In this document: in pieces, positions 1 through 64,000 of the stretch
Position numbering within the stretch: position 1 is the first letter of the stretch
How the letters are laid out: the number at the start of each line of letters is the position of its first letter
Source: an uncultured bacterium
GTDB taxonomy: Bacteria > Acidobacteriota > Thermoanaerobaculia > Multivoradales > JAHZIX01
Direction: 5' to 3'
Assembly (NCBI GenBank): GCA_965368975.1
Contig: CBDUPA010000007.1
Location: forward strand, 128,001 to 192,000
Length of the DNA: 64,000 nt
Notes under the pieces: generated by a model
What the model saw: the letters and a program-made list of their open reading frames with translations, nothing else
What the model was told of the DNA's origin: nothing
Database searches by the model: none
Position numbers and translations under genes: made by a program

Positions 1-241
1 GGAAGACTAGCCGCCACTGGCTATTGACCCGGATGCTGTGGAGTCCTTCCAAACCGCCGCGTAGGCCTTCGAGGCGATTACCCGGTGGTGATCGAAGGTC
101 GATCAAGTCGTGGGAATAGTGCAGCATGTCGAGCTTGCGCCGAGCGACTTTGGAGACTCCGAACCAGCGGACGCGAGGGCCCAGGCGACCGTGAACGAAG
201 AAGGTCTCGACATTTGGGCAACTGAAGCTCTGGATCGCCAT
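1..241 (-). CDS. higB: HigB/RelE-family toxin (plasmid maintenance killer protein), truncated by window edge
   Basis: Not in ORF track. Manual translation from ATG at 241 gives MAIQSFSCPNVETFFVHG...ARRKLDMLHYSHDLIDLRSPPGNRLEGLRGGLEGLHSIRVNSQWRLVF, with the HigB motifs DLRSPPGNRLE and SIRVNxQWRLVF. Confidence 0.88.
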   Translation of the reverse strand, partial: MAIQSFSCPNVETFFVHGRLGPRVRWFGVSKVARRKLDMLHYSHDLIDLRSPPGNRLEGLRGGLEGLHSIRVNSQWRLVF

Positions 242-251
242 CCTCCGATAG

Positions 252-282
252 TACCTTGAATGGGTATACCTTGTCGAGGTAT
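252..282. promoter_or_regulatory. Tandem imperfect palindromes, putative HigA operator
   Basis: TACCTTGAATGGGTA followed by TACCTTGTCGAGGTAT (TACC...GGTA twice) directly upstream of the higB start. Confidence 0.5.
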
Positions 283-329
283 TAACCTCCTTGGGGCTGG
301 CGCACTGCTGGTGCTACCATTCCGGGGTC

Positions 330-668
330 ATGCCCAACCTCGACGCTCGCTCTGACGATCTCCCTTCCGGCCTCGTCTTTTTCCGCCCGAGCACTCCCGC
401 AGCCGTGCGGCGCCGCCGCTGGACCCTCGTGGCGGTGTTGGTGACGGCGGCGATCGCCTTGACGTGGCCGGTCTACAGCTTCTTCAGCGTCGCGACGCCG
501 CTGATCCTGGGCCTGCCGTTGTCGTTGGCCTGGGGAGTCTTGTGGGCCTTGGTGATCTTCGTCTCCCTGGCCTGGCTGTTCTGGTTCGGCGACGAAGAGG
601 GGGCGCCGTTTCCGGATGATGAACCCTCTGCTGGCGAAGACAACGAGACTGCAGGGGGGGAAGGTTGA
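330..668 (+). CDS. Small two-TM membrane protein (DUF3311/DUF485-like symporter partner)
   Basis: Two hydrophobic helices with 'PLILGLPLSLAW'; stop overlaps the symporter ATG (TGATG). Confidence 0.7.
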   Translation: MPNLDARSDDLPSGLVFFRPSTPAAVRRRRWTLVAVLVTAAIALTWPVYSFFSVATPLILGLPLSLAWGVLWALVIFVSLAWLFWFGDEEGAPFPDDEPSAGEDNETAGGEG

Positions 669-2158
669 TGGACGTCGGCACGACGGCACTGGTGATCTGC
701 AGCATCTACCTGGCGATCACGCTGGCCATGGGCGTGATCCCGGGGCTCAAGGTCTCCAAGAGTGTGACCGGCTACGTGGCCGGTGACCGGGCGATGGGCG
801 CGCTGGTGCTCTACTTCGTGATCGGCGCTTCGGTGTTTTCGTCGTTCGCGTTCTTGGGCGCGCCGGGCTGGGCGTACTCGCGCGGCATGGCGGCGATGTA
901 CATCATCGCGTATGGCACCTTGGGCATGGTGCCGCTCTACTTCATGGGACCGCGGGCGCGGCGAGTCGGGGCGAAGTTCGGCTTCGTGACGCAGGCGGAG
1001 ATGCTGGCACACCGTTTCGACAGCCGGGCACTGTCGGTGATCTTGGCGGTGCTCAGTGTGGTGGTCTTCGTGCCCTACCTGGTGCTGCAGATGAAGGGGG
1101 CTGGCCTGATCGTCACGACGCTCAGCGACGGTCGCATCAGTGCCGCGACCGGGGCGGCGGTGGTCTATGGCGTGGTGCTGATCTACGTGCTGGCCAGCGG
1201 CGTCATGGGGGTGGGCTGGACCAACACCTTCCAGGGCATGTTCATGATGGTCGTCGCCTGGGGACTCGGTCTCTATCTGCCCTACAAGTTGCACGGTGGC
1301 ATCGGGCCGATGTTCGAGAAGATTCTGGCCTCGGACGCTGCCGCCTTGCTCGAAGCTCCGGGGGTAACGGGTGCCGGAGACCCTTGGAGTTGGGGGGCCT
1401 ACAGCTCGGCAGTGCTGGTGTCGGCAGTGGGCTTCTCGGTGTGGCCGCACTACTTCATGAAGAGCTTCGCCGCTGGCTCGGAGCGTACGCTGCGTCTGAC
1501 CATCGTCCTCTATCCGACGTTCCAGCTCTTCCTGGTACCGATCCTGCTGATCGGCTTCTCGGCCATCCTCGCCTACCCCGGCGTGACGCCTTCGGACACG
1601 ATCCTGCCGTACATTTTGACGCAGGTGGAACTGCCGGCGTTGCTGATCGGCCTGGTGTGCGCGGGGGTGCTGGCGGCGTCGATGTCGTCGGGTGACGCGA
1701 TCTTGCACGCAGCGGCTTGTATCGGCGTGTGTGACGGCGTGGCCAAGCTGGGCCGGCCGGAGCGTGGCTGGAAGCTCGACGATCGGCGCCAGCGGCTGTA
1801 CATCCGCATCTTCGTGGTGGCCTTGAGCCTGGTGTCGTACTACTTCGCGGTGATCTCGAACATCGACATCGTCAGTCTCTTGCTCGGCGCCTACGGTGGC
1901 GTGGCGCAGATCTTCCCGCTGGTCTTCGCCTGCTTCTACTGGCCACGGGCCAACGGCACCGGGGCCTTGGCAGGCTTGCTGGCGGGCATCGGCACCAATA
2001 CCTTCTTCCTGCTGCTGCCACAGCTCAAGCCGTGGCCCCTGCACGAGGGGATCTACGGTTTGGCGGCCAATCTGCTGGCCCTTGTTTGTGTCTCGCTGCG
2101 GACCGCACCGCCGTCCGCGCAGCGCGTGCGCCCCTACCTAGACGCCGGCTCGACCTGA
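668..2158 (+). CDS. Sodium:solute symporter (SSS) family protein
   Basis: About 13 TM helices; motifs YVAGDR, SSFAFLGAPGWAY, LAASMSSGD. Confidence 0.92.
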   Translation: MDVGTTALVICSIYLAITLAMGVIPGLKVSKSVTGYVAGDRAMGALVLYFVIGASVFSSFAFLGAPGWAYSRGMAAMYIIAYGTLGMVPLYFMGPRARRVGAKFGFVTQAEMLAHRFDSRALSVILAVLSVVVFVPYLVLQMKGAGLIVTTLSDGRISAATGAAVVYGVVLIYVLASGVMGVGWTNTFQGMFMMVVAWGLGLYLPYKLHGGIGPMFEKILASDAAALLEAPGVTGAGDPWSWGAYSSAVLVSAVGFSVWPHYFMKSFAAGSERTLRLTIVLYPTFQLFLVPILLIGFSAILAYPGVTPSDTILPYILTQVELPALLIGLVCAGVLAASMSSGDAILHAAACIGVCDGVAKLGRPERGWKLDDRRQRLYIRIFVVALSLVSYYFAVISNIDIVSLLLGAYGGVAQIFPLVFACFYWPRANGTGALAGLLAGIGTNTFFLLLPQLKPWPLHEGIYGLAANLLALVCVSLRTAPPSAQRVRPYLDAGST

Positions 2159-2198
2159 GCGGATCGGCTCGACCAGCGACGCGAGACAAGTCTGGAGG

Positions 2199-2888
2199 CT
2201 ATTCCGGCGTCGGTTCCGGCACCAGCCGGTGGCGGACGGCGTAGCTGACCGCCTGGGCTCGGCTGTGCAGGTGCAGCTTCTCGAGGATGTTGCGGACGTG
2301 GAACTTGGCCGTGTTCTCGCTCACGCCGAGCCGGCGGGCGAGCTGGCGGTTGGAGGTCACGCCGTCGACCAGCAGCTGCAGCACTTCCTGTTCGCGGTCG
2401 GTGAGTGCGGTCGGGTCTTTGCGCCCGCCGCCCTCCCTTGGGCCACCGCCGCGGGCGAACTCGCGCAGCACCTTGCGCGCCAGGCTGGGCGTCAGCGCCG
2501 GCTCGCCACGGGTCGAGTTCTCCAGCAGCTCGAAGAATTCTTCGGCTTCCAAGTTCTTCAGCAGGTATCCTTGGGCGCCGGCCTTGAGGGCTTCGAAGAG
2601 GTCGTCGTCGCTGTCCGAGGACGTGAGGACCAAGACGCGCACATTCGGCAGTTCATCGGTCAGCCGACGTGTGGCTTCGAGACCGTCCATTTCCGGCATG
2701 CGCAGGTCCATCAGGACCACATCCGGCTGGCACTCGTGCGCCAGGCGGACGGCCTCACGGCCGTTCTCGGCTTCCCCGACAACATCAATGCCGCGCGCTT
2801 CTAGCAGGCCTTTGAGGCTGTCGCGCAGCAGCGCGTGGTCGTCAGCGATGAGGAGCCTCATGGCTGGTTGTTCGGTCGATTCCGGCAT
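2199..2888 (-). CDS. NarL/LuxR-family response regulator
   Basis: REC domain (LIADDH, DVVLMDLRMP, GYLLK) plus LuxR HTH (LTDREQEVL...HVRNILEKL). Start uncertain (2918/2888/2861). Confidence 0.93.
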   Translation of the reverse strand: MPESTEQPAMRLLIADDHALLRDSLKGLLEARGIDVVGEAENGREAVRLAHECQPDVVLMDLRMPEMDGLEATRRLTDELPNVRVLVLTSSDSDDDLFEALKAGAQGYLLKNLEAEEFFELLENSTRGEPALTPSLARKVLREFARGGGPREGGGRKDPTALTDREQEVLQLLVDGVTSNRQLARRLGVSENTAKFHVRNILEKLHLHSRAQAVSYAVRHRLVPEPTPE

Positions 2889-3120
2889 ATCTCTCCAGGT
2901 GGTTCTTTCTTGGATCACGGACGTAGGCGGAACAACAAGTGCTGTAACGGTACCACGAGGAGCCGATGGAAAAGTACCAGCCAGCTCGATGTGCAGTTTA
3001 TGCGTTAGCTCGTATTTTTGCTGGTACGACCATGCGGCCGTTTCACCATTCGAGTATGCGACTAGGTCTTTGACCTTGCGCGAATTCTGAAGTCATGCTA
3101 GCTTTTGACTCATGTAATGA

Positions 3121-3139
3121 CCGGCGTGTTTCACGCCGG
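3121..3139. promoter_or_regulatory. Perfect inverted repeat in divergent intergenic region
   Basis: CCGGCGTG-TTT-CACGCCGG between the response regulator and the porin gene. Confidence 0.35.
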
Positions 3140-3250
3140 ATCTTCTGAGCTAGCTTGCCGTGCTCTCGCACGGACCGCTGCCTATGCGCGGCTCTGAGTC
3201 TTGCCCTTACGTCTACCTGATTTGTCTCTCGACCTAAGGGGGTCCATGAA

Positions 3251-4438
3251 ATGGGAACTCGTTTCCTTGCAGTATCCTTGTGCCTTGCGCTGGCTTTCGC
3301 CGGCAGTGTCTGTCAAGCAGCAGACTGGACGGATCGACTCACGATCAACGGTTTTGGTGACTGGAGCTACGGGCAGATGTCCGGAGAAAACAGCTTCGTC
3401 AGTGCAACACCCGAGGGGGCGTGGGACTTCGTTGACTTCTCACTCAGCCTGAGAGCCTCGCTGAGCGAGACGGTCAGCGCTGCCGTTCAGCTGAACTGGA
3501 ACACCTCCGAGCAGCTGTTGGGTGAAGAAGAGGAAGAGGACACAGTGGGATTGGAACTGGCGTTTGTCGCTTGGGATGTGACGCCGAACACCACGCTCCG
3601 ATTTGGCCGTGCCCGGATGCCGTTCGGGAATTACTCTGAGTACTTGCACGCGGGCGTCGTGCGGCCCTTTGTCTACCTGCCGCAGTCGATCTATGGTGCT
3701 TCACAGCTGGTGTCACAGTCTTTCGACGGCCTGGGCTTGACGGGTGGTGTCGAGTTCGAGAGTGGCTGGAGTCTTGGCTACGATGCGTTTGCCGGTGAAA
3801 TCGACTTTCCGCGACTCGAGCCACACGAGTGTCTAGAGGAGGCCGAGGAAGGCGAGATCATCGATGGCTGTGGGGAAGAGGCGGAGTTGGGAGACACAGT
3901 AGGTGGTCGACTGCTACTGAGCACTCCTGGAGGCCTCCGCTTTGGCGGCAGCTTCTATACCGGAGATCAGGCGAGCCTGGACGCAGACGATGACGAGTCT
4001 CAGCGTCTGGATGTGTTTGGCGTTCAGGCTGACTACGAGAGTAACCACTTCCAGGTTCGTGCCGAGTGGGCCCGCACCGAGAACGACGGAGAGAACGAGG
4101 TCGTCAACGCCGGGTACCTGGAGGTGGTCTACCGTTTGACGGAGCAGTGGCAGCTCGCGGTGCGCTACGACATGCTGGAGCAGACCCTCGACGACGAGGA
4201 AGAGGACGAACTCGCTGAGGTCTTCGAGGACTACCAGACCTTGCTCGAGCACGACGAGCTGGCTTTCGGGATCAACTACTGGGTCAATCCAAATTTCGTT
4301 CTGAAGGCGTCGTTCCACCGTATCGAGGGGAACCACCTCTCGCTGCCCGAGGACTTCCTGGAAGACGCCACAGAAGGCGAACTGGAGTTGGAGACCGAGA
4401 GCGACATGTTCCTGCTCGGGGCGAGTTTCACCTTCTGA
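3251..4438 (+). CDS. Outer-membrane beta-barrel / porin-like protein with acidic loops
   Basis: Signal peptide, alternating amphipathic strands, C-terminal Phe (GASFTF), poly-acidic loops EEEEED and DDEEEDE. Confidence 0.75.
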   Translation: MGTRFLAVSLCLALAFAGSVCQAADWTDRLTINGFGDWSYGQMSGENSFVSATPEGAWDFVDFSLSLRASLSETVSAAVQLNWNTSEQLLGEEEEEDTVGLELAFVAWDVTPNTTLRFGRARMPFGNYSEYLHAGVVRPFVYLPQSIYGASQLVSQSFDGLGLTGGVEFESGWSLGYDAFAGEIDFPRLEPHECLEEAEEGEIIDGCGEEAELGDTVGGRLLLSTPGGLRFGGSFYTGDQASLDADDDESQRLDVFGVQADYESNHFQVRAEWARTENDGENEVVNAGYLEVVYRLTEQWQLAVRYDMLEQTLDDEEEDELAEVFEDYQTLLEHDELAFGINYWVNPNFVLKASFHRIEGNHLSLPEDFLEDATEGELELETESDMFLLGASFTF

Positions 4439-4536
4439 GGAGCCGCTCGGCTCATTCTGCCCTTAGTTGTGAACGCTTCGGTGGACCTTCTTGTGTTCCA
4501 GTGATTGCGCCGCTGTTTGTTGCATCAGCAAGGCTT

Positions 4537-4552
4537 TGGCGTGAGAATTGAT
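4537..4552 (+). promoter_or_regulatory. Possible sigma54 -24/-12 promoter upstream of microviridin precursor 1
   Basis: TGGCGT-GAGAA-TTGAT: correct GG-N10-G spacing, but the -12 element is TTGA rather than TTGC. Confidence 0.35.
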
Positions 4553-4613
4553 AGGTATCTTCCTGATACGGGTGGGACTGTCCCCAGCCCGTATGTGAAA
4601 CAAGGAGAATGCC

Positions 4614-4760
4614 ATGAAGAAGCGCCCCAAGACCGAGAAGAAGCCTTTCTTCGCTCGCTTCCTGGAAGCAGAGCAGTTGGACAAGGCCACCGGCGGTCGC
4701 CCGCCGTTCGTCACTCTGAAGTGGCCCTCTGACGATGACGAAGGCGGTGTGGAGATCTAG
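4614..4760 (+). CDS. mdnA: Microviridin-type precursor peptide 1 (48 aa)
   Basis: Not in ORF track. RBS AAGGAG. MKKRPKTEKKPFFARFLEAEQLDKATGG-RPPFVTLKWPSDDDEGGVEI: PFFARFL leader motif, GG, TxK(W)PSD core. Confidence 0.93.
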   Translation: MKKRPKTEKKPFFARFLEAEQLDKATGGRPPFVTLKWPSDDDEGGVEI

Positions 4761-4773
4761 GCACCGCTAGGAG

Positions 4774-4830
4774 TCATGGTGCGCCGAGTTGCTAGACCAC
4801 GATTTGGCTTTAGAGCGCGGTGCGCCATGA
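4774..4830 (+). other. Imperfect RNA stem-loop after precursor 1
   Basis: TCATGGTGCGCCG...CGGTGCGCCATGA pairs with two G-U wobbles. Confidence 0.45.
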
Positions 4831-5003
4831 TCCCCTTGTGACTGGGTGGGTTGACTTCACTTGTTAATGCCAGTTGAGCCGGATGCGTACAAGGAGTATG
4901 AGGACGAAAAGCAAAGCGACCAGCCACTGAGAATCAGCCGCTAGTCGTCCAGGCAGCCTCAGAAACGCTCTTCTAATTATCAGGTTCAAAAGGAGTTAAG
5001 GCC

Positions 5004-5156
5004 ATGAAGAAGAAGTTTTCGGCAAAGAGTCAGCAAGAAACCAAGCAGCAGCCCTTCTTCGCCCGTTTCTTGGAGAATCAGGAACTGGCCGAGAGCAGTG
5101 GTGGCAACTGGCATACCACCAAGTACCCGTCTGACAACGATGAGTGGTGGCCGTGA
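5004..5156 (+). CDS. mdnA: Microviridin-type precursor peptide 2 (50 aa)
   Basis: Not in ORF track. RBS AAGGAG. MKKKFSAKSQQETKQQPFFARFLENQELAESSGG-NWHTTKYPSDNDEWWP. Confidence 0.95.
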   Translation: MKKKFSAKSQQETKQQPFFARFLENQELAESSGGNWHTTKYPSDNDEWWP

Positions 5157-5287
5157 TGAAGAAGAAGGTACAGCCTGAGAAGAAGCCCTTCTTCAGCCGC
5201 TTTCTCGAGCAGCAAGAGCTGGCGCAGAGTACCGGCGGCAAGCCGGATCAGACGATGAAGTACCCGTCTGACAACGACGAGTGGTGA
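5156..5287 (+). CDS. mdnA: Microviridin-type precursor peptide 3 (43 aa)
   Basis: Not in ORF track. TGATG coupling to precursor 2. MKKKVQPEKKPFFSRFLEQQELAQSTGG-KPDQTMKYPSDNDEW. Confidence 0.95.
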   Translation: MKKKVQPEKKPFFSRFLEQQELAQSTGGKPDQTMKYPSDNDEW

Positions 5288-5314
5288 TGGCTGAGCTGAG
5301 TTGAAGCCTCCCCT

Positions 5315-5345
5315 GGGCGCCGCCGTGAGGATCATGGCGGCGTTC
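5315..5345 (+). terminator. Stem-loop between precursors and ligases (attenuator or mRNA stabiliser)
   Basis: GGGCGCCGCCGTGA-GGA-TCATGGCGGCGTTC, a 14-bp stem with G-U pairs. Confidence 0.55.
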
Positions 5346-5378
5346 GTCGTTTGAAGGCCCGTTATTCCGGGAGATCCG

Positions 5379-6359
5379 ATGTCTGCCGCCCCGGCTATCC
5401 TGCTGATTACACACAGCCGCGATGTCTTCACCATCGACCGGGTCGTGGATGCCCTGAGCGCGTCTGGTGCTCGGCCGCTACGCCTGGACACCGACCGCTT
5501 TCCCGAGCAGGTGGGATTGTCCTATCTGGACGGTACCGCCTACCTCGATCTCGGTGGGGTGCGCGTCGACGGCAGTGAGATCCGTGCGGTATGGACGCGC
5601 AGCTACTGGCCGCCGGCCGGGTCTGAGCAGTGGGAACCGGCCTATCGTGAGGCTAGCCTGCACGCTACCCGCTTGGCACTGGACGGCGTGCTCGACAGTC
5701 TCGGCGGTGGTGCCGAGCCGGCGGTCTGGATCAGTCCACGGCCGGCCGTCGATCGTGCCCACAACAAGCTGGTGCAGTTCCGCGCAGCCACCGCCTGCGG
5801 GCTGGCGCAGCCACCGACCCTGGTGACCAACGAACCGGACGCCGTACGCCGCTTCTTCGATGCGTGTGAGGGCGACGTGGTGACCAAGATGTTGGTGCCG
5901 CTCTCCATGTCGATGGATCGTTCGGGTGCCTTCATGCCCACGAGCGACCTCGGGCGCTGCGACCTGGAGCACCTGGACAGCTTACGCCTGTGCCCGATGA
6001 TCTTTCAGCGCAAGGTGCCCAAAGAGGTTGAGCTGAGGGTGGCCTATGTCGACGGCGAGTGTTTCACCGGCGCCATTCGGGTGCCCGAGCGCACTGACTG
6101 GCGCACCTCCGAGGCCGTGGAAGCTCGCTGGGAGTTCCATCAACTCGCCTCCGATATCCGCGACGGTCTGCGCCGTTTGATGCAGCGCCTGGGGCTGACC
6201 TACGGCGCCCTGGACCTGATCGTCACACCAGAAGGCGAGCACGTCTTTCTCGAAGTCAACCCTCTCGGCGAGTGGGGCATGCTGGAGCGAGACTTGGAGT
6301 TGCCGATCTCCGCCGCCATTTCCCGTGCGCTACTGACCGCCGCGCAAGCGGCCGGCTAG
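5379..6359 (+). CDS. mdnB: ATP-grasp ligase, MdnB/MvdC-like (lactam-forming)
   Basis: N-terminus LLITHSRDVFTIDRV...RLDTDRFP resembles MdnB; C-terminal VFLEVNPLGEWGMLERDL. Confidence 0.9.
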   Translation: MSAAPAILLITHSRDVFTIDRVVDALSASGARPLRLDTDRFPEQVGLSYLDGTAYLDLGGVRVDGSEIRAVWTRSYWPPAGSEQWEPAYREASLHATRLALDGVLDSLGGGAEPAVWISPRPAVDRAHNKLVQFRAATACGLAQPPTLVTNEPDAVRRFFDACEGDVVTKMLVPLSMSMDRSGAFMPTSDLGRCDLEHLDSLRLCPMIFQRKVPKEVELRVAYVDGECFTGAIRVPERTDWRTSEAVEARWEFHQLASDIRDGLRRLMQRLGLTYGALDLIVTPEGEHVFLEVNPLGEWGMLERDLELPISAAISRALLTAAQAAG

Positions 6360-6370
6360 AGGTACAAGCC

Positions 6371-7378
6371 ATGAGTATTCTGATCCTCACCTATAGCGAA
6401 GACCACGAAGGTCTCGATGTTCTGAGCAGCCGCCTCCAAAATCTGGGGCAGGAGGTCGTGCGGCTGAATACCGACGAATTCCCCACCTCCGTGCGTCTCA
6501 GCGTCGGCTACGGCGATGAGGCCGACACGCTGCGCTTGGTGCCAGCAGAGGGAGGCGAGCCCGCCGATCTGCGCAAAGTGACGGCGATCTGGAATCGTCG
6601 CTATTTCACCGGCCGGCAGATCCCCGACGATCTCGATCCACAGCTGCGGGAGCCGTCGGTCGAAGAGAGTCGTCGCACGGTGACGGGGTTCGTGGCGGCA
6701 CTGGAAGCCGAGGGAGTGTTTGCGCTCGACCCACTGCGCGCCGCCGGGCATGCGCGCCAGAAACCCTTGCAACTGGCGCTGGCCCGCGAGCTCGGCCTCG
6801 AGCTGCCGCGCACCTTGATCAGCAACGACCCGGACGAGGCACGTGCCTTTGCCGGTCGCTGCAAGCAAGGAGTGGTCACCAAGATGATGACGTCCTTTGC
6901 GGTCTACGATGGTGATGGGCGCGAGAACGTGGTGTTCACCAATGCGCTCGGCGCCGAGGATCTGGCCGCACTCGACGACGGTCTCGACCTGTGTCCGATG
7001 ACCTTCCAGGAGGCGATCCCCAAGAAGTTGGAGATCCGCACCACGATTATCGGACACGAGGTGTTCTCCGGTGCCATCGACTCGCAGTCCAGTGATCGGG
7101 CGCAGCATGACTGGCGTCGTGATGGTGCCGGCATGATCGAGCAGTGGCGGCCCTACGAGTTGCCAGCGGATGTGGCCGACAAGTTGCTGCGTCTGCACGA
7201 TCGCCTGGGGTTGAATTACGGTGCCTCGGATCTGATCCTGACTCCGGACGGCCGTCATGTCTTCCTGGAGGTGAACCCGGTGGGGGAGTTCTACTGGTTG
7301 GAGCGTCACGCCGGTCTGCCGCTGATGCGAGCCCTGGCGGATGTGTTGGTCAAGCCGGAGAAGCGGCGGCTTCCCTGA
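6371..7378 (+). CDS. mdnC: ATP-grasp ligase, MdnC/MvdD-like (lactone-forming)
   Basis: MSILILTYSED...RLNTDEFP, KMMTSFAVY...ENVVFTN, CPMTFQE, VFLEVNPVGEFYWLE. Probable start is ATG 6371 within ORF 6272..7378. Confidence 0.9.
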   Translation: MSILILTYSEDHEGLDVLSSRLQNLGQEVVRLNTDEFPTSVRLSVGYGDEADTLRLVPAEGGEPADLRKVTAIWNRRYFTGRQIPDDLDPQLREPSVEESRRTVTGFVAALEAEGVFALDPLRAAGHARQKPLQLALARELGLELPRTLISNDPDEARAFAGRCKQGVVTKMMTSFAVYDGDGRENVVFTNALGAEDLAALDDGLDLCPMTFQEAIPKKLEIRTTIIGHEVFSGAIDSQSSDRAQHDWRRDGAGMIEQWRPYELPADVADKLLRLHDRLGLNYGASDLILTPDGRHVFLEVNPVGEFYWLERHAGLPLMRALADVLVKPEKRRLP

Positions 7379-7456
7379 TCCAGCTCCTGCTCTGTTGTCG
7401 GAGCAGTGAGAGCCTGGGGATGCTAGTCAGAGTCGTGCCAAGTAGAGCGGTGCCAG

Positions 7457-8746
7457 TCAGGGCGGTGCGCAACGTGGCAGCATCACGCTGAACGTGCTGC
7501 CACGGCCACGCTCAGACTCGCACCACACGCGTCCACCGCAGCGTCGGACCATGGTGCGTACGTAGGTCAGGCCGACGCCTTCCCCCTCGACGCTTTGTCG
7601 CCCCAGTCGACGGAACATCTCGAACGCCCGCTCGACCTGCTCTGCCGACATGCCTCGGCCGTTGTCGTGCACCCGGAAGATGAATGCCTCGTCGCCGAGC
7701 TCCGCTCGGATGTGGATCTCTCCGGGCCGGCTCGCCGATAGGTAGTTGACAGCGTTGCTCAGCAGGTTGGCGAAGATCAACTCCAGCGCCGTGCGATCAC
7801 CCACGATGGTCGGCAGCTCGTCGAGCGTCACACTGCAGCCGCGCTGTTCGATCTGGTGATGCAGGGTGTCCAGCAGGTCGAGGACCAGCCTGTTCATGTC
7901 GATTGGCTCCAGCGCCAGCTCGGCGCGCCCCAAGCGGGCCAGGCGTAGTAGTGCCGAGGTCAGCTGCGCCATGCGGTGGGTGGCGGAGCGGATGAAACCA
8001 ACGGCGTCGGGGACGTCTTCGTGCAGCGCGGTCAGCACTTCGTGACGCAGACCATCCCGCAGCTGCGGCAACAGTGATTCTGTCGCCCCGGCTACCAGCG
8101 CCAGGGCTTCTTCCAACTCGCTGACGAAGCCCTGGAGGTTGACCAGCGGTGCTCGCAGATCGTGGGACACGACGTGGGCGAAGCGGCGCAGCTCTTCGTT
8201 GGCCCGTTCCAACTCTTCGGTGCGCTCCAGGACACGTTGTTCGAGGGACGTGCGGGCCTCCTGTAGGTCGGACGCGGTCTGCTTGAGCAGGGTGATGTCC
8301 TGCAGGTTGGCAATGATGTAGCTCGGCCGACCCTCGGCGTCGCGGACCAGGGTCAGGCAGAGTAGTCCCCAGAGCACGCTGCCGTCTTTGCGAATGTAGC
8401 GGCGCTCCTCTTCCAGATAGGGGATATCGCCGTTGAGCAACTCGTGGTGGTGTTCGACCGTCGCGGCCAGGTCTTCCGGGTGATTGACCGCGGTGAATTC
8501 CAGTTGTAGCAGTTCCTGACGGGAGTACCCGAGCATGCGACACAGAGCCGGGTTGACCTCGCGCAAGGAGCCGTCAGCACCCAGCAGGGCAATGCCGGTC
8601 AGTGAATGTTCGAAGGTACTGCGGTAGACGTCTGGGGGACGGTGGTCTCGGCTCATGCTCGCTTGGTGAGAGACAGGGTTCGAATCTGCGCTCAGCTGGG
8701 GAGGGCCGAGGGTCCAAGGCAGGACGCTGGTTCGGAGAAGAAGCAT
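7457..8746 (-). CDS. PAS-domain sensor histidine kinase
   Basis: PAS/PAC, H-box SHDLRAPL, NLLSNAVNY, DNGRG, GEGVGL. Start may be 8656. Confidence 0.92.
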   Translation of the reverse strand: MLLLRTSVLPWTLGPPQLSADSNPVSHQASMSRDHRPPDVYRSTFEHSLTGIALLGADGSLREVNPALCRMLGYSRQELLQLEFTAVNHPEDLAATVEHHHELLNGDIPYLEEERRYIRKDGSVLWGLLCLTLVRDAEGRPSYIIANLQDITLLKQTASDLQEARTSLEQRVLERTEELERANEELRRFAHVVSHDLRAPLVNLQGFVSELEEALALVAGATESLLPQLRDGLRHEVLTALHEDVPDAVGFIRSATHRMAQLTSALLRLARLGRAELALEPIDMNRLVLDLLDTLHHQIEQRGCSVTLDELPTIVGDRTALELIFANLLSNAVNYLSASRPGEIHIRAELGDEAFIFRVHDNGRGMSAEQVERAFEMFRRLGRQSVEGEGVGLTYVRTMVRRCGGRVWCESERGRGSTFSVMLPRCAPP

Positions 8747-8859
8747 TCTCTTCGAGATCTATTATGCACCAAGAGGCTTCGGCAAGCACTCTTGATCTTG
8801 AGGTGCCGTCGACATTCTTGTTTCGTTTGCTGAAAGGAGGGCAGCCGATCCGGCGCGGC

Positions 8860-10167
8860 TCACGTCCCCAGCGTTCCGTCGAGACGAGATGTCTCGTTCC
8901 GGCTCGGCAACACGACGCGGAAGGTGCTGCCGCGGCCTGGCTCGGAACGGCACTCGATCCGGCCGCCGCAGCGACCCACGATGGTGCGTACAAAGGCCAA
9001 CCCCACGCCTTCGCCCTCGGCGCAATCGGGGGCGACTCGCCGGAACATCTCGAAGGCGCGGTCAATCTGCTCCTTGGTCATTCCACGGCCATTGTCACGG
9101 ACGTAGAAGGACACCTCGGCCTCACCAGGCTCGCCCCAGATCTCGATTTCGCCCGGCCGTTGCGGGTCCAGGTAGTTGATCGCATTGCTCAACAGGTTGG
9201 CGAAAATCAGCTCGATGGCTGTGCGGTCAGCCACGATGTCGGGCAAGTCGCCGGTGGTCGCATGCGCCGTGTGCTGCTCGAGTTGGTGGCTCAGCGAGTG
9301 CAAGAGATTCTGGACGAGAAGACGGGTGTCGATACGTTCCGGACACAGCTCGGCGTGTCCGAGGCGCGCCCAGCGGAGCAAGGCCGAGGTCAGCTTTCCC
9401 ATGCGATGGGTGGCGGAGCGGATGAAGCCGAGAGCGTCCGGTACCTCTTCGTGCAGGACGGCGCTGAGCTGCTGTCCGCGTTCCGCCGGTAGTTGCTGCA
9501 AGAGATCCGCGACGCCGGAAGTGATAGTGGTGATGGCCTCTTCCAGTTCACAGACGAACCCTTCGAGGTTGACCAGCGGCGCCCTCAGATCGTGGGAGAT
9601 GATGTGGGCGAAGCGTCGTAGCTCCGCATTGGCCTGTTCCAGTTCCACTGTCCGAGCGTGCACCCGCTGCTCCAGGGTGTCGTGTGCGCGCTGCAGTTCT
9701 TCTGCCGCTTGCCGCCCTTCGGTGATGTCGAGGACGGTACCCTGGATCGCGTGGTGGCCATCGAAGTTGATGTGGCCGCTCTGGATCATCAGCCAACGGG
9801 TCTCGCCGCTGCGGGTACGGATGCGGAACTCGTAGCGTCGCTGAGCGTCTTGTCGATCCGCGAGTTTGCGGCGCAACTGGTCGAGCATGAACTCCTGGTC
9901 CAAGGGATTGACCAGCGTCTGAACCAGACCCGGCATGCCCATCGAGAACAACTCTTCGCGCGAATAGCCGGTGGTTTCGGCGATCTGCTCGTTGACGTAG
10001 ATCACCTCTTTGGCGTCGAGAATCATGACGCCCTGCAGACTCTGTTCCGCCAGCGCCTGAAACATCGCCTGATCGTTGCGATGAAGCAGCGTGGACCGAG
10101 TTGGAGCCACGCGTTTCCGCGTGGTCGAGGTCACGGCAGCGAACGCTTCGGGAGTTGTGTGTTTCAT
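8860..10167 (-). CDS. PAS-domain sensor histidine kinase (paralog of 7457..8746)
   Basis: PAS, SHDLRAPLVNL, NLLSNAINY, DNGRG, GEGVGL. Confidence 0.92.
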   Translation of the reverse strand: MKHTTPEAFAAVTSTTRKRVAPTRSTLLHRNDQAMFQALAEQSLQGVMILDAKEVIYVNEQIAETTGYSREELFSMGMPGLVQTLVNPLDQEFMLDQLRRKLADRQDAQRRYEFRIRTRSGETRWLMIQSGHINFDGHHAIQGTVLDITEGRQAAEELQRAHDTLEQRVHARTVELEQANAELRRFAHIISHDLRAPLVNLEGFVCELEEAITTITSGVADLLQQLPAERGQQLSAVLHEEVPDALGFIRSATHRMGKLTSALLRWARLGHAELCPERIDTRLLVQNLLHSLSHQLEQHTAHATTGDLPDIVADRTAIELIFANLLSNAINYLDPQRPGEIEIWGEPGEAEVSFYVRDNGRGMTKEQIDRAFEMFRRVAPDCAEGEGVGLAFVRTIVGRCGGRIECRSEPGRGSTFRVVLPSRNETSRLDGTLGT

Positions 10168-10185
10168 CCCAATGGGTCCAACTCA

Positions 10186-10211
10186 ACGGCTTGGTAACAC
10201 GGCTTGGTAAC
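10186..10211. repeat. 13-bp perfect tandem direct repeat
   Basis: ACGGCTTGGTAAC twice, just upstream of the kinase start. Confidence 0.8.
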
Positions 10212-10332
10212 TGAGAGATCTTGAGTCGTTACATTGAGTGTAACAACATTGATCCTCTCTGTCCGCATTCCGTCGGACGGTCTAGAAGGATGAGAGTCCT
10301 GCAGCTGTGTCTAGCGTGGTGAGGAAGCAGGG

Positions 10333-10360
10333 CTGCCGGCGGGGAGATCGATGCCGGCAG
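10333..10360 (-). terminator. Hairpin downstream of tRNA-Lys
   Basis: CTGCCGGC...GCCGGCAG inverted repeat about 10 nt past the tRNA CCA. Confidence 0.55.
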
Positions 10361-10370
10361 GGAGGTGGGT

Positions 10371-10446
10371 TGGTGGGCCGTGAGGGGCTCGAACCCCCGA
10401 CCTACTGGTTAAAAGCCAGCAGCTCTACCAACTGAGCTAACGGCCC
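10371..10446 (-). tRNA. tRNA-Lys(UUU)
   Basis: Reverse complement GGGCCGTTAGCTCAGTTGGTAGAGC-TGCTGG-CT-TTT-AA-CCAGT-AGGTCGGGGGTTCGAGCCCCTCACGGCCCACCA: 76 nt, D and T loops, encoded CCA. Confidence 0.97.
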
Positions 10447-10604
10447 ACCGCAGTGTAACGCATCGGCCCCATCGGATTCCAGGGGGACAACGCCTCGATC
10501 TCGTCGCTGCTGTGTAGATGTCTGCTGGGACTCCAGAGTTTGGTAGCTCTGCTAGACTTTGGGGCCTCGATCACAGACGCACTCAACCATGAGGAGTTCC
10601 ACCG

Positions 10605-11612
10605 ATGTCCATACTCGCCGGATGTATCTTCGGCTTCCTGGCCTGGTTCTTGGTCCGCTACCTGATCTTCGGTTTCTTTACCGTCGACCAGAATGAGCGC
10701 GCAGTCAAGACGGTGTTTGGGCGTGCACAGCGTTTGACGCCGGGGCTGCTGCAGGCGGGCTCGCCGGGCGACGACCTCGACGACGACGAGCGCGAGCGCT
10801 ACAACTTCCCGCAGCTGCGTGTCTACGAGCCGGGGGGGCCGTATTTCAAGATGCCATGGGAGCGGATCTACAAGGTGTCGATCGCCACCGAGACGGTGAG
10901 CATGGCCTACGACCCCGAGAGCGCGACGGCGAACTCCGGCGGCACCATCCTCGAAGCGGTGACCAAGGATCAGCTCAACACCGGCTTGACGGGGCAGATT
11001 CGCTACCGTGTCTCCGAGCGCAACCTCTACGCTTACCTCTTCGGCGTCAAGAACCCGCTGGCGCACGTCATGGGCTACTTCATCTCGGTGCTGCGCGAGC
11101 GCATCGCGACCTTCGAGGCACCGAATCCGATTCCACTGATTCCCGAGGGGCAAGACGGCTTACCGGCGGCGGTGGAGGAGACCATGGTCGAAGGGATCTC
11201 GATCAACGACCTGCGCAAGAACCTACGCGACATCAATGAACACATGCAGCGGGAGTGCAAGACCTCCGAGGCGCGCTACGGCATCATGCTCGATGCATCG
11301 CTGATCACCGGTATCGATCCACCGGAAGATGTGGATTCGGCGCTGGCGGCGATCAACACGGCGCACAATCACGTGTCGTCCGAGGTCAGCTTGGCGCGGG
11401 CCAAGGCCGACCAGCGTTTGGTGCAGTCCAAGCGCGCGGTGGAGATCGAAACGCACAATGCGCACGCCGAGGTCGAGCCGCTCAACGCGCTGGCGGCGCA
11501 GTTGACCGAGCTGAAGAACAGCGGAGGCGGGGCGCTCGCCGCGTACCTGCGCAACGTGCGGCTGGGGCTCTTCGAGCGCGCCCAGCGGGTGTTCCTGGAG
11601 GCGCGGTCATGA
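10605..11612 (+). CDS. SPFH/Band 7 domain membrane protein
   Basis: N-terminal TM, FFTVDQNERAVKTVFG, PGGPYFKMPW, C-terminal AE-rich coiled coil. Confidence 0.8.
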   Translation: MSILAGCIFGFLAWFLVRYLIFGFFTVDQNERAVKTVFGRAQRLTPGLLQAGSPGDDLDDDERERYNFPQLRVYEPGGPYFKMPWERIYKVSIATETVSMAYDPESATANSGGTILEAVTKDQLNTGLTGQIRYRVSERNLYAYLFGVKNPLAHVMGYFISVLRERIATFEAPNPIPLIPEGQDGLPAAVEETMVEGISINDLRKNLRDINEHMQRECKTSEARYGIMLDASLITGIDPPEDVDSALAAINTAHNHVSSEVSLARAKADQRLVQSKRAVEIETHNAHAEVEPLNALAAQLTELKNSGGGALAAYLRNVRLGLFERAQRVFLEARS

Positions 11613-12511
11613 ACTTCGTCATCGCAGCGGTCGTCACGTTCTTCGCCAGTTTCATCCTGGTGCCGCTCTTCTTGCTCCTGGTGCGCATGTTCGGCGTCTA
11701 CGCCATCGTGCAGGAGCGCAGGTGTCTCGTCTACGTGCTGTTCGGCAAAGTCGTGCTGGTGCTCAACGAGCCCGGTCTGCACCTGCTGTGGCTCAAGATG
11801 GGCCCCAAGGCCTTGTTCGTGCGCTGGTTCGGTCAGTGCTACACGCTCGACATGCGGCTCGACCAGGTGTACTTGCGCAGCCAGCCGGTCAATTCCGAAG
11901 AAGGCGCGCCGATGGGCATCGGCATGTGGTACGAGATGTACATCAGCGATCCGGTGGCCTTCCTGTTCAAGAACACCGACCCGCGCGGCTCGCTGGCCGC
12001 CAACGTCAGCAACGCGACAGTGCGCTGCTTGAGCAACATGGAACTCGACACCATGCTCACCAGTCGTCACGGTATGAGCCGGTCGGTGCGCCAGGAGGTG
12101 TCGCCGATGTCGCACGAGTGGGGGTACAAGCTCGGCTCGGTGTACATCCGCAAGGTGCATTTCCGTGATCGCGACATGATCCGGCAGATCGAGGAGAAGG
12201 TGGTCAACCGCTTGCGCCAGGTGACCTCGGCGATCTTGCAGGACGGCGAGAACCAGGTCAACGTGATCACCAGTACCGCCGAGCGCAAGGCGGCGATCGA
12301 GTTCGCCAAAGCGGCGGCGTTGCGGCCCAAGATCGTCGGCGCGGCGTTGCAGAAGATTGCGCAGGATCCGGAGGTGGAGGCGGCGATGTTCGAGGTTCTG
12401 GAGCTGCAACGACTGGTCGAGGGCGAGAAGTCGCTGACGCTGGTGCCACGGGGGGCCGGTGACGGGGGCAGTGGTGTGTTGACCGAACTGTTAGCGGCGA
12501 AGGAGGGGTGA
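11609..12511 (+). CDS. SPFH/Band 7 domain membrane protein (second subunit)
   Basis: ATGA overlap; TM then LFGKVV..EPGLH, WGYKLGSVYIRKV; HflK/HflC-like pairing. Confidence 0.8.
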   Translation: MNFVIAAVVTFFASFILVPLFLLLVRMFGVYAIVQERRCLVYVLFGKVVLVLNEPGLHLLWLKMGPKALFVRWFGQCYTLDMRLDQVYLRSQPVNSEEGAPMGIGMWYEMYISDPVAFLFKNTDPRGSLAANVSNATVRCLSNMELDTMLTSRHGMSRSVRQEVSPMSHEWGYKLGSVYIRKVHFRDRDMIRQIEEKVVNRLRQVTSAILQDGENQVNVITSTAERKAAIEFAKAAALRPKIVGAALQKIAQDPEVEAAMFEVLELQRLVEGEKSLTLVPRGAGDGGSGVLTELLAAKEG

Positions 12512-12555
12512 TGGGCTTTCGAAGCAGCGCATGGATGCCGTATCCTTGCGGCGTT

Positions 12556-13071
12556 ATGAACATCCAATGCTCGCGACCCTTGAAAAGCCTTCTCGTCCTC
12601 CTCGCTGTCACCACGCTCGGCGGGCTCACCGCCTGCGGTGGCGGCGAAGTAGCCCCCGGCGAACGCCAGCGCGCGCCGGCCTTCGAACTGCCCAGCCTCG
12701 ACGGCGACAGCGTCAGCTTGCAAGGGCTGTCCGGCCAGGTCGTGCTGATCGACTTCTGGGCTACCTGGTGTGTGCCGTGCCACAAGCAGCAGGAGATCAT
12801 GGAGCCGCTGTACCCTGAGTTCAAGGACCGCGGCGTCGAGTTCTTGTCCATCGACGTCGAAGAATCCGAGGACGCGGTACGCGCTTTCGTCGAGCAGCAC
12901 CCGTTCCCGAACCCGGTGCTGCTGGACGAGAACGGCGAAGTGCAAGCGGACTTCGACGTCTTCGGCCTGCCGACGCTGGTGCTGGTCGACCAGCAGGGGC
13001 GCATTGCCTTTCAGCGTACCTCTGTGACCGATGAGGCGACTCTACGCCGCCTCATCGAGCAAGAGCTGTAA
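12556..13071 (+). CDS. TlpA/ResA-like thioredoxin lipoprotein
   Basis: Lipobox LTAC; APAFELPSLDG; DFWATWCVPC; GLPT cis-Pro motif. Confidence 0.9.
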   Translation: MNIQCSRPLKSLLVLLAVTTLGGLTACGGGEVAPGERQRAPAFELPSLDGDSVSLQGLSGQVVLIDFWATWCVPCHKQQEIMEPLYPEFKDRGVEFLSIDVEESEDAVRAFVEQHPFPNPVLLDENGEVQADFDVFGLPTLVLVDQQGRIAFQRTSVTDEATLRRLIEQEL

Positions 13072-13084
13072 GAGGCAGCAGCGC

Positions 13085-13795
13085 CTACTTCAGGACCACC
13101 AGCACCACACGTCGGTTCTGCGCCCGGCCGTCGGCGGTCCCGTTGTCGGCGACGGGGGCGCTCTCGCCGTAGGAGATCACCGAGATGCGGTGTAGCGGGA
13201 AGCCGTGGCGCAGGCTCAGGTGCCGGCGCACGGACTCGGCGCGCTTGAGGCCGAGTTCGTAGTTGTAGGCGTCGGCACCGGAGGCGTCCGTGTGGCCCTG
13301 GATCTCGATGTAGAGGTCTGTGTTCTCGCGCTTGATCTCTTCGGCGAACTGGTCGATCACCGCCTGTGCCGAGTCGGAGAGCACGGCATCGTCGAGGCCG
13401 AACTGGACCTGCGAGTCGTTGAAGCTGGTTTCGTAGAGGAACTGGCCCTCCGCCAGCTTACCGGCGGCTTCGGCCCGGGCCATGGCTTCACGGGCGGTGT
13501 CGGACGCCTCGGCCAGGCGCTGCTCGTTGGCCTCGATCTTCGCTTGCTGTTCGGTCAAGCGCTGATCCTGGACGTCGAGTTCGCTCTGGTTGGCTTCGAC
13601 CTGGCTCTCGATACTCTCCATCCGTTGATCGGTCTGGACACCTGAGGTACGGATTTGCTCCTGGACGTACTGCTTGGTGGCGCAGCCACTGGTGAGCACG
13701 GCGAGGGAACCGACCAGGAGGGTCGCGACCGGCAGCCGCCGGGGACGAAGAGAGCGAGTGTGAGCGGGTTGGGAACTGCGTGCAAGGGATTGCAT
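13085..13795 (-). CDS. OmpA-family lipoprotein
   Basis: RBS AAGGAGG; lipobox TSGC; coiled coil; IQGHTD, YNYELGLKRA, ISYGE, QNRRV. The extra N-terminal part of ORF 13085..14353 is spurious. Confidence 0.9.
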   Translation of the reverse strand: MQSLARSSQPAHTRSLRPRRLPVATLLVGSLAVLTSGCATKQYVQEQIRTSGVQTDQRMESIESQVEANQSELDVQDQRLTEQQAKIEANEQRLAEASDTAREAMARAEAAGKLAEGQFLYETSFNDSQVQFGLDDAVLSDSAQAVIDQFAEEIKRENTDLYIEIQGHTDASGADAYNYELGLKRAESVRRHLSLRHGFPLHRISVISYGESAPVADNGTADGRAQNRRVVLVVLK

Positions 13796-13895
13796 GGTGG
13801 GTGCCTCCTTGGGATTGTATGGATGAAAATATAGCATGTTATCTATATTCGGGTCTCGGCCTAGCTTATCGCCGGCTCGCAGACGGTGGAAGAGT

Positions 13896-14933
13896 TCACC
13901 GTGGGGTCTCGGCTGGCGCCGGTGGGGCTCCCTGGTAGCGCTGGCGGAAACGCACGCTGCCGGCACGCCGATGCTCGACCTCGACCAGCAATTCATGCTC
14001 ACGATCCTCCGTTCCCGTGCCGGTGCGACGACTGCCGCTGGTGGGGAAGGCGAGCACGTATTGGTGACGCAACTCGTCGCCGAGCCGGCGGCATACCGCC
14101 GCGACGTCCGCGGGACCGTCGACACGCTGGTAGCGGCCGCCGCTGTCGTAGGCCAGGCGCACCAGCACGTCCTCTGGGGCCGGGCGTTGCCACTGGCCGT
14201 CCGGACCGCGCTCGAGGGGGCCGGAGCCGAGAATGGGCAGGCCGAGATCGATAGGGTAGACGGCGACCTTGGCGTCGCGAACTCGCTGGCGGGCTTCACC
14301 GGCGGTCGAGCGGCTGGCGTTGTCGGCACCGTCGGTGACCAGAATGGCGGCACGGCGGTGATGGCGCATGCCTTCGAGCAGCCACGGGAGACGCCCGACC
14401 GCGTCGTGTAGGGCAGTGACGCCGCGGGCTCGCCACTGCTCGGCGTCAGCTTCGAGCAGCGTCTTGTTGCGAGTGAAGGGCAAGCGCAGCCGTACCTCTT
14501 GGTTGCCGAAGCCGACGACCGAGATCTCGTGTGTCGTGCCCGGTACTAGCAGCGTGTCCCGCAGGCAGGCGAGCAACTCGCGACCGGTCTCCAGTCTCCC
14601 ATCGTTGCTCATGCTGCCACTCAGGTCTTGCAGGAAGAGCAAGGACACGGGTGCTTCGTCGTCACCCTCGAAGCTGGCGATCGGCACGCGCTGGTCGTCG
14701 ACGAAGAGCCGGAAATCGTCAACCGTCAGGTCGGTGAGGTAGCCGCCCTGGCGGTCCTGCACCACCACGGGCACCAGTACCCACGTGACTTGCACGGTGT
14801 CGCCAAACTCTTGGGACTGGTGGCTCGCCTGGTCGGTCGATTGGGCGCTGCGGGTCGGCAAGAGCAGCAGCACGGTCAGCAGCGCTGCCGCGAACTTTAC
14901 TCGGCGCTGCGAAACGGCTAGCCTGCGCACCAT
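13896..14933 (-). CDS. VWA-domain protein (Acidobacterial VWFA-related type)
   Basis: Signal peptide; VPVVVQD...DLTVDDFRL; MIDAS DLSGSM, TALHDA, VTDGAD; LRHQYVLAF. Start uncertain. Confidence 0.82.
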   Translation of the reverse strand: MVRRLAVSQRRVKFAAALLTVLLLLPTRSAQSTDQASHQSQEFGDTVQVTWVLVPVVVQDRQGGYLTDLTVDDFRLFVDDQRVPIASFEGDDEAPVSLLFLQDLSGSMSNDGRLETGRELLACLRDTLLVPGTTHEISVVGFGNQEVRLRLPFTRNKTLLEADAEQWRARGVTALHDAVGRLPWLLEGMRHHRRAAILVTDGADNASRSTAGEARQRVRDAKVAVYPIDLGLPILGSGPLERGPDGQWQRPAPEDVLVRLAYDSGGRYQRVDGPADVAAVCRRLGDELRHQYVLAFPTSGSRRTGTGTEDREHELLVEVEHRRAGSVRFRQRYQGAPPAPAETPR

Positions 14934-15318
14934 GAGCGAGAACGCCCCGACGGATGTCCCTGCCGCGCCGGATACCGCCGCCGAGCAGCTCGAGCCAGCC
15001 AGCGACGACGGAACCCTCTTCGGAATGACCGAAGACCAGGTCGCCGAGAATTTCAGTCCGATCAACATCCGTAACGTCTCCATCAAGTGCGGTCGCTGCC
15101 AAAGCTACCAGACCTTGAGCGCCTTCGAGCGTCGGGGTACCTGGAACGTCTACACCTACGAGTGTGAGGACCAGGTGTGTGAACCGTCGCACAGCCGAAC
15201 GCTGATCGAGGTGCCGGCGGTACTCGACGAGTTCGCCAACCGAGACCCCAACTGGCGCGGTGGCAAGCGGCATGCGGGAGCGGATCCGGCGGGTGGCTCG
15301 GAGGATCACGGAGACTGA
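14932..15318 (+). CDS. Small putative Zn-ribbon protein
   Basis: CGRC...YECEDQVC (four Cys); coding-like codon usage; upstream of the GAPDH-like gene. Confidence 0.6.
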   Translation: MSENAPTDVPAAPDTAAEQLEPASDDGTLFGMTEDQVAENFSPINIRNVSIKCGRCQSYQTLSAFERRGTWNVYTYECEDQVCEPSHSRTLIEVPAVLDEFANRDPNWRGGKRHAGADPAGGSEDHGD

Positions 15319-15451
15319 CCGCATCGGCCGCCGGTGCGATAAGATGGGCCGTCTCTGCTCGCCGATGCGCTCCTGTGTCGGCAACACGACTCTACCAACC
15401 AAGACTCTCCAGCAACCCCCAGTCTCCGTTCGGGCAGGAAAGGGAAATCCG

Positions 15452-16516
15452 ATGAAGAATACCGTTCATATCGTGGGCACCGGTACGATCGGCGAGCCGT
15501 TGATCGGTCTGTTCGCCGACTTCGGCAAGAAGATGGGCGTCGACGAAGTCACGTTTCACAAGCGCACCCCACTGTCTGACGATCGTGCCAAGATCGGGCA
15601 CTTGATGGACCGGGGCGCCAAGCTGGCCGTCGACCCGGATCGGGTCGAAGCCTTCGAGAAGCTCGGGCACAAGGTCAGTTTCGAGGCTGGTGAAGCCCTC
15701 GACCGCGCCAGCGTGATCATCGACTGCACGCCTGCCGGCAACGAGAACAAAGAGAAGTACTACAAGCACCTCTCGGGGCCCAAAGGATTTCTGGCGCAGG
15801 GTAGTGAGTTCGGTTTCGGCAAGCCGTACGCTCGCGGGGTCAACGACGAGGTGCTCGATCCGGACAAGGACCGATTCCTGCAGGTGGTGTCGTGCAACAC
15901 TCACAACATCACCACGCTGATCCGCACGATCGCCTCCGACTCGGTGGACGACTGCTACCTGGAGAGCGGTGACTTCGTCTGCATGCGGCGCGCCAACGAC
16001 ATTACGCAGGCCGCTTCCTTCATCCCGGCGCCGCAGGTCGGCAACCACAGTGACGCGGAGTTCGGCACGCACCATGCGCGCGACGCCAATAGCTTGTTCC
16101 AGACCATGGGGCACGATCTCGATCTGTTCTCGTCGGCGGTCAAGCTCAACAGTCAGTACATGCACTCGATCCGTTTCAACCTGCGCTTGACTCGCGACAT
16201 CACGCTCGACGAGGTCAAGCGCCGCCTGCGCGACAACCACCGTGTCGCGATGACGGACAAGAACCTGGCCAACCTGATCTTCAGCTTCGGTCGCGACCAT
16301 GGCTATTACGGTCGCATCCTGTCGCAGACGGTGATCGTCGAGCCGACGCTGACGGTACGCCATGGCCGCGAGGTCTACGGTTTCTGCTTCACGCCGCAGG
16401 ATGGCAATTCGCTGCTGTCGTCGGTGGCCGCGGCGCTGTGGTTGATCGATCCAAACCAAGACAGTGTGCGCGAGCGTCTGACGCCGATCCGCCGCTGGCT
16501 GTATCGGGAGATCTGA
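15452..16516 (+). CDS. Archaeal-type (class II) glyceraldehyde-3-phosphate dehydrogenase-like protein
   Basis: Rossmann GTGTIG, IIDCTP, catalytic VVSCNTH, RRAND, THHARD; these match class II rather than class I (SCTTNC). Confidence 0.78.
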   Translation: MKNTVHIVGTGTIGEPLIGLFADFGKKMGVDEVTFHKRTPLSDDRAKIGHLMDRGAKLAVDPDRVEAFEKLGHKVSFEAGEALDRASVIIDCTPAGNENKEKYYKHLSGPKGFLAQGSEFGFGKPYARGVNDEVLDPDKDRFLQVVSCNTHNITTLIRTIASDSVDDCYLESGDFVCMRRANDITQAASFIPAPQVGNHSDAEFGTHHARDANSLFQTMGHDLDLFSSAVKLNSQYMHSIRFNLRLTRDITLDEVKRRLRDNHRVAMTDKNLANLIFSFGRDHGYYGRILSQTVIVEPTLTVRHGREVYGFCFTPQDGNSLLSSVAAALWLIDPNQDSVRERLTPIRRWLYREI

Positions 16517-18225
16517 TGGCTGAAGATGGAGGACGCCGGTCCGGCCGCGGAGGTGCAGAGAAGGGTGGTGGTGCGGGCAAAGGGCGTCCTCCGGGACGTG
16601 GGGGGCCACCCCGTGGCGGCCCACCCCGTGGCGGCCCACCCCGTGGCGGCCCATCTCGTGGCGGCCCGCCGCGCGGCTCGAAGGAGGGAGGCTCCCAGGA
16701 GCGCGGTCCCCGTCCCGGGGGTCCCCGCCCGGGGGGACCACGATCGGGCGGTCCACGTCCAGACGGTCCGCGTCCTGGTGGCCCACGATCAGGCGGTCCG
16801 CGTCCTGGTGGCCCACGATCAGGCGGTCCGCGTTCAGGTGGTCCACGACCGGGCGGCCCACGACCGGGTGGTCCACGACGTGGTGGCCCGCCGCGTTCCG
16901 ATCGCCCCCGTTCCGATCGACCCCATGCTGATCGGTCCCACACGGGCGACGCGCCGCCACGGCCCGAAGTGCCGACGGTACTGTCGCCTACCGCGCAGAA
17001 GCTGGCGGCACTCGACGAACTGGAGCTGACCATTGATCAGCTGGTCGCCGGGGGGGACGGCCTGGGCCGCTACGAGGGCATTCCCATCTTCGTGCCCCGC
17101 TCGGCTCCCGGCGATCGCCTGCGCGTGCGCCTGACCGAGCGGCGCCCCGACTACGGTCGTGCCGAGATCGTCGATGTGCTCGAAGCCGGTCCGGGTCGCC
17201 GCGAGCCCCCGTGCCCCTTCTTCGCACAATGTGGTGGTTGTGACCTCCAGCACCTGGACGACACGCTGCAGACCCAGCTCAAAGTCCAGGCCCTGGCCGA
17301 CACCCTGCGCCGTCTCGGCCGACTCGACGGTCTGCCCGAGATCCAGCTGCGAACCGGTGACGCCTGGGGTTATCGTTTGCGCACGCAGTTGCAGGTCGAG
17401 GCGACGGACGAACGTGCCCGCATCGGCTACTTCGCGCGCCGCAGCCACGAACTGGTGGCGATCGACCGCTGTCCGATCCTGGTACCCGAGCTGGAAGCTC
17501 AACTGACCCAGCTGCCCAAGCCGCTGCGCGACCTCCAGGCCACGGGGCGTGTGCCGCGGCGCCTCGACTTGTGCGCCGGCAACGATGGCCGCCTGAGCAG
17601 CGCTCCGGTGGTCGAGGGATTGCCGCAAGGCGAAGTGATGCTGACCTTCGAGGACAAGGCCGGTACGGCAGCCACGGGGTCGACTTTCGGCCCGCTCGAA
17701 TACATCTACGATGCCCGCAGCTTCTTCCAGGCCCACCGCGGCCTGCTCGCCACCCTGGTCGGCGAAGCGGTCGGCCCGTGGCAGGGTGGCACCGCCATTG
17801 ACCTGTACGCTGGCGTTGGTCTCTTCGCAATGCCGCTGGCGCGTCGCTATCAGAAGGTCATCGCCGTCGAAGCCGAGCGCGTCTCCGCGCGCTTCGCCCG
17901 TCGGAACGCCCGGCGCAACGACGTGCAAAGCAAGGTCGAAGTCGTCGGCCAGGCGGTCGAGACGTGGATCCCAGAGATCCCAGAAGGCGTCGACCGGGTG
18001 CTCGTCGATCCCCCGCGAGCCGGCCTCGCTGGTCGCGTGCGCGGTGTCCTGCTGCAACGCTTGCCGCCGCGCATCACCTACGTCTCCTGCCACCCCGCCA
18101 CCCTCGCCCGTGACCTGCGTCACCTGAGCAAGAACTACAGCGTCGAGAGCATTACGGCGCTCGACATGTTCCCGCAGACGGGACACTTGGAAACGGTTGT
18201 GCAGTTGCTGCGAAACGAAGGCTGA
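16516..18225 (+). CDS. rlmD: 23S rRNA m5U methyltransferase RlmD/RumA family with Gly/Pro/Arg-rich N-terminal extension
   Basis: TRAM domain, CPFFAQCGGC Fe-S motif, SFFQ, DLYAGVG, VDPPRAG, YVSC, DMFPQTGHLE; TGATG coupling to the upstream gene. Confidence 0.9.
   Translation: MAEDGGRRSGRGGAEKGGGAGKGRPPGRGGPPRGGPPRGGPPRGGPSRGGPPRGSKEGGSQERGPRPGGPRPGGPRSGGPRPDGPRPGGPRSGGPRPGGPRSGGPRSGGPRPGGPRPGGPRRGGPPRSDRPRSDRPHADRSHTGDAPPRPEVPTVLSPTAQKLAALDELELTIDQLVAGGDGLGRYEGIPIFVPRSAPGDRLRVRLTERRPDYGRAEIVDVLEAGPGRREPPCPFFAQCGGCDLQHLDDTLQTQLKVQALADTLRRLGRLDGLPEIQLRTGDAWGYRLRTQLQVEATDERARIGYFARRSHELVAIDRCPILVPELEAQLTQLPKPLRDLQATGRVPRRLDLCAGNDGRLSSAPVVEGLPQGEVMLTFEDKAGTAATGSTFGPLEYIYDARSFFQAHRGLLATLVGEAVGPWQGGTAIDLYAGVGLFAMPLARRYQKVIAVEAERVSARFARRNARRNDVQSKVEVVGQAVETWIPEIPEGVDRVLVDPPRAGLAGRVRGVLLQRLPPRITYVSCHPATLARDLRHLSKNYSVESITALDMFPQTGHLETVVQLLRNEG
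16600..16935 (+). repeat. 15-bp-unit coding repeats (GGPPR, PR[PS]GG, SDRPR)
   Basis: GGCCCACCCCGTGGC three times, then roughly ten PRPGG/PRSGG units. Confidence 0.9.
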
Positions 18226-18345
18226 ATCGCCGGTCTTGCTTCTCCTCTCCGAGTTCGTATGATGGTCCCGCTTGTTTTTGGCACGGCTGTGTTTGGCCGA
18301 TAGGGCCCCCAGCCAAGATGACTTGATTTACGGAGGAGAAGCAGC

Positions 18346-19491
18346 ATGTTGGAGAAACTGAACCCGGGGGCGCGGGGCGCCCAACAATCGATGATCCGGC
18401 GTCTGACCGCCGAGGTCGTCAAGAGTGGTGGCGTCGACCTGAGTCAGGGCCTTTGTACCTTCCTGCCCGACCAGCGCATTCTCGACGGCGCTGTCCGTGC
18501 CGTGCTGGCGGGCAAGAACACCTATAGCCCCAACGTCGGCACGCAGGACCTGCGGCAGCAGTTGGCGGACAAGTACCGTCGGCGCAACGGCCTCGACGTC
18601 ACGATCGACAACGTCATGGTGACCTCCGGTGCCACCGGAGCGTTCGAGAGCATCTGCAAGGCTTTCCTGGAACCCGGCGACGAAGTCGTGATGGTGCAGC
18701 CGTTCTACGGGTACCACATTCGTCAGGTCCAGGATCGCGGAGCCATTCCCCGCTTCGTCTCGCTGCATCCTCCGGATTGGCACTTCGACCGCGACGAGTT
18801 CGAGAACGCACTGACCGACAAGACCAAGTTCGTCGTCTTCTCCAACCCGAGCAACCCGACAGGCAAGGTGTTCACGCGCGACGAACTCGAGTTCATCGGC
18901 CAAGCTTGTCGCAGCCGGGATATTCTGACAGTGGTCGACGAGGTCTACGAGTACATCCTCGCCAACGACAAGGAGCACGTCTCGATGGCGTCGCTGCCGG
19001 GCATGTTCGAGTCGACGCTGACCATGTCGTCCGCGAGCAAGACGCTGTGCGTGACCGGCTGGCGTATCGGTTGGCTGGTAGCTCCCGCCGAGGTGATCCC
19101 GGCTCTCGGGGTCAAGTTCGACGACGCCTTCATGTGCGCGCCGCGCCCTTTCCAGCACGCGGTCGCCGACGTCTTCGCCCTGGGTGATGACATCTTCGAG
19201 CAGATTCGCCAGACTTTCTGCAGCAAGCGCGACACGATGGCTGCCGCACTGCGTGGTTTTGGCCTCGACGTCTACGGCGGCGAAGGCGCCTGTTACCTGA
19301 TCGCTGGCTACGAGAAGCTGGGCTTCAAGGACGATATGGCGGCCATCTGGAGTCTGCTGGAAAACCAGAACGTCGCCGGCTTGCCGGGCAGTTCCTTCTA
19401 TCCTGGCGAGAGAAACTCCGGCTTCGTGCGCTTCTGCTTCGCGGTCAGTGACGAAGACCTCGGACGCGTGACGGAGGCTCTGGCTCGCTAG
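18346..19491 (+). CDS. PLP-dependent aminotransferase class I/II
   Basis: DLSQG, VTSGATGA, NPSNPTG, DEVYE, SASKTLCVTGWRIG, RFCFA. Confidence 0.93.
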   Translation: MLEKLNPGARGAQQSMIRRLTAEVVKSGGVDLSQGLCTFLPDQRILDGAVRAVLAGKNTYSPNVGTQDLRQQLADKYRRRNGLDVTIDNVMVTSGATGAFESICKAFLEPGDEVVMVQPFYGYHIRQVQDRGAIPRFVSLHPPDWHFDRDEFENALTDKTKFVVFSNPSNPTGKVFTRDELEFIGQACRSRDILTVVDEVYEYILANDKEHVSMASLPGMFESTLTMSSASKTLCVTGWRIGWLVAPAEVIPALGVKFDDAFMCAPRPFQHAVADVFALGDDIFEQIRQTFCSKRDTMAAALRGFGLDVYGGEGACYLIAGYEKLGFKDDMAAIWSLLENQNVAGLPGSSFYPGERNSGFVRFCFAVSDEDLGRVTEALAR

Positions 19492-19521
19492 TCTGGATTC
19501 TGGCCAACAAGCGGAGGCTGT

Positions 19522-19809
19522 GTGCGGTTCGAGTGGGATGACCAAAAGAGCGTAGCCAACGTCAGGAAGCATGGTTTCAGCCTTGCCGATGCCCACCTTG
19601 CTTTTTCGCAGCCGATGGTGGTCCGAGAAGACGCGCGAGGAGCTTATGGAGAGCGGCGCTGGGTAGGGGTTGGACAGGTCCTTGGCCGGGCTGTCGTTGT
19701 TGTCTGGACCGAACCCGACGAGGAGACGATTCGTATCATCTCCATGAGACGAGCCCTGAAACATGAGAGACTGGGATATGAGCGAGAGATCACAGACCGA
19801 TTGGGCTAG
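19522..19809 (+). CDS. brnT: BrnT-family toxin
   Basis: MRFEWDDQKSVANVRKHG...GERRW...IRIISMRRA. Confidence 0.92.
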   Translation: MRFEWDDQKSVANVRKHGFSLADAHLAFSQPMVVREDARGAYGERRWVGVGQVLGRAVVVVWTEPDEETIRIISMRRALKHERLGYEREITDRLG

Positions 19810-20038
19810 GGTGGACGTACTCGGCGACGAGGACATCGACACCTCCGACATTCCGCCCTTGGACGAAGCGTTCTTCTCGACCGCCAACTTGCGTATGCCC
19901 GATGGCTCCACGTCCGTAGCTGTGAAATTGGACCCGGAGACCTACAGTTGGTTCAAGTCATTGGGAGCTGAGGCAGAGGAGCGGATGCGGGCTGCCTTGC
20001 GTTTGTACGCGGAATCACACAAGGCGTTTAGTCACTGA
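19778..20038 (+). CDS. brnA: BrnA-family antitoxin
   Basis: TDWARVD...DIDTSDIPPLDEAFF...VKLDPETYSWFK; overlaps brnT. Confidence 0.88.
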   Translation: MSERSQTDWARVDVLGDEDIDTSDIPPLDEAFFSTANLRMPDGSTSVAVKLDPETYSWFKSLGAEAEERMRAALRLYAESHKAFSH

Positions 20039-20067
20039 CTGAGCCCAGAGTTCGGGTGGGGCGAGCG

Positions 20068-20532
20068 ATGAGCAAGACGTGGAATGTCTATCTGAGCGGT
20101 GAGATCCATACGGATTGGCGTGACGTGATCCGTGAGGGGTGCGAGCAGGCGGGGCTGCCCGTCGTGTTCAGTGCGCCCGTCACCGATCATCCTGCCAGCG
20201 ACAATTGTGGTGTCGCCATTCTGGGCGAGGAAGCGCAGGACTTCTGGAAGGACCACAAGGGTGCCAAAGTCAACGCCATTCGCACACGCACACTGATCGC
20301 GGCCGCGGACATCGTGGTGGTGCGCTTCGGTGACAAGTATCGGCAGTGGAACGCTGCCTTCGACGCTGGCTACACGGCAGCCCTGGGCAAGGCACTGATC
20401 GTGCTACACCCGCCGGAGCATACGCATGCGCTCAAGGAAGTCGACGGTGCGGCACTGGCCGTGGCGCAGGAGCCGGGACAGGTGGTGGAGATCCTGAACT
20501 ACGTGATCCGTGGGGAACTCGCCTCAGCGTAG
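20068..20532 (+). CDS. ytoQ: YtoQ-family protein
   Basis: VYLSGEIHTDWR, PVTDHPASD, VVRFGDKYRQWNAAFDAG, HALKEVD. Confidence 0.88.
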   Translation: MSKTWNVYLSGEIHTDWRDVIREGCEQAGLPVVFSAPVTDHPASDNCGVAILGEEAQDFWKDHKGAKVNAIRTRTLIAAADIVVVRFGDKYRQWNAAFDAGYTAALGKALIVLHPPEHTHALKEVDGAALAVAQEPGQVVEILNYVIRGELASA

Positions 20533-20659
20533 CCTCTCCGACTGTCGGGCGATGTTACCGGCGCGACGTTGTCAGGAAAAGCAACTCCGTGTAGAAGTCC
20601 ATCAAGAACGTCGAGCGTTCGGCGGACTCGGAGGGCGGAAGTTGCTAGAATCCCTGGCG

Positions 20660-21349
20660 ATGTCTCAGCTTGCACCGAGGTCGACTGGGCGCGCGGCACG
20701 ATCCGATGGTCCGTCAGATGGGAACAGTCCGTTGCGCGGACCCCTGCCCGCCGATGCGTGGGATTTGGGGACCGTAGCGCAGGCGGCGGCAGGGGAAGAA
20801 CCCTGGCCGTCGCGACTGATCGACACGCTGACGCCGGTGATCCAAAGCAGAGTTGCGAGGGTTTTGCTGCGCGGGCAGCAGCGGCATCCGGGCCGTATCC
20901 GACCCTTGGTGGAAGATTTGACCCAGGAGGTGTTCATGGTGCTGTTCGCTCGCGGAGGCCGCGTGCTGCGGGATTGGCAGCCGGACCGGGGCTTGTCCCT
21001 GGCCAATTTTGTCGGCCTGGTGGCGGAACGCCAGACAGTGTCGTTCCTGCGATCCGGTCGCCGTAGCGGCTGGCGCGAGGATCCGACGCTCACCGACACC
21101 TTCGACACCGCCACCGCCGCTCCCAGCCCGGAGCGCTGGACGGCGTCGCGCCAGCAGATGGAACGGTTGTTGGAGCGTCTCACCGAGGAACTGAGTCCGT
21201 TGGGGCGCCAGCTCTTCCGCCTGCTCTATCTCGAAGAGCGGGGAGTGGAAGAGGTGGAAGGTCTGACGGGCATGAGCAGTGATGCTGTCTACGCTTGGCG
21301 CAGCCGGCTGCGCCGGCGGGCTCGACGCGTGCTACAGGAGGAATCCTGA
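20660..21349 (+). CDS. ECF sigma factor
   Basis: VEDLTQEVF region 2; region 4 LLYLEER..EEV...GMSSDAVYAWRSRL. Start uncertain. Confidence 0.8.
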   Translation: MSQLAPRSTGRAARSDGPSDGNSPLRGPLPADAWDLGTVAQAAAGEEPWPSRLIDTLTPVIQSRVARVLLRGQQRHPGRIRPLVEDLTQEVFMVLFARGGRVLRDWQPDRGLSLANFVGLVAERQTVSFLRSGRRSGWREDPTLTDTFDTATAAPSPERWTASRQQMERLLERLTEELSPLGRQLFRLLYLEERGVEEVEGLTGMSSDAVYAWRSRLRRRARRVLQEES

Positions 21350-22332
21350 TGACTACCGAATCCTCTTCGCCTGAAACCGCGTCTGCTCCTACGTCTGCCA
21401 CCGCATCGCCGCTGGATGTAGTGTTGACCGAGGTCGCGGCGTTGGGTGAGTCGCGTGCCGCTGCCGAAGAGGCACGGCTGGCTGGGCTGTTGGGCTCATT
21501 GCCGGCCGACAGCTGGGATCGTCTGGCTGCGGACGTGCTGGGTGCCAGCGAGGAAGCGACGTTGCGCGCCAGCGCAGAGGCCTCTGCGGAGTCAAGTGAC
21601 GAAGCTCGACGTGCGCTGGAGGCGTTCACGCCGCTGGAGGAAAGCTTTCGGCAGCGCGTGGCGCTGGCCGTTTCGGAGCAGCGTGAGCGAGAGCGCGAGC
21701 ATTCGGCCGACGTCGAGTCACTCGACGCCCGGCGCTCGCTCTGGCGTCGGCGTTCGGTGTGGGCGATGGCGGCTACGGTTGTCCTGGCGGTGACGGTAGC
21801 GCTGCTGCTGCGCGGCAACCTGGCATCGAGCGGCGATGTGACGTTGGCGCTGCCGATTCCCGACTATGCGGTGCAGGTGGACGGTGGCGCGGCGGCTGAG
21901 CGCTCGGCGCCGGAGCTGGCAGCTACGCCTGCGATCGATGAGGTGACAGCACTGGGACTCGGCGAGCGCCTGCGGCTGACCCTGCGGCCGGCGACAGCGG
22001 TGGACGGTGCGGTGACGGTGCGGACCTTTGTCGCACCGCGTGCCGGTGTCGGCGAGCCAGCCAGCGAGACACAGTCGGCCGCCTGGCGAATCTGGGACGG
22101 CACGACCGAAGTCGCCACCAGTGGCGCAGTGCGTCTGAGCGCGGTGATCGGTGAGCAACTGGACGTGGCGGCCGGCAGCTATACGCTGGCTGTGGTCGTG
22201 GGACGCCCGGAGCACTTGCCAGCGGTCACCGATCTGCCACAGCCGTCGAGGTGTAGCGCCCTGGAGCAGGACGCGGACGCCTGTTGGCGCCTATACTGCA
22301 TGCATGTCGACATTCGGGACGGCGACACATGA
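21349..22332 (+). CDS. Putative membrane-spanning anti-sigma factor
   Basis: TGATG-coupled to the sigma factor; single TM (WAMAATVVLAVTVALLL) followed by a beta-rich extracytoplasmic domain. Confidence 0.6.
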   Translation: MTTESSSPETASAPTSATASPLDVVLTEVAALGESRAAAEEARLAGLLGSLPADSWDRLAADVLGASEEATLRASAEASAESSDEARRALEAFTPLEESFRQRVALAVSEQREREREHSADVESLDARRSLWRRRSVWAMAATVVLAVTVALLLRGNLASSGDVTLALPIPDYAVQVDGGAAAERSAPELAATPAIDEVTALGLGERLRLTLRPATAVDGAVTVRTFVAPRAGVGEPASETQSAAWRIWDGTTEVATSGAVRLSAVIGEQLDVAAGSYTLAVVVGRPEHLPAVTDLPQPSRCSALEQDADACWRLYCMHVDIRDGDT

Positions 22333-25198
22333 AGGCGCGCTCTCGCGATGGCGTTCAGCGTGCGGACTCGTTGGCTGGATACTGTGTGCGCTGGGCACGT
22401 GGGCCTGTGGCATTGTGCCCGAGACGGCGGACGACTCGTCGGCAAAGGCCCTACGGGTGAGCTACGGTGGTTGCCACGAGGTCCGGATGCCCGGGCCGGT
22501 GTGCAGCCTCGAGCCTCAAGACGCGCTGGCTCTCTGGTTACCGGTGGCGACCACTGCCGAAGTCGAGGTGAACCTCGACGGTCAGCCGTTGGACTCGCAG
22601 CAGGTCTCGACCGAGCGGGTCGGTGACGGCTGGCGCTGGCGGTTGCGCCAAGTGCCGCTACCGGCGCGGTTGGACGTGCGCACCTCGGAGCAGTCCTGGA
22701 CGTTACAGCTCGAGCCGTGGCGGACTCCCGACTGGCTCGCCGCGCTGACGGAGCGGCTGCGGGCGGGTGACTTCGCGGCAGCGCGCGGCCTGCTCGAGGT
22801 GCGGCTAGCCGAGGCTCCCGACGATGGGGCCGCGTTGTCGATGCAAGGGCGCTTCGCGCAGCAGCGAGACGGGGACTTGGAGGCGGCACTCGCCAGCTTC
22901 GATGCCGCCGTCGCCGACCACGGCCGCCGCGGCAAGCGTCTGTCGCAGGTCGTCGACGGGACGCGGGCCGTGTACCTGCTCCTGGAGCTGGGAGAGTACC
23001 GCTTCGCCGAGGCCCGCAGACGGCTGCAAGAGCTCGGTGTCCAGGACCGGGATCCGGCGGAGGCGAGTTACTACCTGGAGTACTACCGAGGTGTCTTGGC
23101 GCAACGGATCGGTGATCTGCGCTCGGCGCTCGAGTTCCTGTCGGCCGCGGCCTCGACGGCCGAGCGTACGGGCTTGCTCGCCGAACAGCGCCTGGCGCAG
23201 CAGGTGCGTGGCAGCGTGCTGGCGGAACTTGGCCGCTCGGAGGACGCCGCGGCCCTGTACGAGCATCTGCAAGAGTCTCCGGAGCCGGACGAGCAGCCGG
23301 CCAAGAGCTGCTTCCGCGTGCAGCAGCTGAACAACCAGGCCTGGGCGTCGTTGCTCACGCTCGAAGCCGGCGGTGTACCACGGCACGCTCCAGAGGCTCT
23401 GCTGCGCCAGGCGCTCGACGATCTGCGGGGTGGTGCCGGCCTGCTGTGCATGGACGCCCAAGCCGAGGAAGCCAACCTGCAGCTCAATCTGGCCCTGGCA
23501 TCTCTGCACCAGGGCGATACCGAGGCGGCACGGCGCAGCCTGGAGACCTATGGGCGGCAAGCCCCGGAAGCCGCCGCGCTGCCTCCGTTGCAGCGGCTGT
23601 GGCACCAGGAGCTGCAGGCCCGGCTGGCGCTCGAAGAAGGGCAGCCGTCCCGCGCTCTGGAACTCTACGACCGACTCGCCGCGGCTGATCCCGCGGCCTT
23701 TCCGGCTGCGCGCTGGCGGGCTCAGGTCGGTCGCGGCCGGGCCTTGCGGGTCTTGGGGCGACCGGGGGACGCGCTGGTGGCACTCGAACAGGCCGAGCGT
23801 CTGCTCGACGCCGAGAGCCTGGGGGTGCCTGTCCACGCCGGCCGAGATACCTTCCTCAGTGGACGTGAAGCGGCGGCGCGCCTGCAAGTGCGGCTATTGC
23901 TCGACGCCGGTCGAATCGACGACGCGCTGGCCACTGCCCGCCGCAACCGGGCTCGATTGCTGCTCGGTCTGCGCTGGGCAGATCGCCTGGCACGCCTGAC
24001 GCCCGCCGAGCAGGCGCGCTGGGATGAGACGCTGGCCGCCTATCAGCGCCAGCGCGCCCAACTGGACGCGGAGGCTGCTGATGACTGGCGGCTGCCGGCC
24101 GATCAGCTGGCCGTGGTGCGAGCGGCCCGCTCTCGCCAGGGGCAGGAGCTGGCCGGTCTGCTCGATCGTGCCCTGTCGGTCTTGGGCACCGCGGCACCGA
24201 CGCTGGCACCCTTGCGTGCGGGGGAACTGGTCCTGCTCTATCACCCGGTGGCCGGGGACCCGCCCAACGCGCAGCGTCGAGAAGGAAGCGACGCCGAGCA
24301 CGGAGACCGCTGGGTCGGCTTCGCGGCGACGCCGGACGGTGTCAGCATCCACTGGCTAGCGGATCCTGGAACGCTGCTGTCTCAGCCGCGGCGACTCGCC
24401 GAGGCTCTGTTCACGCCCGTCGCGGCACAGATCCACGCGGCGCGGCGGGTACGCTTCCTGCCCTACGGGCAACTGCGTGGGGTCGACCTGCACGCTCTGC
24501 CGTTCGACGCAGAGATCCTGCTGGCCGCTGTTCCCGTGACCTACGGTCTCGATCTCGAGGCGGTGAGTGGCGGCCGAGCCGAGTCGGCGCGGGCACTGCT
24601 GGTGGCTGATCCGCTGGAGGACTTGCCGGCCGCCCGGGCCGAAGTTGCGGTGATCGCTGACTTGCTGCGGGCCAGTGAGCCAGGCTGGGAGCTGCGCCGG
24701 CTCGAAGGGGCTGCGGCCGAAGCCGGCACGGTGCGTGCGCTGCTCGAAGAGGTGGCGCTCTTCCACTATGCCGGGCATGGGCGTTTCGCCGGCTGGAGCA
24801 GCGCCCTGCCGCTGGCGGGAGGAGGTCGGCTGACGGTGGGCGACATCCTGGCGTTGCAGCGCGCACCGGCCCAAGTCGTCTTGTCGGGCTGCGAGACCGG
24901 CCGCGCCGCCAGCAGCAGTGCGGTCGAGAGTATCGGACTGGCGCAGGCGTTTCTGGCAGCCGGCAGCCGACGTGTGCTGGCAGCGGTGCGGCCGGTGCGG
25001 GACCGAGCTGCCGCTGATCTGGTGACAGCCTGGTACCGTCGCCGCCCCGACAAAACCTCTCTTGCCGTTTTCGATCCCGCAGCCGGTCCGGCCGCGGTGA
25101 GCGAAGATCCGGCCGCCGTGCTGCGCCGTGTCCAGCTTGCCTGGCGCGCGCGCGAACCTTCGGCGGACTGGGCTAGTTTCCGTCTATTCGAACCGTAG
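22304..25198 (+). CDS. TPR-CHAT (caspase-like) protease
   Basis: Helical TPR-like region; C-terminal CHAT with intact dyad FHYAGHG and VVLSGCETG, plus GLAQAFLAAG and WASF. Possible N-terminal signal or lipobox. Start uncertain. Confidence 0.88.
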   Translation: MSTFGTATHEGALSRWRSACGLVGWILCALGTWACGIVPETADDSSAKALRVSYGGCHEVRMPGPVCSLEPQDALALWLPVATTAEVEVNLDGQPLDSQQVSTERVGDGWRWRLRQVPLPARLDVRTSEQSWTLQLEPWRTPDWLAALTERLRAGDFAAARGLLEVRLAEAPDDGAALSMQGRFAQQRDGDLEAALASFDAAVADHGRRGKRLSQVVDGTRAVYLLLELGEYRFAEARRRLQELGVQDRDPAEASYYLEYYRGVLAQRIGDLRSALEFLSAAASTAERTGLLAEQRLAQQVRGSVLAELGRSEDAAALYEHLQESPEPDEQPAKSCFRVQQLNNQAWASLLTLEAGGVPRHAPEALLRQALDDLRGGAGLLCMDAQAEEANLQLNLALASLHQGDTEAARRSLETYGRQAPEAAALPPLQRLWHQELQARLALEEGQPSRALELYDRLAAADPAAFPAARWRAQVGRGRALRVLGRPGDALVALEQAERLLDAESLGVPVHAGRDTFLSGREAAARLQVRLLLDAGRIDDALATARRNRARLLLGLRWADRLARLTPAEQARWDETLAAYQRQRAQLDAEAADDWRLPADQLAVVRAARSRQGQELAGLLDRALSVLGTAAPTLAPLRAGELVLLYHPVAGDPPNAQRREGSDAEHGDRWVGFAATPDGVSIHWLADPGTLLSQPRRLAEALFTPVAAQIHAARRVRFLPYGQLRGVDLHALPFDAEILLAAVPVTYGLDLEAVSGGRAESARALLVADPLEDLPAARAEVAVIADLLRASEPGWELRRLEGAAAEAGTVRALLEEVALFHYAGHGRFAGWSSALPLAGGGRLTVGDILALQRAPAQVVLSGCETGRAASSSAVESIGLAQAFLAAGSRRVLAAVRPVRDRAAADLVTAWYRRRPDKTSLAVFDPAAGPAAVSEDPAAVLRRVQLAWRAREPSADWASFRLFEP

Positions 25199-25218
25199 GT
25201 TCCGTTCACCAAGGAGGT

Positions 25219-27354
25219 ATGTCGATGCGATCGAATGTCCACTCTACGCAGTCCGCTGGGCGCGGCAGGTTGCGCTCTTGCGTGGGACTCGCTGCGCTGG
25301 GTCTGGTTCTGGGCTGCGCTCAGACCGGCAACGTCGTCGCTGGCCCCGCACACGCTGCCCCCGCACACGCTGCCCCCGCACACGCTGCCCCCCCAGCTAG
25401 TGCCGTTCCCGGAGACTCTGGCGGGCAGCCGGCGGCGCCGCAGGCTCAAGCCCCGACCCTCGACCCGCAGGCCGCGTGCGCCAACTGGCGCTGGATCGGT
25501 GTGCAGGAAGATTCCGCCAGCTCGTGTCCGCCACCGCGGTTGGCCAACTGGACATCGCGCGATCTGTTCTCGCCCGATCTCACCGACAAGACCACCACCG
25601 GCAGGCTGCAGCGGACGCTGGCGCCGTTCTGCGTCTACGAGTCGCGCGGAGCTGTCGACGATGTTTCCGCGCGCGACATCGTCGACCTGGGGCAGTTCGA
25701 GAGTTTCGATCGGGACTGTCTCGGCCTGTCGTCCAGTGCCGCTCCCACGGTCGCCGGCCAGATGTGGAAGGATCTGCGAGAGCGTTTCAGCGATCAGGTT
25801 GGCGAGGTCGATCTGCCCAAGCCGGAACGGGCGCGCGTCCGGCAGCCGGTCCGGCTCGCTCTGCTCGACACCGCCGCCACGCGCCAAGAGTCCGGCCGCG
25901 ACCATCCAGCGGATCATCCCGGCAACTCGCCGCACGGGTATACCCTGGCCAATCTGGCTCGTGACCTGGTGGACGAGAACGTACGCATCACCACCCGGTT
26001 GGCCTTGCCTTGGGTGCGCTTCGATGCCAACGATCCGTCGCGGTCCGTGCGCGACGAGGTCAACGGCGGTCACGCCGGCTTGCTCAGCGATCTGGCGACG
26101 GCGATTCTCGGCGAAGTCGCCGACTGGCAGCGGGACGATCCCGAGCGTCGGCTGGTGATCAACCTGAGCTTGGGCTGGGATCCGGACCTCTACGGTGGTG
26201 TTCTCACGGGCGATGCAAAGCGGGGGGAGGCGGCCAAGGAGCCCGCGTCGGTACGCGCGGTGCGCACCGCCCTCGAGATCGCGGCGGCACACGGTGCGGT
26301 GATCGTTGCGGCGTCCGGCAATCTGCTCGGCCTGCCGTCCGACGACCAGGACGCACTGCTACCGGCCGCCTGGGAACGCCTCACGGCTCCGTCGACCGCG
26401 CGTTGTGAACAGCTTCTTGGAGCTGGCGCGACGGTGTGCCAACGGCTCGAGGACGAGCGGACCTCGAGCCGCGAGACGCGGGCCTATCGACCGTTGCTGC
26501 ACGCCGCGGGCGGTCTGCATGGTCACGGCGGCACGATCGCCAACGCCCGTCCCGGCAGCCTGCCGCGGCTGATGGCCTATGCTGCCGGCGCTGTCACCGT
26601 CGATGGCGGCGGCCGTCCTACCACCACTTTGGTCGGCAGCTCGGTCGCGGCGTTGATCGTATCCTCGACCGTCGCCGCGGTCTGGTCGTTGGACCCCAAG
26701 CTGTCCGGCCACCGGGCCGTCCAGTGGACCTACGAGAGTGGTCGCGGCCTGGGAGAGGCTGCCGAACTCCACCTCGGGGCGACAGCGCCCGAGCGCAACC
26801 GCATCGAGTTGTGCGCGGCGCTGCGGGCCGCTTGCAGCCGGGGGCTGTGCGAGCCGCCGGTCTGTCGTGAACGGCCACGCCGGCTGCCGCCGCCGGAGGT
26901 TACCTTGGCCGAGCACCTGAGCCATGCCGGGCCTATGGCGACTCCCGTCTTGCCCGTGCCGGCGGAATGTGGCGCCAACTACAAGTTGTTCCACAACGGT
27001 AGCGGTCCGCCGATGTGGATGTGCCCGTTCGCGCAGTTGCCCGGGGTCGCCCATCACACGGTGGTTGGGCCACAGCCGCAGTCGACACCGTGTCCGAACT
27101 GCAGCCTGATCCCCGATCCCACCGGCAATCGCCTGCTGATCGAGGTCGATCCCAGCTTTGGTGCCTCGGTGAGCCAGCCCGTGCTGCACATCAACGGTAT
27201 CTCGCTGGCGCTGCCGGTCGCGACGCTGGGTCCCGGCGAGTGTGCCGAGGTCACTGACCTGCCGACGCCCAACAATGGCGAAGCCGTGAGCATCACCTTC
27301 ATGGTGGGCCATGACGACGGGGCAGCGCACAGTCCCGTGATGGTGCTTCCCTGA
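25219..27354 (+). CDS. Divergent S8 (subtilase-like) peptidase, probable lipoprotein
   Basis: Lipobox VLGC; ALLDT (Asp), PHG (His), VINLSLG, VAASGN (oxyanion Asn), GSSVAA (Ser); Cys-rich C-terminus. Confidence 0.72.
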   Translation: MSMRSNVHSTQSAGRGRLRSCVGLAALGLVLGCAQTGNVVAGPAHAAPAHAAPAHAAPPASAVPGDSGGQPAAPQAQAPTLDPQAACANWRWIGVQEDSASSCPPPRLANWTSRDLFSPDLTDKTTTGRLQRTLAPFCVYESRGAVDDVSARDIVDLGQFESFDRDCLGLSSSAAPTVAGQMWKDLRERFSDQVGEVDLPKPERARVRQPVRLALLDTAATRQESGRDHPADHPGNSPHGYTLANLARDLVDENVRITTRLALPWVRFDANDPSRSVRDEVNGGHAGLLSDLATAILGEVADWQRDDPERRLVINLSLGWDPDLYGGVLTGDAKRGEAAKEPASVRAVRTALEIAAAHGAVIVAASGNLLGLPSDDQDALLPAAWERLTAPSTARCEQLLGAGATVCQRLEDERTSSRETRAYRPLLHAAGGLHGHGGTIANARPGSLPRLMAYAAGAVTVDGGGRPTTTLVGSSVAALIVSSTVAAVWSLDPKLSGHRAVQWTYESGRGLGEAAELHLGATAPERNRIELCAALRAACSRGLCEPPVCRERPRRLPPPEVTLAEHLSHAGPMATPVLPVPAECGANYKLFHNGSGPPMWMCPFAQLPGVAHHTVVGPQPQSTPCPNCSLIPDPTGNRLLIEVDPSFGASVSQPVLHINGISLALPVATLGPGECAEVTDLPTPNNGEAVSITFMVGHDDGAAHSPVMVLP
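25345..25389 (+). repeat. 15-bp tandem repeat x3 (PAHAA)
   Basis: CCCGCACACGCTGCC three times. Confidence 0.9.
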
Positions 27355-27460
27355 GTCCTGGCACTGTCCTGAAGAGGGCAGCCTGATTCTGAGAAGACTG
27401 GCGGCGTGAAGTGGTTTCTTCGCGCCGCCGTCCTGTGTCCAAGAAGGTGAGATGCATGCG

Positions 27461-28093
27461 ATGACTCTTCGATCCGTTCCCGATGCAAGCGCCGATCCGG
27501 CGCCGTCCGGGCTTTCCTCGGAGCTGGATCTGGTCGAAGAGCGCCGTTTGCTGACGGCGGTGGGAGCTGGTGACCGCGACGCTGCCGAGCGGTTGGTGCA
27601 GGCCACGTACGGCACCATCTACGCTGCTCTGGTGCGCATGTGCGGTAATCCCGACACCGCCGCTGACCTGACCCAGGACACCTACCGCAGGGCCTGGAAG
27701 GCGCTAGACGGGTTCGAAGGGCGCAGCCGCTTTTCCACCTGGCTGTACCGCATTGCCTACACCACGTTCCTCAACCACGTTCGCCGACCACGCCGCTTGC
27801 TGCCGATGGAGGAGGGGATCGACCCCGAGGATCCGTCGCCGGGGCCGGAGGCACGCGCCGGTGACGACGCACGCACTCGTCGGCTGCGGCGTGCGGTGCT
27901 CGCCTTGCCCGACGAAGAACGCTACCTGGTCAGCGCGCACTTCTGGGGCGAGCGGACCCTGACCTCGCTGGCGCAGCAGGCCGGGATCACGCCTCCGGGG
28001 CTGCGCAAGCGTCTGCACAAGGCGCTAGGCCGTTTGGCGGTGATGTTGGAAGACGAATCAGATCTGCTGTCGCTGAAGGAGGAGGGGCCATGA
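27461..28093 (+). CDS. ECF sigma factor (RpoE/SigW-like)
   Basis: AADLTQDTY, FEGRSRFSTWLYRIA, AVLALP, region-4 HTH. Confidence 0.9.
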   Translation: MTLRSVPDASADPAPSGLSSELDLVEERRLLTAVGAGDRDAAERLVQATYGTIYAALVRMCGNPDTAADLTQDTYRRAWKALDGFEGRSRFSTWLYRIAYTTFLNHVRRPRRLLPMEEGIDPEDPSPGPEARAGDDARTRRLRRAVLALPDEERYLVSAHFWGERTLTSLAQQAGITPPGLRKRLHKALGRLAVMLEDESDLLSLKEEGP

Positions 28094-37500: not shown

Positions 37501-39149
37501 TGCTCGGCCGACACTTCGAACCTGATGCACGCGCCCTGCTGTGGGCGCTGATCGTCGCTGCCGGCGCGCTGCTGGCGGCGGCACTGTGGCGCGACAGTCC
37601 GTACTTGCTGAGCGGCCTGATCACCTTGCTCGGCTTGCTCACGGCACAGCGCCTTCTGCATGCGGCATCGCTGAGCAGCTCGTCGTCTCAGGGTTGGACC
37701 CTGCAGGATGCCGCCTTGCTCGAGTGGGCCTGTGCCACGACGCTGGTGGTGGTCGGTGTCATTCTGCTGCTGCGTGCACCGCGCTGCCGGCGTACCAGCT
37801 TCGCCTGGGGCGGTCTGATGGCTCTGAGCCTGTTCGTTTTTGCCTCGGCAGAGCTGTGGTTGGTGCGGCGGCCAGAACCGCTCGGTATCGTGCCCTGGCT
37901 GGTGGCCTTCGCCATGGCGCTGGCCGGGTTGGAGTTGCTGCAGCGAGGGTTCCACCGACGCTGCGGTGATGACGAGGAAAGCAAGTGGGTCGACGCTTTC
38001 GGCCTGCGTCAGCTGTGCACCCGTTCGCAGGCGTACGCCATCGCGGGGGCGTTGATGGTCGCCTTGTTGCTGATCGCGTACAGCTCTCGCCAGTTCGACG
38101 CCGCGGTGGTTCTGCTGGCCGCGATCATGGGCTACTGCCTGGCGCTGGTCGGTGCCGCGGTGCTTCTCAAGAGCCAGCCGCTGGTCGCCGCCTTCGCCGT
38201 CTGCCTGACGGCGCTGCATCCCCTGTTCTACTTCCGCCTGGGGCCCGAGCGGGCGGCCGCGGAAGCCCCCGTTCTGTCCTTGGCCATCCTGCTGCTGACG
38301 TTGCTGGCAGGCGTCGCGGTGGAGCACAGCTTCCGTCATCCGGCGGTCGCCGCAGCTCAGAACGCAGCAGCGGACGGTAAGTCGCGGCGGCAGCCCGCCT
38401 GGTGGGGGGCCTGGTACCCCTACATCCTCAGCTTCTTCATGGCCGGCCTCTTCCTGCATCCCTACGGCCAGCACCTGGTCGGTCTGCGCGCTTTCGGGGC
38501 TCCGGCGCAACTGGTGTTCGGTGTCCTGGCCTGTGCCCTGGCCGCGGCGCTCCGGCTCCGCTGGTTGACGCGTGCCGCCATGACCTACGGTTTCGCCGTC
38601 GCGGCGCTGCTGGTGCTGCAGGTGCTAGCAGTGACGGACTATCGCCAGAGGCTGATCGTGGCCGCGGTCCTGTGTGCGGTGCAACTGCTGGCGATGGAGC
38701 GGATCGTCGATCGCCAGGCGCTGACGGCGTTGTCTGCTGGTGGCCACTGGCGTGTCAAGTGGATCAAGCGGCAGCTACTGGTCGTGGTCGCCGCCGTGCT
38801 CCTGCTCGCCGCGCTCTACTTCGACCAGGCCCTGCGCGGCAGCTGGACCACCGCCGCCTGGAGTGTGGCCGCCGTTGCCTTCCTGGTCCTCGGTTTCCTG
38901 TGGCGATCCGGTACCTACCGCCGCGTTGGCTTGGGTATCTTTGGCGTCACCATCGTGCGCGTCTTCGCTGTCGACGCACGGGGTCTCGAGGCTCCGTACC
39001 AGACGCTCGCGTTCATCTGTCTGGGCGTTTCGATGGTCGTTGTTTCCTATCTCTACCAGCGCTACCGACAGCGCATCGATCGTTGGTTGGCAGCGGAGGA
39101 AGCGCGCGAGGAGTCCGCGGTGGAGAGCGAGCCAGAGCCACGAGATTGA
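34557..39149 (+). CDS. Very large polytopic membrane protein, DUF2339-like
   Basis: Coiled coil and acidic linker, then LEAKIGGKWL; many TM helices; C-terminal WTTAAW...YRRVGL...VFAVD...AFICLG...SYLYQRY. Confidence 0.78.
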   Translation: MSADEVPRRLDALTRQLASVMDEVERLRREVHSLRAGAEMQASSSAVAPEPVLPPLPATLVGASGTELIAKSPIAEPPIAEAPLPAESPAEESPAEEPAAEELAADEAVLELPDVELPDVESPDVESPDVESPDVESPDVELVPGVEELAMPVSPVAPPPEQRERQQAELEAKIGGKWLQLAGSFVLIIGLGLFAREAVTDMAPWQRLAGLYLAAAVAFVAGFLADRRFRDRPDVAPLAARLREFARPTMGSGLAFAFFASYAGHFVAPTRCLPVLVSAVLMLAFVGALLWCAERWRSELVAGLAILLGHVAAFVAASASETYAMTAVVFLSLAAVLLQLRHSWLQLTLIALVTAFTSHALWAVRDLDASMSDRFAVQVAFLSLYYLIFVAADVIQGWRLTQLGRDAFTQRQRTCGRALGPTAIALYGPLTSAVFYFTEAYWPRIEIFFFVLAAVQVLLLIVHRRLRTGEAPLYGSTATVFVLLGLFGSLGGMALNLALAAQAMLLLVMGRLLFWYLRPLAQGVLAINFLHFWFSDARNLDTWPLFLGALVMAAMYYVKAYLGETWEPIPLDQRFSPKRGWFNRHWVRLYQRATVPIAHLQALAGGVLFTYQCDQFLPAPWDGLLMLGLALTVTIVGLWLHSASLLHGALWLQAGCLIFLWYTGGYVGNVTLAGSSQQVWLAAQLTVFVLAASAAVAVQVAARRRRRTYGRFASVALALSAVAGFGAAGAGTPVPWLFWLVLLGPIAIWTAIETWPGPNIHPVEAEDSERPWHEWTLRFYHGGERMRVLFSVVAALLTGWAVDQALPSVTATLVVLSLLGLVLAVVVVVRNSPYLLVGLGVHLVFTGALARVGLDVGEAYQNLARWGTVAAATLVCLGLQLASARRQRCSFGVGGGLAGVLAGVQLGLLCLEPAQGFDPLALWLLPMVGLWGGIELFRGNPGRCAGTQSHWTDRWGSQLFLERSQGLAATASVLLAVLTGTLLGRHFEPDARALLWALIVAAGALLAAALWRDSPYLLSGLITLLGLLTAQRLLHAASLSSSSSQGWTLQDAALLEWACATTLVVVGVILLLRAPRCRRTSFAWGGLMALSLFVFASAELWLVRRPEPLGIVPWLVAFAMALAGLELLQRGFHRRCGDDEESKWVDAFGLRQLCTRSQAYAIAGALMVALLLIAYSSRQFDAAVVLLAAIMGYCLALVGAAVLLKSQPLVAAFAVCLTALHPLFYFRLGPERAAAEAPVLSLAILLLTLLAGVAVEHSFRHPAVAAAQNAAADGKSRRQPAWWGAWYPYILSFFMAGLFLHPYGQHLVGLRAFGAPAQLVFGVLACALAAALRLRWLTRAAMTYGFAVAALLVLQVLAVTDYRQRLIVAAVLCAVQLLAMERIVDRQALTALSAGGHWRVKWIKRQLLVVVAAVLLLAALYFDQALRGSWTTAAWSVAAVAFLVLGFLWRSGTYRRVGLGIFGVTIVRVFAVDARGLEAPYQTLAFICLGVSMVVVSYLYQRYRQRIDRWLAAEEAREESAVESEPEPRD
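34886..34981 (+). repeat. 15-bp tandem repeat (PDVES x4 plus degenerate units)
   Basis: CCTGACGTCGAGTCC four times at 34908-34967. Confidence 0.9.
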
Positions 39150-39175
39150 CGGCCGGTTGTGGCAAGATGGAGGCT

Positions 39176-40009
39176 ATGAGCAAGAGCCCGCGTCGTGTCT
39201 TCGTCCTTCCCTTGCTGGCTGGCCTACTAGGAGGCCTGGCCGGCGGTTCCCTCTGCTGGGCACAGGCAGCGGTGCCGCCCGGGTCTGTGGTCCGCTGGCC
39301 CGGCCCCGACCTCGACGCTTGCCGTCTAGATGGTGAGGCTTGGCAGCCGCAGGCCGAAGCTTGCCTCTATCCTATCGACTTGCAGCGCACGGGTTCGCTG
39401 ACGTTGGAGCGGCGCCAGGGCGGCACCTGGCAACAACGGACAGTACGCGTTGGGGACTACCCCTACGACGTCCAGCGCCTGACCATCCAGGACCAGACCT
39501 ACACCGATATCAGCGCCGACAACCTGGAGCGCATCAACGCCGAGAACCGGCGCATCGGCGCGCTGTGGGGACTGCGCACGGCGCGTCGCTTTTCGCTGCC
39601 CGTGCGTGGACCGCTGGCCGACCTGCCCAAGGGAGGCCGCTTCGGTTCCAAGCGGATTATCAACGGCGAGTCCAAGCGGCCTCACTCCGGCGCCGACTAT
39701 GCCGCCGTCACCGGCACGCCCGTGCTCGCCATCGACGACGGCACCGTGATGCTGGCCGAGGAGCATTTCTTCGCCGGCAACAGCGTCTTCATTGACCATG
39801 GAGACGGTCTGATCACCATGTATTTCCACCTCGATGGTCTACGCGTCGAGAAGGGAGACCCGGTCCTGCGCGGTCAGATTGTCGGTATGTCAGGGGCCAC
39901 CGGCCGCGTCACCGGACCACACCTACACTTCGGTGTCCGCTGGCGTGGTGCCCGCATCGATCCCGCCTTCCTCTACGCCGACCCGGTGTCCCTGCCCGCG
40001 GTGCCGTGA
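39176..40009 (+). CDS. M23 family metallopeptidase
   Basis: Signal peptide; HSGAD (HxxxD), GNSVFIDHG, YFHL, TGPHLHF. Confidence 0.92.
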   Translation: MSKSPRRVFVLPLLAGLLGGLAGGSLCWAQAAVPPGSVVRWPGPDLDACRLDGEAWQPQAEACLYPIDLQRTGSLTLERRQGGTWQQRTVRVGDYPYDVQRLTIQDQTYTDISADNLERINAENRRIGALWGLRTARRFSLPVRGPLADLPKGGRFGSKRIINGESKRPHSGADYAAVTGTPVLAIDDGTVMLAEEHFFAGNSVFIDHGDGLITMYFHLDGLRVEKGDPVLRGQIVGMSGATGRVTGPHLHFGVRWRGARIDPAFLYADPVSLPAVP

Positions 40010-40067
40010 GCGTCGCGGCTGCATAGCTGCAACAAAGAGGTAGCAACAACAAGCGGTAGGAGCAGCA

Positions 40068-40096
40068 AGAGCCGGCTCCCGACGGGAACCGGCTCT
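40068..40096 (-). terminator. Intrinsic terminator after M43 copy 1
   Basis: AGAGCCGG-CTCCC-GAC-GGGAA-CCGGCTCT. Confidence 0.65.
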
Positions 40097-40119
40097 CTGG
40101 GGCGAAGCGAAGTAGGGGC

Positions 40120-41058
40120 TTACAAGCTAGGCTTGTAGATCGAAACTGCGGTCTGCATGCGCGTACCCTGGCCCGCCGTGAAGTTGTCCATGCAGGCGTC
40201 GTCCGAGTAGCTCATGAAGTTGTCCACCGGATCGAGACCCGGCTGGCTCGGGCAGGAGTCGAGGCCAACGGGGCAGCCGTAGCCCGGGCTGGAGTGGTAC
40301 GGCGTGTCGTCGACGTAGTCACCCGGCGGCGTGCAGCCACCCTGGAAGGTGTGGTAGAGGCCGAGGTAGTGGCCGACTTCGTGGGTGCCGGTGTCGCCGA
40401 GGTTGTACGGAGCGGCGGAACCGCCCGGCAGCGAGGAATACAGCATCACGACACCGTGGCGATAGTCGCTCTCCGCGAACGACCAGGGAAAGTAGGCCCA
40501 GCCAAGGATGCCGCCCGCCGGGTTGCAGGTGTAGATGTTGAGATGCGTCGCCGGATCGACGGCTAGCGCTGCCTTGATGCGGTTCTCGATGTTGGTGCTG
40601 TAGCAGTTGTTGAACGCGCGGTTGCTGCGCGTGCGGTCTACGCTGGCCAGCGTGAAGGAAAAGCCGTGGCTGGCGTAGGCGTTGTTGAGCACGGTGATCT
40701 GATCGTTGATCTGGGACAGCGGCACGTTGCCGACGCCCGAGTTGTTGTAGATCACGTGGAAGGCGACCGGGATGTTGATCGTGGCCTTCTCCGGAGCGCC
40801 ATGCTCGGCGAGGTAGTTGCGGACGAACGAGTCCACGGCTTCGGCGGTGCGACGGTCAACCTTGGGCGCGCCGCAACGGGTGCCAAGGACTAGTTCACCG
40901 TGGGAGGTCAAGTAGTGAATGTCCTGGCTGACCTCGGGCGCTCTGCGGGTCTCGCGGCTGGCGTCGAACGGCTCGTCGAAGATATCGACTTCAGCCAGGG
41001 CGCTCAGGCCGCTGCAGGCGAGCAAGGCGAGACATAGAAACAAGACAGACTTCTTCAT
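40120..41058 (-). CDS. M43 (pappalysin/ulilysin-like) zinc metalloprotease, copy 1
   Basis: Signal peptide; prodomain Cys switch GTRCG; HEVGHYLGLYH; NFMSY Met-turn. Confidence 0.93.
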   Translation of the reverse strand: MKKSVLFLCLALLACSGLSALAEVDIFDEPFDASRETRRAPEVSQDIHYLTSHGELVLGTRCGAPKVDRRTAEAVDSFVRNYLAEHGAPEKATINIPVAFHVIYNNSGVGNVPLSQINDQITVLNNAYASHGFSFTLASVDRTRSNRAFNNCYSTNIENRIKAALAVDPATHLNIYTCNPAGGILGWAYFPWSFAESDYRHGVVMLYSSLPGGSAAPYNLGDTGTHEVGHYLGLYHTFQGGCTPPGDYVDDTPYHSSPGYGCPVGLDSCPSQPGLDPVDNFMSYSDDACMDNFTAGQGTRMQTAVSIYKPSL

Positions 41059-41242
41059 TGGGTTCTCCTCTCCCTGCAGGCAACGCACTCGAAGCCGGAA
41101 GTTTCCGGCCTTGGGCGGCGTCAGCCTGCGGGCATGATCGGACGGGACGGGACCCAGAAATGGATACGCAATGTAAAGATTTGCAGAGTGTAAAGGGCGG
41201 CTACTGCGTTGTCAAAGAAGTGCGCTTCGCGATGGGCAAAGA

Positions 41243-41274
41243 GAAAGCCGGCTTCCGTGAGGAAACCGGCTTTC
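41243..41274 (-). terminator. Intrinsic terminator after M43 copy 2
   Basis: GAAAGCCGG...CCGGCTTTC. Confidence 0.7.
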
Positions 41275-41334
41275 GATCCGTTCATGGACGGATGCGGCCC
41301 CGCCCCTTCGGACGGGCCCTGTGCAGACGAGGAC

Positions 41335-42294
41335 TTACAGACTGGGCTTGTAGGTGGCGAGTGCGTTCAGCGCGCGCGTCACCTGACCCGGCGTGAACTC
41401 GTACATGCAGGGGTTGTCGGTGTAGTCCATGTAGTTGTGGATCGGGTCGACACCGGTGCTGGAGCAGGTGTCACGGCCGACGGGGCAACCGCTGCCCGGG
41501 GAGGCCTCGAACGGGGTGTCGGCGACGGAGTCGCCGGGTGCCGAGCAGCCACCCTGGAAGGTGTGGTAGAGGCCAACCCAGTGACCGACCTCGTGGACCA
41601 TGATGTCACCCAGGTTGTAGGGAGCGGCGGAGCCTCCCGGCAGCGTGGCGTAGCTGATCAGCACGCCGTGACGGTAGCTGTCTTCCGGGTAGGACCACGG
41701 GAAGGTGGCCCGGCCCAGCAGGCCGCCCGAGGGACCGCAGGAGTAGACGTTCAGGTGGGTGGCCGGGGAAACGGCCAGGGAGGCGCGCATCTGCTGCTCG
41801 TTGCGTGAGTTGTCACAGCGGTCGAACCAGCTGCGGTTCTCGGTACGGTCAATGCTGTCGAGCGTGAAGCTGACGCCCATGCCAGCGTAGGCCGCGTTCA
41901 TCACTGCGACCTGATCGATGACCTGCTGATCGGTGACGTTACCCACCGTGTTGCCGCGCTGCTTCTTGGTGATCACGTGCCAGGCGACCTGGACGTTGAT
42001 GGCGGCCTTGTCCGTGGCGCCGTTCTCGGCGACGTGGTTGCGGATCAGGGTGTCGACGGCTTCCTGGGTACGCGCGTCCGGGGCGGCGACGCCACACAGC
42101 TGGCCACGACGAATCTCGCCGTTCTCGTTCAGGAAGTGGATGTCCGGCTGGACGCCACCACGGTCGGTCCGTCCCTCGACGGAAGCGAGGCTGTTGGGAT
42201 GCGAGTCTTCCGGGGCGGCGATGGCGTCCGCCAGGACGCCGGTGGCGCCGCAGAACAGGAAGGTGGCGGCGAGAATCGAGGCAGCTTTCTTCAC
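41335..42294 (-). CDS. M43 zinc metalloprotease, copy 2
   Basis: GTG start with AGGAGA RBS; HEVGHWVGLYH; NYMDY. Confidence 0.93.
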   Translation of the reverse strand: MKKAASILAATFLFCGATGVLADAIAAPEDSHPNSLASVEGRTDRGGVQPDIHFLNENGEIRRGQLCGVAAPDARTQEAVDTLIRNHVAENGATDKAAINVQVAWHVITKKQRGNTVGNVTDQQVIDQVAVMNAAYAGMGVSFTLDSIDRTENRSWFDRCDNSRNEQQMRASLAVSPATHLNVYSCGPSGGLLGRATFPWSYPEDSYRHGVLISYATLPGGSAAPYNLGDIMVHEVGHWVGLYHTFQGGCSAPGDSVADTPFEASPGSGCPVGRDTCSSTGVDPIHNYMDYTDNPCMYEFTPGQVTRALNALATYKPSL

Positions 42295-42417
42295 GAGGTT
42301 TCTCCTGGTTTCCGGCCGCACTCGATTGTTCTCGGGCGGCTTCGGAGAGAGTTGGGGGGGTGCTGTTTCAGATCGGATTCAAGTGACGGTCATCGGGACC
42401 GGGGAAGTCGGGGCCTG

Positions 42418-42446
42418 AAAAAGCCGGCTCCGAGGTGGAGCCGGCT
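42418..42446 (-). terminator. Intrinsic terminator after M43 copy 3
   Basis: AGCCGGCTCC-GAGGT-GGAGCCGGCT followed by a U-tract on the minus strand. Confidence 0.75.
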
Positions 42447-42499
42447 GGTCCCGTCCGAACCCCTGCTATGCAGGAGTTGTGGTCGGAGTCTCTGCCGTC

Positions 42500-43414
42500 T
42501 TACAGGCTGGGACGATAGGTGGCGCACATGGTCTGCATGCGCGAAGCCTGGTCGGACGTGAAGGTGTTCATGCAGCTATCGTCGGTGTAGTCCATGAAGT
42601 TGTAGATGGGATCCAGGCCGGCGCTCGAGCAGCTGTCACGGCCGACGGGGCAGCCGTAAGCCGGCGAAGCCTCGTACGGGGTGTCAGCGACGGAGTCGCC
42701 AGGCGCCGAGCAACCACCCTGGAAGGTGTGGTAGAGGCCGAGGTAGTGGCCGACTTCATGGGTCGCGGTGTCACCCAGGTTGTAGGGAGCAGCCGAGCCG
42801 CCGGGCAGCGAGGAGTGCAGCAGGACGACGCCATGGCGGTAGTCGCTCTCGGCGAAGGACCACGGGAAGTAGGCCCAGCCCAGGATGCCGTTGCTCGGGT
42901 TGCAGCTGTAGATGTTCAGGTGAGTCGAGGGATCGACGGCCAGGGCGGACTTCATCTGGTTCTCGGTGTTGCCGTTGTAGCAGCGGTCGAACCACTTGCG
43001 GCTGTTCGTGCGCGTGGTGGTCGCCAGGTTGAACGAGAAGCCGGTGCCGGCGTAGGCGGCGTTGAGCACGGACATCTGGTTGGCGATCTGCGTGTCGGAC
43101 ACGTTGCCGATGGTGTTGCCGCGCTGGGTCTTGTAGACCACGTGCCAGGCAACCTGGATGGTGCCGGCGGCCTTCTCGGGGGCGCCGTTCTCGGCGATGT
43201 AGCTCTGCACGTAGGACTCGATGGCCGCGGCGGTGCGGGCGTCGACAGCCGGGGCGCCACAGCGGGTGCCGCGGACCAGGTCGCCATCCTGGTTCAGGAA
43301 GTGGACGTCGTGGGTGACCTCGGGGGCATCAGCGCGGCTGATGCGCTCCGCGGTGACGCTCATGGCGCCACAAAGCAGGAACAGGGCACAAAGGATCGAG
43401 ACAGACTTACGCAT
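42500..43414 (-). CDS. M43 zinc metalloprotease, copy 3
   Basis: HEVGHYLGLYH; NFMDY; RGTRCG. Confidence 0.93.
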   Translation of the reverse strand: MRKSVSILCALFLLCGAMSVTAERISRADAPEVTHDVHFLNQDGDLVRGTRCGAPAVDARTAAAIESYVQSYIAENGAPEKAAGTIQVAWHVVYKTQRGNTIGNVSDTQIANQMSVLNAAYAGTGFSFNLATTTRTNSRKWFDRCYNGNTENQMKSALAVDPSTHLNIYSCNPSNGILGWAYFPWSFAESDYRHGVVLLHSSLPGGSAAPYNLGDTATHEVGHYLGLYHTFQGGCSAPGDSVADTPYEASPAYGCPVGRDSCSSAGLDPIYNFMDYTDDSCMNTFTSDQASRMQTMCATYRPSL

Positions 43415-43711
43415 GGGTAGGGATCTCCTGCTGTCGATCCGAATACAAGTTGCTCATGACACATTCTCGAAATCCCTGCTCACGCAGGAAACGCAGGAAT
43501 GCTGTATGACCGAACTCGATCGGCTCAACAGAAATAATGGGGTTTTACGGACAAGGACCCGAACAAGGGATGTAATCTGAAGCGTTGTGAGTGTATGGAT
43601 GCCAGTAAGGCATGTCAAGAGTTTTTTGCGGACCCCGGCGGATTACAAGTATGGAAATGTTGCTATGTCCTCCGCGGCAGTTGCTCCCGTCAAAAAGAGA
43701 GGGTAAGAGAA

Positions 43712-43741
43712 AGAGCCGACCTCCGGAAGAAGGTCGGCTCT
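43712..43741 (-). terminator. Intrinsic terminator after M43 copy 4
   Basis: AGAGCCGACCT...AGGTCGGCTCT. Confidence 0.7.
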
Positions 43742-43832
43742 AAGACCGCTCGATGCGGTACGTCGCAGCTGCAAAGTTCCCGGCCAGGTGCATGAGCCCT
43801 GACGGTCAGCTTCCAGGCTGGGACGAATCAGC

Positions 43833-44744
43833 TTACAGGCTGGGACGATAGGTAGCGCACATGGTCTGCATGCGCGTCGCCTGGTCGGCCGTGAAGGTGT
43901 TCATGCAGGAGTCGTCGGTGTAGTCCATGAAGTTGTAGATCGGGTCTGGGCCACCGCCGGCGCAGGTGTCACGGCCGACCGGGCAACCGTAGGCCGGGGA
44001 AGCCTCGGCCGGGGTGTCGGCGACGAAGTCACCGTTGCCGCTGCAGCCGCCCTGGAAGGTGTGGTAGAGACCCAGGTAGTGACCAACCTCGTGGGTGCCG
44101 GTGTCGCCGAGGTTGTACGGTGCGGCGGAGCCGCCGGGCAGCGAGGAGTAGAGCAGGACGACGCCGTGGCGGTAGTCGCTCTCGGCGAAGGACCAGGGGA
44201 AGTAGGCCCAACCCAGGATGCCGCCGCTCGGGTTGCAGCTGTAGATATTCAGAGTGGTCGCCGGGTTGACGTTGAGCGAGGATTTCATCTGGTTCTCGAC
44301 GTTGGTGGTGTAGCAGCGGTCGAACCAGCGGCGGTTGTTGGTGCGCGTGGTGGTCACCAGGTTGAACGAGAAGCCGGTGCCGGCGTAGGCGGCGTTGAGC
44401 ACGGCGATCTGGTTGTCGATCTGCGACTGCGGCACGTTACCGGTGGTGGTACCGCGACGAGTCTTGTAGATCACGTGGAAGGCGACATTGATGGAGCCAG
44501 CTGCCTTCTCGGGAGCACCGTTCTCGGCGATGTAGCGCTGCACGTAGGCATCAACGGCCTCGGCGGTACGCGGATCGACGGCCGGGGCGCCACAGCGGGT
44601 ACCACGGATCAGGTCGCCATGGTCGTCCAGGTAGTGGACATCGAAGGCGACGTCAGGGGCATCGCGGCTGACGCGCTCAGCGGCAACGCTCATGGCGCCG
44701 CAGAGCAGGAAGAGGGCACAGAGAATCGAGACAGACTTACGCAT
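43833..44744 (-). CDS. M43 zinc metalloprotease, copy 4
   Basis: Signal peptide essentially identical to copy 3 (MRKSVSILCALFLLCGAMSV); HEVGHYLGLYH. Confidence 0.93.
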   Translation of the reverse strand: MRKSVSILCALFLLCGAMSVAAERVSRDAPDVAFDVHYLDDHGDLIRGTRCGAPAVDPRTAEAVDAYVQRYIAENGAPEKAAGSINVAFHVIYKTRRGTTTGNVPQSQIDNQIAVLNAAYAGTGFSFNLVTTTRTNNRRWFDRCYTTNVENQMKSSLNVNPATTLNIYSCNPSGGILGWAYFPWSFAESDYRHGVVLLYSSLPGGSAAPYNLGDTGTHEVGHYLGLYHTFQGGCSGNGDFVADTPAEASPAYGCPVGRDTCAGGGPDPIYNFMDYTDDSCMNTFTADQATRMQTMCATYRPSL

Positions 44745-45208
44745 GGATAGCGTCTCCTTGCATGTTCTGTACGAAGCGGGAGGTTCAACTCTGCTCGGAT
44801 ACACAAAGCCCCTCTACCAGGGAATCGTGATCAGAATGTGGGCAAAGTGAAGTCCGCCCCAGTACGGGGGATTATAGGACCCGGGAAAGTATGCTCAAAT
44901 GCGGCCATCAGTATAGGCGGTGGTTTTCAGGCTGTCAACCTTCCGGGGCGGGATCTTCTCGGGCCTTCGCAGTTCCCCGAGAGCCCGGGCTCACCTCCCG
45001 ACACAAGGGTGGGGGCAAGAATCTATCCCTGTGGGGTGTTCCTGACGGCGGTGACATGGATAGAATGGCTCTAGAACCACCCGCGCTGCCTGGCCGTGTT
45101 CGCTTCTCCGCGCGGATTTGCCAGACTGCGGGTGGCGACTCGCAGCGCGACCCTCGCATGGATGACATTCCCCCCGACACCGCAAGACCCGCAAACCCCA
45201 AGGATTGA

Positions 45209-46651
<1,443 letters not shown>

Positions 46652-46692
46652 ACTCTCGGAACTCGGTGCCTCGAAGCGAGGCGAGGAGGTTG

Positions 46693-49600
46693 ATGGAGTC
46701 TCACGAGCAGGAGAAGCGACCGTCGGACCAAGGGCAAGAGCAGCACGGCCAGGACGAGGCCGCGCTGCAGGTCGGCTTGGAGGATAACGCTCGGGTCGAG
46801 CGGCCTTTCCGATACCAGAACCTGATGAAGCATTTGGTGCGGGATATCCTGATGGTGGCCAGCGCCTACGACTGTTTCATCCTGGAGGAGGACGGCCGTT
46901 TCGCCGACCGCCTGCTCAACCAGTACGTGGAACTCGATCTCTCTTCGCCTCCGCACTTCCGTCACGTCGCGTCGGCACGCGAGGCCCTGGAGCTGGTGCG
47001 CAGTGAGCGCTTCGACCTGGTCCTGACGACGCCGCACTGCGCCGACATGCGCGCCGAGCGGCTGGCCGCGCAGCTGGCGGCTGAGCATTCCCATCTGCCG
47101 GTGGCGATGCTCACTTACGATCAGAGCGACGCCCTGCGCTACAGCCAAATGCCGCGCTCGGCCGGCATCGACGAGACCTTCCTGTGGACCGGCGACCCCA
47201 AGCTGTTGGTGGCCCTGGTCAAGTCGATCGAAGACCACCGCAATGTCGACCGCGACACCCGCGAGGGCATGGTGCGGGTGATCTTGTTGGTCGAGGACTC
47301 GCCGTCCTTCTACTCGTCCTATCTGCCGATCATCTACGGTGAGGTCGTCGCGCAGTTCCAGTCCTTGCTCGCCGAGCGGCTCAACGAGCGCGACCGCCGT
47401 CATCGCATGCGCGCGCGCCCGAAGATCTTGCTGGCGCGCAACTGGGAAGAGGCGGTGGATCTTTTTCATCGCTACAACGAGTTCTTGCTCGGCACGATCT
47501 GCGACATGCGGTTCCCGCGCGGTGGTCGTCTGGACCCCGACGCCGGTCGTGACTTCATCCGCTTGGTCCGCGAGAAACAGGCCGATGCGCCGGTGCTGCT
47601 GCAGTCCGGCGAGGCGGGGCACGCCAAGGTGGCGCGGGAGCTGAAGGTGCACTTCGCGGACAAGAACTCAAAGGAGTTGCTGGCCAGCCTCGGCGAGTTC
47701 ATCCGCAACAATTTCGGCTTCGGCCCCTTCCGGTTTCAACTGCCCGGCGGCAAGAAGATCGCCGTGGCGGCGGACATGGAATCGATGGTCGAGGCGCTGC
47801 GCACGGTTCCCGACGCCTCTTTGCTGTTCCACGGCCGTGGCAACCACATCTCGAACTGGCTGATGGCGCGCAGTGAATTCGGACTGGCGCAGGAAGTTCG
47901 TCCCAAGAAGGTGGGAGACTTCCCGACCACCGCCGACATGCGGACCTACCTGGTGAACAGCTTCAGTCACCACCTGGAGACACGCCAGCGCGGCGAGATC
48001 GCCGAGTTCGCGCGACATTCAGTGTCGATCACGCGTGAGTTCAGTCGCTTGGGCAGCGGGTCGATGGGCGGCAAGGGTCGTGGTATCGCTTTTCTCAGCC
48101 ATCTGCTGGTGGAGCGCGGCGTGCAGAGTCGCTATCCGGAAGTGCGCGTGCGCGTGCCGCGCACGGTGGTGATCGGTACCGACCTCTTCGATCGCTTCTG
48201 CGAGCACAAGAACCTACGCCAGCGGGCGCTCGAAGCCGAGAACGATCAGCAGGTCGTGCAACTGTTTCTGCAGCAGCCGTTGCCCAAGGAACTGGATGAA
48301 GATCTCGACGTGATCCTGGGGCAGATGGACGTGCCGATCGCGGTGCGTTCGTCGAGTCTGCACGAGGACTCCGAGTCCCTGCCGCTCGCCGGCCTTTTCA
48401 AGAGCTACATGCTGCCCAACTGCTCGCACTCGGACCGCGTGCGCAAGAGGCAGCTGAGTCGCGCCATCCGGCTGATCTATGCCACGCCCTTCTTGCACCC
48501 GGTGCGCTCCTACCTCGAGGCCAGTGCTCTGCGCGTGGAGGAAGAAAAGATGGCGGTGATCATCCAGGCCCTCGTCGGCCGCCGCCACGGCGACTACTTC
48601 TATCCCGATTTCGCCGGTGTCGCCCAGTCGTACAACTACTATCCGCTGCGTTTCATACAGCCCGACGATGGCATTGCCACCGTGGCTCTCGGCCTTGGGC
48701 AGACCATCGTCCGTGGGCGCAAGGCGCTGCGTTTCAGTCCGCGCTATCCGCGCATCCTGCCGCAGATGTCGACTCCCCAAGACGCTCTGCGCGCGTCGCA
48801 GCGCCAGTTCTTTGCCCTCGACCTGTCGGACAGCGAACTGGAGCCGCAGGTCGATGAGGACGCGCACTTGGTCACCTTCGGGCTCGAAGTTGCCGAGGAG
48901 CACGGAACACTCGAGGCGCTGGGCGCTACCTACTCGCCGGACAATGACGCCATCTACGACACCATCTACCGCGACGGGGCTCGCCTGGTGAACTTCGCTG
49001 GTGTCCTCAAGCACGGTCGCTTTCCGCTGGCACCTCTGCTCACCGACCTGCTGGCGATGGGACAGGAAGGCATGGGGATGCCAATCGAGATGGAGTTTGC
49101 GGTCACCCTGCCCGCGGACAAGAACGCCGAGACCAGCTCTCCGCCCGAGATCGCGCTGCTGCAGCTGCGGCCGCTGGTGACGCAGAGCGGCGACCGCCAG
49201 GTCGACATCGACGAGTTGCCCGAGGATCGCGTGCCGCTGATCGTCGGAACGGCGTTGGGCAACGGCGTCATCCGAGGGATTCGTGACGTTGTCTACGTCA
49301 ATCCTGACCTGCGCTTCGAGGCCGACCACAACCGCCGCTTGGCGCGCCAGATCGAGGTGCTCAACCATCGCTTGTCGCAGGCGTCGCGTCCCTACATCCT
49401 GATCGGCCCCGGCCGCTGGGGTACCGCTGACCCGTGGCTCGGCATCCCAGTGACCTGGGCCCAGGTCTCGGCCGCGCGCGTGATCGTCGAATTGGAACTG
49501 CCCGGGTCGCACATCGACGCCTCGCAGGGCACCCACTTCTTCCACAATCTGACGTCGCTACGCATTGGTTACTTCGGTGTCGATCTCGGCAACTCCGTGC

Positions 49601-49758
49601 ACTACATTGACCTGGACTGGTTGCACAGCCTCAAGAGTGACGCCGGAGCCGGCTTTCTGCACTACGTGGAACTGCCAGAGGAAGTCGAGGTGCACATCGA
49701 CGGCCGCACCGGACGTGGCGTCGTGGTGCGCGTTCCCGCCGCCGAAACCCTCACATGA
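46693..49758 (+). CDS. REC-like domains + PEP synthase/PPDK ATP-binding domain protein
   Basis: N-terminal receiver-like segments (ILLVEDSP); GGKGRG, IAVRSSSLHED, EEKMAVIIQ, ALGLG, IEMEFA; C-terminal SQGTHFFHNL. Confidence 0.82.
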   Translation: MESHEQEKRPSDQGQEQHGQDEAALQVGLEDNARVERPFRYQNLMKHLVRDILMVASAYDCFILEEDGRFADRLLNQYVELDLSSPPHFRHVASAREALELVRSERFDLVLTTPHCADMRAERLAAQLAAEHSHLPVAMLTYDQSDALRYSQMPRSAGIDETFLWTGDPKLLVALVKSIEDHRNVDRDTREGMVRVILLVEDSPSFYSSYLPIIYGEVVAQFQSLLAERLNERDRRHRMRARPKILLARNWEEAVDLFHRYNEFLLGTICDMRFPRGGRLDPDAGRDFIRLVREKQADAPVLLQSGEAGHAKVARELKVHFADKNSKELLASLGEFIRNNFGFGPFRFQLPGGKKIAVAADMESMVEALRTVPDASLLFHGRGNHISNWLMARSEFGLAQEVRPKKVGDFPTTADMRTYLVNSFSHHLETRQRGEIAEFARHSVSITREFSRLGSGSMGGKGRGIAFLSHLLVERGVQSRYPEVRVRVPRTVVIGTDLFDRFCEHKNLRQRALEAENDQQVVQLFLQQPLPKELDEDLDVILGQMDVPIAVRSSSLHEDSESLPLAGLFKSYMLPNCSHSDRVRKRQLSRAIRLIYATPFLHPVRSYLEASALRVEEEKMAVIIQALVGRRHGDYFYPDFAGVAQSYNYYPLRFIQPDDGIATVALGLGQTIVRGRKALRFSPRYPRILPQMSTPQDALRASQRQFFALDLSDSELEPQVDEDAHLVTFGLEVAEEHGTLEALGATYSPDNDAIYDTIYRDGARLVNFAGVLKHGRFPLAPLLTDLLAMGQEGMGMPIEMEFAVTLPADKNAETSSPPEIALLQLRPLVTQSGDRQVDIDELPEDRVPLIVGTALGNGVIRGIRDVVYVNPDLRFEADHNRRLARQIEVLNHRLSQASRPYILIGPGRWGTADPWLGIPVTWAQVSAARVIVELELPGSHIDASQGTHFFHNLTSLRIGYFGVDLGNSVHYIDLDWLHSLKSDAGAGFLHYVELPEEVEVHIDGRTGRGVVVRVPAAETLT

Positions 49759-51956
49759 GCGACGCTCTTTCTGTTGCGGGGCGCGTCCTCGTCCTCGGTT
49801 CCGGCTCGGCAGCGCGAGCGATCCAGCGACTGCTCGCCGACGCCAGTTTCGCGCACGTGCAGGCACAACCGGAGTTGGCACCGGCCTCCCTAGCCGATGC
49901 CGATCTCGTCATCTGCGTTTTTGGTGTCGACACCCCTGCGGCGATCGCACACGGTGTCGAGCAAGCCTGCCTGGACGCCGGTACTCCCTGCCTCTTCGTC
50001 GGTCCCCTGGGGGATGAGCTCGCGGTCGGCCCGCTGGTCCGGCGTGCGGTGGCGCGGCGCGGCGGAGGTTGTTCGTCCTGCCTGGAGCGTCCGCCCTGGC
50101 CCGACTTGTTGCACGCCGCGAAGATGTCTGCGTATACGGAGCAACTCGCAGCAGCCGTAGCGCTACGCGAGGCTCACCGGCTGTTGGTTCTGGGGGCGCA
50201 AGGTGAATTGGTCGCCAAGCGTACTCTGCTCGATGCGCAAGGGCGCTCCCGTCTCGAACGCTTGGCCCACCGCCCCGGCTGTGCACGCTGCGGCACGCCC
50301 GCGACCGTCGAACTGCACCGTCTCGCCGACCTGCATCGCGCCGCCGAGCGCTTCGTACAGCCTACGCGGCGCCGCGTCACGGATCCCGCTTCCGGAAGGT
50401 CCACTGGAGAACCAAGGGTGCGCCGCGTAGGCATCCTGGGTGGTGGTAGCGCCGGCTACCTTGCCGCGTTGGTCTTGCGCCGCAAGCTGCCGAGCGTCGA
50501 GGTGACGGTAATCGCGTCCTCGGACATCCCCGTCATCGGCGTCGGCGAAGCCAGCACACCGCTGCTGCCGGCCCTATTGCATGGCACCCTCGGCCTCGAT
50601 CTCCCCGACTTCTTCCGTCGTGCCCAGCCGACGCTCAAGCTGGGTATTCACTTCGACTGGGGATCGCAGGTAGGGGCCGGCTTTCACTATCCCTTCGACC
50701 GCGGTCCGCTACTCGAATCCCTGCACTACGAAGGCCACATCAACGCGTACTGTCCGTCGTCCCTGCTCATGACCGCTGGCCGTGCTCCCTTGCTGCGCCT
50801 GGGCGATGGCTCCTTGCGCTGGCTCGGTGCGCCGTTCGCCTACCACGTCGACAATCGCCGCTTCGTCCACTACCTCCAAGAGGAGGCCGAGCGCGCCGGT
50901 GTCACGACGCTGGACCGGCTCGTCGAGCGCGCCGACGTCGGGGAACTGGCGGAGGGTGAGAAGGTCGTCGAGGCGTTGTACACCGACCGTGGCGAGTGTC
51001 TCGAAGCCGACCTATGGATCGACGCGTCCGGCTTCCGCTCGTTCCTGCTCGGCGATGTCCTCGAGGTTCCCTTCGTCGATTTCGCCCCCAGCCTGTTCAC
51101 CAACGCTGCTCTCGCTGCTCCGCTGCCGCGGCCGAGGGAGGCCGAGTTACCGCCGTACACCACGGCGGCCACCTGGGACCACGGCTGGAGCTGGCGCATC
51201 CCGCAGCTGGAAGAAGACCACGTCGGCTATGTCTTCTCGACCGCTCACGCCTCTGCCGAACAGGCCGAGCGCGAGTTCCGCCAGGCCTACCCCGGCGTTG
51301 CGGATCCCCGGCTCTTGCATTTCCGGCCCGGCCGGCGTGCCAACGCGTGGGTGGGCAATGTCGTCGGACTCGGCAACGCCTACGGCTTCGTCGAACCGCT
51401 GGAGTCGACCTCGCTGCACATGATCGCCTTGACCACCGTCTTGCTCGTCCAGCACTTTCCGCAAGGCTCGACGCAGTGCCGCGACGAGCCGACATCGCGC
51501 CGCAGCTTCAATCGCTACATCGGTGATTTCTGGGACGAACTCCGCTGGTTCCTGGCGCTGCACTTCAAGTTCAACCAGCGTCGCGACACTGGGTTCTGGC
51601 GCGCTTGCCGTGCCGAGGTCGACGTCAGTGGTGCTCAGGCGACCCTCGACCTGTTCCGCGAACGTGCACCACTCTCCTACCGCCCACACCTCGAAGACTT
51701 CGATCCTCTGTGGGGTGACTTCGGGCGTGACGTGATCCTGATGGGCCAGGACGTCAAGGGTGGATGGGGGGCACCAAGGCTGAGTCCGGAGCAGTGGGCG
51801 CGGACGATGGAACACGGCCGCGCGCTCGTCGAGGCGGCGCTGCCGCATGGGGAAGTCCTGCGACTACTGCAAGAGCAGCCGGAGGTCGGCTGGCAGCTGC
51901 AGGCCGGTGCATCGTGGCTGAGTGATGCGGCGGTCGGCGGACGGCGGGGTTGGTAG
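49755..51956 (+). CDS. E1/ThiF-like (TOMM scaffold) domain fused to flavin-dependent tryptophan halogenase
   Basis: N-terminal ACLDAGTPCL...VGPLV...CSSC...RPGCARC. Halogenase GGGSAG, IGVGEAS, PTLKLGI (catalytic Lys), WSWRIP, GFVEPLEST. Confidence 0.85.
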   Translation: MSDALSVAGRVLVLGSGSAARAIQRLLADASFAHVQAQPELAPASLADADLVICVFGVDTPAAIAHGVEQACLDAGTPCLFVGPLGDELAVGPLVRRAVARRGGGCSSCLERPPWPDLLHAAKMSAYTEQLAAAVALREAHRLLVLGAQGELVAKRTLLDAQGRSRLERLAHRPGCARCGTPATVELHRLADLHRAAERFVQPTRRRVTDPASGRSTGEPRVRRVGILGGGSAGYLAALVLRRKLPSVEVTVIASSDIPVIGVGEASTPLLPALLHGTLGLDLPDFFRRAQPTLKLGIHFDWGSQVGAGFHYPFDRGPLLESLHYEGHINAYCPSSLLMTAGRAPLLRLGDGSLRWLGAPFAYHVDNRRFVHYLQEEAERAGVTTLDRLVERADVGELAEGEKVVEALYTDRGECLEADLWIDASGFRSFLLGDVLEVPFVDFAPSLFTNAALAAPLPRPREAELPPYTTAATWDHGWSWRIPQLEEDHVGYVFSTAHASAEQAEREFRQAYPGVADPRLLHFRPGRRANAWVGNVVGLGNAYGFVEPLESTSLHMIALTTVLLVQHFPQGSTQCRDEPTSRRSFNRYIGDFWDELRWFLALHFKFNQRRDTGFWRACRAEVDVSGAQATLDLFRERAPLSYRPHLEDFDPLWGDFGRDVILMGQDVKGGWGAPRLSPEQWARTMEHGRALVEAALPHGEVLRLLQEQPEVGWQLQAGASWLSDAAVGGRRGW

Positions 51957-52030
51957 CGCGGGCGACCAGGTTGGGCACCAGGAGGGCTTGGATAGACGCT
52001 CTCGTCGCACCCTGCGTATGCTATTTAGAC

Positions 52031-52105
52031 ATGAACCTGGCAATCTCCTCGATCGTCGCTTCGCTGGCACGCTAGCCGTCAGCGGAGCGGCGGTTCTCCT
52101 CGCTC
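52031..52105 (+). pseudogene. Degenerate copy of the first ~76 nt of the hydrolase gene at 53641
   Basis: ATGAACCTGGCAATCTCCTCGATCGTCGCTTCGCTGGCACGCTAGCCGTCAGCGGAGCGGCGGTTCTCCTCGCTC aligns with 53641-53716, with one 1-nt deletion and a few substitutions. Confidence 0.8.
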
Positions 52106-52343
52106 GGGAGTCGTTCTAGACCGGTGCAAGCCAGTACAGGGACACAGGAATCGAGCCAGATAGACGTCTTTCCACGCTCCAGGAAGGCGTGATAAAGTCT
52201 CATTCATCTTGATTTCATTGCGCTTTTCGGAAGTGTGTAGATTTCGGAGTCCACTTCGGAATCGCTAAGGACAATTCAGCCGAAGGCTCGCTCTCGCCCT
52301 GGTCGTCGAGGCGCTTTCGGCTGCCGATCCAAGGAGGGATCCC

Positions 52344-53516
52344 ATGAGGATGCGAGCTTCTTATCTGGCGCTAGCGGTAGTGCTCGTCGGCGTACTGTGT
52401 CTGGCGCCGATTGTTACTGCAGAGACGCAACCGACTCGTTTCCGGGTCACGAACCAGTGTACGTACGACATCTGGATCCAGCAGGACTCGACGCATCACA
52501 CGAGTGATCCGGTCGTGGTCAAGCTGGCCAAGGGCGGTTCGCCCTACGATTACGACATCCCTGCCGCAGGGCTCGCCTCGACGCGTTTCTGGGCCAAGGC
52601 GGGGTGTGACAGCACGGGCTGGAATTGCGGTGTCGGTCAGAGTGAGAGTGGCGGTGGAACCACGCAGACCATCTTCGATTCGCCGATCGATAGCAAGTTC
52701 GAAGCGACCTGGGGCTGCCTCACCTCGCCCTGTGCCACCAACCCGTCCGATGGCAAGCCGCTCGGCGCGTCGACCTATTGGGACGCCTCGGCGGTCGACG
52801 GCTTCACCTTTGCCTTCCAGGTGCTTGTCAAGAACGATCCGAGCAAGAGTTGCCTGACGCAGAGTGCGCATCCGAAGCTGGTCACCGAGATCAACTGTCA
52901 GGGTCTCGATCCCACCAAGGGCTGCCCGCATGCGAATCTGTCCAGTGCTGGCAACTTCAACCCGATCAACGGTGTCGACGTGACCGACGTGGATCTGGAG
53001 TACTACGGCTACACGGATTTCTCCAAGGTTGTCGGCTGCTTCAGCCCCTGTGAGATCTTGACCAGTGGTCAGTGGCTCGGCTGGAAAGACAAGCTCGGTG
53101 GCCTGACCCCATACTCCGACCAAGCGCAGATGTATTGTTGTCCGACCTCGGCCGGAGAGTCGTGGTCGGTGTCCGAGCAGCAGTGCAACGTCAGCGGCAA
53201 GACCATCGACGGCAAGCAGGTACCGGCGGTAGCGCCGACCATGAGCTACACCACGTCCATTCACGAGGTGTGTGGTGTGTATGCCTACGCGTATGACGAC
53301 GGCGTCGGCCTGGTGAAGTGCGACGGACCGGTGCAGTACGAGATGATCTTCTGCCCGGGTGGCAACTCGCTGCCGCAGGTGCCGCCGCGTGTGCCGGAGG
53401 TCTTCTGCGATTCCACCAACAGTCAGTCGAAGTGCCCCGGCAACGTCGATTGCCCGGCCACTGCGGCCGCCTGCGGAACCAACCCGACGATGTGCAAGTG
53501 TCCAACATCGACCTGA
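52344..53516 (+). CDS. Secreted thaumatin-like (PR-5) protein with Cys-rich C-terminal extension
   Basis: Signal peptide; VTNQCTYDIW, RFWAKAGC, KFEATW, YWDASAVDGF, GCFSPC, YCC, YAYAYDD, IFCP. Confidence 0.85.
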   Translation: MRMRASYLALAVVLVGVLCLAPIVTAETQPTRFRVTNQCTYDIWIQQDSTHHTSDPVVVKLAKGGSPYDYDIPAAGLASTRFWAKAGCDSTGWNCGVGQSESGGGTTQTIFDSPIDSKFEATWGCLTSPCATNPSDGKPLGASTYWDASAVDGFTFAFQVLVKNDPSKSCLTQSAHPKLVTEINCQGLDPTKGCPHANLSSAGNFNPINGVDVTDVDLEYYGYTDFSKVVGCFSPCEILTSGQWLGWKDKLGGLTPYSDQAQMYCCPTSAGESWSVSEQQCNVSGKTIDGKQVPAVAPTMSYTTSIHEVCGVYAYAYDDGVGLVKCDGPVQYEMIFCPGGNSLPQVPPRVPEVFCDSTNSQSKCPGNVDCPATAAACGTNPTMCKCPTST

Positions 53517-53591
53517 GCTGATCTAGCCCGATGGACCGTGGGGTTTGTGTTCTTGGGAAGTCCTGGCCGGAGGGGTGGATGACCTGCACCG

Positions 53592-53614
53592 AGGGCCTTC
53601 CGATGGACGGCCCT
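53592..53614 (+). terminator. Hairpin after thaumatin-like gene
   Basis: AGGGCC-TTCCGATGGAC-GGCCCT. Confidence 0.45.
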
Positions 53615-53640
53615 TGTGTGCCGTTCTAGGTTGACCGGGC

Positions 53641-54924
53641 ATGAACCTGACACATCTCCTGGATCGTCGCTTCGTGGGCACGCTAGTCGTCAGCGGAGCG
53701 GCGATCCTCCTCGCTCTGGGGCTCGGGCAAGGGATTCGTACCGGGTGGCTGGAACCTACCTCGACGCCGTCGACGTCTGCCGAGCCGCTGCGACCGCAGA
53801 CGCCGAGGGCGCCGTATCCTTGGATCGAACGTGATGCCGCGTTCGCCAGTGAGAGCGGCGGGGCGCGTCTGGCGGGGACGCTCGCAATACCGGCTCCTGC
53901 GACAGGCCCGGCGGTGGGGCATGTGTCGGCTCGACTGCCGGCGGTGGTGTTGGTTTCGGGAGCCGGACCGCAAGACCGTGACGGGACTTTTTTCGGGCAC
54001 AAGCGCTTTCTCGTCTGGACGTCGGCGTTGGTCGGGGCCGGGTTTGCGGTGCTGCGGCTCGACGATCGTGGCGTCGGAGCGTCGGAGGGGGTGCTGCTGG
54101 ATGCGGATCTTTCCGTTCTCGCCAGCGACGCGCTGGCAGCTGTCCAGTGGCTGCAGCGTCAGCCGGAGATAGAAGCGTCGCAGGTCGGGCTCTTGGGGGT
54201 GAGTCTCGGCGGGGTCGTCAGTGCGCTGGCGGCGGCTGAGGCTTCGGACCAGGCAGCGGTGGCGTTCCTGATCCTGGCGTCGACTCCCGGGCGTCCAGGA
54301 GCTGAGTTACTGGTGGCGCAGCAGGATCGACTGCTGGCGGCACAGGGATTGCCGGAGGTGGAACGGCAAGAGATGAGGATGCTGACCGAGACGGCGATCA
54401 GGACGGCGCGGCAGGGGAGCGGTCTCACGGAGGCCGAGAGCCGTCAACAGCTGCGACCTTTGGTACGGCGCATGGCGGAGCTGACCTCGAAGTTAGGGGG
54501 GCCGCTGTCACTAGCGCCTTCGGAGAGTGCGATCGAGCAGCAGATCGACCTTCTGCTGTCGCCGCAGATGCAGGACACGCTGTTCCTGGATCCTGCCGAC
54601 GCGCTGCGGCGGGTGCGCTGTCCGGTGCTGGTCGTGCAGGGTGAACTCGACCTGCAGGTGGACGCGGGGCTCAATGTGCCGCGCCTCGTCGAGGCGCTGG
54701 GCAGGGCATCCGGCCCCGAGGCCGGGCGCTCTGGTGACGAGGACAGGCGTGGAGTCGAGGTGCGGCGCTTTGCTGGGCTCAACCACCTGCTGCAGCCGGC
54801 GCAAACCGGCTTGCCGAGCGAGTACTCCGAGATCGAGATCACGCTGGCGCCTGACATGCTGGACGCGGTGATCGCATGGTTGCGCGCCACGGTGACGGCT
54901 GTGCAAGAGGGACCGGATGTCTGA
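53641..54924 (+). CDS. Membrane-anchored alpha/beta hydrolase (S9/S15-like)
   Basis: LAGTL, VSGAGPQDRD, DDRGVGAS, GVSLGG nucleophile, QGELDLQV, GLNHLLQ. Confidence 0.88.
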   Translation: MNLTHLLDRRFVGTLVVSGAAILLALGLGQGIRTGWLEPTSTPSTSAEPLRPQTPRAPYPWIERDAAFASESGGARLAGTLAIPAPATGPAVGHVSARLPAVVLVSGAGPQDRDGTFFGHKRFLVWTSALVGAGFAVLRLDDRGVGASEGVLLDADLSVLASDALAAVQWLQRQPEIEASQVGLLGVSLGGVVSALAAAEASDQAAVAFLILASTPGRPGAELLVAQQDRLLAAQGLPEVERQEMRMLTETAIRTARQGSGLTEAESRQQLRPLVRRMAELTSKLGGPLSLAPSESAIEQQIDLLLSPQMQDTLFLDPADALRRVRCPVLVVQGELDLQVDAGLNVPRLVEALGRASGPEAGRSGDEDRRGVEVRRFAGLNHLLQPAQTGLPSEYSEIEITLAPDMLDAVIAWLRATVTAVQEGPDV

Positions 54925-55831
54925 AGCGGTGCTGTCCACCGTCGGCCTGACACGTCGCTTTGGCTCGCTGACGGCTGTGGATGGGCTCGACATGGACGTT
55001 CCTGGCGGAGCCATCACCGGCTTCCTGGGAGCCAACGGCGCGGGCAAGACGACGACGCTGCGCATGGTACTCGGCCTGATTCGACCGCACGCCGGCGCGG
55101 TGCGTCTATTCGGGAGGCCACTCTTCCAGCGCGGGCGAGCTCGCTTGCCGGCCGGTGTGGGGGCGCTGGTCGAGATGCCGTCGCTCTATGGTCATCTCAG
55201 TGGCCGGTGCAATCTCGAGATCAGCCGGCGTTTGCTCGACCTGCCGGCGTCGCGCATCGACGCTGTGCTGGAGCGTGTCCGTCTCACGGAACATGCGGAC
55301 CGGCCGGCGGGCCAGTACTCTTTGGGTATGCGCCAGCGGCTGGGGTTGGCATTGGCGCTGCTCGGGGAACCGCGCTTGCTGATCCTCGACGAACCCACCA
55401 ACGGGCTCGATCCGGCGGGCATTCAAGAGATGCGGGACCTGATCCGCGAGCTGCCGCGGCAGGGGGTCACAGTGCTGCTGTCGAGCCACCTGCTGAGCGA
55501 GGTGGAGCAGACCGCCGACCACCTGGTGATCTTGCACCGCGGTCGGCGTGTGTTCCAGGGGGCGTGCACCGAACTGCAGGCACGGCGCCGCGCCTGCCTC
55601 GATGTCGGCGTCGATCGCGTCGAGGCGGCGACGGACCTGGTGGAGCGGGCCGGCTGGAGGGTGCTGGACACTCTGGCGGACGGGGTGCGGCTGGACGCCG
55701 AGGGTCGAGACGACAGCCGTGCTGTCTGCCGGTTGCTGGTCGAGGCGGGTCTTGAGGTTCATCGCTTGCAGGTCCGTCAGCCGAGTCTGGAGTCAATCTT
55801 TCTCGGCTTGACGGAGGATGGCGAGCCATGA
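54917..55831 (+). CDS. ABC transporter ATP-binding protein (LanF/BcrA-like)
   Basis: GANGAGKTT, YSLGMRQRL, LILDEPTNGLD, SSH. Confidence 0.92.
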   Translation: MSEAVLSTVGLTRRFGSLTAVDGLDMDVPGGAITGFLGANGAGKTTTLRMVLGLIRPHAGAVRLFGRPLFQRGRARLPAGVGALVEMPSLYGHLSGRCNLEISRRLLDLPASRIDAVLERVRLTEHADRPAGQYSLGMRQRLGLALALLGEPRLLILDEPTNGLDPAGIQEMRDLIRELPRQGVTVLLSSHLLSEVEQTADHLVILHRGRRVFQGACTELQARRRACLDVGVDRVEAATDLVERAGWRVLDTLADGVRLDAEGRDDSRAVCRLLVEAGLEVHRLQVRQPSLESIFLGLTEDGEP

Positions 55832-56595
55832 AGCTGCTGTGGTCGGCTGTGCGTGGTGAGTGGAGCAAGTGCCGCGGCACCGCGGTGCTGCCGCTGGTGG
55901 TGCTGGCGCCCTATGTCGTCGTGCTGCTGTTCGGGCTCTTCGCCTACTTCGAGGGTGAGCGTTTCCTGGGCACCGGCTCTGCCCGTGCCTGGGGCTGGCT
56001 CGCCGAGTCGGTTCTGACGACCTGGTGTCTCCTTCTGCTGCCGCTGGTCAGTGCTCTGCTGAGTGCCCTGCTGGCGGGTGTCGACCACCGGGCACAGGCC
56101 TTCAAGCATCTCTTCGCCCTGCCGGTCTCGCGGCCGGTGTTGCTCTGGGGCAAGCAGTTGACGGCCTGGTTGCTGCTGGCGGCGGCCTTTGGCCTGCTGG
56201 TGTCCGGCATCGTCATGGCCGGTTGGCTGCTGCGCTGGAGCCGCCCCGAGCTGGGCTTCGACGCGCCTGTCCCTTGGGTTCGTCTGAGTGGCTTTGCCCT
56301 CGGGGGCGCGCTGGCGGCTGGTTTCCTGAGCGCGCTGCAGACTTGGTTGGCGTTGCTGCGTCGCGACTTCGTGCCACCCGTTGTTCTGGGTTTTCTGGCC
56401 GTGGTTTCGATCTTGGTGCTCAACACTCTCGATCCCGCCTTGCTGGCCTACCATCCCTGGGCCTATCCGCTGGAGTTCAGCCGCGCCTTCCTACGCCAGC
56501 AGACCCCGATCGCCTGGCCTCTAGCCGGGGCTCTCGGTGGCCTACTGTTCAGCTGGCTCTCGGCCTTCGTCTTCGTGCGTCGTGACGTGCTCTGA
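55828..56595 (+). CDS. ABC transporter permease (LanE/G-like)
   Basis: Six TM; EWSK, FKHLFALPVSR, PWAYP, FVRRDV; ATGA overlap. Confidence 0.85.
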   Translation: MKLLWSAVRGEWSKCRGTAVLPLVVLAPYVVVLLFGLFAYFEGERFLGTGSARAWGWLAESVLTTWCLLLLPLVSALLSALLAGVDHRAQAFKHLFALPVSRPVLLWGKQLTAWLLLAAAFGLLVSGIVMAGWLLRWSRPELGFDAPVPWVRLSGFALGGALAAGFLSALQTWLALLRRDFVPPVVLGFLAVVSILVLNTLDPALLAYHPWAYPLEFSRAFLRQQTPIAWPLAGALGGLLFSWLSAFVFVRRDVL

Positions 56596-56731
56596 AGTGG
56601 TCTCCGATGACGGATCGCCGAGGGGCCGGGGGCGGTTGCACCGGAGTCTTTCCCGGCGCGCCGTTCGCGGTATGATCGAAGAGCGCTTGTTTGTCAGCCC
56701 CTCCCGCCCAGCTTGCAAGGAGCGCTCCTTG

Positions 56732-58171
56732 ATGTTGCGACTCGCTTCCCTTCTCAGTCTGGTCTTGCTTCTCGCGGCCCCCCTGTCCGTCACCCCAGTG
56801 GCCGTTACCCCAGTGGCCGCCACCCCAGCTGCTGCCGTGAGCGAAGACGTCACGGCTTTCGTCGATGTCACCGTACTCGACTTCGCCGCCCAGACGCCGG
56901 CTGCAGGGCGCCAGGGGGGGCAGACGGTGCTGGTTCGGGGACCGAGGATCGTCGCGGCCGGTCCGGCCGCGCAGATCGAGATCCCGGAGTCGGCGCGGCG
57001 TATCGATGGTCGGGGCAAGTTCCTGATGCCCGGTCTGGCCGACATGCACGTCCACTTCCAGGACACGGACAGCCTGTCGCTCTTCCTGGCCAACGGCATC
57101 ACCACGGTGCGCAATCTCTTTGGTCTACCGCTGCACCTGCGCCTGCGCACCGAGATCGAGCGTGGAGAGGTGCTGGGCCCGAGGATCTACACCGCGGGTC
57201 CCATTCTCGACGTGCTGCCCCCCGTGTGGCCGAATAGTGAGATCGTCGGCAGTGCCGAGGACGTCGAGCGCGCGGTGCGTGCGCACCATGCCGCCGGCTA
57301 CGACTTCATCAAGCTCTATCCGCGCTTCACCGCCGAGATGTACCAGGCTGCGATCAAGACGGCCAAAGAGGTGGGCATTTCGGTGATTGGGCACAACCAA
57401 TACGGCCTACCCTTCGACGAAGTGCTGATGCACCAGCAGAGCCTGGAACACCTCGACGGCTACAGCCGTGCCTTGCTGCCCGACACCGAACAGCTCGGTG
57501 GTCTCGACTTTGGCAGCCGGCAGCGCGCCTGGGTCGACATGGACCCCGAGAAACTGGCGGCGATTGTCGAGACGACGGTCGAGGCGGGCATCTGGAACTG
57601 CCCGACGCTCACCGTCCTGCACGAGGTTCGTGCCACAGAGGACGAAGCCGACGCTCGTCTGCAGCGTCCCGAGATGCGCTACCTGCCACCGACGTTGCTG
57701 GAGTGGTGGAAGGGCACCGCGGTGGTACCCGCCGAGCAAGCGCAGGCCTACCGTGCCGGGCACCCCTCGCGCCTACGGCTGGTCAGGGCACTCTACGATG
57801 CCGGTGCGCCGCTGCTGGTCGGCACCGACACGCCGAATCCTTTCGTCGTCCCCGGCTTCAGCATCCACCAGGAACTCGCCTACTTCGTCGATGCTGGTCT
57901 CACGCCGCTCGAAACTCTGCGTATCGCTACCCTCGGCGCTGCCGACTACCTGGACGCCGAGCAAGAGTTCGGCCGCGTTGCCGTCGGCCTGGCCGCCGAC
58001 CTGCTGCTGCTCGAGGCCGATCCGCTCACCGATGTCGGCAACCTGCGCGAGCCTGCTGGTGTCATGGTGCACGGAACGTGGCTACCGTCGACCGAGCTGG
58101 AACGGATGCTCCAGGCGGTGGCGTCGAAGTACGCGAAGACACCGGTAGCGGTTGGCTCGCCGGGTAGCTAA
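56732..58171 (+). CDS. Secreted amidohydrolase-family protein
   Basis: Signal peptide; IDGRGKFLMPGLADMHVH, NGITTVR, FIKLY, GTD, ADLLLL; VTPVA 15-bp repeats at 56789-56830. Confidence 0.88.
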   Translation: MLRLASLLSLVLLLAAPLSVTPVAVTPVAATPAAAVSEDVTAFVDVTVLDFAAQTPAAGRQGGQTVLVRGPRIVAAGPAAQIEIPESARRIDGRGKFLMPGLADMHVHFQDTDSLSLFLANGITTVRNLFGLPLHLRLRTEIERGEVLGPRIYTAGPILDVLPPVWPNSEIVGSAEDVERAVRAHHAAGYDFIKLYPRFTAEMYQAAIKTAKEVGISVIGHNQYGLPFDEVLMHQQSLEHLDGYSRALLPDTEQLGGLDFGSRQRAWVDMDPEKLAAIVETTVEAGIWNCPTLTVLHEVRATEDEADARLQRPEMRYLPPTLLEWWKGTAVVPAEQAQAYRAGHPSRLRLVRALYDAGAPLLVGTDTPNPFVVPGFSIHQELAYFVDAGLTPLETLRIATLGAADYLDAEQEFGRVAVGLAADLLLLEADPLTDVGNLREPAGVMVHGTWLPSTELERMLQAVASKYAKTPVAVGSPGS

Positions 58172-58180
58172 ACTCGCGAC

Positions 58181-60472
58181 ATGTCATCGGAGACCACTCC
58201 GTCAAATGCCGCGGATCGCGGCGATGCGCCTGAGCAAGTGGGGCCCTATCGCATCGAGACGCGTCTCGGTCGCGGTGGGATGGGAGAGGTCTACCGCGGT
58301 TGGGATGATCGTCTGCAGCGGTCGGTAGCGCTCAAACGGGTGCATCCGGAGCGCACGGATGTCGAGGCCGCGCGGATGCGTTTTCGCCGCGAGGCGCAGG
58401 CGGTGGCGCGCATCCAGCATCCGGCCGTCGTGCAGGTGCACGATTGGGTCGAACACGAGAGCGGCGACTGGTTCGTCATGGAACTGGTGCAGGGGCAGCC
58501 GCTACGAGACTTGTTGGCAGCCGGGCCGCTGTCGTGGCAGCGCGTGTTGGACATCGGTCGCGAGGTGGCGTCGGCACTGGCGGCGGCGCATGAGCGAGGC
58601 CTGGTGCACCGGGATCTCAAGCTCGACAACGTCATGCTCAGTCAGAGCGGCCAGGTGAAGGTGCTCGACTTCGGCCTGGTCAAGGAGGTGACCGCGTCGG
58701 CGTCGTCGTGGCACGAGGTGTCGACGCTCGTGCCGACGCTGACCCAGCACGGTCAGATCTTGGGTACGGTGTCGACCATGGCGCCGGAGCAGGCCATGGG
58801 CGGCGAAATCGATCCCCGGACGGATCTCTTCGCGCTCGGCGTACTGCTCTACGAACTGGTCACCGGCGGGCCGCCGTTCACCGGCCCGGACGCTCTGACG
58901 GTGCTCAACCGTGTCTGTGTCCAGCAGCAGGTGCCGGCGCACGAAGTGGTAGCGACGGTTCCGGAGGACCTATCGCGGCTGATCGATGCCTTGCTCGAGA
59001 AGGAGCCGGCCCGGCGGCCGGAGAGCACCGGAGTCGTGCTTGCGGAGTTGCAGCGGCTGCGGGCCAGTGGAGCCGAAGGAGCAGGAGAGCGTGCCCTCCC
59101 GGTCGCAGGGGTCGAAGAACCCGCCAAGCCGGTTGTTTCGTGGCACCGCAAGCTCGGCTGGGGGGCCTTGCTGGTGAGTCTCGCCGTCATCTCGACGCTG
59201 GCTTACTCCGTCTTCCTGGCTGGCGAAGGTACACCAGGTGCGACGTCCGGCAGAAGGTCTGCGGTCGCTGCAGCGCCGACGGAGGACGGCTCCGTAGACG
59301 ACCTGTACCGTCATGGCATGGCTCTGCTCGACGCCTATGATGCCGAAGGTCACGTCGAGGCGGCCGTCGAGACCTTCCAGCGTTTGCTCGACCGTGAGCC
59401 GGACTCGGCCCCGGGGCACGCCGGACTGGCGTTGGCGTACTGGCACCTGTCCGTGGGTTCGAGTCAGGATCCGGTGTGGGTGGAGCAGGCGCGTACGATG
59501 GCCGAGCGTGCGGTGCACCTGGACCCTTTCCTGGCCGCGGGGCATCTGGCCCTAGGGCGAGTTTACGGTCGGCTTGGGCGTTTCAAGAACGCCACCGAGG
59601 AATTGCAGCAGGCTGCGCGTCTGGAACCCGGTAGTGCACGCGTCCAGGTGGCGTTGGGCAAGCTGGCGCAGTTGCAGCAGCAGTTCCCGGCCGCGTCCGT
59701 GGCCTACGAGCACGCGCTGGAGCTGCAGCCGACCCACCGGGAAGCGCTGGCGGCGCTGGGTATGCTGAGCCAGCAGACTGGCGATCTCGGCCAGGCAGCG
59801 AACTACTTCCAGCGCCTGATCGAGGTGGCGCCGGACGGCGTTACGGGCTATCGCAACCTGAGTGCGATTTACTATTTGCAGGGCCAGCTCGGCGCTGCCG
59901 CCGACACCCTGCAGAGAGCTCTGGAAGTCGAGCCTCGGGCCAGCCTCTACAGCAACCTTGGGACCCTCTTTTTCGCGCAGGGTCTCTACCCACAAGCGGC
60001 GGACGCCTTCGCCCAGGCGCTGGAGCTGCCCGGCGGCAGTCACAGCTACCGGATCTGGGGCAATCTTGGAGACGCTTACCGTTGGATTCCAGATCACGAG
60101 GTCGACGCTCAGGCGGCATACCTACGGGCGATTCAACTCGCGTCGCGCACCTTGGCGGCACGTCCCGACGCGCTGGCGGTGCGCAGTCGGCTGGCGCTGT
60201 ACAGGGCCAAGCGGGGGGACTGTGCCGGCGCTGAGGCCGAGCTGGAGCGCCTGCCGGAGAGTGCCGTTGCTTCGGTCTACTTTCGCCGAGCGGTGGTCCG
60301 CGAGCTGTGTGCCGATCGGGTCGCGGCTCTGGCGCAGTTGGCGGCAGCCTTGAGCGGTGGCTATCCGCTCACCGATGTCGAGCGTGATCCAGAGTTGCTG
60401 AAGCTGCGCGCCGACGTTCGGTTTCACCACCTGATGATGGAGTTCACGGCGCTCCCGGCACCCGCGTCATGA
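58181..60472 (+). CDS. Hanks-type Ser/Thr kinase with TM helix and extracytoplasmic TPRs
   Basis: GRGGMG, VALK, HRDLKLDN, DFG, MAPEQ; TM LGWGALLVSLAVISTLAYSVF; TPR repeats. Confidence 0.93.
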   Translation: MSSETTPSNAADRGDAPEQVGPYRIETRLGRGGMGEVYRGWDDRLQRSVALKRVHPERTDVEAARMRFRREAQAVARIQHPAVVQVHDWVEHESGDWFVMELVQGQPLRDLLAAGPLSWQRVLDIGREVASALAAAHERGLVHRDLKLDNVMLSQSGQVKVLDFGLVKEVTASASSWHEVSTLVPTLTQHGQILGTVSTMAPEQAMGGEIDPRTDLFALGVLLYELVTGGPPFTGPDALTVLNRVCVQQQVPAHEVVATVPEDLSRLIDALLEKEPARRPESTGVVLAELQRLRASGAEGAGERALPVAGVEEPAKPVVSWHRKLGWGALLVSLAVISTLAYSVFLAGEGTPGATSGRRSAVAAAPTEDGSVDDLYRHGMALLDAYDAEGHVEAAVETFQRLLDREPDSAPGHAGLALAYWHLSVGSSQDPVWVEQARTMAERAVHLDPFLAAGHLALGRVYGRLGRFKNATEELQQAARLEPGSARVQVALGKLAQLQQQFPAASVAYEHALELQPTHREALAALGMLSQQTGDLGQAANYFQRLIEVAPDGVTGYRNLSAIYYLQGQLGAAADTLQRALEVEPRASLYSNLGTLFFAQGLYPQAADAFAQALELPGGSHSYRIWGNLGDAYRWIPDHEVDAQAAYLRAIQLASRTLAARPDALAVRSRLALYRAKRGDCAGAEAELERLPESAVASVYFRRAVVRELCADRVAALAQLAAALSGGYPLTDVERDPELLKLRADVRFHHLMMEFTALPAPAS

Positions 60473-62196
60473 ACCTCGATGAGACGACCCGCGACGCGCT
60501 CGCCTCGCGCACCACTATGGGCGATGGCAGCACGCTGGCACCGATGTCGGTGCGCGTGCCCTGCTTGACCCTGCTGGCGCATCCCGACCCTGGGCGTGTC
60601 GGTGAGCAGGCGCCGTTGCCTGCGCTGTCGGTGGGACGTTCGCTCTACCTCTCGCGCGCCGAGCCGAGTTTCCTGCAGCCATCGTCCACCGCCGGTACGC
60701 CGCGAGCGCTGGAAGATCCTCACCTCAGCCGCAAGCCGCTGGTGCTCGAAGCGACGGGCGAAGGGTGGCGCTTGTGCCGGGCTGGCAGCTCGACCCATAC
60801 CGAGGTCGACGGTCGAGCGCTGGTCGACGCGGTGGGCTTCAGCGCTGCCGATCTGGAACGCGGTGTCGTGCTCGAGCTGGGACGGCGCATCGTCCTGGTC
60901 TTGCATTTTCAGCATCCGACTCCCGTGGCGGTGCCGAAGTACGGCCTGGTCGGCGAGAGCAGCGCGATGGTCGAGGTACGGCTGGCCGTCCGGCAGCTGG
61001 CGTCGCTGCCGGCGTCGGTGCTGGTCCGCGGCGAGACCGGCACCGGCAAGGAACTGGTGGCGCGGGCGCTGCACGCGGCCGGTGAGCGTCGACGCCAGCC
61101 GTATCTGAGCGTCAACCTGGCGGCGGTACCGTCGCAGCTGGCGGCGGCGCAGCTGTTCGGCGCCCGCAAGGGAGCCTACACCGGTGCCGACCGGGATCAA
61201 GACGGCTACTTCCGGCGCGCCCATCTCGGCACGCTCTTCCTGGATGAAGTCGGGGAGACGCCTGCCGACGTCCAGGCGCTGCTCCTGCGCGCTCTGGAGA
61301 GTGGCGAGATCCAACCGGTGGGCAGCACCGAGACGCGGCAGGTCGACGTGCGCGTGGTCACGGCCACCGATGCGGACCTGGAAGCCGCCATCGCTGCCGG
61401 CGACTTTCGAGCGCCGCTGCTCCATCGCCTGGCAGGCTTCGAGATCCGCCTGCCACCGCTGCGCGACCGGCGTAGCGACCTCGGCCGGCTATTGATGCAC
61501 TTCCTGGAAGAGGAGCTACGCACGCTCGGGACCCCGGAGCTGCTGGCGGCCGGCGCCGGCGGCAAGCCCTGGCCATCCTCGGTCCTGGTGGCGAGTCTGG
61601 CGCGCCACTCTTGGCCCGGAAATGTGCGAGAACTGCGCAATGCCGCCCGCCGGCTGGCGGCCCTCGGTCGAGGCACGGCCGGAGCCAGCGCGGTGAACCT
61701 GATGACACAGCTGCTCGGCCAGCGCACGCTCGTGCCGGATGGGCCGGGGGGCGAGGGTTCTGTGCGCGCTACGGCGGGAGGCGCCGTATCTGTGGAAGCT
61801 ACATCTTCCGGAGAGCTGCCAGCTGGAAACGCGACCGCGCCACCGGCACGAAGGCGCCTGCGCAAGATCGAAGACGTCGGCCACGAGGAAATGCTGCAAG
61901 CGCTGCGTGATCATCAGTGGCAGGTCGCTCCGGCCGCGGCAGCGCTCGGTGTCTCGCGCGCGACTCTCTACCGGCTGATCGAGACGGTACCGGGGATCCG
62001 CAAGGCGGCTGAACTCGAGGCTGTGGAAATCGAGGCGGCTCTCGAACAGGCTGGCGGCGTCCTCGAAGCCGCCGCTGCCGCGCTCGAAGTTTCGCCGCAG
62101 GGACTCAAGCGCCGGCTGCGGGCTCTCGATCTGGCTGACGCCGGCCCTGGTCCGGGAACAGGGGCTCGTCGTCGCAGCCCTCGAAAGGACAGATGA
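60469..62196 (+). CDS. FHA-like + sigma54 AAA+ enhancer-binding protein with tandem HTHs
   Basis: DPHLSR FHA-like motif; GETGTGKE, GAYTGA, LFLDEVG, WPGNVREL; two HTH-like segments. Confidence 0.9.
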   Translation: MNLDETTRDALASRTTMGDGSTLAPMSVRVPCLTLLAHPDPGRVGEQAPLPALSVGRSLYLSRAEPSFLQPSSTAGTPRALEDPHLSRKPLVLEATGEGWRLCRAGSSTHTEVDGRALVDAVGFSAADLERGVVLELGRRIVLVLHFQHPTPVAVPKYGLVGESSAMVEVRLAVRQLASLPASVLVRGETGTGKELVARALHAAGERRRQPYLSVNLAAVPSQLAAAQLFGARKGAYTGADRDQDGYFRRAHLGTLFLDEVGETPADVQALLLRALESGEIQPVGSTETRQVDVRVVTATDADLEAAIAAGDFRAPLLHRLAGFEIRLPPLRDRRSDLGRLLMHFLEEELRTLGTPELLAAGAGGKPWPSSVLVASLARHSWPGNVRELRNAARRLAALGRGTAGASAVNLMTQLLGQRTLVPDGPGGEGSVRATAGGAVSVEATSSGELPAGNATAPPARRRLRKIEDVGHEEMLQALRDHQWQVAPAAAALGVSRATLYRLIETVPGIRKAAELEAVEIEAALEQAGGVLEAAAAALEVSPQGLKRRLRALDLADAGPGPGTGARRRSPRKDR

Positions 62197-62716
62197 GCAT
62201 TTCCGGGTCCGGCAGGTGGAAGCGCCGCTCGCGCCCGCTCTTGTCTCGGGCTGTGAAGCGCGCTTGGAAAGCGTAATTGCCCGAGCGAACCAGCTGGAAG
62301 AGGTTCTGCCTGTCTTGGAAGACCAGGAAGAGCTTCCCTCGCCGGCCAACCATGGGGTCCAACCGGATATTCTCGCTGTGAGTGTGCACCGACTTCAGGT
62401 CGGCGTCGAAGGGCGCCTGGTGTGTCGGCTCCTTGGCTTTCGAGGAAAACACCAGCTGCACATGGCTGATGGTCTCGGTGGGAAATCCTGGCGTCACATC
62501 GAGGATCGAGAAGGTGAAGTAATCGCCCACGTGAGCCGGGGCGATCTGGCCCTGGTGTAGCAGAGCAGGGGCGTTTCTGGAGCCGAAATACCAGCCGACT
62601 GGGTAGCAGGCTTCGATCCCATCGCCGTCCTCGAGGCCCCTGGCCTTGGAATTCCAGTCGATGGTGAGAACCCAGCGGAAGGTCTCTGGCGGTCGAGTCG
62701 CGTTGTGGGCTGTCAT
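62105..62716 (-). CDS. Hypothetical beta-rich protein
   Basis: RBS AGGAGA; aromatic/beta-rich sequence ending ...FHLPDPEMLIC; 3' end overlaps the activator gene by 92 bp. Confidence 0.6.
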   Translation of the reverse strand: MTAHNATRPPETFRWVLTIDWNSKARGLEDGDGIEACYPVGWYFGSRNAPALLHQGQIAPAHVGDYFTFSILDVTPGFPTETISHVQLVFSSKAKEPTHQAPFDADLKSVHTHSENIRLDPMVGRRGKLFLVFQDRQNLFQLVRSGNYAFQARFTARDKSGRERRFHLPDPEMLICPFEGCDDEPLFPDQGRRQPDREPAAGA

Positions 62717-62758
62717 TCACTGTCTCCTGTGGACACCGTGCGGCGGCCGCCGAGCCAC

Positions 62759-63757
62759 TCAGTATTGCAGCAGCACTGCCGCCCAGTGGAAGCCGGCGCC
62801 GAAGGAAGTGCACAGTACCAGGTCGCCGGGCTTGACGCGGCCTTGACGCCTTGCTTCCCACAGCGCGATGGGCACGGATGCCGAGCCGGTATTGCCGACA
62901 TCCTGAATGTTGATCGCCACTTTCTCGGGCGCGATGCCGAGCTTCTGGCCGACTGCCTGGATGATGCGCAGGTTGGCCTGGTGGGGCACAAAGAGGTCGA
63001 CCTCGTCGAGGCTCTTGCCGGCCTGTTCGAGCACCTGCTGCGAGGCGGCGGTCATGCGACTGACGGCTTCCTTGAACAGTTCGCGGCCTTTCATGACCGC
63101 CTTCTCGTGCAGCCCCTGGGCCACCAATTCGGCGGTGATGCGGTGGCGCGTGCCGCCGACGGGGACGGCGAGGATGTCGGCTTTGCTGCCATCGGTGCCG
63201 GCGAGAGCACCGAGGATCTCGGCGGCACCTTCACGGCGGCCGACGATAGCGGCGCCAGCACCGTCGCCGAACAGGACATCGGTGTGACGGTCCTTCCAGC
63301 TCAGCCACTTGGTGAGCGCTTCGGCGCCGATCACCAGCACCAGACCGCCATGCAGCAGGATGCGAGCGCGAGCGACGTCGAGGGCGAGCAGGAAGCCGGC
63401 GCAGCCGCTGCCGGCGAGATCGAAGGCGGGGATCTCGCGGGCGCCGAGTTCGTGCTGGACGAAAGCGGCGGTGTCTGGCGCCGGCATCTCCGGCGTATCG
63501 GTGGCGACGATGATCTCGTCGAGATCCTGGGCGCTGAGGCCGGCGTCGTCGAGGGCGCTGCGGGCTGCTTCTAGGGCCAGTTCGAGCGTGCTCTGATCCT
63601 CGGCGATGATGTGCCGGCGCTTGATGCCGGTACGGCTGGTGATCCACTCGTCGGAGGTGTCGACGTGCTCGGCCCACTCGTCGTTGGTCATCACGCGTTC
63701 GGGCAGGTAGGCGCCCAGGCCTATCAGGCCAATGGGATGCTGCGGCTCTGGTTGCAT
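62759..63757 (-). CDS. fabH: 3-oxoacyl-ACP synthase III
   Basis: DTSDEWITSRTGI, GCAGF (Cys), FGDGAGA, PHQAN (His), GNTGSAS (Asn), FGAGF. Confidence 0.93.
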   Translation of the reverse strand: MQPEPQHPIGLIGLGAYLPERVMTNDEWAEHVDTSDEWITSRTGIKRRHIIAEDQSTLELALEAARSALDDAGLSAQDLDEIIVATDTPEMPAPDTAAFVQHELGAREIPAFDLAGSGCAGFLLALDVARARILLHGGLVLVIGAEALTKWLSWKDRHTDVLFGDGAGAAIVGRREGAAEILGALAGTDGSKADILAVPVGGTRHRITAELVAQGLHEKAVMKGRELFKEAVSRMTAASQQVLEQAGKSLDEVDLFVPHQANLRIIQAVGQKLGIAPEKVAINIQDVGNTGSASVPIALWEARRQGRVKPGDLVLCTSFGAGFHWAAVLLQY

Positions 63758-64000
63758 GGGGGGCTCCGCTTGCGGTCGAGGTCGGTCGGACGCTGTCGTG
63801 ACCATCAACATAGCAGACGGATCGTAGCTCCCTGGCGGGTAGAGGTCGGATCTGACAAAGGGCAGACAGTCGTCGACCCCTGGATCGATGCGACGCGCGG
63901 CGGCAGCCAGCCGGAAGAGATGAGAGCGACCGCGCGGCCGCTCGTGGCGTGATCGCGGATCGTGCTCTGCAGGCTGGTCAGGGGCGGTCCTTCGATCTCG

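Follow-up and report, generated by a model that had tools for sequence, protein, structure and literature searches.

The peptide tryptophan halogenases listed as characterized in PMC12424672 are only MibH, SrpI, MppI, and ChlH. According to PMC12615548, MibH acts without a leader peptide; ChlH, a MibH-like peptide Trp chlorinase that is 58% identical to MibH, requires a separate flavin reductase (bioRxiv 10.1101/2025.01.12.632611). SrpI brominates the C-terminal Trp that follows a Cys-rich core (i.e., LCCCW) and is described as having no embedded RRE and as needing none (PMC10858898), and the passages on MppI in PMC11791876 do not mention a fused domain. The ammosamide halogenase Amm3 also belongs to the MibH clade and acts in a RiPP-derived pathway; it is reported to chlorinate a free modified Trp, to turn free Trp into 6-Cl-Trp, and not to accept the peptides that were tried (PMC12424672). 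Since Amm3 acts on small molecules, membership in the MibH clade does not fix the substrate class or prove a peptide substrate. An earlier note on the present DNA held that known peptide Trp halogenases are stand-alone enzymes, and this agrees with the accounts in PMC12615548, PMC10858898, and PMC12424672, in whose relevant passages no such enzyme is said to contain an embedded recognition domain.

Here we describe P0001, a protein of 733 amino acids (aa) encoded in the window (i.e., the whole 64,000-nucleotide stretch of DNA that was analyzed), in which an E1-like domain is fused to a flavin-dependent Trp halogenase. On balance, we modestly favor viewing it as an orphan peptide halogenase that is dimeric and leader independent and whose Trp substrate peptide is encoded elsewhere.

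Architecture of the fused protein

The gene for P0001 (positions 49755 to 51956, including the stop codon; forward strand) starts with ATG and is present in one copy in the genome. The ORF list and the translation confirmed the intact, uninterrupted 733-aa frame that the earlier note had assigned to these positions, codon position 3 is the GC-richest of the three (GC3, 0.78), and every motif quoted in that note (ACLDAGTPCL, AVGPLV, GCSSCL, HRPGCARCG, GGGSAG, TLKLGI, WSWRIP, and EPLEST) is present in the translation. A protein search retrieved a full-length relative, P0002, which derives from an independent assembly, has the same start (MSDA..SVAG), and is 82% identical to P0001. The identity is 66% over residues 1 to 100, 76% over residues 101 to 215, and 89% over residues 216 to 733, and both CxxC pairs are kept.

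The C-terminal part (residues 222 to 733; positions 50418 to 51953, forward strand) belongs to the MibH clade of flavin-dependent Trp halogenases. The Pfam profile PF04820 (Trp_halogenase) matched residues 224 to 643 over profile positions 1 to 420 of 458 (E = 8.4e-104; 348.4 bits versus a cutoff of 21). The best solved relative was 5uao, which the preprint on ChlH (bioRxiv 10.1101/2025.01.12.632611) identifies as MibH, with residues 199 to 724 of P0001 aligned to chain residues 6 to 532 (E = 8.1e-111). RebH was the next-best solved relative (E = 6.3e-60; alignment split into two stretches), and along its whole length the C-terminal part resembles MibH more closely than it does the free-Trp halogenases.

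The role of the catalytic Lys and the motif set to which it belongs (i.e., GxGxxG, WxWxIP, Lys, and Glu) are established in PrnA and RebH. The FAD-binding GxGxxG motif of P0001, GGGSAG (residues 229 to 234; positions 50439 to 50456, forward strand), has G229, G230, G231, A233, and G234 invariant in an alignment of 24 sequences (A1). The predicted catalytic lysine, K295 in TLKLGI (positions 50637 to 50639, forward strand), is invariant both in A1 and in an alignment of 13 sequences (A3) and aligns with the 5uao Lys; W478 and W480 of the WxWxIP motif WSWRIP (residues 478 to 483; positions 51186 to 51203, forward strand) are likewise invariant in both. The predicted catalytic glutamate, E547, is the first residue of EPLEST (residues 547 to 552; positions 51393 to 51410, forward strand), and the stretch F545-V-E-P-L-E-S-T552 is invariant or nearly so in the two alignments. 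The GGGSAG, W478/W480, and E547 positions, invariant in A3 as well as in A1, align with 5uao as K295 does. The profile match, the motifs, and the 5uao alignment thus bear out the Trp halogenase that had been proposed to lie C-terminal to the E1-like part, the clade being that of MibH. As a two-component flavin-dependent halogenase, P0001 would depend on a separate flavin reductase for FADH2 and generate hypohalous acid with O2 and Cl- or Br-, with K295 and E547 predicted to steer the halogen onto the Trp indole; the genome contains one PF01613 flavin reductase, on contig C8.

The N-terminal region (residues 1 to 182; positions 49755 to 50300, forward strand) is an E1-like (ThiF/MoeB/MccB/TruD-type) Rossmann-like body with no N-terminal RRE. 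A Foldseek search with its AF2 model (pLDDT, 79; pTM, 0.73) returned 128 matches at E <= 0.001, of which the best was MccB (E = 1.2e-9; TMq, 0.58), followed by LynD, ThiF, TruD, MoeB, MusD, UBA5, and PaaA. A profile of the N-terminal regions of the fusion family (A2) matched TruD (1.7e-15), LynD (2.3e-12), and MccB (1.4e-8) among PDB sequences, and hhalign against the genome's own TOMM cyclodehydratase gave a probability of 93.7% (E = 1.9e-7). Fold and profiles therefore corroborate the E1-like nature claimed for this region. The HMM scan that the earlier note had suggested did yield a match to NCBIfam TIGR03882 ("TOMM precursor leader peptide-binding protein," also labeled "ocin-ThiF-like"), but at 32.4 bits for residues 1 to 222 and 27.2 bits at full length it fell short of the cutoff (36.9 bits); six of the eight relatives scanned were likewise below the cutoff (18.3 to 36.7 bits), and the genome's own cyclodehydratase scored 115 bits.

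Both CxxC pairs, C106-S-S-C109 (positions 50070 to 50081, forward strand) and C176-A-R-C179 (positions 50280 to 50291, forward strand), are nearly invariant in A1 and A2. The first pair of the family aligns with CWHC of TruD, and the counterparts of the second are CPTC in TruD and CAAC in the cyclodehydratase that the genome itself encodes; by analogy with E1-like enzymes, we take the CxxC pairs of P0001 to be putative zinc-binding sites. The linker to the halogenase (residues 183 to 221; positions 50301 to 50417, forward strand) was modeled at low confidence, with pLDDT blocks of 45 to 63 past residue 180 and one predicted helix (residues 189 to 200), and its length is variable in A1.

The rank of MccB as the top Foldseek match, together with a GxGxxA-like loop (GSGSAA; residues 15 to 20) after the first beta strand, might suggest an active ATP-dependent adenylating domain of the MccB/PaaA type that modifies the halogenase's own substrate. 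We consider this extremely unlikely, given that the family's sequence profile is nearest to TruD and LynD, and the E1-like domain of TruD/LynD-type cyclodehydratases is non-catalytic. The N-terminal ~180 residues of P0001 are homologous to that domain. A predicted homodimer model of residues 1 to 222 scored 0.57 (best control, 0.01), and 20 of 30 solved homo-pairs attained that mark, compared with 1 of 23 single chains, although this result may mirror mere likeness, because E1-like homodimers have already been solved; three runs shared at least 65% of the contacts, and the partner pLDDT was at least 73. We infer that the remaining E1-like body is mainly a dimerization or structural module.

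The fusion family and its RRE

The protein search found 75 relatives of P0001, and a search of one genome per species found 367, of which the best 80 loci were kept. Longer fusions (about 800 to 900 aa; ORFs of at least 760 aa) were present at 49 of these best 80 of 367 loci and occur in cyanobacteria, Polyangiaceae, Thermoanaerobaculia, and others. The BLAST-linked neighbor clusters of the 49 loci comprised Lant_dehydr_C (24 loci), Lant_dehydr_N (23 loci), a second, stand-alone Trp halogenase (20 loci), TfuA (12 loci), an ABC exporter (12 loci), and YcaO (10 loci). A Nif11-like precursor cluster was found at 14 of the 49 loci, with MC(C/P)W at the C terminus of 14 of its 15 ORFs, and one additional Nif11-like precursor, in L023, lies beyond the 6-kb limit. 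In L048 and L057 (at most 160 bp away) and in L071 (~2.4 kb away), a Cys/Trp-rich precursor follows the fused halogenase. The proposal to look for the same fused architecture and to inspect homolog neighborhoods was thus productive, yielding further fusions, many of them in RiPP clusters with Trp-bearing precursors. The fusion is not singular; the family is widespread across many phyla and apparently uncharacterized, and we found no description of such E1-like/halogenase fusions in the open literature. For the fusions with an RRE, an E1-like domain, and a halogenase, the most likely targets are Trp residues of Nif11-type or Cys/Trp-rich precursors.

In the longer relatives, the first 90 to 150 residues form a winged-helix RRE, whereas P0001 and P0002 have none and begin at the Rossmann strand (A1 and A3); the AF2 model begins with beta1 at residues 10 to 15. 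Only 37 more codons are open upstream of the P0001 start (open frame, 771 aa), no RRE was found in the protein encoded upstream, and all three PqqD-type RREs in the genome lie on other contigs. A passage on 4V1T in PMC10858898 states that the RRE binds the leader in LynD. Judging from the alignments, this leader-binding part was lost in the lineage of P0001 and P0002.

In a midpoint-rooted family tree from a quick, unfinished search, the other members of the P0001 clade (SH-aLRT, 99) are all RRE-bearing (9 RRE-only forms and 3 with RRE and E1-like domains), and peptide binding would therefore be ancestral. In the favored explanation, P0001 descends from RRE/E1-like/halogenase fusions and has lost the RRE. 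The RRE-only forms of the nearest clade (L003, L004, and L005) are, like P0001, outside classical RiPP clusters. The first ~200 aa had been read as a scaffold that partners YcaO: the E1-like kinship in this reading stands on profiles and fold, but the recruiting function does not, and the phrase describes ancestry rather than demonstrated recruitment because the RRE is absent, none is encoded upstream, and the PqqD-type RREs lie on other contigs.

Orphan position and candidate substrates

Upstream of P0001 are gdhA (profile score of 751 bits, over the equivalog cutoff) and a gene for a PPDK_N protein, which form a conserved housekeeping pair: the PPDK_N gene is present in all six host-family genomes and adjoins gdhA in five of five relatives. 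No halogenase was found within the 1.5-kb flanks of this pair in any of the five host-family relatives, and no PPDK_N gene was found at any of the best 80 halogenase loci. The neighbors of P0001 further include genes for a secreted Cys-rich protein, a hydrolase, and an ABC transporter. The flanking gaps contain no RiPP precursor, and neither YcaO nor LanB is encoded nearby; the genome's only YcaO match, fused to its own E1-like domain, is on contig C27. The absence of an adjacent YcaO or precursor, noted previously, therefore holds, and P0001 is in an orphan position, alone behind the housekeeping pair.

Such a position, the loss of the RRE, the lack of a cognate precursor in a genome that is 99% complete, and the absence of a Shine-Dalgarno-like purine run directly upstream of the start codon are features that might be expected of a decaying relic (i.e., a halogenase stranded after the loss of its cluster and no longer expressed or useful). 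This explanation appears very improbable, however, in view of the open 733-codon frame, the intact catalytic motifs, and the independently assembled P0002 orthologue with the same start (82% identity; 89% in the catalytic domain). Moreover, the P0001 start codon shares an ATGA overlap (positions 49755 to 49758, forward strand) with the stop codon of an upstream 1,030-aa gene (ORF coordinates 46666 to 49758 and 49755 to 51956), which would permit coupled translation.

Homology and genome searches identified no substrate for P0001. Precursors of the family types, whether ending in ..MC(C/P)W or combining Trp with a KKLTLxKETL leader, were not found in the genome, the best tblastn match being a junk frame (E = 0.03). 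The cores adjoining the genome's LanB, which lack Trp, and the Cys-rich core adjoining its YcaO are poor candidates. Microviridin-type precursors are encoded at positions 4599 to 5287, ~45 kb from P0001. The earlier note had counted four of them; they do exist, but three were found by the PFF[AS]RFL leader motif. The cores of two of these three end in ..KYPSDNDEW and ..DEWWP, and these ends recall the Trp with which the MC(C/P)W precursors and SrpE (as SrpE is presented in PMC12615548) terminate.

The earlier note's model, in which the E1-like domain recruits a precursor of this kind through its leader, gains from these C termini, from the intact E1-like domain in P0002 (66 to 76% identity), and from the longer relatives, whose complete RRE/E1-like modules adjoin Trp-bearing precursors. 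The model holds for the family on these grounds but not for P0001, where the RRE (the leader binder in LynD) is missing and is supplied neither by the upstream protein nor by a PqqD-type gene on the contig. We found no link between P0001 and the microviridin-type precursors, many unrelated genes lying between them, and we regard recruitment by P0001 as unlikely.

The principal rival to our proposal is a small-molecule halogenase that acts on free Trp or an indole metabolite and would have given up peptide binding when the RRE disappeared, with the E1-like body as an evolutionary leftover. Amm3 sets a precedent, as a MibH-clade enzyme using a small Trp derivative and free Trp (PMC12424672), and the missing RRE, the housekeeping genes in front of P0001, and the lack of a precursor, YcaO, or LanB nearby are compatible with it. 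We nevertheless judge this possibility to be somewhat improbable: the otherwise RRE-bearing clade implies ancestral peptide binding, 5uao/MibH, and not the free-Trp enzymes, matches the C-terminal region along its entire length, and genes for the tailoring or assembly of a halogenated small molecule are absent next to P0001. We therefore retain the leader-independent peptide halogenase as the preferred reading, in which P0001 would, by analogy with MibH, act on peptidyl Trp without canonical leader recognition.

Implications and comparison with known systems

A bolder, two-part reading is quite unlikely to hold as a whole. Its local half is that a dimeric, leader-independent P0001 installs chlorine or bromine on the C-terminal Trp of the microviridin-type peptides encoded 45 kb upstream, and its family half is that the RRE/E1-like/halogenase fusions, with their built-in module for leader recognition, are the first halogenases of this kind. 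If it were true, the products of P0001 would be halogenated microviridin-like protease inhibitors, of which we know no report, and the fusions would define a new family of RiPPs, marked by Nif11 leaders and an invariant C-terminal MC(C/P)W. Peptide Trp halogenases are wanted as biocatalysts for late-stage peptide functionalization, and the fusion family offers a ready test of bolting leader recognition onto a halogenase. The family is also a pointer to two or more RiPP families that appear not to have been described. The E1-like body without an RRE in P0001 and the RRE without an E1-like body in the nearest clade are natural deletion variants, and such a natural domain-dissection series could show the contribution of each part. 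The practical yield for the host genome alone is modest because no substrate was identified in it.

Among the characterized enzymes, MibH, the chlorinase of Trp-5 in NAI-107 (microbisporicin), shares the FAD, Lys, WxWxIP, and Glu motifs with P0001. Its pathway makes a lanthipeptide and its substrate is defined, as described in PMC12615548 and 10.1101/2025.01.12.632611, whereas P0001 is an orphan. MibH (5uao) is a chain of 541 residues, and P0001 has an extra N-terminal region of 220 residues; since the 5uao alignment to P0001 starts at chain residue 6, MibH lacks the E1-like domain. The gene for ChlH is part of a lasso-peptide cluster, and the enzyme uses the linear precursor as its substrate, with no fused domain in the description given in 10.1101/2025.01.12.632611. 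SrpI and MppI, which we liken to P0001 by description, are flavin-dependent, leader-dependent Trp brominases acting on NHLP or Nif11-type precursors, and the SrpI target LCCCW parallels the ..MC(C/P)W precursors that adjoin the longer relatives of P0001. MccB, PaaA, ThiF, and MoeB have the fold of the P0001 E1-like body (Foldseek E, 1e-9 to 5e-7; TMq, 0.53 to 0.59) at identities of 14 to 20%. The fusion family shares its N-terminal RRE/E1-like module with TruD, LynD, and MusD (residues 5 to 324 of TruD, including both CxxC pairs; E = 1.7e-15), in which the module is fused to YcaO, whereas in P0001 the E1-like body is fused to a halogenase and the RRE is absent.

The P0001 gene and its halogenase domain

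P0001, the fusion of an E1-like domain and a Trp halogenase encoded at 49755-51956 (+ strand), occupies a single open frame of 733 codons (window ORF listing and translation). Every peptide motif quoted in the earlier note was found in its translation, and the ORF and its fused organization are confirmed. The third-position GC content (0.78) in a sequence of 65% GC overall fits a real gene, which is single-copy in the source genome (7.1 Mb; 99% complete). Its start ATG shares ATGA with the stop of the 1030-codon gene upstream. No purine-rich ribosome-binding site was seen in the sequence before this start, and a promoter/terminator scan gave no match on the + strand.

The Pfam family Trp_halogenase covers residues 224-643 (E = 8.4e-104). 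The top solved-structure match by far was 5uao (E = 8.1e-111; P0001 residues 199-724 versus chain residues 6-532), which the ChlH preprint (10.1101/2025.01.12.632611) names as MibH, a lanthipeptide Trp chlorinase. Free-tryptophan enzymes ranked below it (E = 6e-60 or weaker), several with matches split into two stretches. The FAD motif GGGSAG (residues 229-234), K295, W478/W480, and E547 are invariant among the aligned relatives. On the basis of its sequence, the C-terminal part of P0001 belongs to the MibH clade of flavin-dependent halogenases and is intact.

Hypohalous-acid halogenase chemistry with Lys/Glu steering is established for PrnA and RebH. In the halogenase domain of P0001, FADH2 from a separate reductase, O2, and halide would yield hypohalous acid, which K295 and E547 would steer onto the indole. 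No flavin reductase gene adjoins P0001; the source genome's only PF01613 gene sits on another contig.

The N-terminal region of P0001 and its relatives

The N-terminal domain is too divergent for a single-sequence search: phmmer with residues 1-222 against 1.84 billion representative proteins yielded nothing real beyond P0001 itself (the other match, P0076, is a spurious, low-complexity eukaryote-like protein). The HMM scan proposed in the earlier note returned, for residues 1-222 alone, only a subthreshold match to NCBIfam TIGR03882 ("TOMM precursor leader peptide-binding protein"; 32.4 bits; cut-off, 36.9), on which the TOMM cyclodehydratase of the same genome scores 115 bits. Nevertheless, three other comparisons agree with one another. 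For an AlphaFold2 model (pLDDT 79; pTM 0.73) based on an alignment of 25 N-terminal regions from the family, the top Foldseek ranks were MccB, LynD, ThiF, TruD, MoeB, MusD, UBA5, and PaaA, E1-like enzymes without exception (E = 1e-9 to 5e-7; TMq 0.47-0.59). The profile of this alignment matched TruD (E = 1.7e-15), LynD (2.3e-12), and MccB (1.4e-8), as well as MusD, PaaA, and MoeB, among PDB sequences, and its two CxxC pairs both line up with those of TruD. It also aligned with the E1-like part of the genome's own cyclodehydratase (hhalign probability 93.7%; E = 1.9e-7). The assignment of this domain as E1-like was therefore right. The first ESM Atlas match was named "cyclodehydratase" at 0.89, a score counting as a lead at most. 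Judged from sequence, P0001 is thus a MibH-type halogenase bearing a cyclodehydratase-type E1-like domain.

When residues 1-222 were modeled as a homodimer, the score was 0.57 versus 0.01 for the best of three controls, with runs sharing at least 65% of contacts at a pLDDT of at least 73. Of 30 homo-pairs with solved structures, 20 reach this score mark, as does 1 of 23 single chains; the pass may mirror only the likeness to solved E1-like homodimers. The modeling suggests a structural role as the most economical one for the retained E1-like body, and we consider it extremely improbable that the domain is catalytically active.

The protein search found 75 relatives, 66 of which were classed by how far the glycine motif lies from the N-terminus (thresholds are our own, and some ORFs are possibly cut). 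About 300 to 400 residues precede the halogenase in 40 of these 66, about 90 to 170 in 14, none in 9, and about 225 to 245 in only three (P0001; P0002, an 82%-identical relative; and P0029). In a one-genome-per-species collection, 367 stretches encode relatives, and ORFs of at least 760 aa occur in 49 of the best 80. Source titles include Nostoc, Aliinostoc, Altericista, and Polyangiaceae/Sorangium, together with Thermoanaerobaculia, other Acidobacteriota, and Alpha-, Beta-, and Gammaproteobacteria.

In our alignments, the long forms open with a 90- to 150-residue segment aligned to the RRE (i.e., the winged-helix leader-binding part) of TruD/LynD (profile positions 10-95), followed by a Rossmann-like body with two CxxC pairs. 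Forms of 600 to 650 aa have no E1-like body but keep the RRE; the match of P0008 to PqqD is weak. P0001 and P0002, both starting MSDA, keep the E1-like body without the RRE. The frame upstream of the P0001 start is open for 37 codons at most, and therefore a wrong start cannot hide an RRE. The C-terminus of the protein encoded upstream was ruled out as the site of a hidden RRE as well (hhalign probability 0.05%). In a gammaproteobacterial MAG (L040), a 726-aa form begins at the Rossmann strand, and the gene upstream of it is unrelated and acyl-CoA-dehydrogenase-like; a 771-aa form close to a contig edge (L025) begins there too, and P0029 (743 aa), in another branch of the quick tree, also has no RRE segment. 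RRE-less forms thus appear to have arisen at least twice, P0029 and L025 being possibly cut ORFs.

A quick maximum-likelihood search on the catalytic domains (midpoint root; 9 of the 75 proteins, without the glycine motif, left out) paired P0001 with P0002 (SH-aLRT 100) inside a clade (SH-aLRT 99) with three RRE + E1 and nine RRE-only forms. The alignments and the tree place four architectures in the MibH-like clade (i.e., no N-terminal extension, the RRE alone, the E1-like body alone, or both). At least 13 state changes were counted in this quick tree, which suggests that the N-terminal module was often gained or lost. The identity between P0001 and P0002 is 66% over residues 1-100, 76% over 101-215, and 89% over 216-733, indicating an N-terminal body that is evidently under weaker constraint than the catalytic domain, yet maintained; we regard it as very unlikely that the gene is a relic. 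An assembly artefact is an unlikely source of the fusion, because the independent P0002 matches P0001 in its start and architecture, and the E1-like/halogenase junction recurs in dozens of loci.

Surroundings of P0001 and RiPP genes of the source genome

The product of the overlapping upstream gene (46666-49758, + strand; 1030 aa) has its PPDK_N domain at residues 466-848 and a weak receiver-like N-terminus, and it weakly resembles PEP synthase and the prodigiosin ligases PigC/RedH. Upstream of this gene and P0001 lies a gene for NADP-glutamate dehydrogenase (gdhA; 751 bits, above the equivalog cut-off). All six genomes of the taxonomic family (the source genome and five relatives) carry one copy of the PPDK_N gene, always beside gdhA, and none of the five relatives has a halogenase within the 1.5-kb flanks of this locus. 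Despite the ATGA overlap, gdhA and PPDK_N were therefore ruled out as pathway partners. Two of the five relatives lack a halogenase match at E <= 1e-20; the other three carry homologues on other contigs (a 644-aa, an 872-aa, and a truncated form), around which no shared neighbours were found. Conserved synteny of P0001 was likewise ruled out, the upstream PPDK_N gene being present in none of the best 80 of the 367 loci, where matches to ABC ATPases and Ser/Thr kinases are generic.

Downstream, a 387-bp gap separates P0001 from a gene (52344-53516, + strand) for a 390-aa secreted protein with a signal-peptide-like N-terminus, many cysteines, and no Pfam or NCBIfam match; its first-position GC content (0.54) is below that of neighbouring genes. 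Beyond it follow a hydrolase, an ABC-2 transporter pair, an amidohydrolase, a Ser/Thr kinase, and a sigma-54 activator. None of these downstream genes is conserved beside relatives. The window also contains four consecutive paralogous M43-type (pappalysin-like) metallopeptidase genes at 40120-44804 (40120-41088, 41335-42321, 42500-43414, and 43833-44804, all - strand).

The statement that no YcaO or precursor is adjacent was borne out by a scan of the neighbours: the gaps flanking P0001 hold no precursor-like small ORF, and the genome's only YcaO gene lies on another contig (C27). There, a TOMM-type cluster (L096, C27:20000-39999, at 6951-11375, - strand) encodes a 780-aa TruD-like RRE + E1-like + YcaO cyclodehydratase beside a 76-aa Nif11-like precursor ending ..RRRWGKEDEVDPDTCLMCVCV (core ..DPDTCLMCVCV) and a 566-aa protein. 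Contig C13 carries a full-length LanB with two precursor-like ORFs (L089, C13:47162-50986; ORFs around 1024-1276, - strand). The latter have the leader MKKRARKL(R/S)L(L/S)RETLQ.LD, ending GG, and Cys-rich cores without Trp; the leader type matches that of precursors adjoining fused halogenases in Thermoanaerobaculia. A Lant_dehydr_C gene is present on contig C12, and three PqqD-type genes are all on contigs other than that of the window.

A microviridin-type cluster at 4599-7378 (+ strand) comprises three precursors (4599-4760, 4977-5156, and 5144-5287) and two MvdD-type ATP-grasp ligases (5379-6359 and 6272-7378). Four such precursors had been proposed earlier; we found three. They share the leader motif PFF(A/S)RFL, confined to this cluster within the source genome, and their cores are, in order, ..TLKWPSDDDEGGVEI, ..TTKYPSDNDEWWP, and ..TMKYPSDNDEW; two of the three terminate in ..DEW and ..DEWWP. 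No tie was found between this cluster, 45 kb away, and P0001.

Precursors of the fused-halogenase family and substrate class

The search for the same architecture suggested earlier recovered 49 long-form loci, many of them with RiPP genes and Trp-bearing precursors. ORFs up to 6 kb away from the long-form gene of each of these loci were clustered (BLASTP E <= 1e-4; coverage >= 50%), and one representative per cluster was scanned against Pfam. Clusters matching Lant_dehydr_C (24 of 49 loci), Lant_dehydr_N (23), TfuA (12), ABC exporters (12), YcaO (10), and JmjC/cupin proteins (two clusters; 8 and 6) were found, and a second, stand-alone Trp halogenase lies directly upstream in 20 of the 49. Three neighbour clusters (C66, C79, and C85) were discarded as antisense high-GC artefacts.

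One cluster of ~120-aa ORFs without a Pfam match occurs in 14 loci (from Nostoc, Aliinostoc, Sorangium/Polyangiaceae, one gamma-, and one betaproteobacterium). Their leader is Nif11-like (on TIGR03798, the copy in L023, slightly beyond the 6-kb limit, scores 24.2 bits, under the cut-off of 32.3); double-glycine motifs are present, and 14 of 15 ORFs end in (T/S)(V/I)MC(C/P)W. In L023, a Nostoc locus, the fused halogenase spans 9509-12151 and the 120-aa precursor, ending ..MCCW, 18606-18968. Locus L023 (849-20154) and 14 further loci (e.g., L013, L020, L049, L054, and L070) in Nostoc, Polyangiaceae, and some proteobacteria share a RiPP cluster type, apparently undescribed so far. In it, the RRE + E1-like + halogenase fusion and a stand-alone Trp halogenase accompany the Nif11-like ~120-aa precursor ending MC(C/P)W, together with a split LanB-like dehydratase, several Lant_dehydr_C proteins, YcaO + TfuA, and a JmjC/cupin protein. 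In three loci from Thermoanaerobaculia (L048, from 12261; L057, from 12286; L071, 14718-14951; all + strand), another, conserved precursor (~75 aa) lies 3' of the fused halogenase, at a distance of <= 160 bp in L048 and L057 and ~2.4 kb in L071. It has the leader MKKKKLTLxxETLAxLE and a Cys-rich core with ~12 Cys and a conserved Trp in CTDW and PPWC.

Neither precursor type was found in the whole source genome by tblastn and a scan for ORFs ending CCW, CPW, or similar; the best tblastn match is in a junk frame, and 32 ORFs with CCW/CPW-like endings look like off-frame high-GC noise. In loci of the clade nearest P0001 (L003, L004, and L005), no RiPP enzymes of the classical kind were among the 10 neighbours scanned. 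Locus L005 contains a 64-aa ORF (5448-5642, + strand) ending ..KRKYCAWWV; a gene for a TPR protein lies between this ORF, which may be a minimal precursor, and a 555-aa halogenase 2.8 kb downstream.

The earlier interpretation was correct about the nature of both domains and fits the family, in which an RRE and adjoining Trp-bearing precursors speak for precursor recruitment; for P0001 itself, without a recognition element or partner, it is not demonstrably so, and we judge it improbable that its E1-like domain recruits a precursor via the leader. We lean slightly toward P0001 being a peptide halogenase that acts without canonical leader recognition, given its end-to-end MibH likeness, the RRE-bearing ancestry of its clade, and the RiPP contexts of the family. 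The lost RRE and the orphan position count against a peptide substrate and would instead suit a small-molecule halogenase, as would Amm3, an enzyme of the MibH clade described as acting on a free Trp derivative and Trp itself (PMC12424672). However, the MibH likeness, clade ancestry, and RiPP contexts make a small-molecule role rather unlikely. MibH, a peptide halogenase, is reported to work without any leader (PMC12615548), and RRE loss is therefore compatible with a peptide substrate for P0001.

Of greater interest than P0001 itself is a finding from beyond the window, namely a broad, apparently uncharacterised RRE + E1-like + halogenase family with conserved Trp-terminal precursors, which comes with natural deletion variants of each module. 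In the main texts of the open literature, we found no description of an RRE- or E1-like-fused halogenase. An RRE survey reports 1,158 Pfam domains fused to RREs (PMC12710340), among which PF04820 may be included. Where the text of a 2025 preprint turns to halogenation of Trp within peptides, MibH, SrpI, MppI, and ChlH are the only enzymes it names (PMC12424672). SrpI, described explicitly as having no RRE (PMC10858898), brominates the C-terminal Trp that ends the Cys-rich core (LCCCW) of SrpE (PMC10858898, PMC12615548). Since Trp-bearing precursors stand beside the fusions and, as in SrpE, the MC(C/P)W precursors of the family carry a C-terminal Trp, the fused halogenases very probably act on Trp in peptides and bring their own leader-recognition module.
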